A DNA stretch of 64,000 nucleotides. Origin: Paraspadella gotoi. Its lineage: Eukaryota; Animalia; Chaetognatha. Numbering within the stretch: the first letter of the stretch is position 1; the number at the start of each line of letters is the position of its first letter. Made by a program: the position numbers and the translations under genes. The stretch is from the NCBI GenBank assembly GCA_051294375.1, contig CM119266.1:4230931-4294930 (forward strand). The letters are read 5' to 3'. Below, one piece after another: positions 1 through 64,000 of the stretch. The notes beneath the pieces are model-generated. The model had not been told where the DNA came from. It did not search any database and saw only the letters and a program-made list of their open reading frames with translations.

Positions 1-149
1 GTTCTATTTTATTTAACTAAGCCCTGAGATTTATAACTATGACTATGTATTAAAAAAATCCAAAATAAACAAAATGCTGACAGATTTCCGAATATCATTT
101 AAGTAAACAAGTCCTTTTATTAGATTAAAAATTGCCGAGTCACGTGCAG

Positions 150-300
150 TTGGGAACGAGAGCGGGCAACGAGCGGGCAGACAGGCTCGCTGTCGATCGG
201 GCAGGCGAACAAGAGGGTCACTGGGCGGACTGGCGGGCGAACGAGCAGGCGAACGGGCGGCCGGACGAGCGGCTGGACGAACGGCCGGACGCGCAGGCGT
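150..300. repeat. Degenerate GC-rich simple repeat (GGGC/GGAC/AACG/GAGC 4-mer mosaic)
   Basis: Recurrent aacgagcgggc, gggcggac and ggacgaacgg units; the overlapping ORF is low-complexity. Confidence 0.5.
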
Positions 301-595
301 CGGGAAAGAGAGATGGAAGAAAAATCGATGCGAGATCTGGTTGTCGTTGGCGTCGAAAAAATTAGGACTGATTTTGACGAATTAGATATTAGGACTGAAT
401 TAGACGGTTATGAAATTACTCTTGAGTTTATTAGTGCTGTCTTCAGATTTTTCATTTTTTTGGCCAATTTATCAATGTCATCACTAAAGCGCGTGCCTTT
501 AAGTCTACGTCATCCCTAATCCTTAAATTTTCTTCTTCTTTTCTGTTTCCATTGCGAATCCGACCGCTTCCCTCTTTCCCTCCAGCGCGTCGATG

Positions 596-780
596 CCAGG
601 ACGGCACGTGATTCTAACCTCCCCGTCTCGGAAACCAATCAGAAAGCTCGTTCAACTGTCGCTAGCCAATCAGAGCGTTCCTGCCAGGACGGCACGTGAT
701 TCTAACCTCCCCCTCCTCGCCAGCCAATCAGAAGGCTCGGTCTTCCCAGTGTCAACCAATCGGAGCGAGTATCACGTGAC
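596..780. promoter_or_regulatory. Duplicated CACGTG E-box plus paired CCAAT (NF-Y) module
   Basis: CACGTG at 605, 693, 773; CCAAT at 635, 666, 724, 756 (pairs 31 and 32 bp apart); ccaggacggcacgtgattctaacctcccc repeated with an ~88-bp period. Confidence 0.65.
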
Positions 781-858
781 GGAGGCTTCCCGGTGAACTC
801 CTCATGCGAAATAGAGAGAAATAGAGAGAGAGAGTGGGAGAGAGAGGGAGTGTGTGCG

Positions 859-911
859 CAGCTGCGAGATGCTGCACCAGTGAGTCGCTTTTCGCGGGCG
901 ATACCCTGTTG

Positions 912-958
<47 letters not shown>

Positions 959-1228
959 TCTCTTCTTCTCTCTTCTCTTCTCTTCTCTTGTTGCATCTGA
1001 CAATAGATTTTTTCTGGGAGAAGGAAACATTTTTTCTTTTTCTGAATATAAATCTTCAAATTTTGCAATGAAAAATTAATCGCTTTTCTAATTTTTAAAA
1101 TCTCAACTTTATTAATAAACATTCGAGTTTTATACGTCTTCGTCAGGTGCCAATGCATCTGTTAGCCATCTCTCGCTGATGCACTCAGCCGTCATTGCAT
1201 CTGTAACCGTTCTTCGCTTCTGCACCTG
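859..1228. promoter_or_regulatory. Cluster of proneural-type E-boxes, candidate scratch enhancer
   Basis: CAGCTG 859, CATCTG 994/1156/1198, CAGGTG 1144, CACCTG 1223, about 3 kb upstream of the scratch core promoter. Confidence 0.4.
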
Positions 1229-1422
1229 AACGCCGTTTAACCTGACCCCTCGCGCCGTCTGTACGACCGCGGTGGGGCGGTGCCCCTTCGCCCCCGGGGG
1301 ATCACGGTCAGCCCGCACGGACCTGACTGAGGCAGAAGCCCGTCTGGCTGCGAGGGTCGGACCTGGCGGCGAAGCCCGAGGGGCAGGGATGACGAAAAGG
1401 CTTCAAGCCGTGATTATGAGAG

Positions 1423-1463
<41 letters not shown>

Positions 1464-1550
1464 GGGCCCTAATTATCTCGGCATCAATTATGAATTACAT
1501 CTAATTTTTGTTTCTGGGCGACGAATGAACTAATGAACTAATGAACTAAG

Positions 1551-1673
1551 GAACGATGAACGAACGATGAACGAACGATGAACGAACGATGAACGAACGA
1601 TGAGCGAACGATGAACGAACGATGAACGAACGATGAGCGAACGATGAACGAACGATGAACGAACGATGAACGA
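1551..1673. repeat. 11-bp tandem repeat (GAACGATGAAC)n
   Basis: About 11 near-perfect units seen directly. Confidence 0.9.
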
Positions 1674-2223
1674 ATGGCCAATTGATTATCTATTATTCAT
1701 TTATGCTTCTCAAATGAAATTAGTATAATTTTTTTTATGCAAGAGTATTTATTAAATTTTATTATTATTGTTTTGACTGAAATTGTAGTTATTCTTATTA
1801 TCACAAAACAATTTTATTCGTTTTGAGATATATATGCTTTCGGGTTGAAATTGGTAATGTTAATTTGTTATGGATCTTTATGTTAATATATATTTGCATT
1901 AAGTTTGTTATAAAGACTTTTTTCTATTGCAAAGAACAAACGGATAAATCCTTTTACTAAATCAATCGATGCCATTTGTATTTCTTTAAAAAAAGGAAAG
2001 GAAAGAAAAGAAAAATAAGCCCATTGCATCGAAAGACCCAATTTTCAGGAATAATTCGCACAAAAAGCAAAAAATCCCCTAACGTCTGTTCAAAGATTAA
2101 ACAAATGTTCCTCGGTTTATTTACCAAAGAATTTTGTTCCCTTTTTTTCTTTTTTTTTTTTCATAAAGAAAATTATGGCAGAAGTCACGTCGCGTAGGCG
2201 GACTTTCCAATGCCCTCCGCCCT

Positions 2224-2348
<125 letters not shown>

Positions 2349-2748
2349 AAGTCTCGAGCTAAGATCATGTTTTACCAATCTTTCATTCATCAGACACTGA
2401 TTCCGTAACGAATTTCTTTCTATTAACCTCGTTAAAAGATTCTCAATCTTACCGTTCTAAAAGATGAATCTTCCATCGATCGATCCGGATCGAGTCTCAC
2501 GAATCCTCTTCCTCTCTGCCCCTCGTTCCTCTTTTGTGCCATATGATCGGTTTAAANNNNNNNNNNNNNNNNNNNNNNNNNNNNNNNNNNNNNNNNNNNN
2601 NNNNNNNNNNNNNNNNNNNNNNNNNNNNNNNNNNNNNNNNNNNNNNNNNNNNNNNNNNNNNNNNNNNNNNNNNNNNNNNNNNNNNNNNNNNNNNNNNNNN
2701 NNNNNNNNNNNNNNNNNNNNNNNNNNNNNNNNNNNNNNNNNNNNNNNN

Positions 2749-2781
<33 letters not shown>

Positions 2782-2887
2782 CGCGTTGACACTGGCCACT
2801 GGCCACTGATCAACCATTTTTTTTCATTGAATAGCCCGAGACCCGGAGTGCCCCTCTGGGCGGTCCGAGAGTGGTGGCTTCGGCTTC

Positions 2888-3288
2888 TGTCTCTGACTTT
2901 GTCTCTGTCTCTGACTTTGTCTCTGTCTCTGACACTGTCTCTGACTTTGTCTCTGACTTTGACTCTGTCTCTGTCTCTGACACTGTCTCTGACTTTGTCT
3001 CTGACTTTGACTCTGTCTCTGACTTTGTCTCTGTCTCTGACTTTGACTCTGTCTCTGACTCTGTCGCTCACTTTGACTCAGTCACTGACTCTGTCTCTCA
3101 CTTTGACTCTGTCTCTGACACTGTCTCTGACTTTGACTCTGTCTCTGACTCTGTTTTTCACTTTGACTCTGTCTCTGACACTGTGTCTGACTTTGACTCT
3201 GTCTCTGACTCTGACTCTGTTTCTCACTTTGACTCTGTCTCTGACACTGTGTCTGACTTTGACTCTGTCTCTGACACTGTCTCTGACT
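2888..3288. repeat. 6-bp-based minisatellite (CTCTGT/CTCTGA/CTTTGA mosaic)
   Basis: Hexamer periodicity produces spurious LS/LT, SD/SV and RD/RV ORFs in several frames on both strands. Confidence 0.85.
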
Positions 3289-3327
3289 TCATTTGGCACC
3301 AGATTCTCTCTCTCTCTCTCTCCCCAT

Positions 3328-3545
3328 AAAAAAGTTCCCTCCGTCTTATGCTCATCAGTGGATCATAAACCCGCGCACGAGTTTTTTTTTTTTTTTGAAA
3401 CGAATTATTTTCATTTTTTCTTCCTTTACATCCATTTGTATCCATTTTTTCCCTTTTCTTCGGCCCCAGATGTCAACTTTTTCGTAGTCAACGAAACTGA
3501 GAAAAGAAAATAAAAAGAAAAGAAGAACAACAAGCAGAAAAAAAT

Positions 3546-3581
<36 letters not shown>

Positions 3582-3818
3582 GAGGACAGAAGGGGGCCAG
3601 ATGAGACGTCGTGGGGAAGGGGGGCGGGGGGGCGGAGATGGCAGGGCTGAAGGAGGAATGAGGAGGAGGAGGCGGAAGGGCCTTGATGTCGTCGAGTTTC
3701 CGAGCGAGAGAATGGAGAAAGAGAGAGAGAGAGAGATAAGAGAGAGAAACCAAGAGAGGGTCGACTTTTTCGAGGTCCACGATGTTTTAATCAGACGTAA
3801 CGGCGCGAACGAGAAGAG

Positions 3819-3889
<71 letters not shown>

Positions 3890-4114
3890 TTGTGTTATTT
3901 TTTTCTGCTTGTTTGTCTTCTTTTGTCTTTTTATTTTCTTTTCTCAGTTTCGGTTGACTAACGAAAAAAGTTGACCATCTTGGGGCCGAAGAAGGAAAAT
4001 GGAATACAAAATGGGATGTAAAGGAAGAAAAAATGAAAATAATTCGTTTCAAAAAAAAAAAAAAAACTCGTGCGGGGTTTGATCACTGATGAGCATAGAC
4101 GGAGGGAACTTTTT
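3328..4114. repeat. Inverted duplication (~225-bp arms plus CT/GA tracts) ending at a 25-N gap
   Basis: 3328-3552 is the reverse complement of ~3888-4114, and the differences are mostly 1-bp indels. Confidence 0.8.
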
Positions 4115-4185
4115 NNNNNNNNNNNNNNNNNNNNNNNNNCTGCTCAGCCTTTTATCCTCTTCCTCTTCCTCCTCCTCCTCCCGCA

Positions 4186-4221
4186 TATAAAAGGGAGTGA
4201 GGACCGGATCGAAACTCAGTT
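4186..4221 (+). promoter_or_regulatory. TATA box plus Initiator core promoter of scratch
   Basis: TATAAAA at 4186-4192 and TCAGTT Inr at 4216-4221, with A+1 32 bp after the TATA start; lies 370 bp upstream of the SNAG ATG. Confidence 0.7.
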
Positions 4222-4587
4222 TCGCGAAAAACGCGAAAATGAAGAACAAATCATTTTATTTTTTATTTTTAAGAAAAAAAAAACTATTTTAAAAACTTTG
4301 AAAAAACAATGTTAAACATGTGAAACCAAAGATTAACTGTTGACTATTTTAAAACAAAATAAGTCAAAAAACTTTTTCCTTCTGCCAACTATAATCTCTC
4401 AACCCTAATCTCTCAACCCTAATCTTCCATCGAAACATACCAGCCAACCTCTCTCTCTCTAACTCTTTCTCTCTCTATCAACTCCGTCTCTCTCCCTTTC
4501 TCTCTCTCTCTGTCTCTAGATGCGTCCCTCTCAACGCATTCCCCTCCATCATTCGTGACACCGAAAAAAAAAACATTAAAAAAAAAA

Positions 4588-5784
4588 ATGCCACGCGCGT
4601 TTTTGATCGGCGCCAAGACTAAAAAGTCGACGCCATCTTGGGGCCACAATCGTCACGACCGCCGATCGTCGCCGGATTTCGACTCCGCNNNNNNNNNNGC
4701 CGCCACGAGTTCCGCCGCCGTCGTCGCCGCCGTCGTTCGCCCGCTCGACGTCTTCGAACCTTCCTTCAAGGAGACCGACGGCGACGACGTCGGCAACGAC
4801 GACTCGGACGGTTTCGTCGACGCCTCGTCGACCTCGACGTCGTCGGGTTCGAGTCCCGGACGAGACACTTCGCCGACATCATGCGGGGCGACATCTTCGG
4901 GGGTTGACTCTCCCGGGGCTTCGCCCTCTCGCTCTCCATCTTCCTCGCCGACTCTGTCTCCATCTTCGTCGCCGGATCCGCCCCGATCTCCGGCGCCGGC
5001 TTCGTCATCGTCCGGCGCCCCAACGCTCAGCGCCGCCTATCATAACCTGACGCCTTTCGAGTTAGAGGGCGCTTCGATCCTCGCAAATTTGGCGCCACTC
5101 AATCGGAAGTTCAACGCCTTAAGAGAAGCAGCGGCCGAGCGGCGGCAGCAGCAACAGGAGAAGAATCAGCAGCAGCATCAGCAGCAACCAATCCTTTCCG
5201 CAAGTGCCACCGCCCGGACTGCCGAGTGCCCGGCGTCGTCGGCTTCTCTCCCGGCGTCGTCGGCTTCTCTCCCGGCGTCATCGGCGCCGTTTTCCGGCTC
5301 CGTCGCGTCTTCGTCTCTCTCGGCGTCAACTCATTCGCCAATCGAAAGTCAGAATCTCGTCCAAGGCCCCTTCAGTCTCAGGATTAACAATAGTGAGTTA
5401 ACGAGATGGTTTTTAATGGTTATGTTTAATGTTTAATGTTTATGTTTCTTTATTAACTATTTCTATTATTTTTTTATGAAATAGTTCTACTAAGAGTAAA
5501 AAAAAAAATTTTGGATGAGACTAGTTAGTACCTACCTTTAGCTAGATACCCATCTTCCCAGATTGTATTATTTTTTTCCCTTTTATTTTTTATATTCTTT
5601 TATTGTGAAATAACTTATAAAGTGATGCCTTCTTTTTCCACTATAATTAAAATTATTATACTGCATATTACTCCATATTAATATTATTATTATTAATATC
5701 ATAATTACCACCTTCCTTTTTATTTTCCTTCTTTTCTCTATTCCCTCCTCCTTCTATTTTCTTTCCTCTCTGCCTCCCTTTATT

Positions 5785-5816
<32 letters not shown>

Positions 5817-6338
5817 NNNNNNNNNNNNNNNNNNNNNNNNNNNNNNNNNNNNNNNNNNNNNNNNNNNNNNNNNNNNNNNNNNNNNNNNNNNNNNNNNNNN
5901 NNNNNNNNNNNNNNNNNNNNNNNNNNNNNNNNNNNNNNNNNNNNNNNNNNNNNNNNNNNNNNNNNNNNNNNNNNNNNNNNNNNNNNNNNNNNNNNNNNNN
6001 NNNNNNNNNNNNNNNNNNNNNNNNNNNNTTTTTTTTTCGTTGGAGTCTTAGTCATGCCCCATCGATTCGTGCTAGTGGCTTTTTCCCCTCGAGTCCCGTG
6101 CATCCAGTCATGACTCCTCCTCCTCCTCCTCCTCCTCCTCCCAATGTTCAACTGTTGCTTCGATGCCATTTCCGTTCCATCGCGTTCCACGACGACGACG
6201 NNNNNNNNNNNNNNNNNNNNNNNNNNNNNNNNNNNNNNNNNNNNNNNNNNNNNNNNNNNNNNNNNNNNNNNNNNNNNNNNNNNNNNNNNNNNNNNNNNNN
6301 NNNNNNNNNNNNNNNNNNNNGAGAGAGAGGAGAGAGAG

Positions 6339-6380
<42 letters not shown>

Positions 6381-6476
6381 AGCGCCTCGGTTCTTCCAGG
6401 CCCAGCGCGCACATAATCCGACCCAATTAGCATAATATAAGGGGGGACTGGTTGCGTTTTTTCGCGTGTGAAGGAA

Positions 6477-6514
<38 letters not shown>

Positions 6515-6552
6515 AGAAGAGGAGAGAGAGAGAGAGAGACGGGAGAGAGGAT

Positions 6553-6586
<34 letters not shown>

Positions 6587-8426
6587 ATTTCGATTTTTCT
6601 CGTTCGCGTGACGTAGATTCGAGTTCGTGTTGTTGTTGTATTTCTCCTTTTCACTTTTCCTTTTGATTCTCTTCAATTCCATTTTTCTCTCTTTTATTTT
6701 CATTATTCTTTTGATCAATAGTTAATTCTATTTCCAATTATACTTTGGTAAACGCGCTTCAATACTTTTCTTCGTTTTTTATACTTTATATATATTTACA
6801 TTAATGATTTAATTATTAGTCAACTAATCAATTAAACAATACTCATCTCTCGCCATTTTCTCAGGCGTTCTCAACATCGTGACGCCGAATCGCGAACCCG
6901 TCCATCTTCCGGCGCCGTATTCGACGCCGACCGTCGTCCGCCATGACGCCGTCCCTTGGCCGACGACGCCGGCTCATCCCGCGACGCCGGTGGCCGTGAT
7001 GACGCCGCTTGGCGCTCTCAGCGCCCTCCGTAGCGGCGTCATCGGCGTCCTACCTCATTCGGCGCCGGGAGACGTTAAGCCGCCGATGGATCCGTCTCTT
7101 CCGTCTACTCTAGCGGCGGCGCTACCGGCGTCATCCGCATCCGGCGTCGATGAAGTCAAGATGGACGCCGATGTCGGGATGAACGTCGTCGTCGGCGGCG
7201 TCGCGGCACCCGACGCCGCCGCAGCAGCAGCAGCAGTAGACGAAGTTAAGATCGAAGCCGAAGTTTTCGGTTTCAAGATCGAAATTAAAGACGAACCTGA
7301 ACTCAACGTCTCGGCTTCGTCGCCGCGAACGCCATCTGTCGCCGCCACCGCCCCTTCCACCCCGGCGGCTCTTCCGACACCTGTCTCGCATCTGCGGCAC
7401 CTGCTTCCAACGCCGTTGGCGACGTCGACGCCGAAAAGAGACGCCGCTATTCCATCGCATTTAGCGTCTCGATCGGCGATGGAACCTTTGAGATTGAGAT
7501 TCAATCAGGAAGGATCGAAGATAATTTACGGTCAAAGTAATGAAGAGAAAGAAAGTTATACTCCGCCTTCACCTCCCTCTTCCTCTTCCTCCTCCTCCTC
7601 CTCCTCCCCGTCATATTCTCCAAATTCTCATTCATCCCAAGAAAAGTCCTCTTCCTCTTCCTCTTCCTCATCCTCATCAAAAGACAGCGCCACCGTTCGT
7701 TACACTTACGAAGCTTTTCTCGTCGCTGACGGTCGATCGAAGAAGCGTCGACCGTCGCCTCGTGAAGACGACGACGAAGTAGTTGAAGCTTCGTCCTCTA
7801 AGAAGACTCGTTACTCTTGCGGCGAATGCGGCAAGAGTTACGCCACGTCGTCGAATCTCTCGCGTCACAAACAGACGCATAGAGATTTGGATTCGGAAGG
7901 AGCGAGAAAGTGTCCCTCTTGCGACAAGGTCTACGTCTCCATGCCAGCCTTGTCTATGCACATGCTCACTCACAATCTGAGCCACAAGTGCGAGATTTGC
8001 GGCAAAGCATTCTCCCGGCCCTGGTTGCTGCAAGGCCATCTCCGGTCGCACACGGGAGAGAAGCCCTACGGCTGCGCGCATTGCGGCAAAGCCTTCGCCG
8101 ATCGCAGCAACTTGCGTGCGCACATGCAAACGCACACGGGTCAAAAGTCTTTCGGATGCGAGAGTTGCGGCAAGCAGTTCGCGCTCAAGTCTTACCTCTG
8201 CAAGCATTACGAGTCGTCGGCGGGATGTTGGGCGGGGTCATCCTCGCCGCCGCCGTCGCCGCCGGAGTCCAGCGGGTCAGGTTCAATTGAGGGCGTAGCG
8301 GGGAGCGGGTCACGTAGCGGAGACGAGATGGTCCGAGAGCAAGTGTCTCCATCGTCGTCGTTGTCGTCGTCGTCGTCGAGGTCGTCGTGGGCAGAAGTTA
8401 TGCCTCTTCAAAAAATACAAACTTAA
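4588..8426 (+). CDS. scrt: Scratch (Snail superfamily) C2H2 zinc-finger transcriptional repressor, 2 exons
   Basis: Exon 1 is 4588-5392 and starts MPRAFLI (SNAG), donor A|GTGAGT phase 1. Exon 2 is 6865-8426, acceptor TTCTCAG|GC in matching phase. Scratch domain [16 protein letters not shown]; five fingers including [61 protein letters not shown] and [14 protein letters not shown] small N gap lies in exon 1. Confidence 0.95.
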
Positions 8427-8915
8427 AAAAAAACAAAAAAACAACAAAAAAGTAACGATTTCTTTGTATTTGTTGGTTGAGTTTTCGTTTTAAATTCCAA
8501 AATTGAAACTAAACGTTGCTTCCTATATCTTGACATTGTTCGATACATAAAATTATAAAATTAACACAACTTAATTAAAAACAAACAAAAAAATTCCGTC
8601 AGAAGTGCCGTCTATAACCGCAAGATCGAATGTCATTCGACGCATTTTATGTCTCGAATGATTTTCGAATGTTTTCTTTGCTTTCTGCTTTAACGGTGGT
8701 GATTTTTCTCATTTTCAAAACGTTTGTATAATTATTTCAATCCAACTCCAGACGTAGCGTTTATTTAAAAATAAAGTAATAAGTATTGTCGTAGTACTTC
8801 TTAAATAAGTATTCTCACGAATAAGATTTAAGTCCAAAACGCCGCTGCTTTTTCTTGCCATGTGAACATTTTGTGACATTTTCATTTTTCCGCCTTGGAT
8901 TTCGTGTAGCGTATT

Positions 8916-8999
<84 letters not shown>

Positions 9000-10082
9000 C
9001 TCTCTCCTCTCTCTCTCTCTCTCTCGTTTTCGACTCATGACTCGAAAACCTTTTGCCCCCAAATCTATGCAAAAAAGTCGCTATCGTTACAACCGATGGC
9101 GACTCATTTAATTTAAACGTCGTATCGTGTTAAATATTACATTAATTTAAAAACACAAAAATCACAGTCGCCCGCTAACACAAAAATCACCCCTTTGCCT
9201 CTTGTGCTCTCTGGTGGTCATAAATCCTTTATCCTTCCTTTCAAATTGTAATTCCGTCTTTTTTGTTATTTGTGTTTTCTAACGATTTTTTTAATGTTAA
9301 ATTTTAAAAACCCGAGCGATCGAAATACCAACGAAAATGGAGAGAAAATAAAGTTAGTTTAAATTCAAATTTAATATAAATTAAACAAAAACTTTCGTTG
9401 ATGTTTCTATTCGCTTATTTTTGCTTGGTCAATGTCTCATTGTATGTATTTATTTAAATTTTCCGTACATTGAAATGTTTAATAACGAACTAAATCTTTT
9501 TTTAAATTAATAATGGACCTGAATGCCGGGAACAATAGCAATACTTTCTACCTTCAGACCCTTTCCTAAAATCTTCGTGACTTCGAGGAAAAGCGGAGGG
9601 TTGAGTTCTGTTTCTTGGTTCAGTTTTTTTTTTGTTTCCTTTATTTTGCGACTCAAAAAAACAATGAGTCTCGGTAATGAGAGCTTTATCATGACAACTC
9701 TTGTAAATGTGGAAGGTAATGATCTCGTCCTTAGATGTACTTACCATTAATTACCGTAGGGTTAGTTGCCTTAATTTATTGCTTAATTATTTATTTTCTT
9801 GGAAACGGGGACTAAAAAATGGGGTTAATCCTAGACTCTTAAGAGAGTGGCCTCCCCCGATTTCAAGAAAGGTTTATTTATTGGTGATCGACTAGTTCTT
9901 GCAAATGCCACAGTTTTAACTACAAACGTCTTCCTCTAAAGCATTAATTATATTATTAATTTATTTATTTATTATATTTATTCGTTGAAAACTGGACTAA
10001 TAAGGGTCGTATGGACTCGTAAGAGAGTGCCCTTCCTGCGTTTCAACGAGACATTGTCCACCGGCGTTGGTTATCTCTCCTG

Positions 10083-10114
<32 letters not shown>

Positions 10115-11493
10115 CTCTCTTCCTTCTCCTTTCTCTCTCTCTCTCTCAGCCTCCGCTGGTGAATCTAGTCACATGATTCTTTCACAAAATATCTGATCTC
10201 AATATTTATCAAATTTTCTTGTTCAAACAAGAAACTTAAAAAACATTAAACTTTGAACATATCAAAGTTGACCTCTTCTTCGTGACGTTCGCCGTCAAAA
10301 AAAGGCGGCGTCGCTGTCCAGTTTTCCAATGATCTCAATTATACAAGGTACTTACTGTATTTGGCTGAAACGGCGACAAAGTTGCCAGCCAACTTCATTT
10401 GCTGTTTGTTCCTGTATTTATAATTCAACTTAAATTTTTTGTTTGACAAAAATACTGCCAAGGAAGTCCTTGATATTCTATTCAACCATGTTAATATTAG
10501 TGAGACTAATACCAACTAAAGATGAATGTTTGCTAACCTTGGTTAATAAAATAATAAAATAAAATAAAATAAAAATAAATGAAAATCAATGACGCAAACA
10601 TGTTATATATTTAACTGTAATATATTTATTATTTATTTTGGCTTTGGTTTTGTAGCTTACTTTGTGTTTAACTTATTTGAGTTTTTAATGTATCTACTGA
10701 TTCATTTGTGACACCTAACAACCTGGTTTTTGACATCTTCATTGTAAATGTTTAGTTGTTGCAATGTAAAAAAAAACTACCATTGTTTTATACCACTGTT
10801 CATTGCAAAGTTTCCCTCCCGCATAAGAGAGTATTACAATTTTTTTTAACAAGCATCTGAGATTTCATAACAATGTTAACAATATTAACAATAATAGCAA
10901 CGATAGTTACAAAATAAAACAAGTTATCTAGTTTCAAGTTTGAGCATTGAGCTCATTAGGTATGGGATCGATCTTTTTAAAAGATGAATTATGACTAAGT
11001 AGATCATTGACTATTTAGGTTTTCATTAGGTATGGAATCGATCTTTTTAATAGATGAATGACCAAATTGACCATTGACCATTTAGGTTTCTGGTCAAAAA
11101 CTCCGTTCGGTGTTTTTTTAAAAATGAAGCTTCATCGATGAGTGGCAGAGCAAATAAATCTTATCAATTTAAGAAAATCTAACTAAGTGAAACTAAGTAA
11201 AAATATTTATTGTGTCTGTCATTAATTAATTAATTATCTCAAAAGGTTTTGCGAAACAAAATCCGCCAAAACAAAAGTAAGAATAAATTTCCCAACGCCA
11301 GAGATTAATTGTGAATTTGTGATCGCAGTTATTTTCTTCTTAAATAAGATCACGAGAGAAGAAAGTTAAAGCGGCGCAACATCTTGGAAATCCCGTTCCA
11401 AGTTTTTAATCCCATGTTCATTTTTCCATATTATCATATTATTAATTACATATAACTAATATTATTAGTTTTGCAATTACCCCTCAACGCAAT

Positions 11494-12073
11494 TCAATTC
11501 TCCTTCTTTCCTCCTCCTTCGACTAATCTCTTCCTGTACAATGAAGACGTCATCGGCGGCCACCACACCGACGCCGTCCAACTCTCCGTCGACTCCAACG
11601 CCTCGTAGAATCCGGCGCCGATCAAAAGACGCCGGGCGCCGATTTGCGCGGCGCTCACTTCGACCGCCATCTTGGAAAAGTCGCGTCGTCGGGCGAAGGA
11701 TTCGGCGACGCGGAGAAGACGCCGGCCGAGACCGCGTCGACGGGACGAGGAGGAGACGGCGAATCGAGAAATTTCGGCCTTATGAGAAGGGGGGGGGGAG
11801 TGAGAGAGACAGAATGAGTCAAAGATTGGAGCGTTAAAATGACAGATTCGTTATATTAATAAAGTCTATTGTTCAATATCAATTATAGTACATGGAAATA
11901 ATCGAAATGCAATTTCTACAAAGGAGATGGTATAAAATAAATTACAATAAATGATGACTAATAAAGTAAAAAAAATAACTAAATAAAATAAACATGAAAT
12001 GAACTTATTAAACTTGAACCTCCTCCTCATCCTCCTCTTTGGCTCCGACGGCGACGCACCCGACGATCCTCTC

Positions 12074-12131
<58 letters not shown>

Positions 12132-12646
12132 CCCACGACCGCCACCCAAAACCGCCCCCTCCTTTTCCGATTTCTCAAATGAGCGGACATCAACATCACG
12201 TCCATCAGGCGATTCAAGTTCCGCCGCAGCACAAAGTCTATCAGGCACTGGATCCACACCACCGCCGCGTAGAGCAGCGTCAGAGCAGCGCCCGTCCGCC
12301 AGGAGGAGGAGTATTGAGAAGAGAGGAGGAAGATAAGTAAGAGAAGAAGCGGCGCCGCTGGGGACACGCCCACCACGCCGTGATAGAAAAGCGGCGCTGC
12401 CCACGCGGAGAAAGAGAAGGCGTCGTCGACGAAGAGAGAGCGAATGGCATTGCCGTCCGATTCCATCGCCGGGCGAATGGCGATGCCATCGGCGGCGTCG
12501 TATTCGTCGTTGTCATCTTCGGCGTCGTCGTCGTCATCGTCCTCGGCGTCACCGTTGTAGGCTTCGGTGTCGTCGTCGTCGTCGTCGTCGTCGCTGTTGT
12601 CTTCGTCGTTAAACCGACATTGTTTCGTTAGGATATTTTTTTCCAT
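11494..12646 (-). CDS. NAT8/Camello-like GNAT N-acetyltransferase with a hydrophobic membrane insert, 2 exons
   Basis: Exon 1 runs from 12646 to 12020 or 12014: IRPAMESDGNAIRSLF, hydrophobic segment, RFWVAV...IVGCVAV. Exon 2 (11778-11494, not in the ORF track) translates AEISRFAVSSSSRRRGLGRRLLRVAESFARRRDFSKMAVEVSAAQIGARRLLIGAGF, the acetyl-CoA motif A (RxxGxG); phase-0 intron. Confidence 0.85.
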
Positions 12647-15392
12647 TTTTAATTTTGAAATTGAATTTTATAAAGAAAAAAAGGAAAAGTTTTTAAAAAT
12701 ATTCAATTATTAATATATTGGTTTATTCGTGGCGCCATCCAAATTAATCATTAGTCGTTCGATTTAGAATCGTTAAACGAAAGCAGCTCGAAAAAGATTT
12801 CACAGAATCTTCTTCGGTCCCAAGAGTGAAACCAGTGTGAAACCAGTGCTCGTGTTGTGATTAAATCAGCTCGAACTCGAGGCCTTGCAGATCTCGCTTC
12901 GGGTTTCCATTTGAGGCATTTTTATTTTAAATTGATTTTTTTGGGATAAGATGATATTGTAAATAGCGTTTATTTATTTTAAGTGAGCGTGTTACGAAAA
13001 AGTTGACTTAAATGATGGGATTTCTAAATAACTATTATTACTAAATAAGTTTATGATGCTAAATACCATTTGTTTACCTATATATTCTGTCTAATACTTT
13101 CCGAAAGGTGTCAGAGCGACTGCATTAAAAAACAAAAGATCCAATAAGTCAAAATACAACTTTTTTACTTACTATAATTAGCTACTTCTTAGTAGCATGA
13201 TAGATCGGAAATTCTCAAAAATTTATCCCTATTTTTAGTATCTGTCAGGCTTGTGATGTTTCTCTTAAAAGTAGTGAAATTATATTTAGGCATATTTATG
13301 ATCAATATTTGGCATAGTTGGTAGTTTGTTCAAATAACTCAATTGAGAGAAAATTGAAAAAATAAAATAATTCATATATTCACCACCGATCAGTCCTAAC
13401 TCTAAAATGTTCACAAATTTCTTCTTTAAATTCAGAAACCTAGAAAGGTTAAAAAAAATTAAAAAGAGTAATTCACGATTTGCTGTTAGAAGTTTTTTTT
13501 TGTTCGAAAGATAAGAAAAAAACGACTCAACGGTTTCCTCGTTTTTCTTTTCTGTTAAAAAAAAACAAACTTCCTTATTTGTTTTTTTTTTTTAAAGAGA
13601 GAGAATGTTTAATTTTTTAAACGAGCGAAACGGACTTTGTTTAACATTTCGTATGTTTAGACAAACTTTCTCCTTCCTTCAGTTGATGATTCAATAATCC
13701 TCGATCTTTTCTCTTTTATTCTCATCTTCTTCTTCCTCCTCCTCCTCCTCCTCCTCCTCCTCAACTGCCTCTGCTTTTCCTCTGGAGACTCAAACCGCCA
13801 AATTCAAAAACTTACTTTCGTTTTTTTTAAATCGCTCTTTAAACAATTCACGATTTAACGATCCTTTTTTTCTGGGTAAGTTATATCTAATTTAAACCAA
13901 CGCTTTGACATTGTGAGCAAAAAACGTTTTTGAAAACTATTTGTAAATTTTTTTGGGTTATTTGATTTTTTTAAATAGAATTGTTTACGTTTCTGCAAAT
14001 GATTTTTTCGTCATCATCACCTTTGTTTGACGAATGAATCAAGTAAATATTCAACTTTAAAATTGAATCTGATCAAAAAAAGTCAAAAATTGAAAAAAAA
14101 GACAAAAAATAAGAAATTTAAACTTTAAAAACCAAATAAATAAAATTGTAACCATAAAATTTATGTTTCAAATGCCAAATGCATCTTCTATGTGATTTCC
14201 GAATCAACAGTTTGATTTTATTTTACTAATTTCTTAAATTACATTCGGAACATGCAATAAAAAATTATAAAGACGAATTTAAAACCACAAATTTGTCAAT
14301 ATTTTTTTTTCATCGCTCGGGATGATGATGATTTTTAAAACGATCCTCAGTATTGAGTATTGATCTTACTTCTTACTTCCTTTCAAGTATTACGGTGCGA
14401 TCAGAACCAGTTTAATTTAAATGATCAAACGTTATGCTTTCAGCTTTTTACCCCCCTGGTCACTTGGTCCCCTTAAGTTCAGGCTTTGTCATTAAATTGT
14501 AAGAGGGACGAAAACTTTAACCCGTCCAGTATTCACTGTCCAGTCTTTAGGCAAGATATCTTGTTTAAGTTAGTGTAAACAATTTCATATAAAAGTCAAA
14601 TTTTCTTTGGAGCACTTTAAACTAATCAGGTGTCAAATCGGCATAAAATCCAGACTACACAAACCAGCAGCTTTCCACTTTCTTTCCTCTTCATCGATCG
14701 ATTCTCATAAAAAAGTTTTATTTTCTAAATAAAAATCAATAAAAATCCTCTTTCGCTATAAAACTCGCATTTTTATATTCATTCTTCGATGATATGTCGT
14801 TAATACGGTAGTTTCATGTTCGTCCTTTAGTTTAAGCCGTTTTTTCGATTATTAGTTGGCTCTGGGTCTCGGTAAAAAAGATAAAAAAATACATTGTATT
14901 ACTAATATTACTATATTCAGCGTCGTCGTCTTCGTTCGTGATATCCTGTCGGAATTTCCATCTTCCTCTCCAGACTTTAAAAAAAAAAAAAAAAAATTCC
15001 CACCTCTGACCCAAAAATAAAAATCTCTCATTCCTTCGGACGCCGCAAAATCGGAAGCGTAACCCGCATTTTTGACGCCCGCCTCGGTTGTCGTCGCGTG
15101 ACGCCGGAGATCGCGACGCTTCGTCCGCCGATCGAAGGGGGGCGCGGTGCCCTTCCTGATCTCCGCGGCGTCAAAATCAGCGCCGCGATGGAATCGGAAT
15201 GCGGAACGCGTCGTCGGAATTGGAGGGTCGGAACCGGCGTCGGGGCGTCGAATTCTTTAGATTCTTCGAATTTTTTCTCGGATTTTTTGTTTTGAAAAAA
15301 TAGTAAACGGTAACGAAGGGATCCATGTCGCTCAACAGGTGACGCTCGCCGGAACTCGACGCTTCCGAGGATCCCCGCCTCCGAAAACAAAG

Positions 15393-15566
15393 CCAATCAG
15401 GGACGAGGAGGGAAGAACTCGTCCAATCAGCGAACGCGTTTATGGGCTGACCAATCGCTGAGCGAGATACCGACGATTTTTTTGCTGACCAATGAGAGCA
15501 CGAGTTTAGAACCCGATATAAGAGATCGGCGGGAGGGGAGGCGATCCATTTATGATCAGATTCAAA
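15393..15566 (+). promoter_or_regulatory. Multi-CCAAT promoter with TATA-like and CHR-like elements
   Basis: CCAAT at 15393, 15423, 15451, 15489; TATAAGA at 15517; TTCAAA (reverse of TTTGAA) at 15561; beside a CpG-rich tract 15030-15390. The target gene was not identified. Confidence 0.6.
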
Positions 15567-15958
15567 TCAGCGTCAAATTGATCTCAACTTTTCGGGGGAA
15601 AACATTTAAAAAAAAAATTTTTTTCTAAATTTAAACCGGCAAAAAAATATTTTCGCGGTTTTACGCTAAACTTCAAAGAGTCTCGTCCGGGATTTCGTGC
15701 TTTTTCTCTGCAGTTGGGGACACAAGATGACATCGGCTCTGATTTTCGAAGATGACGACGACGACAACGACGACGACAACGACGATTTAGGCTCGACTGG
15801 GTCTTAATGACCGTAGACCAACACTTTTTTCCCTTCCTTTTCAGTTGCGGCGAAACTAGGAGCTTTTTTCGTTCGATCTGTTTTAATATTACTTATAATT
15901 CGTATAGTACTGTATTACTTTAGTGAATATTCATTTGACGATATCATGAGATGAATTT

Positions 15959-16196
15959 TAAGCATATGTCTTAGTAGAAATTAGTTTGAGTTTATTTGCA
16001 ACAACGATTTTATTAGTACATAAGGACGTACATGTTTCGGCTTTAGTTTAATTCAATTCAAAAGAGAGAATTAAACTAAAGCCGAAACATGTACGTCCTT
16101 ATGTACTAATAAAATCGTTGTTGCAAATAAACTCAAACTTATTTCTACTAATCCAAACACAACGAAAAGAAAGGAAATTCGCTAAGCATATGTCTT
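15959..16196. repeat. Near-perfect 84-bp inverted repeat flanked by a 14-bp direct repeat
   Basis: Arms 15971-16054 and 16068-16151 (1 mismatch), 13-nt loop; TAAGCATATGTCTT at 15959-15972 and 16183-16196. Confidence 0.92.
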
Positions 16197-16524
16197 TTAA
16201 TTGTGTAGTCTCGTGATTTTTTTAAAAATTAAAGATGCACGAATTTTCTAATACAAATTTAATTTTTATAATATCTGGTCGATAGGATAGGATAGGATAG
16301 GATATTTAATGGTAATAATAATTATTGAATAATAATCTTTAATAATATTACAATGCTTATCATCGCAAAAAAAATAAAAAGCGTCACGGAAGCGCAACTG
16401 TTTGGAATCGTCATTCCTTTTTCTTTTTAACAAGATTTTAGTTTTTCCCTTACTCCTCATAATCAGTTCCGGGGAAAAGTTGGGAACGAGTAGGAAAATG
16501 TGTATGAGAGAGAGAGAGAGAGAG

Positions 16525-16563
<39 letters not shown>

Positions 16564-19514
16564 CCTGGACGGAAGGAAGAAAAGAGTCTGACGACTGGAG
16601 CAAGAGACAAACATTGGTTTAATTCATCCTGGCAGAACGAGGAGTCCAAATTTAATCCGGGATTTTTTTTTATCTCAACCTTAGTTGACATATGAATAAT
16701 TTCATACATTCGAATGCTAACTAAATGCGAAATTGGTCGGTCTGTCAGTCCTTCAAATAATCCACCAAAAAAAAGAAGATAAAATCAGACGTCTAAAAGA
16801 GCAATTCATTTTTTTACGACCGCTAACGAAATATCGTCTCTCTTTTTTTCATTTGACTAAAACCATAACTAAACCATTTCGAAAGATTTCAGATTGTATT
16901 AGAGAAAACGAGGCGACACTTTTCGTATTAATGGTAATCGTATTAGTTACTGTCGCCGTCATCGTCGTCATAATCGTCGTCGTCATAATCGTTAAATTTT
17001 AACTTCATTTCCTATTCTTAATATGTTAATCGCGACTGAAATTCATAAATAACTCAAGTTTTGTTATTCAAGATTAAATTTCGAGAAAATTCGATTCGAT
17101 AAAATACAAAGTTTCCTTTTCCGTCGTGAAAAAAAAATATCGTATTTTAATTCACATTACGAAATTACTTTTTCAAGGAATTAAAATATTGCCAAAAATA
17201 CGTAATCCACAACAATTTTGAAATTAAAATAACGAAATCTCAAAAGAAAAAGAACGTGCGCTTTTTTTTCGCTTTCTACTTCCTTTTTTTCAAACAACCT
17301 AAAAGTTTGCTTTGTTTTTTTTTTGCAATATTCTTCATAATTTGCTTTGTTTTTTTTGTTGCAATATTCTTCATAATAAACTTCCGGTGTCTTTCTACTT
17401 CTTTTCAAAGTTTACTCAACATTTTTTTCTAATCTTCTAAAGAGAAAAAAAAACTTTCAAGTAGAACCTAAGATTTCGTCTTTTCCTTTGGTTCATGGAT
17501 TAAAGAGAGAAAAAGGAAAACCTGGAAAAAAACAAGATCGGTCCATCCAATGTGTTGCGGCGCAATGATTTTGTTTTCACATTTATTTCCCTGTGATCAC
17601 ATGACTACATGAATCGGAAATTTATGTATTACAAACGTCTTTATATTGTATTGTATTATAATGTATTTATGACACGCACTGCATAGGAATTGTGTCTTTT
17701 ATTCCTTGTAGTTTTAGGATTTCCTAAAGGCGGCGCGAGCAGTCCCTTAGATTTGAGGTTTTTTCCTGTCTTAACAAATAAGTAACCAAATATAGGTTAG
17801 TTATGAGCATTTTTAAGGTAAGTGGGATAGACCGACGGATAGACATACCGACCGACCAACCAAAAATTGTTTTATAGAGTTGCTCCGCGAGTACTCGCTG
17901 CTCATCTAAAAAGTTCTCATTCGTGTTTGAGCGACTCGGAGCTTTTGCAAGACGACAACGACGACGACGACGACCTCGACGATTTCAACATAAAAGAAGA
18001 CTGCAACGATGACGACGACGACGAAGGCCGCGGTTGCACGGAATCCCCATTTGGTCAAAAAAAGGGACACAAAAAAATCCCCGCGGACTCAAAAGGCGGA
18101 TTTTGTGTTTGCAGAAAAGCGTCGATTTGAATTCCGTTACTTTTGATTATGTGATCATAACGATTAGTGTGTGGGGGGGAAGATTGACATGATCGGCTGT
18201 AATTGTTGTGAAACCTGACCTTGGTTTAATGTCAGTAATGACTTGGTTAAGGTGAGTCTCGTTGTTGTTGTTGTTGTTCTTGTCGCCACATGTAGTAATT
18301 AAAAGTTATAATCAAAGTATGCAATGGGATTTTTAAAAAAATGAATCTTAAAAACTAACTACTTTTTCGAGTCAAATAAAGTGAATTATTTAATTATTAA
18401 AGTAAAATATATAAAATAATAAATATAAACTAAGCTCTTTCATCGGACCCAAGCGATCGAAGAGGCCACAGGCAACTGACCAATCGTCTAGACCGGAAGT
18501 CAAACGTCCGGCGTTTCTCTCAAGGCCTTCGCTGCCGCCTCCGTCGCCGCTGCCGCCGCCGCCGTTTCGTGTCCGGCTGCCATCGGAGATTTCGTCCCGG
18601 GTAAAATTCCAAGTCTTTTCTCTCCAATCCTGATGTTCCAAGGGTCAACGACGACGACGACGACGACGACGACGAAACAGATGGTTTTCATCATTTTTTT
18701 CTTTAACTTTTTTATTTCTTTTTTTATGTTTTTTTTCTTGGATTGAAGCGTCTTTATATATTTATTTACCTCTGCTCTTGTCAATTGTGAAATTATTTTA
18801 TTTTCGGGTGTCACTTGGTATACTCCAATTGCTACATTCATAGCGGCGAAGGGGATTACAATCCATATAAACTAAAATAACTTCAAAGATTTTCTACAAT
18901 CAGTTTTTTAAAATATGTTTTCTTTTTTTTTGGTGCTTCCGCCCTGATGGATTTATGATATTAAAAAGGCTACAAACGGATGTGATATCTATCATAATCA
19001 TTTCAAATCAACATCGTGAACATCATCATCATCTCCAGACTGCGAAAAACAACCAACGGTTTTGAATATTACGTCGACAGTTACAACGCGATGTAAGTTT
19101 ACAATTCGCGGTTCAAACGAGCGATGATTGATTGTAACGCAGAAAAAAGAGGCAACCGCCAGTGATTTCGTGACTCAAGAGTTTTGTCGGTAAAACCGAC
19201 GTCGGTCTCGGCCGACGCTGGCGAATTAACGACGACATCTATTGAGAAAAAAAAAGAACCGACGAAAAGCGGACGAAAGATGGCGACAAAAATTGTGTCC
19301 ATAACACGATCGAGTTTAAATTCAGAAAACTCGTCCACCTGGCGGTGTATACAAAAATCAACGCCACTGGGTCTCTCTGTCTCCTTCTGGCGGAAAAGAA
19401 ATCATAATTCGAGAAAGAAGAAAGACAACCGAAAACAAGTGCTTAAACAAAAGGGCAACGCTTTTAGCGGAGAAACTATCAATAAAGAAATCGCCTCATC
19501 GATCAACAGAAATA

Positions 19515-19568
<54 letters not shown>

Positions 19569-22014
19569 GCCGGTATTTCTGTCGTCATGCATCGACTGGC
19601 GTCGATCGAAAGACTCAATCATTGCATTTTTTATCGACATCACGACAGACAAATTTGTCTTTGCGGTTTTAAATATTTTTTTTGGGTCTATTTATGGAAG
19701 AGAGACACGAAAAGAGATTTTAACTGATGGCGATAATCGTCGTTATTATCGTCGTGAAAACATCGTCGTTATCGTCGTCGTTATCGTCGTCGTCCTCGGA
19801 TTTAATCTCCGATAAAATTATGACTAAAATTTTTTTCCATTTTTAAATTTTTTTCATATTTTTTTTTTTATGATTCGTGCTACGAAACATCTGGTACGAT
19901 TTTTACGTCAACTTTTTGTTAAAAGTTAAATCACAAAATCTTACATCATCACGAATACAAAGTAGGAGGCTCTCGGTTCAACGACATCGCATGCTTGGTG
20001 AATGTAAGGTTGTATCTTTTACATTCGTCTCATGCTTGGTAAATAAACTCAATCTTTTAACTTTAACGCCATCTAGAACTGAACTAAAAAAAAAAAACCA
20101 GGATTCTGCCCAATTTAACTGAAATTAAAACAAATCTTTTTTCCAAGAGCCATAAATCTACTTTTCTCCCTTTTCTTCAGCCCTACTTTAGACTGAGAAT
20201 CGATAACCCTTAACACAGGCCTTACCTTTCGTACTTGCGATGCGTCCGCCGCATGCGAACCTTCGTGTATCGCGAAAAACGGATTAGACCAAAATTTTCA
20301 TTTTTTTTTCGAGGACAAACGAGACAAGAATTGAAACAACCTTAACTCATCATTATTACTACAAGCAAAAGAAACTTTTAATTATAAATTTACTTACAAA
20401 TATACATTTTGTTTGTTTATTCGTATAAATTTATACGCACATTTTTCCCCGTTTTCTTTTTTTCTTCATTCTTTTTTCAAATTACATCAACTCATCTTTT
20501 CAAATTGCTCAGTCAAAATCTCACACGCGACGCTTCTCCAAAGAAAAAAAAAAAAACTCCCATTCGTGAAAACCTTAAGTGCGAAAAACCAAAATGTCAA
20601 AAAAAAAAAAAAATGTTTTCTAAATTTGGGCGGGTTCGTTAAGTCGCGTGACAGTTTTACCTAAAATAAAGTTGTTATTTTGGGTTTGACAAAGTGGGAC
20701 TCAATTCATAGGCAACTCGCGAGTATTGTCGTTTCTTTTCTTGATCTTTCTCTCTCTGTCTCGCTTTCTCTCTGGCTCTCTCTCTCTCTCTTTCTTCTCT
20801 TTCTCTGTTTTTCACTTTTCACAAATCTTGAGTCTTTCCTATTCAGTCTTCACTTTCTCTTTTCTTATCACATTTTTATAATTAATGGGTGCTACTTGTC
20901 ATCCAGCCGATTCTCAAATGTCTGATATGAAGGCGTTTTGAAAAAAACCCCAAGCATGCTAACTTGGATACACGATGAAAAAAGAAAAATACTCCACTGA
21001 GCATCTTGACATCGGCGCTATGGTTATGACTGCGATCAACTGAGATGCAATAAACTTATTAGTTATTTTGGAAATATTTGTATATTCTATTATGAGAGAA
21101 TCTTTAAGATTTGTTTAAATTAAATTAAATTTGTTTCAATTACTATAATAAAAAATTATATTTGCCCGAACTAATATTACACAGTATTATATAAAAAAAT
21201 CAAACTATTTATCATTAATATCATCGCCAACTATTTTATATTAGATTAAAGGATCACGGAGTCTCACTTTTTAATAAAATGAATAAAAGACTAAAAGTAT
21301 TACAAGTAAAGTAAAATATGTGAGCAATGAAGCTTTCACCCACTACAACCTGTTCTCAGTATAAGGAAAGATAGCTTGCTTATCATATGAATAAATAAGT
21401 TAATGTTGATTATCTTGGTTTAAATTTTCATATTCCAAAAAACTGATATCACAAACTAATTCTCTGAAGTCGCCGGACGCGATCCCCCCCCCCAAAAAAA
21501 AACCCTTCGATCCATTTTTTTTTCTATCTCCAAAAAAAAAAAAAGAAAAAGAGGACTGCATCTTTGACGATCGAGTCGCGTGCCTTTCTGGGTTGAGGAC
21601 TTTTTTCTGGGGCGCGATCCCTGGCATGTCGCCCCCATGAGGAGAGGGCTTAAAGGGGGGAGGCGATCATCTTCCTCTTCCTCCTCCGCTTTAAAAACAC
21701 CGGCCGCTTCCTCCTCCTTCCGCGTGTTCTGCTTTTTAAAATTATTAGTATTACTATAAAAATATGTTATTCGGAATTATATTATTCCCTTATTCTGGGT
21801 CCATGAGGTAATCTAATATTTTATCAAAATATGAAAAAATGGAGTAAAGACAAACGAGTAAATTGATGACCACAAATTTGCAACTTGAATCTTGATCCAC
21901 ACAAAATTTCAGTCGAAATGACAAATCGACTTTAAGATTAATAAATCCAAGTCTTTTAATAATTTCAAAAACGCAAAAGGCCGTTCCATCCTTCGTGTCT
22001 CCACACGGCGACAA

Positions 22015-22360
22015 TTTCCCACACAAGTCCATCTCCCCACACAGAGAGAATTCACCACACAACCACAAATCCATCTTCCCAATAAAAAGAGACATTTCCT
22101 CAAAAAACCACAAGTACAACTCCCCACACAGAGATAATTCCGCACCCAGCCATAAATCCATCTCCCCACACAGCCACAAATCCATCTCCACACACAGCCA
22201 CAAATCCATCTCCCCACACAGCCACAAATCCATTTCCCCACTTAGCCACAAATCCATCTCCCCACACATCCACAAATCCATCTCACCACAAAGCCTTAAT
22301 TCTATCTCCCCACAGAGCAACAAATGCGTCTCCCCACACACAACCACATCTCCCCACACA
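22015..22360. repeat. 21-bp minisatellite (CACACAGCCACAAATCCATCTCCC-like)
   Basis: Tandem 21-mers translate as SPHSHKSI (+) or MDLWLCGE (-) heptad repeats. Confidence 0.8.
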
Positions 22361-23172
22361 AAGGCCTCCGAACGTTCATTTCCCCTATATCAGTTTTTAT
22401 GACAATTCTTCACTGCGGGTGACGTAGCTTCGTCTTTTCAACTTTTGGTTTGAATTCGAGACTCATCTTGTTTTTTGGTACAATTTCATAAATCATAGGC
22501 GTCGAGAATTGACTTTCAAAATAAGTAATATCATAAATTATATACGCTTTTTTTTTTCCTCTCGAACGTGCTGGAAGAGACCAGAAGGGTTTTAAATTCG
22601 TCTCTGTCTCTGTCTCTGTCTCGTGGCGAAACTTAACGAATCACAATTGATCCAATTATATCAGAGCAACACTTGATTCTTTTTTCCTAAGAGAAAAACT
22701 TCCGTTAGAATTTGGGATATTTTTTTTAGTCTCAACAACGAAAACCGTTGGGTCGTTAAATTTAAAAAAAAATTAAATAAAATAAAAGTTCAATTAACTT
22801 TTTTTTTCTCCTCTCTCACTCTCTCTCTCTCTCTTTGTTTTCTCCGTGCGACGGCAAATTAAACGGGGGGGTATTCACCGTTTTCGAGCGAAATTTAAAT
22901 TCTAACTGCGATTAACCGACCAATTAACCGTCTTTTTTCAATTAACCGACCAATTAACCGTCTTTTTCAATTAACCTCCGCTCCGTTAATTGGCCCGTCG
23001 CGAGCATAATAAATATACTAGAATCATCGAGAAGTTTCTCGCTAATTCACCTTTCTTCTCCTTTTCTCTCTTCTTTCGTCATTTCCTCGCTTTGTCATTC
23101 ACTCTTTGTTCTTTTCTCTTTATCATTTGCGAGAAATACTCTCTTTTTCTCTCTAGTTTAGCATTTGCGAGA

Positions 23173-23223
<51 letters not shown>

Positions 23224-23624
23224 TGCATTTCTGGAACCTTTCCCTTTTTTGGAAAAACCATTTTTTCTTATTTAGTAAATATCTAAATGACTTACCTTTT
23301 AATTATCTCTTCTCTCCCATTGACTCATTTTCATTTCTATAACGAACCGGTTTTCCTCTATTTTTAAAAATATCAAATATCTTAATCATCCTCATTTATT
23401 TTCAGATTACGAATAATTCAAAAAGACGATGACGAAGTCAAAAACTTCAAACTGGAACCTGAAACGATGAAGACGACGACGACGACGAAACCACTCTTCC
23501 AGAACTTGGTCGAGCCTTCAAACAAGAGGCAGGAATAAGCCAAGCCTCTCAAAACGACTTCGAAAGAAATCTCACGATAATCAAAATTGGAATAATTTAA
23601 TAAAACATTGAAATAAACGAGAAA

Positions 23625-24702
23625 ATGCCCAACAAACTAAAGATCGGTCGGCCCTCGTTGCTTGGCAACCCGAACACTTACAAGTACATGAAGAAACTCG
23701 GGGAAGGAGGCTTCGGTTATGTCTATTTGGCGCAGGACAAAGATTACGAAAGATTCGTTGCTGTGAAGGAGATGAAGATTAATGCTCAGGACATAGAGAG
23801 CACGGAGAAGGAAATTAAGGCGTGAGTGAGAGAGAGAGAGATAAATGCTCAGGACATAGAGAGCACGGAGAAGGAAATTAAGGGTGAGTGTGTGTGAGAG
23901 AGGAGAGAGAGAGAGAGAGAGGAGGCATATTGGTTGACTTTCCCTCCCACTATCTCGACGCTGATTGGTCCAGCCGCGACTTTCCTCGGCGGCGGAGTAA
24001 GTCCGCTCCTGGTTCGCTCGTCTTCGCCGCGAAGGAAGAGGATTCTCTTCCTTCTCTCTCTGTTTTCGCTCCTCTTTCGATCCTCATTCGCGGGTCTAAC
24101 TCTCGATTTTCTGGAGAAATTTATGATTTCTCGTGAGAAATTCACACAAAAGTTTCTTCAATAATGTCCATCCAGACTGCTTTTATACAGTGTGTCCCAA
24201 TGGTACTGTCTGTTAAGAAAAGCCTACTGATCCTAAACCAGATCTAAAAACTTTAATTCATTATAATGAATATGCGCACAAGTATAGACCATTTTATTTT
24301 TATTTTTCAAGCATGATAAAATATGACAAAAAATATATTACAACTATAAATATAAAATTAGTACAACCAATATAAAAATTATCAATTCATTTGATAAATC
24401 TTATAATAACTTTGTTATTTTGATTAATAAATGAAATTATTGTAAAAGAGTGAAAAGCAAAAACTAAGAGAAACTTTAGGAGAGAGAGAGAAAAAGAGCC
24501 TGAGCGGTATTTTCGCGAGTCTTTCGCACCCTAGACCCGCGACGATCGCCCGTCGGTAGAGAAAGGAAGAGGATCTCGCTCATTTTTCGAGAGTCACCGA
24601 TGCGGATGACCTCCGACCTTCGCCCGGAGGTAAGAGAGAGACAGCGGACAGAGAGGGAAGCCTTTTGGTCGTCTCGCGGCTCGGTCGATGGTCGACCAAC
24701 CC

Positions 24703-24749
<47 letters not shown>

Positions 24750-24793
24750 CTCAGGACATAGAGAGCACGGAGAAGGAAATTAAGGGTGAGTGT

Positions 24794-24872
<79 letters not shown>

Positions 24873-27800
24873 AGAAAGAAGACGAGAAAGAAAGTAAAAC
24901 GAAAGAACGAAAGAAAAATTAAATAAAGACTGACTGACCAATTACTATCCCCTTTTCTCTTAAGCCCAAATCGGTTGTCACGACCACGAAAACATTCTCA
25001 AGGTCATCAAATACTACGAGAAAGAAAGTTTCGGCAACTTCGCCATCTACTGTATCGTCATGGAATACTGCGAGTTGGGAAATCTTTACACCTTCAAGGA
25101 ACAGTATATACAGCAGCACGGCCACTCCTTCACCGATACGTGAGTTTTGTGGAGAGAGAAATTGGCACGATTAATTTTTAAAAATATCCAATGTGTCGCA
25201 GATTAATTTGTGGATTATTGTCGTATTCTGATTAAGCTTTGATAAAATTTTATCCTTTGGTCCTGAAGGTTTGATATTAACATTTTATTATGGAAAATGA
25301 TCATGTAATTAATAATGACTTTGGACAGGCTATTGGTATATAATTTTTAGAAATAAATTATCTAAATTATTTTTAAAAATGATTACTTCATCGACTCTTC
25401 CCCGACAGTCTGGCCAAGTCGATGATGGTGCAACTGGCATCAGCAGTCGCTCATATTCACGAGAAGCGAATCGTTCACCGCGATATGAAGGTTGGTCACT
25501 TGAATCGCATTGCAATGAACTCTTTTTTTACCGTTTAAAAAAAAAACTCTTTCACCAATTCTCGCCTCCCCTCCTTTTCGATCTCTGCAGCCGGAGAACA
25601 TCCTCGTGACTGAAGGACGAACTCCACTCGACGTGACGATCAAAGTCGGTGACTTTGGTCTCGCAAAGATCATGGAGACTTCTCACCAGCATCTCGGTTT
25701 CTCCAGCATCAATCACCTCATCATGTCTGCTGGTGAGACTCTTTGAAATCTGACCTACGAAGGCCGAGGCAAATAAGAAACTGAAAGAGCTGGGGACTGG
25801 GGAGTGGGGAGGGTTGGCTGGGGACTGGAGAGGGTTGGCTGGGGACTGGGGAGGGTTGGCTGTCTTCACCAAGTGTGGTTTACCCCCACATTTAGTATGC
25901 CTTTCGGATCGAGGTAATTTTTCCGTCAGTTGCTTTGCATATTTGAATAAACTTATCCAATGTAAAGTGATATCTAATTGGAAATATCGGACAGATAGAT
26001 AGATGATAGATGATCCCTCTGTATCTAAAAGACAACACTAACCTCGCTCACCCCCTACAATATTCACAAATATGCGAAAAACGAATAATATTATAACATA
26101 ACTATTTCAATCCTAAAATATATTGTACTAAGTTAAAAAAGTTTTCTCTTTATCAAAATTTTTCAAGTTAATAAAATTATGACTATTTTTTTCCTGATAT
26201 TTACAAAATTTTGTTAAAAATAATATGGTAATAATAATAATAATCATCTTTCATAAAGTCGCTACGAAACAAATTAATTTTAATTTCTCTCTCTCTCTCT
26301 CTTTTCCACACACAACAGTGGCCGGGACGATGGGTTACTGGGCTCCCGAGGTGTGGGAGGTCTTCAAGGGTCTCTCCACCAACACGATGTACACAGATCG
26401 AGTGGACGTCTTCGCTTTGGGTCTCATCTTCCTCGTTGTGGTGGAGCCGACAAAGATGATCGATACGGAGGTTAGTTTAATTAAATAAGTTTATATTTGA
26501 ATGACATTATTATGAAATATAACATTAATATTTAATATCTAAAATATTTCCTGTAAGGGAGCTAAATACTAGAATAATGTAAAATCAATTGATTAAAAAG
26601 AAAAAAAACATGACAGCTATTATTAGTAATAATCAAATTACAAAATTACAATCCCTCTATAACCTAAACATTCCCCATCCTCCCAATACCAGGCCAAGGC
26701 TCCGATGATCCGCCACTTGGGCCTCAAACAGACGGTGGGCGAATTCATGATCCGGGAATCAGAGGTCGGCGTCAAGAAGCACATCTTCATGGACGCCTCC
26801 TTCGACCTGCAGCTGCTCGTCCGTGAGATGATCGCCAAGAATCCCTATCGCCGACCCAAATGCAAACTGGTCGTCTCTAAACTAGAGTCCGTCAAGCGCA
26901 TGCGCAATAAACCGATCGAACTCCCGGCTTCCAGCGGCGAGAAGGATCTACGGCGTCTCTCGATCTCCGCGAGAAAATTCGGCGCCCTTCGCGACAACCT
27001 GCCTTTCGCGGAGGAGGTGAAGGAAAAGAGCGCGCGGCGGGACCGCAAGATAATGCCCCCGCCGGCGCCGCCGCCAGCCGCTCCGAAGAAGCCACCGGAT
27101 GAGGAGCGGCGAACGAGGACAGACAGCGCTAAGGAGAACGGACCGCCGGCAGCGGCTTCAGCGCCGAAGCCGCCTTCAGGGGCGTGGCGCGATAAAAAGG
27201 CGGCGCCTTCTCTGAAACTTAATGTCGAAGACGCTGCAGCAGCGGCGGCAGAAGACCCTGCTCCTTCCTCCTCCCGCGGCGGTGGCAGCAGCGGCGGATT
27301 TCGACGCGGAAACAAACGCGGCAGCGCGGGCGGCGGAAAATTGCTGGACAAGTTTCGCCGCAGCAGAATCGAGATCGAGGAGGCGTCGGAGGCGGACGAA
27401 GCGGCAGCTGGCAGCGTCCCTGTCGCTGCTGGAGGATCCAAACAACTCGACGACTTCGCATCGAGGAATAGAGATCAGCGAAAGGCTTCGGCGCCCGAAG
27501 GATGGCGTCGCTGCGCCGCAACCAGGGAGCCGCCGCAGCGCCGCGCTCCGCAGACGGCGCCACCGACCGACGAGGCGTTCCGACCGCAGTTTCCACAGTC
27601 GCCTTCCTTCAATCAAGTGAGGAATAAATTCGAGTCGGCCAAGGAAGGCGAAGATATTTTAGCCAAGGTCAAGGAGAGCGACGACATATTGGCCAAGGCC
27701 AAAGCCTGTTTGGGCCGGGACGATGAGACTTGGGAAAGATTGAACAGACAAACGTTCCCGGAACAAAGGATGACGCCTTTCGATCGTGCGATGAACGTCT

Positions 27801-30094
27801 TCAGGCGCAGCTCCATTCCTTCGCCGCCGCCGCAGCAGCAGCAGCAACGACGTCTCTCAACTCCGCGCCGAGATAATCCGGCGGCCGAGGATCTCCGCCG
27901 AGAACTCGACGACGGAGGAACGATGCCGATGCCGAAAGGCGGCGGGCGGACGACGCCGTCGCCGGTCCCTACATCGAAGCCGCCGGCGACGCCAACAACG
28001 CCGAGAATGGAACGCGAATCTCCGACGAAGATGGAAACGACGCCGCCGAAAAACGAGGCGGCCCCGCCGCTGCTGGAATGGGCGTGGAGCGTCAGGACGC
28101 CGGTGCCGACGCCGCCACCGACTTGCGTCAAAGTCACGTCTCCTCCTTCGGCCTCGGTCGAATCCTCGGACACGAAGACGACAAGGACGCCCTCTCCCGG
28201 CAAAGAAAAGAACGCCGAGTCTTCGTCGCCGGGAAAAACCGCCGCAGGCGGCGTGGTCAAGGCGGTCCTCGGAAAACTCTTTGATCGATCAGAGCAGAAG
28301 ACGAAGGATCCGCTGCTGCCGAAGCCTTACCCGCGGCCGACGCAGGACGCCGTGCCGCCGCCAGAGCGTCCGTCTTCTCCGCCGAAACGCCCGATCGCCA
28401 AACCGCAGACTCTGAGCACGACGCCGGCTGGCGCCGCCTCCCTCTCCCCGCAAAGACGAGATTCCAGCCCGCTCAAGTACGTCTCCGCATGTCTCGATCA
28501 ATCGATGGCGAGCAACATGGTCTCCTCTCCCGTGCCGGTCACGCCCACTTCTGGCAAGGGACCTCTGCCGTCGACCCCGGGATCCGGCAAGGACGTCCCT
28601 CTGACGCCCTCTTCCGGAATTGGCGGTTCATCTGCCGAGGAGGAAGAGGACGGAAAGACTGCAAGCGGCCGTGCGAGGGAACTCTTGCAGAAAGATTCGG
28701 GTAAGAATATTATTATTATTATTATTATAATCATATTGAAATTGTCATCCTTTAAAAACGAACTTTCCCCTTCCTCCGCAACCCCAAAGGCGTGCACTCT
28801 CGTTCGAGTTCGGAGACCCATTCCCCGCCCACTCCGGTCAAAGCCTCTCAAATGGAGAAAGGTCTTTATCAAATCCTGGAAGCTATCGACGGATCAACCG
28901 TCTTTCGCGGTTATAAAATCTCGGGTAGCGATCGACGGGAAGTGGCGATCAAACGTCGACAGGCCCGACTCTTTGACGAGGCCAAGATGGCCTTCAAGGA
29001 ACACGGCTTGCTCAAGTCGGTCGCCGACCACCCCGCCTTCCACAACGTCCTCGAGTACTATCGGTGGAAGTTCAGCGCCTGCATCGTCATGGAGTTTTTC
29101 GAGGGTGTGTCCTTGACCGATTACGTGGCACAGCGAAAGCGATACACGCGGACGCTGCCGCCGCAGACGGCAAAGGCGCTGCTGTGCCAGCTGAGCGACG
29201 GGCTGCGTCACCTGCATACTAGAGGCGTCACACACCGCGCCCTCATGCCGGACAACGTCCGAGTGGCGTCGCTAGGGGCGAGCGCATCGCCGCTGCTCAA
29301 GATCGGCGGCTTTTCTCTGGCGCTGGAGTCGGCGGAGGCGCATCCTTTCGCCGTTAATTTGCTTCGCTACATCGTGGAAAAGATGGAAGAGAGAAAGAAC
29401 CTAATGTTTTTTACCGCGCCAGAGGCCTTGTCGGGCAGCTGTCCGGTCTACACTCCAGCGGGAGACGTTTTCTCAGTCGGGCTGCTATACTCAATGATTT
29501 TGGGTAAGACTAAGTGCGAGAGAGAAATTGAGACAAAAAAATTAATCTCTTCATAATAATTTTGTGCGTTATAGCACATTTAAACCATAACAAAAAATTC
29601 GTATTTCATATTCAAAGTTTTTATTTTTCGCAAACTACAATTTTACCAAAAAAATCATTGTTTGTAACAAATAAAAAAATTTGTATTTCATAATTATATT
29701 CATAACGTAGGCGATCAATATCCCAATTCTAAAGGCCAAAATCCATTTTCTCAACTTCTCTCTCCTTCTCCCCAATTCTATCTTTACAGAGCGATGCGCA
29801 TGCGCGGCCTGCGATTTCGGTTGCTATCCGGGCGCCCACCGCGCGGGATCTGCGCCGGGCCTCACTCGCGTTCGATTCGGAGACTGTCACGAGTGCCTGC
29901 CGATAGGGCTCGTGCTCAAGGGCGACCCCACGGCTCTCGATCTCGTTCAATCATCGCTGACGAGAGATATGGGAGACGACTTCAAACGGCTCGTCAAGAC
30001 CATGCTGCATTCTGACGCTTCCCTGCGGCCGGACGCCTCCAAGGTCTACCAATCGACTTGCGCGGCTACGGAAGTCTTCGTTTTTGGACGATGA
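23625..30094 (+). CDS. Dual-domain Ser/Thr kinase: STK35/PDIK1L-like kinase, Pro/Ser-rich linker, C-terminal pseudokinase (~1257 aa, 8 exons)
   Basis: Exons 23625-23820, 24965-25139, 25409-25490, 25591-25732, 26319-26470, 26693-28700, 28790-29503, 29790-30094. Introns 2-7 are GT-AG and phase-consistent; the exon-1 donor has one extra C. Domain 1: GEGGFG, VAVK, HRDMKPEN, DFG, APEVWE, DVFALGLIF. Domain 2: VAIK, HRALMPDN, KIGGFS, TAPE, DVFSVG, LRPDA. Confidence 0.88.
24188..24296 (+). mobile_element. Single end of a Tc1/mariner-type MITE, same family as 51247-52040
   Basis: TA|CAGTGTGTCCCAATGGTACTGTC followed by ~85 bp matching 51270-51355. Confidence 0.75.
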
Positions 30095-30244
30095 GACATG
30101 GAGCATGACGGGACATGGGGAAATGGCGTTGTATGAAGTCGAAATCAATCATCTGCTAGAAACGAAGATATATGCTTTTTTTTGTAAGGATGGTACAAAC
30201 GAAACTAAAATCTATTTCACACCATATAATACCACAAAATACTA

Positions 30245-31695
30245 TTTTTAGTCGGATCTGCTTTCAGCAGATCCCGACTCTATAATTCACTTTGTCGGTC
30301 CGTCGGTCCGCCCCCTCAATCTTGTCGGGCATTCACTTACATCATGTCAGAACATCGAATTATGATAAATTATGTCCGTCCGTCCGTATGTCCGTCCGTC
30401 CCACCTTAGCAAAAAGCTCCAATAACTCGTGATTGGGTTGTTGGATTGGAATGAAATTTTGTGTGTGGGTAGGAAAGTTTGAGATGTAGTTGGATATAAA
30501 GTTTCGGTGGAAACGTGCAAGTGGAAATGGGTTTAAATGAAAACAAGTTTGAGCAAACAATGTCGGATCTGCCCACAATTATTATCGGTAATTAATTCAT
30601 TAATTAATTTAAGTTAATTATATATTTAATTAATTAATAATTAATTCAAGTTAATTATTTAATTAATTAGGCAATTAATTAAGTTACTGATTTATAAATT
30701 ATTGATTAATTAATTGATTAATTAACTAATTAATTATTTTATTAATTAATACATCTTGAATTTACATTTAAAATAAAAAGAAAAAAAATTCTAATAAATT
30801 AGTGAAACAGGTTCTTTGTTTTTTCCATTTAAAATCATTTCCACTCAAAGGATTCCATTGAAATTCGATTTCCAGTTTAATCACACACTTTTCTACCCAA
30901 ATATAAAATTTCAAGTCAATCGCCCAATCCAGTAATTAGTGTTTAAATAGTGAAATATACTTTTTTGTTTTTTCCATTTAAACTCATTTCCACTTGGACG
31001 ATTCCATCGAAACTTCATATCCAGCTCAATCACACACTTCCCTACTTCATTCAATCCATCCATCCAATCACGGACGGACGGACGGATGGACGGACAGACA
31101 TCGTTTTTTTTGCATAATTTTTCATAATTCGATGTTCTGACATGATATAAGTGAATGCCCGACAAGATTGAGGGGGCGGACCGACGGGCCGACAAAGTGA
31201 ATTATAGAGTCGGGATCTGCTGATAAGCAGATCCAACTAAAAATATGAATCACATTTACTTGAATCTTTTTACTTGTTTTAACCAATAATTACTCGAATT
31301 AATCATAATTGAATTAATAGATTGAGATAAAATTTTGTGTGCGGGTAGGAAAGTGTATGAAGAAGCTAGATATAAAGTTTTAACGGAATTGTGCCAGTGG
31401 AAATGAGTTTAAATGGAAAAAACATATGTCACATTTACTTGAATCTTTATTATGATTACTAATAAATGTTTTAATTAATTAATTAAGTAATGTGAAAAAA
31501 TGATGCAATTTAAAAAATTATGCAAGTTGAAAAAATTATGTAAGTTGAAAAAATGATGCAAGTTAAAAAAAGATGCAAGTTGAAAAAATGATGCGAATTG
31601 TAAAAATGATGCAAAATATTGTGATTTATCATCTGATTAGCTGATTACCGCTTAATTATCGTAGGCAGATCCGACATTGTTTGCTCAAACTTGTT
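30245..31695 (+). mobile_element. Helentron-associated non-autonomous element (HINE/DINE-1-like), outer copy
   Basis: 5' TTTTTA-GTCGGATCTGC subTIR with an adjacent inverted copy, (GTCC)n microsatellite, 3' GCAGATCCGAC subTIR plus GTTT-GCTC-AAAC hairpin and T-run; split by an inner copy. Confidence 0.75.
30541..31243 (-). mobile_element. Second HINE/DINE-1-like copy nested in reverse orientation inside the first
   Basis: The same 5' and 3' hallmarks on the minus strand; inserted in an A-run (TT on its own strand) with no TSD. Confidence 0.75.
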
Positions 31696-31913
31696 CTTTT
31701 TATTTTTTGTGCCGGCCCCCCTTCGTTTTATGTATTCCATAGTTTTATGTTTACTTGAATAGAAACCAAATTCAATATAATTAAAATATGATCGTAAACC
31801 AGTCACAGTTGTTTTTTAATTACTGAAAATAGTTTAGGAATTACCTAATAAGATTGGAAGTGCCCAAAATACGTATTTAAAATTAAATCAATTAAAAAGT
31901 TTAACATATACTT

Positions 31914-34900
31914 TTATTCAACAGAAAACCAGTTAAAAATAAGGATAAAAGATGTAAACATTAAGCAGAAATTTTTTTCTTGGAGTTTTCCATCAGAAGA
32001 TGAAACTGAGTACGGAGTAGCTTCATTGCAAGTGGTAGTATCAGATGTTTCAATGGGGTTTGAAAAAGATATTCTTTGGGATATTGATTTGGGTAACTTG
32101 GTATAAGTGACTGGAGTTTTAAATGAAGTATTGCTAGTTGTTTCTGAAGTAGTGGACGTGGGTAACTGGATATCGTCATAGAATTTACTGTAGTTGTATT
32201 TGGAAAATTCTTATTCATATGTTTATATAGAATAAATGCTATTTGTGTTGAATAAGAAACATGGGAAGAAGGTTAATTCATAGTGGTAGTTTCATCCTTA
32301 TCAGTTTCCGTTGGGGATACTGATGTGATTAACTTGGTAGAGGTAACTGGAGTTTTAAATGGAGTCTTGCCAGTCGCTTGCGAAGTAGTGGATGTGGGTA
32401 TTGTCATAAAATTGACTGTACTTGTAAGTGAAGACTTACTGGTACTTTTTTTGTGTGTTGAAGATTTAACTTTGGTTGAAGTCACTTTTGGAGTGGTCAT
32501 TTTTGTTGAAGTTGAAGTTGTTGAAGAGGGTAATATTGTTGGTAATGCAGTCGAAGTGACTGAAGTTGTAAGGGGAGACTTGCTAGTTGTTTTGTTATTT
32601 TGTTGTTTTGTTTTTGAAGTAGTGGATGTATTGACTGAAATTGTAAGGGGAGACTTTCTAGGTGTTTTGTTGTGTTGTTGTTTTGTTTTTGAAGTAGTGG
32701 ATGTTGTGTGTGTTAAAGATTTAACTTCGGTTGAAGTAAATTTTGGAGTGGTCGTTTTTGTAACACTTGTTGAAGAGGGTAATGTTGTTGGTAATGCAGT
32801 CGAAGTGACTGAAGTTGTAAGGGGAGACTTGCTAGTTGTTTTTGAAGTAGTGGATGTTGCTCTATGAGTGGACTCAATTGTACTTGTCATTGAAGATGTT
32901 TTTGTTTTAGATGTTGAAGATGGTAAGGTGGTAATCGTAAATGGAGAGTGGCTAGTTGTTAAAGTAGCAGTTGTAGATACATTTGTTGAGGAAGAAAAGG
33001 GAGTAGTTTTTGTGGTAACATTAGCACTATATGGGGAAGTATTTGTAATATTAATTGTAGTTGTGGAAGCTTGATTAGTGGTTGAAGGTGCAGATACACT
33101 TGATGAAACAGGAGATGGAGTAGTTTTTGTAGTAATACTTGCAGTATTTGGTAATGTAGTTGTTATAACATTTGTAGTTGTGAAAGAGTGATTAGTGGTA
33201 GGTTTAGATACACTTGTTGAAGCAGAAGATGAAGTAGATTTCGTGGTAACATTAGCAGTATATAGTGCAGTAGTTGTATTATTATTTGTAGTTGTGGAAG
33301 CTGGATTCGTGGTAAGTTTAGATACACTTGATGAAGCAGAAGATGAAGTAGATTTCGCGGTAACATTAGTAGTATATGGTACTGTCGTTATTAGATTATT
33401 TGTAGTTGTAGAAGCTGTATTCGTGGTAAGTGTAGATAAATTTAATGAAGCAGAATATGAAGAAGATTTTGCAGTAACATTAGTAGCATAAGGTTCTGTA
33501 GTTGTTAGATTATTTGTAGTTGTGGAAGCTGTATTCGTGGTAAGTTTAGATACACTTGTTGAGGCAGAAGATGAAGTAGATTTCGTGGTAACATTAGTAG
33601 TATATGGTGCTGTAGTTGTTAGATTATTTGTAGTTGTGGAAGCTGTGTTCGTGGTAAGTGTAGATACATTTGATGACGCAGAAGATGAAGTAGATTTCAC
33701 GGTAACATTAGTAGTATATGGTGCTGTAGTTGTATTATTATTTGTAGTTGTAGAAGCTGTATTCGTGGTAAGTTTAGATGCATTTGATGACGCAGAAGAT
33801 GAAGTAGATTTCACGGTAACATTAGTAGTATATGGTGCTGTAGTTGTTAGATTATTTGTAGTTGTGGAAGCTGTATTCGTAGTAAGTTTAGATACATTTG
33901 ATGAAGCAGAAGATAAAGAAAATTTCGTGGTAACATTAGTATTATATGGTTCTGTCGTTGTTAGATTATTTGTAGTTGTGGAAGCTGTATTTGTGGNNNN
34001 NNNNNNNNNNNNNNNNNNNNNTAAGTTTAGATACATTTGATGAAGCAGAAGATGAAGTAGATTTCGCGGTAACATTAGTAGAATATGGTGCTGTAGTTGT
34101 TAGATTATTTGGAGTTGTGGAAGCTGTATTTGTGGTAAGTTTAGATACATTTGATGAAGCAGAAGATGAAGTAGATTTCACGGTAACATTAGTAGTATAA
34201 GGGTGTAGTGTGTAGATTATTTGTAGTTGTGGAAGCTGTATTCGTGTAAGTTTAGATACATTTGATGAAGCAGAAGATGAAGTAAATTTTGCAGTAACAT
34301 TAGTAGTATATGGTGCTGTAGTTGTTAGATATTTGTAGTTGTGGAAGCTGTATTTGTGGTAAGTTTAGATACATTTGATGAAGCAGAAGATGAAGTAGAT
34401 TTCAGCGTAACATTAGTAGAATATGGTGCTGTAGTTGTTAGATTATTGGAGTTGTGGAAGCTGTATTCGTGGTAAGTTTAGATACATTTGATGAAGCAGA
34501 AGATGAAAGTAGATTTCACGGTAACATTAGTAGTATAAGGTGCTGTAGTTGTTAGATTATTTGTAGTTGTGGAAGCTGTATTCGTAGTAAGTTTAGATAC
34601 ATTTGATGAAGCAGAAAGATGAAGAAAATTTCGTGGTAACATTAGTAGTATATGGTTCTGTAGTTGTTAGATTAATTGTAGTTGTGGAAGCTGTATTGTG
34701 GTAAGTTTAGATACATTTGATGAAGCAGAAGATGAAGAAAATTTTGCAGTAACATTAGTAGTATATGGTGCTGTAGTTGTTAGATTTATTTGTAGTTGTT
34801 GAAGCTGTATTCGTGGTAAGTTTAGATACATTTGATGAAGCAGAAGATGAAGAAAATTTCGCGGTAACATTAGTAGTATATGGTGCTGTAGTTGTTAGAT

Positions 34901-35618
34901 TATTTGTAGTTGTGGAAGCTGTATTCGTGGTAAGTTTAGATACATTTGATGAAGCAGAAAAGATGAAGATTTTGGCGGTAACATTAGTAGTATATGGTGC
35001 TGTAGTTGTTAGATTATTTGTAGTTGTTGAAGCTGTATTTGTGGTAAGTTTAGATACATTTGATGAAGCAGAAGATGAAGAAATTTCGCGGTAACATTAG
35101 TAGTATATGGTGCTGTAGTTGTTAGATTATTTGTAGTTGTGGAAGCTGTATTCGTGGTAAGTTTTAGATACATTTGATGAAGCAGAAGATAAAGTAGATT
35201 TTCGCAGTAACATTAGTAGTATATGGTGCTGTAGTTGTTAGATTATTTGTAGTTGTTGAAGCTGTATTTGTGGTAAGTTTAGATACATTTGATGAAGCAG
35301 AAGAATGAAGAAATTTCGCGGTAACATTTAGTAGTATATGGTGCTGTAGTTGTTAGATTATTTGTAGTTGTGGAAGCTGTATTCGTGGAAGTTTAGGGGT
35401 GGTGGTTGAGGTGGTAGTTGTGGTTGTTGTAGTAGTAGTAGTAGTATATGGTGCTGTAGTTGTTAGATTATTTGTAGTTTTGGAAGATGGATTAGTGGTA
35501 GGTTTAGGGGTTGTGGTTGAGGTGGTAGTTGTGGTTGTTGTAGTAGTAGTTGTGGTTTGTTTTCTTAAGGCACTCTTGAAGTTTTTGTTTTGAAACTTTA
35601 ACTTCAGGTCAGAAACGC
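31914..35618 (-). CDS. Mucin-like Thr/Ser-rich terminal exon, copy 1 (probably a redundant assembly of 41593-45268)
   Basis: 114-bp/38-aa repeat TTNTASTTTNNLTTTAPYTTNVTVKSTSSSASSNVSKL; acceptor TTTAG|GC at 35618; hydrophobic C-terminus; scattered 1-bp frameshifts and a 25-N gap. Confidence 0.7.
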
Positions 35619-36597
35619 CTAAAAAAATAAAATAAAACATATAGGTAAGTATTTTTAAAACTTAGGATGATAAAAAACCATTAAGTAGGCCTATATTCAA
35701 GACAATATAATTATTTTGATATCAAGACCAAAATATGGTAAAATAAATACGTAATAATCTTTAAAAATATTTCTTCATTTGTCAAGATTCAGCAGACATA
35801 ATTCAAAATTTTAGTTAAGTCCATCAGTTGTCTTTGTTGATTTTGTAAGGAAATTCATAAATTATTAAAACTGGACTAAAAATTGGTTTGTAAAGTGTGT
35901 GATTAGGTTTAAGAATAAATTCAAGTAAAAAAAATTAGTGGGAATGCAAAAAATCGACATAATTTTTATTGTAATTTAAATCATATAGTGATATGGTGAA
36001 AGCAGCTATTACATCATGGTTATCCAACTCATTCCGGGTACCTGCGTTATTTGATTTAACTCAGTTTAATTTTGTTTTCAAAACTTCATAGTATTTATCC
36101 AAAACAAAAAAAGATTGTTTCTTTGCTTCAACTAAAAAAGTTATTATATTCATACACAGTGTCATAAAATAGAAAATTTTACAGGATGTACCAAAATTAG
36201 GTACCTATAAGAAGGTCCTGTTTTGTTAAATAGTGTTTGTGGTTTTTTCAAAAAAAGTTTTTTAAAAAACTTTCCATTTCAATCTTTCACTTTTGCAAGC
36301 GCCAAGGAGAAAGCCAATTACATTATTTGGCGAAATTAATTTGAGAACGGCAATCAGAATTTTGGAAAGTCGGGAATTATACAATTAGTGACCATAACTA
36401 GTCTAATTACTACTTACTAATTAGATATAGAAATTAGACAAGAATGAAACAAGGATAAGATGATAAAAATGCGGCACAATTTGATTTGATTTGACAAAAG
36501 GATTGTCTGAAAAGGTTTGCTTTAGTATGCTTAGCTCTTTTGTTATGATAAAATTAATAAAATCATAAAATATTATTATAGATTTTTATTCAATTTT

Positions 36598-36665
36598 TCA
36601 ATCCTCAAATGTACAGTTTTTGAAAAATGTCTTGTAGTTGAACTTTAGTTTTAGGGTCTCTACAT
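36598..36665 (-). CDS. Duplicate copy of the short terminal exon (DVETLKLKF...TFED*)
   Basis: Matches 46246-46313. Confidence 0.5.
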
Positions 36666-38498
36666 CTGTAAAGGAAAATAAACTAGTCATTAAAATTTTT
36701 TAGTTGGGTTAATGATTTTAAACTGAGTTAATACAATCTTAAAGCAAAAAATTTAAAAACTTTTTTATCTGTTCTAATTTATAGGTTTCGCATGAGGCAA
36801 TCGGTGTCTTTTAGACACGAAAATCTGAAACTTCAATAAATTACCATATTTCTTGATCTCATTGGTTAGGTACGAAAGCTTTCTTCATTTAAAAAAACGG
36901 TAGTCTCAAGTTATATCTCCTTCTTATCACTTAGAACTTCCCATGTAAATTTCTAATGAGTTTAAAAATACGGTTAAGACATGATTCTTCCAATGCTTGT
37001 CAATCTAATCTCATTAACTGCTTAATTTTAGAAAAAAGTATGCTTGAATTTGTTATGGTAGGCAGATGATTTTTAAAGATCGAATTCCTTATAAGAATCC
37101 TCATGTCCCTTTTAACTGAACAAAAGATTTTTAGGTAAGACGCCACATATATTTGATACAATTTTTTTTTCATTTCATACACGCTTTTTCCTGATAAATT
37201 TTTCTACCTCTTTTCTTCTCTTACTTTATATTTTCCTCTTCCTTATCCTCCCTACTTCTCACGCTGTCACTTACCATTTTTTTGGCACCTACTTTTTCGG
37301 TCACTTAATGCAACTTTCCTCACCTTTTTTCTCATTTTCATTCTTCCCTTTTTTTTCCCCTCTTTTTCTTTCCATTTTCCCCTCTTTTCTTAACCTAACA
37401 ATTGTTTCACTATTTTTTTCCCATTTTGCCCTTCGTTTTTTGCCTTTCACCCTCTTCTTTTTGCAATTCTCTCCCCTTCTCTTTTATAGTTTTTTCCGCT
37501 TTCCGTCTTCACTCTCACTACAATTTACATTGAGCCAAATCAAAAAGAAAATTCTTTTAATAACCGCATTATAGAAGAAAATGAATTGTAGCAGCATGAT
37601 TTTTCTTCAATTTTGGTTGACGTAAAGCAAATTTAGTAAAGTCGCAATTTTTGCGGAAAATTTTTCCGCAAATCTGTCGATTTTGAGAAAAACAAAGTCC
37701 TGATGCTTTCCAGTGGATTAAAAGGATGCGGTTTTTTTTTGGATAATCAAGGTCAGTATTACCATCATCTTTTAAAAACTAATAAATGAGTTGAAAATAT
37801 TCTCTTTATCAAAAATAAATGCAAGTCACAAAAAAGTCACAAATTAAAGACGTCTTTAAAATTATTTGTGGCTAAACCCAGAAAAGTTTTTTTGATAAAT
37901 TTTATAGGTGTTAAAAGCTTTATTCAATAGGCTAAATTTTCTGTTAATTTAACCTAATTTGATTTATTTTTGTGTTTAACAAATTATGATAAAGACTGAA
38001 AACTCCAACTTTTTTGACTTGTTTAATTTAAAATTAATTTTATAGGCAAACTATAATGATTAAGCTAATACAAATTTACCCGAAAAAAAGGAAAAAGGAG
38101 AGGTAAAGAAGATAATGAAAGAACGGATTTTCGCAAAGAAAAAAATTTTCACTCAACTTTCCTTGGCATTAAATCAGAAGTCGTAAGTAAAAAATGGACA
38201 AAAATGGAAGCAATAAATTGGTTTTGTGGAGCTAAAAATTGCAAATGGTAACTATTTTTATCATTAGAAATTGGTTGAGATGTTTTAACAACAATGCCTC
38301 TCGTTCGGTAGTAAGTTTAGATACATTTGATGAAGCAGAAGATGAAGTAAATTTTGCAGTAACATTAGTAGTATATGGTTCTGTAGTTGTTAGATTATTT
38401 GTAGTTGTGGAAGCTGNNNNNNNNNNNNNNNNNNNNNNNNNAAGTGCCCAAATACTATTAAAAATTAAATCAATTAAAAGTTTAACATATACTTTTAT

Positions 38499-41400
38499 TC
38501 AACAGAAAAACCAGTTAAAAATAAGGATAAAAGATGTAAACATTAAGCAGAAATTTTTTTCTTGGAGTTTTCCATCAGAAGATGAAACTGAGTACGGAGT
38601 AGCTTCATTGCAAGTGGTAGTATCAGATGTTTCAATGGGGTTTGAAAAAGATATTCTTTGGGATATGATTTGGGTAACTTGGTATAAGTGACTGGAGTTT
38701 TAAATGAAGTATTGCTAGTTGTTTCTGAAGTAGTGGACGTGGGTAACTGGATATCGTCATAGAATTTACTGTAGTTGTATTTGGAAAATTCTTATTCATA
38801 TTTATATAGAATAAATGCTATTTTGTGTTGAATAAGAAACATGGGAAGAAGGTTAATTCAAGTGGTAGTTTCATCCTTATCAGTTTCCGTTGGGATACTG
38901 ATGTGATTAACTTGGTAGAGGTAACTGGAGTTTTAAATGGAGTCTTGCCAGTCGCTTGCGAAGTAGTGGATTGGGTATTGTCATAAAATTGACTGTACTT
39001 GAAGTGAAGACTTACTGGTACTTTTTTTGTGTGTTGAAGATTTAACTTTGGTTGAAGTCACTTTTGGAGTGGTCATTTTTGTTGAAGTTGAAGTTGTTGA
39101 AGAGGGTAATATTGTTGGTAATGCAGTCGAAGTGACTGAAGTTGTAAGGGGAGACTTGCTAGTTGTTTTGTTATTTTGTTGTTTTGTTTTTGAAGTAGTG
39201 GATGTATTGACTGAAATTGTAAGGGGAGACTTTCTAGGTGTTTTGTTGTGTTGTTGTTTTGTTTTTTGAAGTAGTGGATGTTGTGTGTGTTAAAGATTTA
39301 ACTTCGGTTGAAGTAAAATTTTGGAGTGGTCGTTTTGTAACACTTGTTGAAGAGGGTAATGTTGTTGGTAATGCAGTCGAAGTGACTGAAGTTGTAAGGG
39401 GAGACTTGCTAGTTGTTTTTTGAAGTAGTGGATGTTGCTCTATGAGTGGACTCAATTGTACTTGTCATTGAAGATGTTTTTGTTTTTAGATGTTGAAGAT
39501 GGTAAGGTGGTAATCGTAAATGGAGAGTGGCTAGTTGTTAAAGTAGCAGTTGTAGATACATTTGTTGAGGAAGAAAAGGGAGTAGTTTTTGTGGTAACAT
39601 TAGCACTATATGGGGAAGTATTTGTAATATTAATTGTAGTTGTGGAAGCTTGATTAGTGGTTGAAGGTGCAGATACACTTGATGAAACAGGAGATGGAGT
39701 AGTTTTTGTAGTAATACTTGCAGTATTTGGTAATGTAGTTGTTATAACATTTGTAGTTGTGAAAGAGTGATTAGTGGTAGGTTTAGATACACTTGTTGAA
39801 GCAGAAGATGAAGTAGATTTCGTGTAACATTAGCAGTATATAGTGCAGTAGTTGTATTATTATTGTGTAGTTGTGGAAGCTGGATTCGTGGTAAGTTTAG
39901 ATACACTTGATGAAGCAGAAGATGAAGTAGATTTCGCGGTAACATTAGTAGTATATGGTACTGTCGTTATTAGATTATTTGTAGTTGTAGAAGCTGTATT
40001 CGTGGTAAGTGTAGATAAATTTAATGAAGCAGAATATGAAGAAGATTTTGCAGTAAGCATTAGTAGCATAAGGTTCTGTAGTTGTTAGATTATTTGTAGT
40101 TGTGGAAGCTGTATTCGTGGTAAGTTTAGATACACTTGTTGAGGCAGAAAGATGAAGTAGATTTCGTGGTAACATTTAGTAGTATATGGTGCTGTAGTTG
40201 TTAGATTATTTGTAGTTGTGGAAGCTGTGTTCGTGGTAAGTGTAGATACATTTGATGACGCAGAAGATGAAGTAGATTTCACGGTAACATTAGTAGTATA
40301 TGGTGCTGTAGTTGTATTATTATTTGTAGTTGTAGAAGCTGTATTCGTGGTAAGTTTAGATGCATTTGATGACGCAGAAGATGAAGTAGATTTCACGGTA
40401 ACATTAGTAGTATATGGTGCTGTAGTTGTTAGATTATTTGTAGTTGTGGAAGCTGTATTCGTAGTAAGTTTAGATACATTTGATGAAGCAGAAGATAAAG
40501 AAAATTTCGTGGTAACATTAGTATTATATGGTTCTGTCGTTGTTAGATTATTTGTAGTTGTGGAAGCTGTATTTGTGGTAAGTTTAGATACATTTGATGA
40601 AGCAGAAGATGAAGTAGATTTCGCGGTAACATTAGTAGAATATGGTGCTGTAGTTGTTTAGATTATTTGGAGTTGTGGAAGCTGTATTTGTGGTAAGTTT
40701 AGATACATTTGATGAAGCAGAAGATGAAGTAGATTTCACGGTAACATTAGTAGTATAAGGTGCTGTAGTTGTTAGATTATTTGTAGTTGTGGAAGCTGTA
40801 TTCGTAGTAAGTTTAGATACATTTGATGAAGCAGAAGATGAAGTAAATTTTGCAGTAACATTAGTAGTATATGGTTCTGTAGTTGTTAGATTATTTTGTA
40901 GTTGTGGAAGCTGTATTTGTGGTAAGTTTAGATACATTTGATGAAGCAGAAGATGAAGTAGATTTCGCGTAACATTAGTAGAATATGGTGCTGTAGTTGT
41001 TAGATTATTGGAGTTGTGGAAGCTGTATTCGTGGTAAGTTTAGATACATTTGATGAAGCAGAAGATGAAGTAGATTTCACGGTAACATTAGTAGTATAAG
41101 GTGCTGTAGTTGTTAGAATATTTGTAGTTGTGGAAGCTGTATTCGTAGTAAGTTTAGATACATTTGATGAAGCAGAAGATGAAGAAAATTTCGTGGTAAC
41201 ATTAGTAGTATATGGTTCTGTAGTTTTGTTAGATTAATTGTAGTTGTGGAAGCTGTATTGTGGTAAGTTTAGATACATTTGATGAAGCAGAAGATGAAGA
41301 AAATTTTGCAGTAACATTAGTAGTATATGGTGCTGTAGTTGTTAGATTATTTGTAGTTGTTGAAGCTGTATTCGTGGTAAGTTTAAGGATTAGATACATT

Positions 41401-41511
41401 TGATGAAGCAGAAGATGAAGAAAATTTCGTGGTAACATTAGTAGTATATGGTTCTGTAGTTGTTAGATTAATTGTAGTTGTGGAAGCTGTATTCGTGGTA
41501 AGTTTAGATAC
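38499..41511 (-). repeat. Mucin exon copy 2 (partial, between two 25-N gaps)
   Basis: Near-identical to 31914-34800 and 41593-44400; differences are mostly homopolymer indels. Confidence 0.75.
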
Positions 41512-41592
41512 NNNNNNNNNNNNNNNNNNNNNNNNNAAGTGCCCAAATACTATTAAAAATAAATCAATTAAAAGTTTAACATATACTTTTAT

Positions 41593-44500
41593 TCAACAGA
41601 AAAACCAGTTAAAAATAAGGATAAAAGATGTAAACATTAAGCAGAAATTTTTTTCTTGGAGTTTTCCATCAGAAGATGAAACTGAGTACGGAGTAGCTTC
41701 ATTGCAAGTGGTAGTATCAGATGTTTCAATGGGGTTTGAAAAAGATATTCTTTGGGATATGATTTGGGTAACTTGGTATAAGTGACTGGAGTTTTAAATG
41801 AAGTATTGCTAGTTGTTTCTGAAGTAGTGGACGTGGGTAACTGGATATCGTCATAGAATTTACTGTAGTTGTATTTGGAAAATTCTTATTCATATTTATA
41901 TAGAATAAATGCTATTTTGTGTTGAATAAGAAACATGGGAAGAAGGTTAATTCATAGTGGTAGTTTCATCCTTATCAGTTTCCGTTGGGATACTGATGTG
42001 ATTAACTTGGTAGAGGTAACTGGAGTTTTAAATGGAGTCTTGCCAGTCGCTTGCGAAGTAGTGGATTGGGTATTGTCATAAAATTGACTGTACTTGAAGT
42101 GAAGACTTACTGGTACTTTTTTTGTGTGTTGAAGATTTAACTTTGGTTGAAGTCACTTTTGGAGTGGTCATTTTTGTTGAAGTTGAAGTTGTTGAAGAGG
42201 GTAATATTGTTGGTAATGCAGTCGAAGTGACTGAAGTTGTAAGGGGAGACTTGCTAGTTGTTTTGTTATTTTGTTGTTTTGTTTTTGAAGTAGTGGATGT
42301 ATTGACTGAAATTGTAAGGGGAGACTTTCTAGGTGTTTTGTTGTGTTGTTGTTTTGTTTTTTGAAGTAGTGGATGTTGTGTGTGTTAAAGATTTAACTTC
42401 GGTTGAAGTAAAATTTTGGAGTGGTCGTTTTGTAACACTTGTTGAAGAGGGTAATGTTGTTGGTAATGCAGTCGAAGTGACTGAAGTTGTAAGGGGAGAC
42501 TTGCTAGTTGTTTTTTGAAGTAGTGGATGTTGCTCTATGAGTGGACTCAATTGTACTTGTCATTGAAGATGTTTTTGTTTTTAGATGTTGAAGATGGTAA
42601 GGTGGTAATCGTAAATGGAGAGTGGCTAGTTGTTAAAGTAGCAGTTGTAGATACATTTGTTGAGAAGAAAAGGGAGTAGTTTTTGTGGTAACATTAGCAC
42701 TATATGGGGAAGTATTTGTAATATTAATTGTAGTTGTGGAAGCTTGATTAGTGGTTGAAGGTGCAGATACACTTGATGAAACAGGAGATGGAGTAGTTTT
42801 TGTAGTAATACTTGCAGTATTTGGTAATGTAGTTGTTATAACATTTGTAGTTGTGAAAAGAGTGATTAGTGGTAGGTTTAGATACACTTGTTGAAGCAGA
42901 AGATGAAGTAGATTTCGTGGTAACATTAGCAGTATATAGTGCAGTAGTTGTATTATTATTTGTAGTTGTGGAAGCTGGATTCGTGGTAAGTTTAGATACA
43001 CTTGATGAAGCAGAAGATGAAGTAGATTTCGCGGTAAACATTAGTAGTATATGGTACTGTCGTTATTAGATATTTGTAGTTGTAGAAGCTGTATTCGTGT
43101 AAGTGTAGATAAATTTAATGAAGCAGAATATGAAGAAGATTTTGCAGTAACATTAGTAGCATAAGGTTCTGTAGTTGTTAGATTATTTGTAGTTGTGGAA
43201 GCTGTATTCGTGGTAAGTTTAGATACACTTGTTGAGGCAGAAAGATGAAGTAGATTTCGTGGTAACATTTAGTAGTATATGGTGCTGTAGTTGTTAGATT
43301 ATTTGTAGTTGTGGAAGCTGTGTTCGTGGTAAGTGTAGATACATTTGATGACGCAGAAGATGAAGTAGATTTCACGGTAACATTAGTAGTATATGGTGCT
43401 GTAGTTGTATTATTATTTGTAGTTGTAGAAGCTGTATTCGTGGTAAGTTTAGATGCATTTGATGACGCAGAAGATGAAGTAGATTTCACCGGTAACATTA
43501 GTAGTATATGGTGCTGTAGTTGTTAGATTATTTGTAGTTGTGGAAGCTGTATTCGTAGTAAGTTTAGATACATTTGATGAAGCAGAAGATAAAGAAAAAT
43601 TTCGTGGTAACATTAGTATTATATGGTTCTGTCGTTGTTAGATTATTTGTAGTTGTGGAAGCTGTATTTGTGGTAAGTTTAGATACATTTGATGAAGCAG
43701 AAGATGAAGTAGATTTCGCGGTAACATTAGTAGAATATGGTGCGTAGTTGTTAGATTATTTGGAGTTGTGGAAGCTGTATTTGTGGTAAGTTTAGATACA
43801 TTTGATGAAGCAGAAGATGAAGTAGATTTCACGGTAACATTAGTAGTATAAGGTGCTGTAGTTGTTAGATTATTTGTAGTTGTGGAAGCTGTATTCGTAG
43901 TAAGTTTAGATACATTTGATGAAGCAGAAGATGAAGTAAATTTTGCAGTAACATTAGTAGTATATGGTTCTGTAGTTGTTAGATTATTTTGTAGTTGTGG
44001 AAGCTGTATTTGTGGTAAGTTTAGATACATTTGATGAAGCAGAAGATGAAGTAGATTTCGCGTAACATTAGTAGAATATGGTGCTGTAGTTGTTAGATTA
44101 TTTGGAGTTGTGGAAGCTGTATTCGTGGTAAGTTTAGATACATTTGATGAAGCAGAAGATGAAGTAGATTTCACGGTAACATTAGTAGTATAAGGTGCTG
44201 TAGTTGTTAGAATATTTGTAGTTGTGGAAGCTGTATTCGTAGTAAGTTTAGATACATTTGATGAAGCAGAAGATGAAGAAAATTTCGTGGTAACATTAGT
44301 AGTATATGGTTCTGTAGTTTGTTAGATTAATTGTAGTTGTGGAAGCTGTATTCGTGGTAAGTTTAGATACATTTGATGAAGCAGAAGATGAAGAAAATTT
44401 TGCAGTAACATTAGTAGTATATGGTGCTGTAGTTGTTAGATTATTTGTAGTTGTTGAAGCTGTATTCGTGGTAAGTTTAGATACATTTGATGAAGCAGAA

Positions 44501-45268
44501 GATGAAGAAATTTTCGCGGTAACATTAGTAGTATATGGTGCTGTAGTTGTTAGATTATTTGTAGTTGTGGAAGCTGTATTCGTGGTAAGTTTAGATACAT
44601 TTGATGAAGCAGAAGATAAAGTAGATTTTGCGGTAACATTAGTAGTATATGGTGCTGTAGTTGTTAGATTATTTGTAGTTGTTGAAGCTGTATTTGTGGT
44701 AAGTTTAGATACATTTGATGAAGCAGAAGATGAAGAAATTTCGCGGTAACATTAGTAGTATATGGTGCTGTAGTTGTTAGATTATTTGTAGTTGTGGAAG
44801 CTGTATTCGTGGTAAGTTTAGATACATTTGATGAAGCAGAAGATAAAGTAGATTTTGCGGTAACATTAGTAGTATATGGTGCTGTAGTTGTTAGATTATT
44901 TGTAGTTGTTGAAGCTGTATTTGTGGTAAGTTTAGATACATTTGATGAAGCAGAAGATGAAGAAAATTTCGCGGTAACATTAGTAGTATATGGTGCTGTA
45001 GTTGTTAGATTATTTGTAGTTGTGGAAGCTGTATTCGTGGGAAGTTTAGGGGTGGTGGTTGAGGTGGTAGTTGTGGTTGTTGTAGTAGTAGTAGTAGTAT
45101 ATGGTGCTGTAGTTGTTAGATTATTTGTAGTTTTGGAAGATGGATTAGTGGTAGGTTTAGGGGTTGTGGTTGAGGTGGTAGTTGTGGTTGTTGTAGTAGT
45201 AGTTGTGGTTGTTTTCTTAAGGCACTCTTGAAGTTTTGTTTGAAACTTTAACTTCAGGTCAGAAACGC
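41593..45268 (-). CDS. Long terminal exon: mucin-like 38-aa repeats plus a putative GPI-anchor signal
   Basis: Begins (G)VSDLKLKFQ, then Thr-rich repeats with three N-x-S/T sequons per unit; ends SSSDGKLQEKNFCLMFTSFILIFNWFFC*; frameshifts look like read errors. Confidence 0.72.
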
Positions 45269-48200
45269 CTAAAAAATAAAATAAAACATATAGGTAAGTA
45301 TTTTTAAAACTTAGGATGATAAAAAAACCATTAAGTAGGCCTATATTCAAGACAATATAATTATTTTGATATCAAGACCAAAATATGGTAAAATAAATAC
45401 GTAATAATCTTTAAAATATTTCTTCATTTGTCAAGATTCAGCAGACATAATTCAAAATTTTAGTTAAGTCCATCAGTTGTCTTTGTTGATTTTGTAAGGA
45501 AATTCATATAATTATTAAAACTGGACTAAAAATTGGTTTGTAAAGTGTGTGATTAGGTTTAAGAATAAATTCAAGTAAAAAAAATTAGTGGGAATGCAAA
45601 AAATCGACATAATTTTTATTGTAATTTAAATCATATAGTGATATGGTGAAAGCAGCTATTACATCATGGTTATCCAACTCATTCCGGGTACCTGCGTTAT
45701 TTGATTTAACTCAGTTTAATTTTGTTTTCAAAACTTCATAGTATTTATCCAAAACAAAAAAAAGATTGTTCTTTGCTTCAACTAAAAAAGTTATTATATT
45801 CATACACAGTGTCATAAAATAGAAAATTTTACAGGATGTACCAAAATTAGGTACCTATAAGAAGGTCCTGTTTTGTTAAATAGTTTTGTGGTTTTTCAAA
45901 AAAAGTTTTTTAAAAAAACTTTCCATTTCAATCTTTCACTTTTGCAAGCGCCAAGGAGAAAGCCAATTACATTATTTGGCGAAATTAATTTGAGAACGGC
46001 AATCAGAATTTTGGAAAGTCGGGAATTATACAATTAGTGACCATAACTAGTCTAATTACTACTTACTAATTAGATATAGAAATTAGACAAGAATGAAACA
46101 AGGATAAGATGATAAAAATGCGGCACAATTTGATTTGATTTGACAAAAGGATTGTCTGAAAAGGTTTTGCTTTAGTATGCTTAGCTCTTTTGTTATGATA
46201 AAATTAATAAAATCATAAAATATTATTAGATTTTTATTCAATTTTTCAATCCTCAAATGTACAGTTTTTGAAAAATGTCTTGTAGTTGAACTTTAGTTTT
46301 AGGGTCTCTACATCTGTAAAGGAAAATAAACTAGTCATTAAAATTTTTAGTTGGTTAATGATTTTAAACTGAGTTAATACAATCTTAAAGCAAAAAATTT
46401 AAAACTTTTTTATCTGTTCTATTTTATTATTTTTATAATCTTTAGCAAAAAAATTATTTCGTTAAAAAATAAAACAAATGAAAAAAGGAAACCTAACATC
46501 TTAAACAATAGGAATATGATAACGGTCTGGGCTTCTAATCGATCATCTGCTGACATGCACCATTCATAATTTTAAAAGACAACCAAGGCTTGAAATGAAA
46601 ATATCTTACAATTGATTTATTCTCTCTTGAAATTTGAACTCTCACCTTGATAAGTTGCGACGGTCACCGGCCATCCAAAAAATTTCGATGAAGACGTTGG
46701 TAAGGAGCTTGCAATTAAGGGGTTTTGAGCTGGATGGATTTTTAAAAGCGTTAATTACGCTTCATTTATCACGTTTTTATCAATACGAATTTAATAGATA
46801 TTTTTTTATTTTCTTGTCCTCAAAAAAACCTGTGTTCCAGAAGATACTGTCAGCGGTTTTCACGAAATAAGTTCCGTTTAGTTTCGTGCTGAGCAATGAA
46901 ACAATAAATAGATAAATGATTAACAGTTAATCCTCGATGAAAAATAATTTTAATTGATCGATTAATTCAAAAATATTATTTATATATATAAAAGATATGG
47001 ATAGTTATCAAATTAACTGATTTTGACTGTTAAACATTAAAATTTAGCATTTTTCATAAATGAATAAATCATTTTTTTAATCCCGTAAACGCCAAATAAT
47101 TACACCAGTCATATCTGTACACTTAAAGAATCTGTACAGTTAAAGAATAACTTAAACTTAACCAGGGCTTAAACTTAAACTTAAACTTAACCAGGGCACG
47201 CTCGAATAGTGGGGAAATTAACCTAGGGTCACATGGAGATGTGGATATGGCGCTAAGTAGGCTGAAGATGACTATCTGCAACTTCATTAACCCCCTCTAG
47301 CAGCCATGGAACGGGTCCTGGGGTTAGAACCAGGGTTTGCCATGCCTCAAAAGCAATTTACGGTTTCCCGAAGGTACTGGGTTGAGATTGAACCCGATAC
47401 CTACTACATAGTGGTCATGAGCTTTAATGAATGAGCCACTGGGTGAAACTGGGCAATGGGGCATAGATAAATAACTCAAAATTATTACAATTTCTTACCA
47501 GAAAAAATTCCATGGCCCTGGAGTATAGCAACACACTTGTAGTTTATAACGATTCGGTAACACTTGAATTTTGTAACCATCTTGAAAAAGTAAAAAATAA
47601 ATGAATTTCTTGATTACTCAAAAAAACAACTGTTGGAACAAATATTTCTTTTACCTATTAACATTTTAATATTAATTAATATTAATATTAAATATTATAA
47701 TAAAAATTAAATAAGAATCATAAATGTAAATCAAAGTTGAAATAATAACAAGTAAAATTCTTCATGAATTTTATCTTACATTTAAAGGTTCGACCATTAT
47801 ATGATCCTTCTGCCATCAAAGAACCATGGTTTGAAGATAATCCGGCTAGAATCCGCGTTCCGCGCCAGTAAACAAACCTAAAGAGTAACCATAAATCCAA
47901 AGGTATATAAATATTGCAGGATTACTTGAATGTCTTCAATAAATCTAGTTCTAAGGCTTTTAAAGAGTATGTTCCATAATAACATATGGATATAGATATT
48001 AGTTATAAAATAAACGAGTTTAGATTAATTTAAAGGAGTGGGATGTGAAGATAGTCTTCTTGAAATAAACGGTGCGTATATAGATTTATTTTATAGATTA
48101 TCTGATCTTAAAAATTAACTGACTTATTCCGCCAAAATCCCCAAGTGAAATCATCTATATTTTGCTTTGAGAAATGTTTTTCAGCGTCGTCTGCTAAGCC

Positions 48201-51200
48201 CCTTGTCCTTGTATATATAAGCTCCCACCCATCTGCAAAAATAATTGTAATAAAAATTATTAAGAATATCTAAAATTGGTAAGAATTGACTAAATTTTAA
48301 TGAATCGTCCTGGGGCGAGTAGGGGCGTCTCCAAAATTATCTCAACCCCTACTAATGGCTTTAAAAATATATACAAATTATATACAAAATTATTTATACA
48401 TATTGTTTTTTTAAGAGTTTGGCCGAGTAAAAGAATTAGGGTATAAATCAACGAAAAAAACGAATTGACTTTGGAAACAAATATTCTCTCTTCAAACTTC
48501 AAAATTTGTCAAAATATTTTTAATTAAAATAAATAATATTCTTATGTTATATTTTTTAAACGGTTAGCAATTGGTTTAGGGGTGGTTAAGGATTAGGAGT
48601 AGTTAGGGATTAAGTGTAGTGAGGGTTAAAGGAGTTTTCAAAATAAAATTTATAATATAAAGTTTTTCTACCCTTACCAGTATTTTTTTTAACCGACCGC
48701 AAAATCCCGGTCGGCGAATGTAAAAATAAGTCAATATTTGTTCTTGTCAGTTTTTTTGTAAAACTATACAGAGGGCGTTTTCCCCACTAAATTCCTAACC
48801 TTTACATTCCATATCAACGATCCACACATTTTTCGGATCGTTGTCCATTTTAACAAAAATTGAATGAACGTGAGATTCCGCCGTTTTGTTGTTACTTTTC
48901 TCGCAATCTTTGATTCTGGGTGAATTGGGGGAGTTGTGTCTATTATCTAATTAACTTTTTTTATATAAATACATCAAAATCTAAATGTTCAATATTAATA
49001 AAATACTGATGAGACTTTAACTCACGTATCCTCCTGTTTGGTGACTTTTGGCAGCGTCTAAAACAGAACAGGGGACAAGAAAGAAGAAAAGAAAAACATA
49101 AATATTTATTATTAAATTCAGCATTACAGAGTTCTTTTTAAAAAAACAATTCAAAAAAACTGAACTATATTAGTTTATTACCTAGATAAATATCTCTGTA
49201 TAAAAAAAATCATGAGCAGCTTCGCTAATCTTTATCCTAAAAACCTAATTCCAAATACAATCTTCAAAAAACCTATTATATACACAAAAATCTAACTCCG
49301 ATCCAATCAAAATTCAGACTAATTAATTTTTTTTTTAATTTAAATCTGAATTGCTCGCCTTACAAGAAGCTGAGTTGGTCCTCATGAAGAGATTCAAACT
49401 CTCAACCACTATAGAACCTTCATCGTAAATATTATGAAAAAAATGCCGTTTCCAAAGCATTTCCCCGCGCGATGCTGAAAACCAAAAATAGTTACTAAAA
49501 TGATCTTGAAATAATCTTTCTCTCTCACTCTATCTCTCCCTCTACCGGTCGGTCGATGTAACATCGGCATGTATTGATTAGTTTCTTTTATTTTGGGATC
49601 CGCAAACCAAGGCTGGCACGCAGAAACTGTAAAAAAAAATCAAGTATTTTTATGTTATTTATGAATATCTAAAAATATATTTCACACGATGAAAAAGCAC
49701 TTCACAAGCATTAACCTTTACACTACTATTGACATCATACAAGTAGTCAAGTACTTTGATATTTAATTTAAATAAAAACAATCTTAAAAGACTCATGATC
49801 GAGCCAGACCCCACTCAAAGAAAATTAATAAAAAAATCTGAGAAATGAATGATGCGATAACAAATTATTGATGTAAAAGTAATTGAATGATGTAATAGTA
49901 ATTTATTGATGTAATAGGAATTAATTATTGATGCGATGATAACCAATTATTGATGCGATGATAATCATTCACTGATGTGATGATAATCATTCACTGATAC
50001 GATGATAGTCATTCATCGTAAATAAAACAAACGCGTATATGAGTAAGAGAGAGAGAGAGACGGAGAGAGACAGAGACAGAGTGTACGAACTTTGTTTTCA
50101 AATATAAAACATATTCTAAATCTCAGAGCCATAAAATAAATCCACGAAAAATCTCTGATGTAAATTTGGGATTTTGTATTGAGAAAAAAGCGTTGAATAA
50201 ATGGCGATAATAAATGTTTTTAGGAAAAAAAATTAATCAGAATTTTTTAAAAAACGCACGATCACGCAAGAGATCATACAGAGAGAGAAAAAAAGAATGA
50301 TAATGAGAGAGAGAGAAAGAAAGAAGCTGGACAGACGGTGCAGAGCTGGAAATCGTTTATTTGTCGCCTAATAACAGTGGTAAAATTTAGGTCAAAACAT
50401 GTAACGTTTCCACCGTGTGAAATTAGGTCATGTTAATTTTTTTATACACATAACATTTCCGTTACCATCAAAATGCGTTATTAGGTCATGTTCCTGGACA
50501 TTGTTTACTCATTGCCCCGCAATGGCCACAAAATCCAGGTCAAATAAGTTATTCTTTACTTTTTTAAAAATAAATCTATAAAAATTTATATTGAGAAAAA
50601 AGCGCATAATAAATGGCGAAAATAAAAGTTTTTAAAAGGAAAATAACCCTAATCCTAACCCCCTAACCCTAACCAAAATCTAGCCAGGACGGGCTTTGTC
50701 CCGTCTGGCTCGATAAAAATAATCAGAGAGAGAGAGAGAGAGAGAGAGAAAAATAGAGAGAAACTGGACAGCCGCTGGACCGCCGCTGCAGAGATAAAGA
50801 GAGAGAGTGATATATAATTAAAAGAGAGAGAGAAAAGCTGCATAGCCCATTTACTCGTCAAAGAATCAGCAGTACTTATGGTGACGGACGTAGCGCGAGC
50901 TCCTCCCATGATGATGAGAAGCTATATATAAAATTTCAACTCCCTGTGATATCACACTTTCAAAAGCAATGATTGCAAAAAAGCGTGACGCCAACGACGA
51001 CTACGTCACAAAAAAGCCATTTTAAATCATTATAGAGCCAGGACGGGCTTCGCCCGGTCTGGCTCAATAACAATTGTATAATTTGTATTTCAATTAAACT
51101 GACTCATTGAGAAATCAAACTTTACCTTCATGGTCGCTGCAGTTGCTGGGCCTAACGAGAAATAAATGAAAAACCTATTTCAATATTTACTATCTAATAA

Positions 51201-54200
51201 TAATAATAATAATAATAAGGATAATAATAATAATAATTTAATAATACAGTGCGTCCCAATGGTACTGTCTATTAAGAAAAGCTTACTGCTCCTATACCAG
51301 ATCGAGAAACTTTAATTCATTATAATGAATATACGCACAAGTGTCGACCATTTTATAGGATATAGGATTATATATTTTTTAATATTTATAAAATATTTTT
51401 ATAATATTGATTAAATAATGTTTTAAATATTTTCTTTAGATGCAGGACAGTAAGAAACTACCTCATATTTTTAGCTCCAGAGCTTTTTTAATACAGTAAT
51501 AATTTTTTAAAAATTATCTACTTACCTTGTTTATATTATTTTTTTAATTAATTTAATAATAATTTATTGAATAAATAGCAACCATTTTGTTCTGGCTTAA
51601 TGATTCAATCGCTTACAACTTCAAATAATAGAATTTAAATATCAAATTAATTAGTATAATTTTTTCCATTTTTGTATTTTTTTTAATATTTGTTTATTTG
51701 TTTTTATTAATGCATTTATTTTATACAAATCTAAATTTAAATAATTTATATCTATTTAAAATATTTTTTACGTCATTTTTTTAATAAATTTTATTTTAAA
51801 ATAAAAAAAATTATCTAAAAATTAAAAAAGTTAAAAATTATGACTCATTTATATTGATTGTTCTGAAAAGAAAACTTGATAAAAATAGAATTCGAAATAT
51901 AGTATCAAATAAGTAAGCAGAAAAATGGTAAGAAAATGGTAAGAACTTATCTTTGACATTGTTATCTCAGAAATAAGATTTAATAACACAGTTCCGTACA
52001 ATATGTAAAAGTTAACCGACAGTACCATTGGGACACACTGTAATTGTGTTACCATCACGGCTCTAAATTTTCTTTCTGAAATTTAGTTAATTACCCGATT
52101 TTGGTCAAAATAATTTTCAAAAAAATGCTTACCTTTGAGTGAACAAAAAATTCCATTGACTTCTGATCGTAAAAGAGTCGCGAAAATTGAGATTTTCATC
52201 TTTAGTTGGATTTAAATTGATCGGGACTTTGGGCCCTTTCAATGTGAAAATGTTATTCTTTACTCAAAAGATTATACAAAATTATAGGAAAAAAATAAAT
52301 ATGCTTGCCTATTTTGACGTTTTGTCGATCCTCTTGACAAACGGTCAACTGGAATTCTTTGTTGACTTCTTTGACAGAAAACCCAGGATATTGAATATTG
52401 TAAATTGTTGATGTCGAAGATCCTTTAGACTTTGTCAGTTGCGAAACTTGTAACGTGTTGCCTCGCCCTGACCCGATTGGGCTCATCGAGAAAAAAGCCA
52501 TCACCTGTATGAACATCAATACAATTAATAAAATTTAAACCCTTAAACCCGTAATCGATAATAAAACAAGTTTGAGCAAACATTTCCGGATATGTTCACG
52601 GCAATTAGCCGTGAGTTCAATTTGGTATCGTTCTTGATAAAATGCCAAATACCTTTAGCCCCATCATGTGCTCCTGCAAGAGATTTCCAAATCCTTGAGC
52701 ATAGGCTTCCTTCACTTTCCCTGTCGGAGCGCTCCCGGTGGAGAAACTAACTTCCGCCGGATATTGGATCGATCTGTGGAGAAAAAAAGAGCAATGGGTA
52801 AAATTCATAGAATAAAATGAAAAAAAATATGTGAGATGATTGAGATGAGTATAAATTATTTTTATTTTGTGCTTTAAGCTTTAGGCAGATTCCGCCTTTA
52901 TAATTCACTTTTCCGATCTGTCGGTCGCTCCCTTAAATCATCTGAACATCAAATTAAGAAAAATTAAGTAAAAAAAAGTAAGAAACATAATATAAAATAA
53001 TGAAAATAAAACGAATAACGAACTAAAAATATAATACTTAAGGGAGTGGTCTTTTCATTCATGAAATATCATTTTATTTTTTTGTTTTTTCCATTTTAAC
53101 TCATTTCACTCGGACGATTCCATCGAAACTTGATTCCCAGCTCAATCACACACTTTTCTTCACACACAAAATTTCATTCCAATCCATCCATCAAATCACG
53201 ACTTTTTGATGTTTTATTACTGAAAATTAGTAAAAATTTTGATGATGATGAAAATTTTTTAAGTTTTTTCCCAATTTTAACTTAACTTATCATCAGAATA
53301 TTGAAAAAAAATTATACTTTGTGCAGACAACTTTTCATAGGCTATCTGTATCTGATTTTAAAAATACAAAATTCAGAAAAAAAATATTAATAAGCGTGAC
53401 GCCGATGACAACGCTGACAACGATGTCACAAAGAAGCCTGGCCTTCGCTTTATCTCGCCAAGACCAATACCAAAAACAGTATTGACAAAATTAAAACAGT
53501 ATCAGTGTAAAAGATTAGAAAAGATCAATTGAAAGTTTTTTCAGAAATGTATGAAGTTTCATTTGGGAAGGTTCCCAAATCAAACTTCTCACCCACCCCA
53601 TTGACAAAGACTGGCCCTAGTTTGTACTTGAATTGGTGACCGCCTGGGAATTCCGGTTATCAGCAGATTCCTTCTCTATAATTCACTTTGTCGGTCCGTC
53701 GGTCCCACCCCAAAATCTAGTCGGTAAATCATTTTTATCATATCAGAAACTCGAATTATGATAAATTATGCAAAAAAAATGATGTCCGTCCGTCCGTCCA
53801 TCCTCCATTAGCATTAAACTCCAATTACTCATGATTAGATTGATGGATTGGAATGAAATTCTGTATGTGGGTAGGAAAGTGTGTGAATAAGTTTGATATA
53901 AAGTTTTGATGAAATCGTGCGAGAGGAAATGAGTTTAAATGGAAAAAACAAAAAAAATATTTCACTATTTGAACTCCAAATACTCATAAGTGGACCGGGC
54001 GATTGACTTTAAATTTTGTAAGTGGGTAGGAAAGTGTGTGATAAAGCTGGAAATCAAGCTTCGATGGATTCGTCTGAATGGAAATGAGTTTAAATGGAAA
54101 AAAAAACCTGTTTCACTAATTGATTAATAAATGATTATGCTTCTTTTTCTTTTTATATTAAATGTAAATGCAAGATGTATTAATTAATAAAATAATTAAT

Positions 54201-57200
54201 CAGTTAATTAATCAATTAATTAATAAATAATTATTTAATCGGTCAATTAATCAATCAATTAATTATTCAATCAATCAATTTATTTAGTTATCTATCAATT
54301 AATTATTCAATCAATCAATTTATTTATAAAGTATTTAATTATTTAATCAATTAATCAATCAATCAAGTCAATCTTTTTCGGCATTATTGTCGTCGTCGCC
54401 ATCATCGTCGTCGTTGCTTTTGTCGTGGTCAGTGACAAAAAGACCTAAAAACATACATTTCGGATCATATTAATTAATTTATTAAATTATTATTTTAGTT
54501 TATATAGTTTATCTTTAAATGAAGCTTAACATAGAAACATTTCAAAGGGAACTGCTAACTATAAATATATTTTATGACAAGGATTTATAGATTTCCCTTC
54601 AGGCACAAGGCTCTGAAGCAACTCTCTTAAAGAGAGATCCCTATGAAAGGGCAAGATACATACTTTAAACAAATTGAATGTACTTAATTATAAGCTTCAA
54701 TGCATCAAGCGCAAAATCTTTCTTAAGATGATTTTTTTTTTAAGTTTTCAGATGGTCAACTTATATCGAGCAAGTGGAGTGGAGCCCTGTTTATTGAAGA
54801 ATAATAAACCTGAGCTATAAAATTTTGTATCATAACTAATGCAAAATGAACTGAAGATATTTTATGAATAATTGTAACTAATATTTCACTTATGATTATG
54901 AAGTCATAGTCCCAAAACTTACTCTGCTTCTGATTACTTGCATTTTCTGTTTTCTATGCAAATAATAAAGCCAGAAAAGCCTCGTCTTCAAGTTCTCAAA
55001 CAAAAGTTTGGAATAAGTCTGATTCATTTGTTAAGTTTATCGGAGGTTTATCCAGCCAAATTGGTATCTAGATATATAGAATATTAATAGCAAAAAGAAA
55101 TTAAGTCAATAAGGGAATTAAGAATGTTTCATTGCTTTGGAAAAAAAACTCTATGCAGATAATGCCAACTTGATATCCCACGATCTGCACTACAACCATA
55201 TCACATTAAGTACACCGGTTCATATCTAATCAAAAAAGTTAAGCAATATTGTGCCTACTTTATACTTGAATGGGTGACCGGCTGACTGCCTAGAAATCCT
55301 GGGTATAGTGATTCTAAAAGAAAAATATGAGCCACGATATTGACAAAAGAATTATATATGATTCAAAAGCTACATATTTTTGTTAAATTATCTTTAAATG
55401 GAGCTTAGCNNNNNNNNNNNNNNNNNNNNNNNNNNNNNNNNNNNNNNNNNNNNNNNNNNNNNNNNNNNNNNNNNNNNNNNNNNNNNNNNNNNNNNNNNNN
55501 NNNNNNNNNGAAATTTTTTCTAAGAAAACTGCTAAATATAAATGCAATTTTTTTGTCCAATGTAAGAAATAATCAATTTGAGACAAAACTTTAACAAACC
55601 TTTTGTACAAAATGATATTTCATGACCAGGATTAATAGATTTCCCTTCAGGCACANNNNNNNNNNNNNNNNNNNNNNNNNGCACAAGGCTCTGAAGCAGC
55701 TCTCTTAAAGAGAGTTCCCTATGAAAGGGGAAGATACATACATACATACTAAGGCGTAGTAAAATTTCTAAATTTAACTTTAATTAAAATTCTAAAAGTG
55801 AGAAATGAACAACATTATACTAATGAACATTTATGTAATAAAAAAATTTATAATAAATTTTTCAATTTACGCAGTAGGCCATATTTATACTAGTACTAAA
55901 CCAATAAATGTTAAATTTCAAAACTTTTTTTTTAAAAATATTTTTACAGATTTGGATTCGTCATAAAAAGTTGATAGAAAGAAATATAACTCTTTTTGAA
56001 AAATTCCTTCATTAAGTGGGTCAAAAATTAGAAAAAGCTATATTTTAAGCTGAAATTAACTTTTTATATATTAAATATAGTTTAATTTTTAACTCACTTA
56101 ATGAAAGAATTTTTAAAAATGATTTATATTTTCTTTTATCACTTTTGACGAGGAATTCAAATCTGCAATCAAAATTAAGAAAAGCCTATTTTGAAATTTT
56201 TCGATTTTATAAGGATAGATATATAGCCTATTGCGAAAATTAAAAAACATAAAATTTTTTTTTTACAAATTAATATTCACTGATGGTATGTTGTTCATAA
56301 TTAACTTTTAGAATTTCATATGTAACTTTCACTACGCCTTAATACATACATACATACATACTCTTCGAGGCGTGGGTTTGAATCCCACCGCTGCCACCAC
56401 AATTAAGTAAATAGACAGATATTTCTAGCGAAACAAAGTGGATTTATTTCTTCAGAATTTAGACATTAATACAAGACGGTGTCAATTCTCGAGGCAGAGT
56501 GAATCAATACAAGTTGGTTCCTATTTATACAATGCAATCGGATCGGAGGTAAGGGTAAAGTTTACAGCCGGAAAGAAGCCCATCTGCCCATAGGCCGATG
56601 CCATTTGTCTTTCGTCCAATGAGAATGTTCCATTCTACTTCCGGCGGAGTTTGCTCGCGTCGCCGATCCGATTTCGATTCTGGAGTCTTGATTCCGCTGC
56701 GATGCTTTTGTAGAAGACGAAAATAGTATTAATAAAAATAAGGAGAGAGTGAAGAATCGTGATGTTGTAAGAGAAGTAGAAAAGAAGTAAGACGACCTAT
56801 CTCCTGAACCACTTTTATCAACGCCCGGACCAACTTGACCTTACGGTCTCGTGCTTTTCCCGGTCAATCTAAGGTCATTGCCAAAGCTAGGGCAAAGTGA
56901 CCATGGAGAAAGACGGGTACGAAGAAAGAGAAGAGAAGAAGGGTTTAGAGAGAGATTCGCCTCACTTTAAACAAATTTAAACTACTCAATTATAAGCTTC
57001 AATGTTTGCAGAGCAAATTTTCTTAGGCCATGTGGCGGTATATTCACACCGCCTTACATCCACCGTCGTTCAGCCAATATCATTGGCTCAGAGAGGGAAT
57101 ACACCATCCCAGGCATTGTGTTCCTTCCACAGTCCTAACGACTTCCCTCTGCGTTGGCAAAGCAAGGCCATCCTTGGGTAACCGCGCCTGTGACTGGAGA

Positions 57201-58213
57201 CGTCGCAGAGGGTAAAAAGCCCAAAAGCCATCAGTGAGATTCCCCATCCCATATGGGCATCACAGGCAACCTGGGTGTTGCCGTAAGTAGTGAGCCCTAC
57301 TATCGAACATGCAACCTTCTAAGGGTACGCTACGAAAACCACCTATGCCCTGTCAACTTCGGGACGCTATAACAAACCCCTATGCCCCTGGGGTACCCTA
57401 TGACAAACGCCTATGCCCACCAACTTTGCTCTCTCTCTCTCTCTCCACTATGGTAACAGTCTAATCAGACACCTCTCAGGCCTGGAGAACCTGAGTGATA
57501 TCTTGGCCCGGGGATCTTGTGGCGGTATATTAACACCGCCTTACGTACACCATCGTTCAGCCGATACCATTGGCTAAGAGAGGGAACACACCATCCCAAG
57601 AGTTGTGTTACATTCAGTCCTAACAACTTCCTCTGTGTTGGCAAAGCGAGACCACCCGAGGTAACCGCGCCAGTAACTGAAGGCGCCAACAGTGAGATGC
57701 CCCATCCCAATGGCCAATCAAAGGCAACCCGGCTGTTGCCATAGCCATACCTTTTTGAAAAAGTATTCAATTTGTCAACTTTTATCAAGCTAGTAGAGTT
57801 TTGAGCCATTTTTACTGCAGAATAAGTTACACAAGTACCACAGCTATTGAAAAATGAAATTTTTTTTCATTAATTACTAAAAATCATTATTTATTAAGGT
57901 ATCTTTAGGATTTCTTTTGATATGATCTGTTATGATCAGAAATTTATTATGACTTATAACCTGATTAGCTACTTACTGCTAAATCATCGAGCATTGTTCG
58001 CTCAAACTTATCTTTATGCTTTTGACTAGATTAAACTAGTTTTGCACAATTTATCCTCCATAGTAGCCATAGTCTGAGAGTAAATATACCTCGACATGAC
58101 TGTGATCTTTCCGTCGTGACACTTGACTTGACGCTCGCGGTCTTCGTCAACGGGATCCGCGTCTTTGACGACCCAATGGACATGATCGTCGCCGGCCGGA
58201 CATTTGAATCTGG

Positions 58214-58251
<38 letters not shown>

Positions 58252-58409
58252 AAAGCTTGTCAACGAGTCTTCTCTTTTTACTTTTCTTCTCCAGCGACTT
58301 TCGAAAGTTGGAAGGAAAAGTTTTTACAGAATTCGGAACCCAGGAAAATCCCCATCACTAATTCGACGGAAGACAATTGCGGACCTCGAGTGGATTTCTG
58401 GCCGTCTTC
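41593..58409 (-). CDS. Protein with tandem divergent fibrinogen-related domains (FReD) and a C-terminal mucin stalk; 5'-incomplete
   Basis: Phase-consistent exon chain 58409-58282, 58209-58090, 52773-52653, 52504-52309, 52235-52133, 51151-51126, 49626-49546, 49474-49359, 49057-49026, 48915-48800, 48232-48124, 47877-47780, 47580-47499, 46888-46830, 46729-46646, then 46313-46246 or 45268-41593. FReD-like motifs: QVKCHDGKITVMSR, YAQGFGNLLQEHMMGL, IKDC, MECKDGWELIYTR, DFTWGFW..FVYWRG, RYKLQV, CTKLNGTY, DSIFW. Confidence 0.75.
46246..46313 (-). CDS. Short alternative terminal exon of the FReD gene
   Basis: Acceptor CTTTACAG|AT phase 1; (D)VETLKLKFNYKTFFKNCTFED*; AATAAA about 10 nt after the stop. 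Confidence 0.7.
47150..47445 (-). mobile_element. Degenerate tRNA-derived SINE
   Basis: Minus strand: A-box-like GTGGCTCATTCATTAAAGC, B-box-like GGGTTCAATCTC, ~300 bp long, 3' tail of (TTTAAG)n. Confidence 0.6.
50681..51068. mobile_element. Two copies of a GC hairpin typical of rolling-circle (Helitron/Helentron) element ends
   Basis: AGCCAGGACGGGCTT(T/C)G(T/C)CC(C/G)GTCTGGCTC-like hairpins at ~50681 and ~51035, next to AACCCT-like repeats. Confidence 0.4.
51247..52040. mobile_element. Tc1/mariner-type MITE, complete
   Basis: 23-bp TIR CAGTG(C/T)GTCCCAATGGTACTGTC at both ends, TA on each side, AT-rich non-coding interior. Confidence 0.9.
53613..53657 (+). pseudogene. 5S rRNA 3' fragment
   Basis: GGCCCTAGTTTGTACTTGAATTGGTGACCGCCTGGGAATTCCGG resembles 5S GGCCCGGTTAGTACTTGGATGGGTGACCGCCTGGGAATACCGG. 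Confidence 0.7.
53658..54365 (+). mobile_element. Further HINE/DINE-1-like copy (30245 family), ends eroded
   Basis: CAGCAGATTCC..CTATAATTCACTTTGTCGGTCCGTCGGTC, (GTCC)n and the GGGTAGGAAAGTGTGTGA subrepeats shared with 30245-31695; more fragments at ~52560, 52880-53200 and ~57960-58010. Confidence 0.7.
55188..55310 (+). pseudogene. Full-length decayed 5S rRNA pseudogene
   Basis: CTACAACCATATCACATTAAGTACACCGGTTC...AAGTTAAGCAA...TACTTGAATGGGTGACCG is collinear with invertebrate 5S rRNA; many substitutions towards A/T. Confidence 0.75.
55750..56341. mobile_element. Foldback MITE (almost wholly an imperfect palindrome) inserted in a (TACA)n tract
   Basis: Ends TAAGGCGTAGT...ACTACGCCTTA; internal blocks are also reverse-complementary, e.g. 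TTCATTAAGTG/CACTTAATGAA and CAGATTTG/CAAATCTG. Confidence 0.8.
56361..56399 (+). pseudogene. 3' half of tRNA-Leu including the CCA end (extended primer-binding-site copy)
   Basis: CTCTTCG(G)AGGCGTGGGTTTGAATCCCACCGCTGCCA+CCA matches the metazoan tRNA-Leu variable arm, T arm and acceptor; the 5' half is absent. Confidence 0.8.
56401..56966 (-). mobile_element. Solo LTR-like sequence
   Basis: Minus strand starts AGTGAGG, has TATAAATA (56529-56522), AATAAA (56448-56443) and ends ACTTAATT, immediately before a TGGTGGCAGCGGTGGGAT PBS; it interrupts a repeat whose intact copy is at 54580-54730. Confidence 0.6.
57031..57742. repeat. Two diverged copies of a hairpin-rich ~230-250-bp unit (487-bp period)
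   Basis: 57031-57282 aligns with 57518-57742, with several retained stems. Confidence 0.75.
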
Positions 58410-58759
58410 CTGTAATTGTGAGCATTATCATTATCATCCTTAGAATCGACATCACCGTCATCATAATCATCATCTTATGTAAAGAAATATTTTTCTATAT
58501 TAAAAAAGTAAAAAAGGAAAAAAGTAAGATCTGTTGAGCAATCTATATATGAAAAAATTTTAAGGTCTTTAGTTAACAATTAGTTACTAAAATATATTTT
58601 GCCTAAGAAAATTTCTTTCCCTACTTGGCCCCTTCATCCAGTTTTATTTATTTTAATTAAGCCTTTTAGCCTTTTAGCTATACAACATATATGGTAATGT
58701 TGATACTGAAGAGACAGTAATTATTGTTATTTGTTAGTGACAGAACTGTTAAATATAAG

Positions 58760-59088
58760 CAGTCCCTGAGCTTCCGATCAAGCTGTAACACCGTGTTACA
58801 GGCGGCTTAAGCGGCCAGTCCCTCTAAACTGCTAGGCGACCACTGGGTTGGGAGGCGATTGACTTGCACCCTGCACCAATGCCACTGATGAACAGTTGGT
58901 GGATTTTAGTCCATCATAATACTCATTATTAGTTGATTGACCTCGTATAAAAACCCAGTCGTCCAGTAGAAATAGTCTTTGTTCGTTTTCGAAGCCGTCA
59001 AGGCGCCAATCATTTGTTTGCCTGTGACTTTGTCAGCGCCACCGCAGAGGGGCGCTTGTCCGCCTTGACCACTCGGCCACCACCAGCC
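58760..59088 (-). mobile_element. Probable tRNA-headed SINE
   Basis: Minus strand starts GGCTGGTGGTGGCCGAGTGGTCAAGGCG (Ser/Leu-type A box); B box weak; GC-rich body with hairpin CTGTAACAC-C-GTGTTACAG. Confidence 0.5.
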
Positions 59089-60216
59089 TTTTCGACAAAA
59101 GAACAATTATGCATGAGATATTTAACTCATAATAATATAAAAATTATCCATTCATTCAATAATTAATCTATCTTTCATCCGGACTTCGGACAGGCTACTA
59201 TGAGCCTACAATACCCTACATCATAGCCTGTAATAAAATAATAATAATAAAGGAAAATTAAGTAATATTCAAATATGTTATTTGCCACATTTTAATTTTC
59301 ATTCTTAATCTTGAAAAGCTTTCAGGAAAAATTTTACATTCACTGTTTAAGAATTTCCAGTGGTTAATTTTTTGGGCGGGGTTATTACGAGCAACAATAA
59401 TAGAATTTCATTACGCGAAAGAGAAAAACTAACCTTTAACCCTTACCACCCTAAACCATAACTACGTTAACCCTAACTACCCAAACCACCGCAAACCCCA
59501 GAGCACCACTTACCCCTTACCAGCCTAAAACCCTAACCACTAACTACCCCTAACCACTTATAATCCCTAACCTAAAAAAGGTAATGATATATGCGAGTAA
59601 AAAAAAATAAATCAATTTTTGAAAGAATTTGCTTGAAAGAATTGCTGAACTGGGTTTACCCTATGATCGGGCCGCATGTAAGGCCTATGGTGTGGCTTGA
59701 AATGCTGTGTTTGAATAAAAGCTGTTTTTTCAAAATAGGCAAAACAAGCAGCAAGCTTATTGACTTTTTCCTCTAGAGTCTTGATTTGGGCAATCTGGGT
59801 GGGGCAAACTTGTGGAGCAGCTAATATAAGTTTGTGGGGTAACATTCAGGTTCATTCTCTCTACATAACTTGTTTTCCTTATCCGAGTTATTTTTCTCTT
59901 TAGTATCTTTGGCAAGTTTGTTGGCCTCATTTTTGCAATAAGCTATTTCATTGTAACAATTTGGGTTTTCGGGGTTATTCTGGTCTTTCTTCCTGGGCAT
60001 TTGTTCTGTAAGTCTGGTGGTAAGAAAAAGTGCATCCAGTATATTGGTTATATCGGTTATTGGTCGTCTTAGGTTGAAATAAGGTTTGTGATTTGTCGGC
60101 TTTCCTATGATTCGCGAAGACGACGAGCAATACACTCACATTCAACCTTAGACCGACCAATGACCAACAGAGAGACTAAGGAGTCGACAGCCGAGATTGC
60201 TGGTCATTACCTTGTC

Positions 60217-60980
60217 CATCACGCATAAAACGGGGTAAAACCGAAAAGGAATAGTTTTAACGTTTACCGCGTTGGAATTCGAGATTTCAGTCATCTTTTC
60301 TTCGTTTTATTAATTTTCCCTAAAATTTTTTTTTGTTCGCATACGGAGAATTCAAGAGGATAAAAAGACCTTTCAACTGGTTACTGAAATTTATGGATAT
60401 GTCTCACGGTATGGCCCGCACGAAATGAGAACAGTCTTTTTGAAAATCCTTGAGAACGTATTTAGTTGTTTTTACTTTCCTTTTCGATAAAAATCTGCCT
60501 TTTTATCATAAATTTTAGATTCTATTGATACCGGACTCCAATATTCTGCTGACAATGGTTTTACAGCGGCAACTATACCTTATCAAGACATTTGCTTTGA
60601 AGAAATTTTTGAGAGTCTCTCTTCTTTTCTCTCTCTCACTGTCTCTCTCTCACTCTCTCTCTCTGATTTCATCCTACTCATCTGCTTCATCCTCCTCATC
60701 CTCCTCATTCTTACTAACTCTTTCTTACCATAGAAATGATTTGAATTTAGAATGCAATGTCTAATAAAATAAACCAATCTCGATATTTGTAATAAAAATC
60801 TTTTTATGCAATAGTAATTAGGAATTAATTGTTGGAAAAAAAATTGAGAAAGAAGTTAGAAAAAAATTAAGGAAAAAGAAATTTAAAAAAAAATCTGAAT
60901 TTAAAAAAACGGTAAAGAAGATTCCGAAATCTTTTTGTTTACTCGATTGCGAAAAAATATACCCCGTTTTATGCGTGATG
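60217..60980. mobile_element. MITE / non-autonomous DNA transposon with a 21-bp TIR
   Basis: CATCACGCATAAAACGGGGTA ... TACCCCGTTTTATGCGTGATG; possible imperfect 9-bp TSD CAT(T/C)ACCTT, offset by 3 bp on the left. Confidence 0.8.
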
Positions 60981-61224
60981 CATCACCTTAATCATTGTCC
61001 GTCGTTAATAAAACTATTGTCAACCAAACATTTGCCTTCACTTGTTAATTACCCTCGTTATTTGACTAAACGTCGACGATATATATTTTATATTTAGTAT
61101 CATCGTTAGTTATATCGAAACTAACCCGTATTGTTTGGCTTGCAGCCGTGACCAGGGTATAAAAAATTCATTCCAGCCTTTTGACTGTATCTGTGCAGGA
61201 CGTCACCAGCGCTCAAGAAACCCG

Positions 61225-63078
61225 CGGAGGCGTGGGTTTGAATCCCACCGCTGCCACCACAATTAAGTAAATAGACAGATATTTCTAGGCGAAACCAAAG
61301 TGGATTTTATTTCTTCAGAATTTAGACATTAATACAAGAACGGTGTCAATTCTCGAGGCAGAGTGAATCAATACAAGTTGGGTTCCTATTTACAATGCAA
61401 TCGGATCGGAGGTAAGGGTAAAGTTTACAGCCGGAAGAAGCCCATCTGCCCATAGGCCGATGCCATTTGTCTTTCGTCCAATGAGAATGTTCCATTCTAC
61501 TTCCGGCGGAGTTTGCGCGTCGCCGATCCGATTTCGATTCTGGAGTCTTGATTCCGCTGCGATGCTTTTGTAGAAGACGAAAATAGTATTAATAAAAATA
61601 AGGAGAGAGTGAAGAATCGTGATGTTGTAAGAGAAGTAGAAAAGAAGTAAGACGACCTATCTCCTGAACCACTTTTATCAACGCCCGGACCAACTTGACC
61701 TTACGGTCTCGTGCTTTTCCCGGTCAATCTAAGGTCATTGCCAAAGCTAGGGCAAAGTGACCATGGAGAAAGACGGGTACGAAGAAAGAGAAGAGAAGAA
61801 GGGTTTAGAGAGAGATTCGCCTCACTTTAAACAAATTTAAACTACTCAATTATAAGCTTCAATGTTTGCAGAGCAAATTTTCTTAGGCCATGTGGCGGTA
61901 TATTCACACCGCCTTACATCCACCGTCGTTCAGCCAATATCATTGGCTCAGAGAGGGAATACACCATCCCAGGCATTGTGTTCCTTCCACAGTCCTAACG
62001 ACTTCCCTCTGCGTTGGCAAAGCAAGGCCATCCTTGGGTAACCGCGCCTGTGACTGGAGACGTCGCAGAGGGTAAAAAGCCCCAAAAGCCATCAGTGAGA
62101 TTCCCCATCCCATATGGGCATCACAGGCAACCTGGGTGTTGCCGTAAGTAGTGAGCCCTACTATCGAACATGCAACCTTCTAAGGGTACGCTACGAAAAC
62201 CACCTATGCCCTGTCAACTTCGGGGACGCTATAACAAACCCCTATGCCCCTGGGGTACCCTATGACAAACGCCTATGCCCCCACAACTTTGCTCTCTCTC
62301 TCTCTCCCACTATGGTAACAGTCTAATCAGACACCTCTCAGGCCTGGAGAACCTGAGTGATATCTTGGCCCGGGGATCTTGTGGCGGTATATTAACACCG
62401 CCTTACGTACACCATCGTTCAGCCGATACCATTGGCTAAGAGAGGGAACACACCATCCCAAGAGTTGTGTTACATTCAGTCCTAACAACTTTCCTCTGTG
62501 TTGGCAAAGCGAGACCACCCGAGGGTAACCGCGCCAGTAACTGAAGGCGCCAACAGTGAGATGCCCCATCCCAATGGCCAATCAAAGGCAACCCGGCTGT
62601 TGCCATAGCCATACCTTTTTGAAAAAGTATTCAATTTGTCAACTTTTATCAAGCTAGTAGAGTTTTGAGCCATTTTTACTGCAGAATAAGTTACACAAGT
62701 ACCACAGCTATTGAAAAATGAAATTTTTTTTTCATTAATTACTAAAAATCATTATTTATTAAGGTATCTTTTAGGATTTCTTTTGATATGATCTGTTATG
62801 ATCAGAAATTTATTATGACTTATAACCTGATTAGCTACTTACTGCTAAATCATCGAGCATTGTTCGCTCAAACTTATCTTTATGCTTTTGACTAGATTAA
62901 ACTAGTTTTGCACAATTTATCCTCCATAGTAGCCATAGTCTGAGAGTAAATATACCTCGACATGACTGTGATCTTTCCGTCGTGACACTTGACTTGACGC
63001 TCGCGGTCTTCGTCAACGGGATCCGCGTCTTTGACGACCCAATGGACATGATCGTCGCCGGCCGGACATTTGAATCTG

Positions 63079-63113
<35 letters not shown>

Positions 63114-64000
63114 TCAAAAGCTTCGTCAACGGAGTCTTCTCTTTTTACTTTTCTTCTCCAGCGACTTTCGAAAGTTGGAAGGAAAAGTTTTTACAGAATT
63201 CGGAACCCAGGAAAATCCCCATCACTAATTCGACGGAAGACAATTGCGGACCTCGAGTGGATTTCTGGCCGTCTTCCTGTAATTGTGAGCATTATCATTA
63301 TCATCCTTAGAATCGACATCACCGTCATCATAATCATCATCTTATGTAAAGAAATATTTTTCTATATTAAAAAAGTAAAAAAGGAAAAAAGTAAGATCTG
63401 TTGAGCAATCTATATATGAAAAAAATTTTAAGGTCTTTAGTTAACAATTAGTTACTAAAATATATTTTGCCTAAGAAAATTTCTTTTCCCTACTTGGCCC
63501 CTTCATCCAGTTTTATTTATTTTAATTAAGCCTTTTAGCCTTTTAGCTATACAACATATATGGTAATGTTGATACTGAAGAGACAGTAATTATTGTTATT
63601 TGTTAGTGACAGAACTGTTAAATATAAGCAGTCCCTGAGCTTCCGATCAAGCTGTAACACCGTGTTACAGGCGGCTTAAGCGGCCAGTCCCTCTAAACTG
63701 CTAGGCGACCACTGGGTTGGGAGGCGATTGACTTGCACCCTGCACCAATGCCCACTGATGAACAGTTGGTGGATTTTAGTCCATCATAATACTCATTATT
63801 AGTTGATTGACCTCGTATAAAAACCCAGTCGTCCAGTAGAAATAGTCTTTGTTCGTTTTCGAAGCCGTCAAGGCGCCAATCATTTGTTTGCCTGTGACTT
63901 TGTCAGCGCCACCGCAGAGGGGCGCTTGTCCGCCTTGACCACTCGGCCACCACCAGCCTTTTCGACAAAAGAACAATTATGCATGAGATATTTAACTCAT
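61225..64000. repeat. Direct duplication of 56367-59140 (tRNA fragment, LTR, structured repeat, two FReD exons, SINE)
   Basis: Offset about 4860-4870 bp; differences are almost all 1-2 bp indels. Confidence 0.9.

What the first reader, a model, noticed from the sequence alone, without database searches (positions are those of the whole stretch)
41593..46729. Two homologous alternative last exons may switch a multi-FReD protein between a short soluble form and a GPI-tethered mucin-stalked form
Seen: after the phase-1 donor at 46646 there are two phase-1 acceptors whose exons begin with the same motif. One is DVETLKLKFNYKTFFKNC..* (46313-46246, with its own AATAAA). The other is GVSDLKLKFQ..K...C followed by ~1200 aa of T/S repeats and the hydrophobic tail SSSDG-KLQEKN-FCLMFTSFILIFNWFFC* (45268-41593). 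No other convincing exon lies between them. Known: FReDs are lectin-like recognition domains, and small residues plus a spacer plus a hydrophobic tail is the GPI signal pattern. Inferred: exon duplication produced a secreted versus cell-surface switch, analogous to alternative 3' ends of immunoglobulin heavy chains.
Basis: partly seen in the sequence, partly recalled or inferred. Interest (0 to 1): 0.8.

Follow-up and report, generated by a model that had tools for sequence, protein, structure and literature searches.

The report
Fibrinogen-like gene, two unanchored endings

Summary
Half right. One spliced RNA contig joins the donor at 46646 to the mucin exon at 45268, and the 14-exon chain reads open into either last exon. 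It encodes two divergent FReDs (35 bits; shuffles at most 9.2). The short exon is a real duplicate: 6 of 7 shared residues differ at silent sites, it has the best acceptor of 58 in the intron, and AATAAA follows its stop. Its junction was not seen.

The GPI claim fails. The mucin exon is assembled three times with indel errors. The cleaner copy matches three DNA runs and the RNA run with no gap or joint. It has an in-frame TAA at 41949, after about 1,107 residues. The hydrophobic tail lies behind that stop, in another frame, and ends WFSVE*, not WFFC*. The mucin form is therefore unanchored; the GPI-like tail is likely a relic in the 3' UTR. A minor internal splice (GTAAGT at 42110) could restore it and is not excluded. 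The scan had not noted this layout elsewhere.

The parts
58090..58209 (-). Likely exon with the start of FReD1 (assembly copy at 62956-63075)
   Evidence: Open frame and phase fit; outside the stretch laid, so not RNA-checked
49359..52773 (-). Six exons, rest of FReD1: 52773-52653, 52504-52309 (GC donor), 52235-52133, 51151-51126, 49626-49546, 49474-49359 (GC donor)
   Evidence: Spliced contig, joints and record coordinates; FReD profile match
46830..49057 (-).
   Evidence: CT..AC joints; open frame; profile match
46646..46729 (-). Last shared exon, phase-1 donor
46246..46313 (-). Short alternative last exon, 22 codons then TGA; junction not observed
   Evidence: Homology and silent-site pattern; acceptor score 12.5, top of intron
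46233..46238 (-). AATAAA after the short exon's stop
41947..45268 (-). Mucin exon, coding part: motif, about 22 repeats of 114 nt, T/S-rich tail, TAA at 41949-41947; about 1,107 residues
   Evidence: Junction; repeats; stop
41589..41946 (-). 3' UTR holding an out-of-frame 97-codon stretch that ends in a GPI-like signal whose TAA overlaps AATAAA
   Evidence: read on the validated copy 32207-31914
41819..42110 (-). Candidate internal intron (GTAAGT ... CTTCAG) that would remove stop and frameshift; not observed
   Evidence: no joint
31858..36782 (-). Second assembly copy of short exon plus mucin exon; its tail is the accurate one
38317..41511 (-). Third, partial assembly copy of the mucin exon

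Best explanation
The gene encodes two divergent fibrinogen-related domains and splices its last shared exon onto a mucin exon whose frame ends at a hydrophilic stop, and it likely also splices onto a duplicated short last exon, giving a compact form and a mucin-tailed form that are both predicted to be unanchored. Shown: exon chain, mucin junction, stop, out-of-frame hydrophobic tail. Inferred: the last exon was duplicated; each copy likely supplies the last strand of FReD2 and a following cysteine; the distal copy grew by 114-nt repeats into an O- and N-glycosylated tail; choice is by competition between the proximal acceptor with its poly(A) signal and the distal acceptor; the GPI-like segment is the remnant of a former anchored end, cut off by a stop and a frameshift in a ~190-nt duplicated unit. 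Secretion is assumed from the family; no signal peptide was found in the window.
For:: one 1,722-nt contig with 11 listed canonical joints incl. 45267/46645; absent from the two DNA-like runs laid; chain open without any correction; 35 bits, two domains, against a profile of 14 Pfam-confirmed FReDs; best of 1,000 shuffles 9.2 (760 scored); 7 shared residues in the first 12, 6 with silent changes, only 17 of 36 bases alike; short acceptor 12.5, above all 13 RNA-supported acceptors of the gene (leave-one-out, -5.4 to 10.3); tail copy matches 4 of 4 runs with 0 gaps and 0 joints, one substitution in one short contig inside a repeat; other frames are closed upstream of the hydrophobic segment; real end fails my GPI rule, out-of-frame tail passes; 11 of 888 other open stop-ended frames pass.
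Against: The short junction is not among the 15 joints listed (34 not shown), and the RNA contig skips the short exon. Only one RNA data set is available (X7 and X8 look like one set filed twice). The silent-site pattern shows past selection, not present use. The profile did not align the last strand for either exon; a 12-column score puts it only 4th in the protein (3.7-3.8, next to 4.0 for FReD1's own). The frame through the repeat array was not checked with reads (inferred from copy comparison). A 97-codon open tail whose stop overlaps AATAAA looks little decayed for a relic.
Confidence: 0.52

Rival explanations
1. The short exon is a recently silenced duplicate; the gene makes only the unanchored mucin-tailed form.
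For: The only RNA contig skips it.
Against: Intact frame, strongest acceptor in the intron, AATAAA beside the stop, silent-site conservation. Contigs are graph-simplified and drop rare variants (tool text; Logan methods passage), and only one data set was seen.
Confidence: 0.25
2. A minor splice inside the mucin exon (donor GTAAGT at 42110 to an acceptor at 41818 or about 41785) removes both the stop and the frameshift and restores the GPI tail, so the gene would have three ends: short, mucin-free-floating and mucin-anchored.
For: Both lesions lie inside that interval; the best donor of the tail (5.5) is in phase with acceptors scoring 2.4 and 5.6, all within the range of this gene's real sites; the tail frame is open for 97 codons and passes the GPI rule.
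Against: A 701-nt RNA contig crosses the interval without a joint. GTAAGT also arises from Ser-Lys-Ser codons, and 50 GT/AG pairs restore the frame on paper, so an in-phase pair is easy to find.
Confidence: 0.18
3. One reading: the mucin exon reads straight into the GPI signal and all stops are assembly errors.
Against: The last stop and the frame change are in 4 of 4 runs, from four sample codes, DNA and RNA.
Confidence: 0.02

Closest known systems
Human fibrinogen gamma/gamma-prime and alpha/alpha-E (PMC10370639, passages seen)
   Same: A fibrinogen-family gene changes its C-terminus by alternative 3' splicing or polyadenylation.
   Different: There the change is a short peptide or a whole added globular domain; here two duplicated exons each likely finish the same FReD and one adds about 1,100 mucin residues.
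Acetylcholinesterase T/H/R isoforms (PMC5388418, passages seen)
   Different: Here the GPI-like segment is out of frame in the observed transcript, and the two ends are homologous duplicates.
Drosophila PGRP-LC 3' variable region (PMC6191721, abstract and outline seen)
   Same: A recognition-type protein with alternative 3' cassettes.
   Different: There competing RNA pairings select the cassettes; here only a marginal 14-nt complement was found (23 of 500 shuffles) and the cassettes differ by a mucin tail.
Invertebrate FReD proteins / intelectin-like proteins (PF00147; PMC12013895, passages seen)
   Same: FReD core; described there as secreted glycoproteins implicated in defence.
   Different: Two very divergent FReDs in tandem with an optional mucin tail; no relative found.

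Membership tests
Fibrinogen-related domain (PF00147) | Profile match along the domain | tested here: met
   Own profile of 14 Pfam-confirmed FReDs: 35 bits, domains 18.8 and 15.3, shuffles at most 9.2. Pfam itself hit 0 of 13 single exons; FIBCD1 structure at E 1.4 with one exon.
Fibrinogen-related domain (PF00147) | C-terminal strand present (supplied by the last exon) | tested here: inconclusive
   Not aligned by the profile; 12-column score 3.7 and 3.8, 4th in each isoform, absent from intron read-through.
Fibrinogen-related domain (PF00147) | Fold, disulfides and calcium/ligand site | not testable with these tools
   The spliced protein could not be folded; profile positions 136-171 are unaligned in both domains, so lectin activity is unproven.
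Secreted FReD protein | Signal peptide | tested here: inconclusive
   No convincing candidate in 58210-64000; about 276 nt of the contig's 5' part are unmapped.
GPI-anchored protein | Omega site, spacer and hydrophobic tail in frame at the C-terminus | tested here: not met
   Real end is hydrophilic; GPI-like segment is behind a stop in another frame.
Mucin-type domain | T/S-rich tandem repeats | tested here: met
   22 copies of 114 nt; 310 of 574 positions T or S and 27 N-sequons in the validated copy's last frame.
Alternative last exons | Two same-phase acceptors, each followed by a stop and a poly(A) signal | tested here: met
Alternative last exons | Both junctions seen in RNA | tested here: inconclusive
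   1 of 2 seen, in one contig-level data set.

The most novel reading that the evidence does not exclude
One FReD gene has three ends: a duplicated last exon gives a compact form, the mucin exon gives a free mucin-tailed form, and an intron hidden inside the mucin exon, when removed, restores a GPI anchor, so splicing alone moves one recognition head between body fluid, mucus and the cell surface.
Probability: 0.15. Interest if true: 0.7.

Novelty: new variant of a known kind. Interest (0 to 1): 0.36.

Why it matters
If both ends are used, it is a clear case of last-exon duplication in which each copy must finish the same folded domain and one has grown a 1,100-residue mucin tail, a cheap way to place a recognition protein in fluid or in mucus. 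The cut-off GPI-like signal may record a recent change from a tethered to a released mucin. Alternative 3' ends of this general kind are known, so without the hidden third splice the finding is of moderate interest.

Tried and rejected
No whole genome held. No RNA holder on record was listed; X7/X8 were recognised as RNA by their spliced contig. No contig of X7/X8 covers the short exon: the bin depth 0.5 equals what one intronic contig gives; absence of cover is no evidence. Three paralogous mucin exons: rejected; in the non-repeat parts copies differ by 0-1 substitutions and 4-19 internal indels per 1.2-1.4 kb, and by 5 substitutions and 35 indels plus a 25-N insert in the repeat array, with equal repeat counts. 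Stop read-through alone: gives another frame that fails the GPI rule. Homolog searches found nothing; one search gave one spurious bacterial Ig-repeat protein. ESM Atlas gave no result. FReD1-FReD2 pairwise alignment was barely above shuffles (53-54 vs max 50-50.5). Docking-site search: best duplex -18.0, equal to shuffles; a 14-nt complement flanking the short exon is reached by 23 of 500 shuffles, a lead only. My early idea that the stop arose from TTA is not supported by the alignment. Literature searches listed no FReD-mucin alternative-end case (listings only; subscription journals and supplements not seen).

Full report
Setting. The window is animal DNA; no whole genome is held. The block 41537-46427 recurs at 31858-36782 (97.9%) and partly at 38317-41511. 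In non-repeat parts the copies differ almost only by 1-base indels, with 0-1 substitutions per pair; in the repeat array the two full copies have equal unit counts and the 25-N gap is a pure insert. I read these as noisy long-read copies of one locus (inference).

Gene model. Laying four runs on 45110-53000 gave, in X7 and X8, one 1,722-nt contig with 11 listed canonical joints (15 joints listed, 34 not shown). X7 and X8 carry the same contig at the same depth and count as one data set. X5 and X6 cover introns and show none of these joints. Fourteen exons join into one open frame without correction and continue in phase 1 into either last exon; record coordinates fit. The first of the 14 (58209-58090) lies outside the stretch laid. 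About 276 nt further 5' are unmapped, too few for a third FReD unless the contig is truncated, and no convincing signal peptide was found in the window.

FReD test. Pfam hit none of 13 single exons. I built a profile from 14 full-length FReDs, kept from 118 motif-matched loci by length and a Cys motif, all 14 Pfam Fibrinogen_C. The spliced protein scores 35 bits with two domains; the best of 1,000 shuffles scores 9.2. The profile does not align the last strand. A 12-column score ranks the start of either last exon 4th, beside FReD1's own candidate strand: consistent, weak. Lectin function is not tested.

The short exon. It is more than chance: score 29 against the mucin exon start, next best 10 among 58 AG sites of the intron and 24 among 7,230 in the window. 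Seven of the first 12 residues are shared, six through silently changed codons, while only 17 of 36 bases agree. That is the mark of long selection on both proteins. Its acceptor scores 12.5, above the gene's 13 RNA-supported acceptors, and AATAAA starts at 46238. The RNA contig skips it. Logan contigs are graph-simplified (methods passage, 10.1101/2024.07.30.605881), so a minor short branch can vanish; its use is open.

The tail. Laid on the second copy (31700-33000), X1, X4, X6 and the RNA run X7 show no gap, no joint and one substitution in one short repeat contig; a 701-nt RNA contig spans 31865-32565. The hydrophobic segment is in a different frame, closed upstream, and ends WFSVE*. The mucin form thus ends in a hydrophilic sequence after about 1,107 residues (frame through the repeats inferred). 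The UTR is a ~190-nt duplicate of the preceding coding unit with a net frameshift. Its last 97 codons pass a simple GPI rule of my own, as do 11 of 888 other open stop-ended frames, and its stop overlaps AATAAA. I read it as a relic anchor signal (inference).

What remains open. The best donor in the tail (GTAAGT, 42110) is in phase with acceptors that would remove both lesions, with scores inside the range of real sites; but 50 GT/AG pairs do so on paper and the contig crosses without a joint. A 14-nt complement flanks the short exon and could loop it out, but 23 of 500 shuffles reach it.

Comparison. Fibrinogen gamma-prime and alpha-E (PMC10370639, passages), AChE T/H/R (PMC5388418, passages) and PGRP-LC (PMC6191721, abstract and outline) are known alternative 3' ends; placozoan FReD proteins are described as secreted defence glycoproteins (PMC12013895, passages). 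Searches listed no FReD with an optional mucin tail; listings only, supplements not read. No relative was found. Unchecked notes of this scan report several arrays of alternative last exons in the same genome; they raised my prior slightly and are not evidence.

Verdict. Observation partly confirmed; alternative last exons likely; GPI switch not supported for the observed transcript. New variant of a known kind, interest 0.36.

Noticed in passing
window 56367-59130 and 61227-64000: Second assembly duplicate, 99% alike, 1 substitution and 23 indels; holds the likely first FReD1 exon twice.
   Followed up: partly
window 46364-46377 and 45706-45719: Perfect 14-nt complement flanking the short exon; 23 of 500 shuffles reach it.
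   Followed up: partly
window 52309 and 49359 (minus strand): Two of the 13 donors of this gene are GC, not GT.
   Followed up: no
window 6828-8426 (+): C2H2 zinc-finger ORF; Snail/Scratch-like by recall, not tested.
   Followed up: no
window 26198-29556 (+): Two protein-kinase domain pieces around a long proline-rich frame, converging on the 3' end of the FReD gene; may be one two-kinase gene.
   Followed up: no
window 21790-22427: Short tandem coding-like repeat with open frames on both strands.
   Followed up: no
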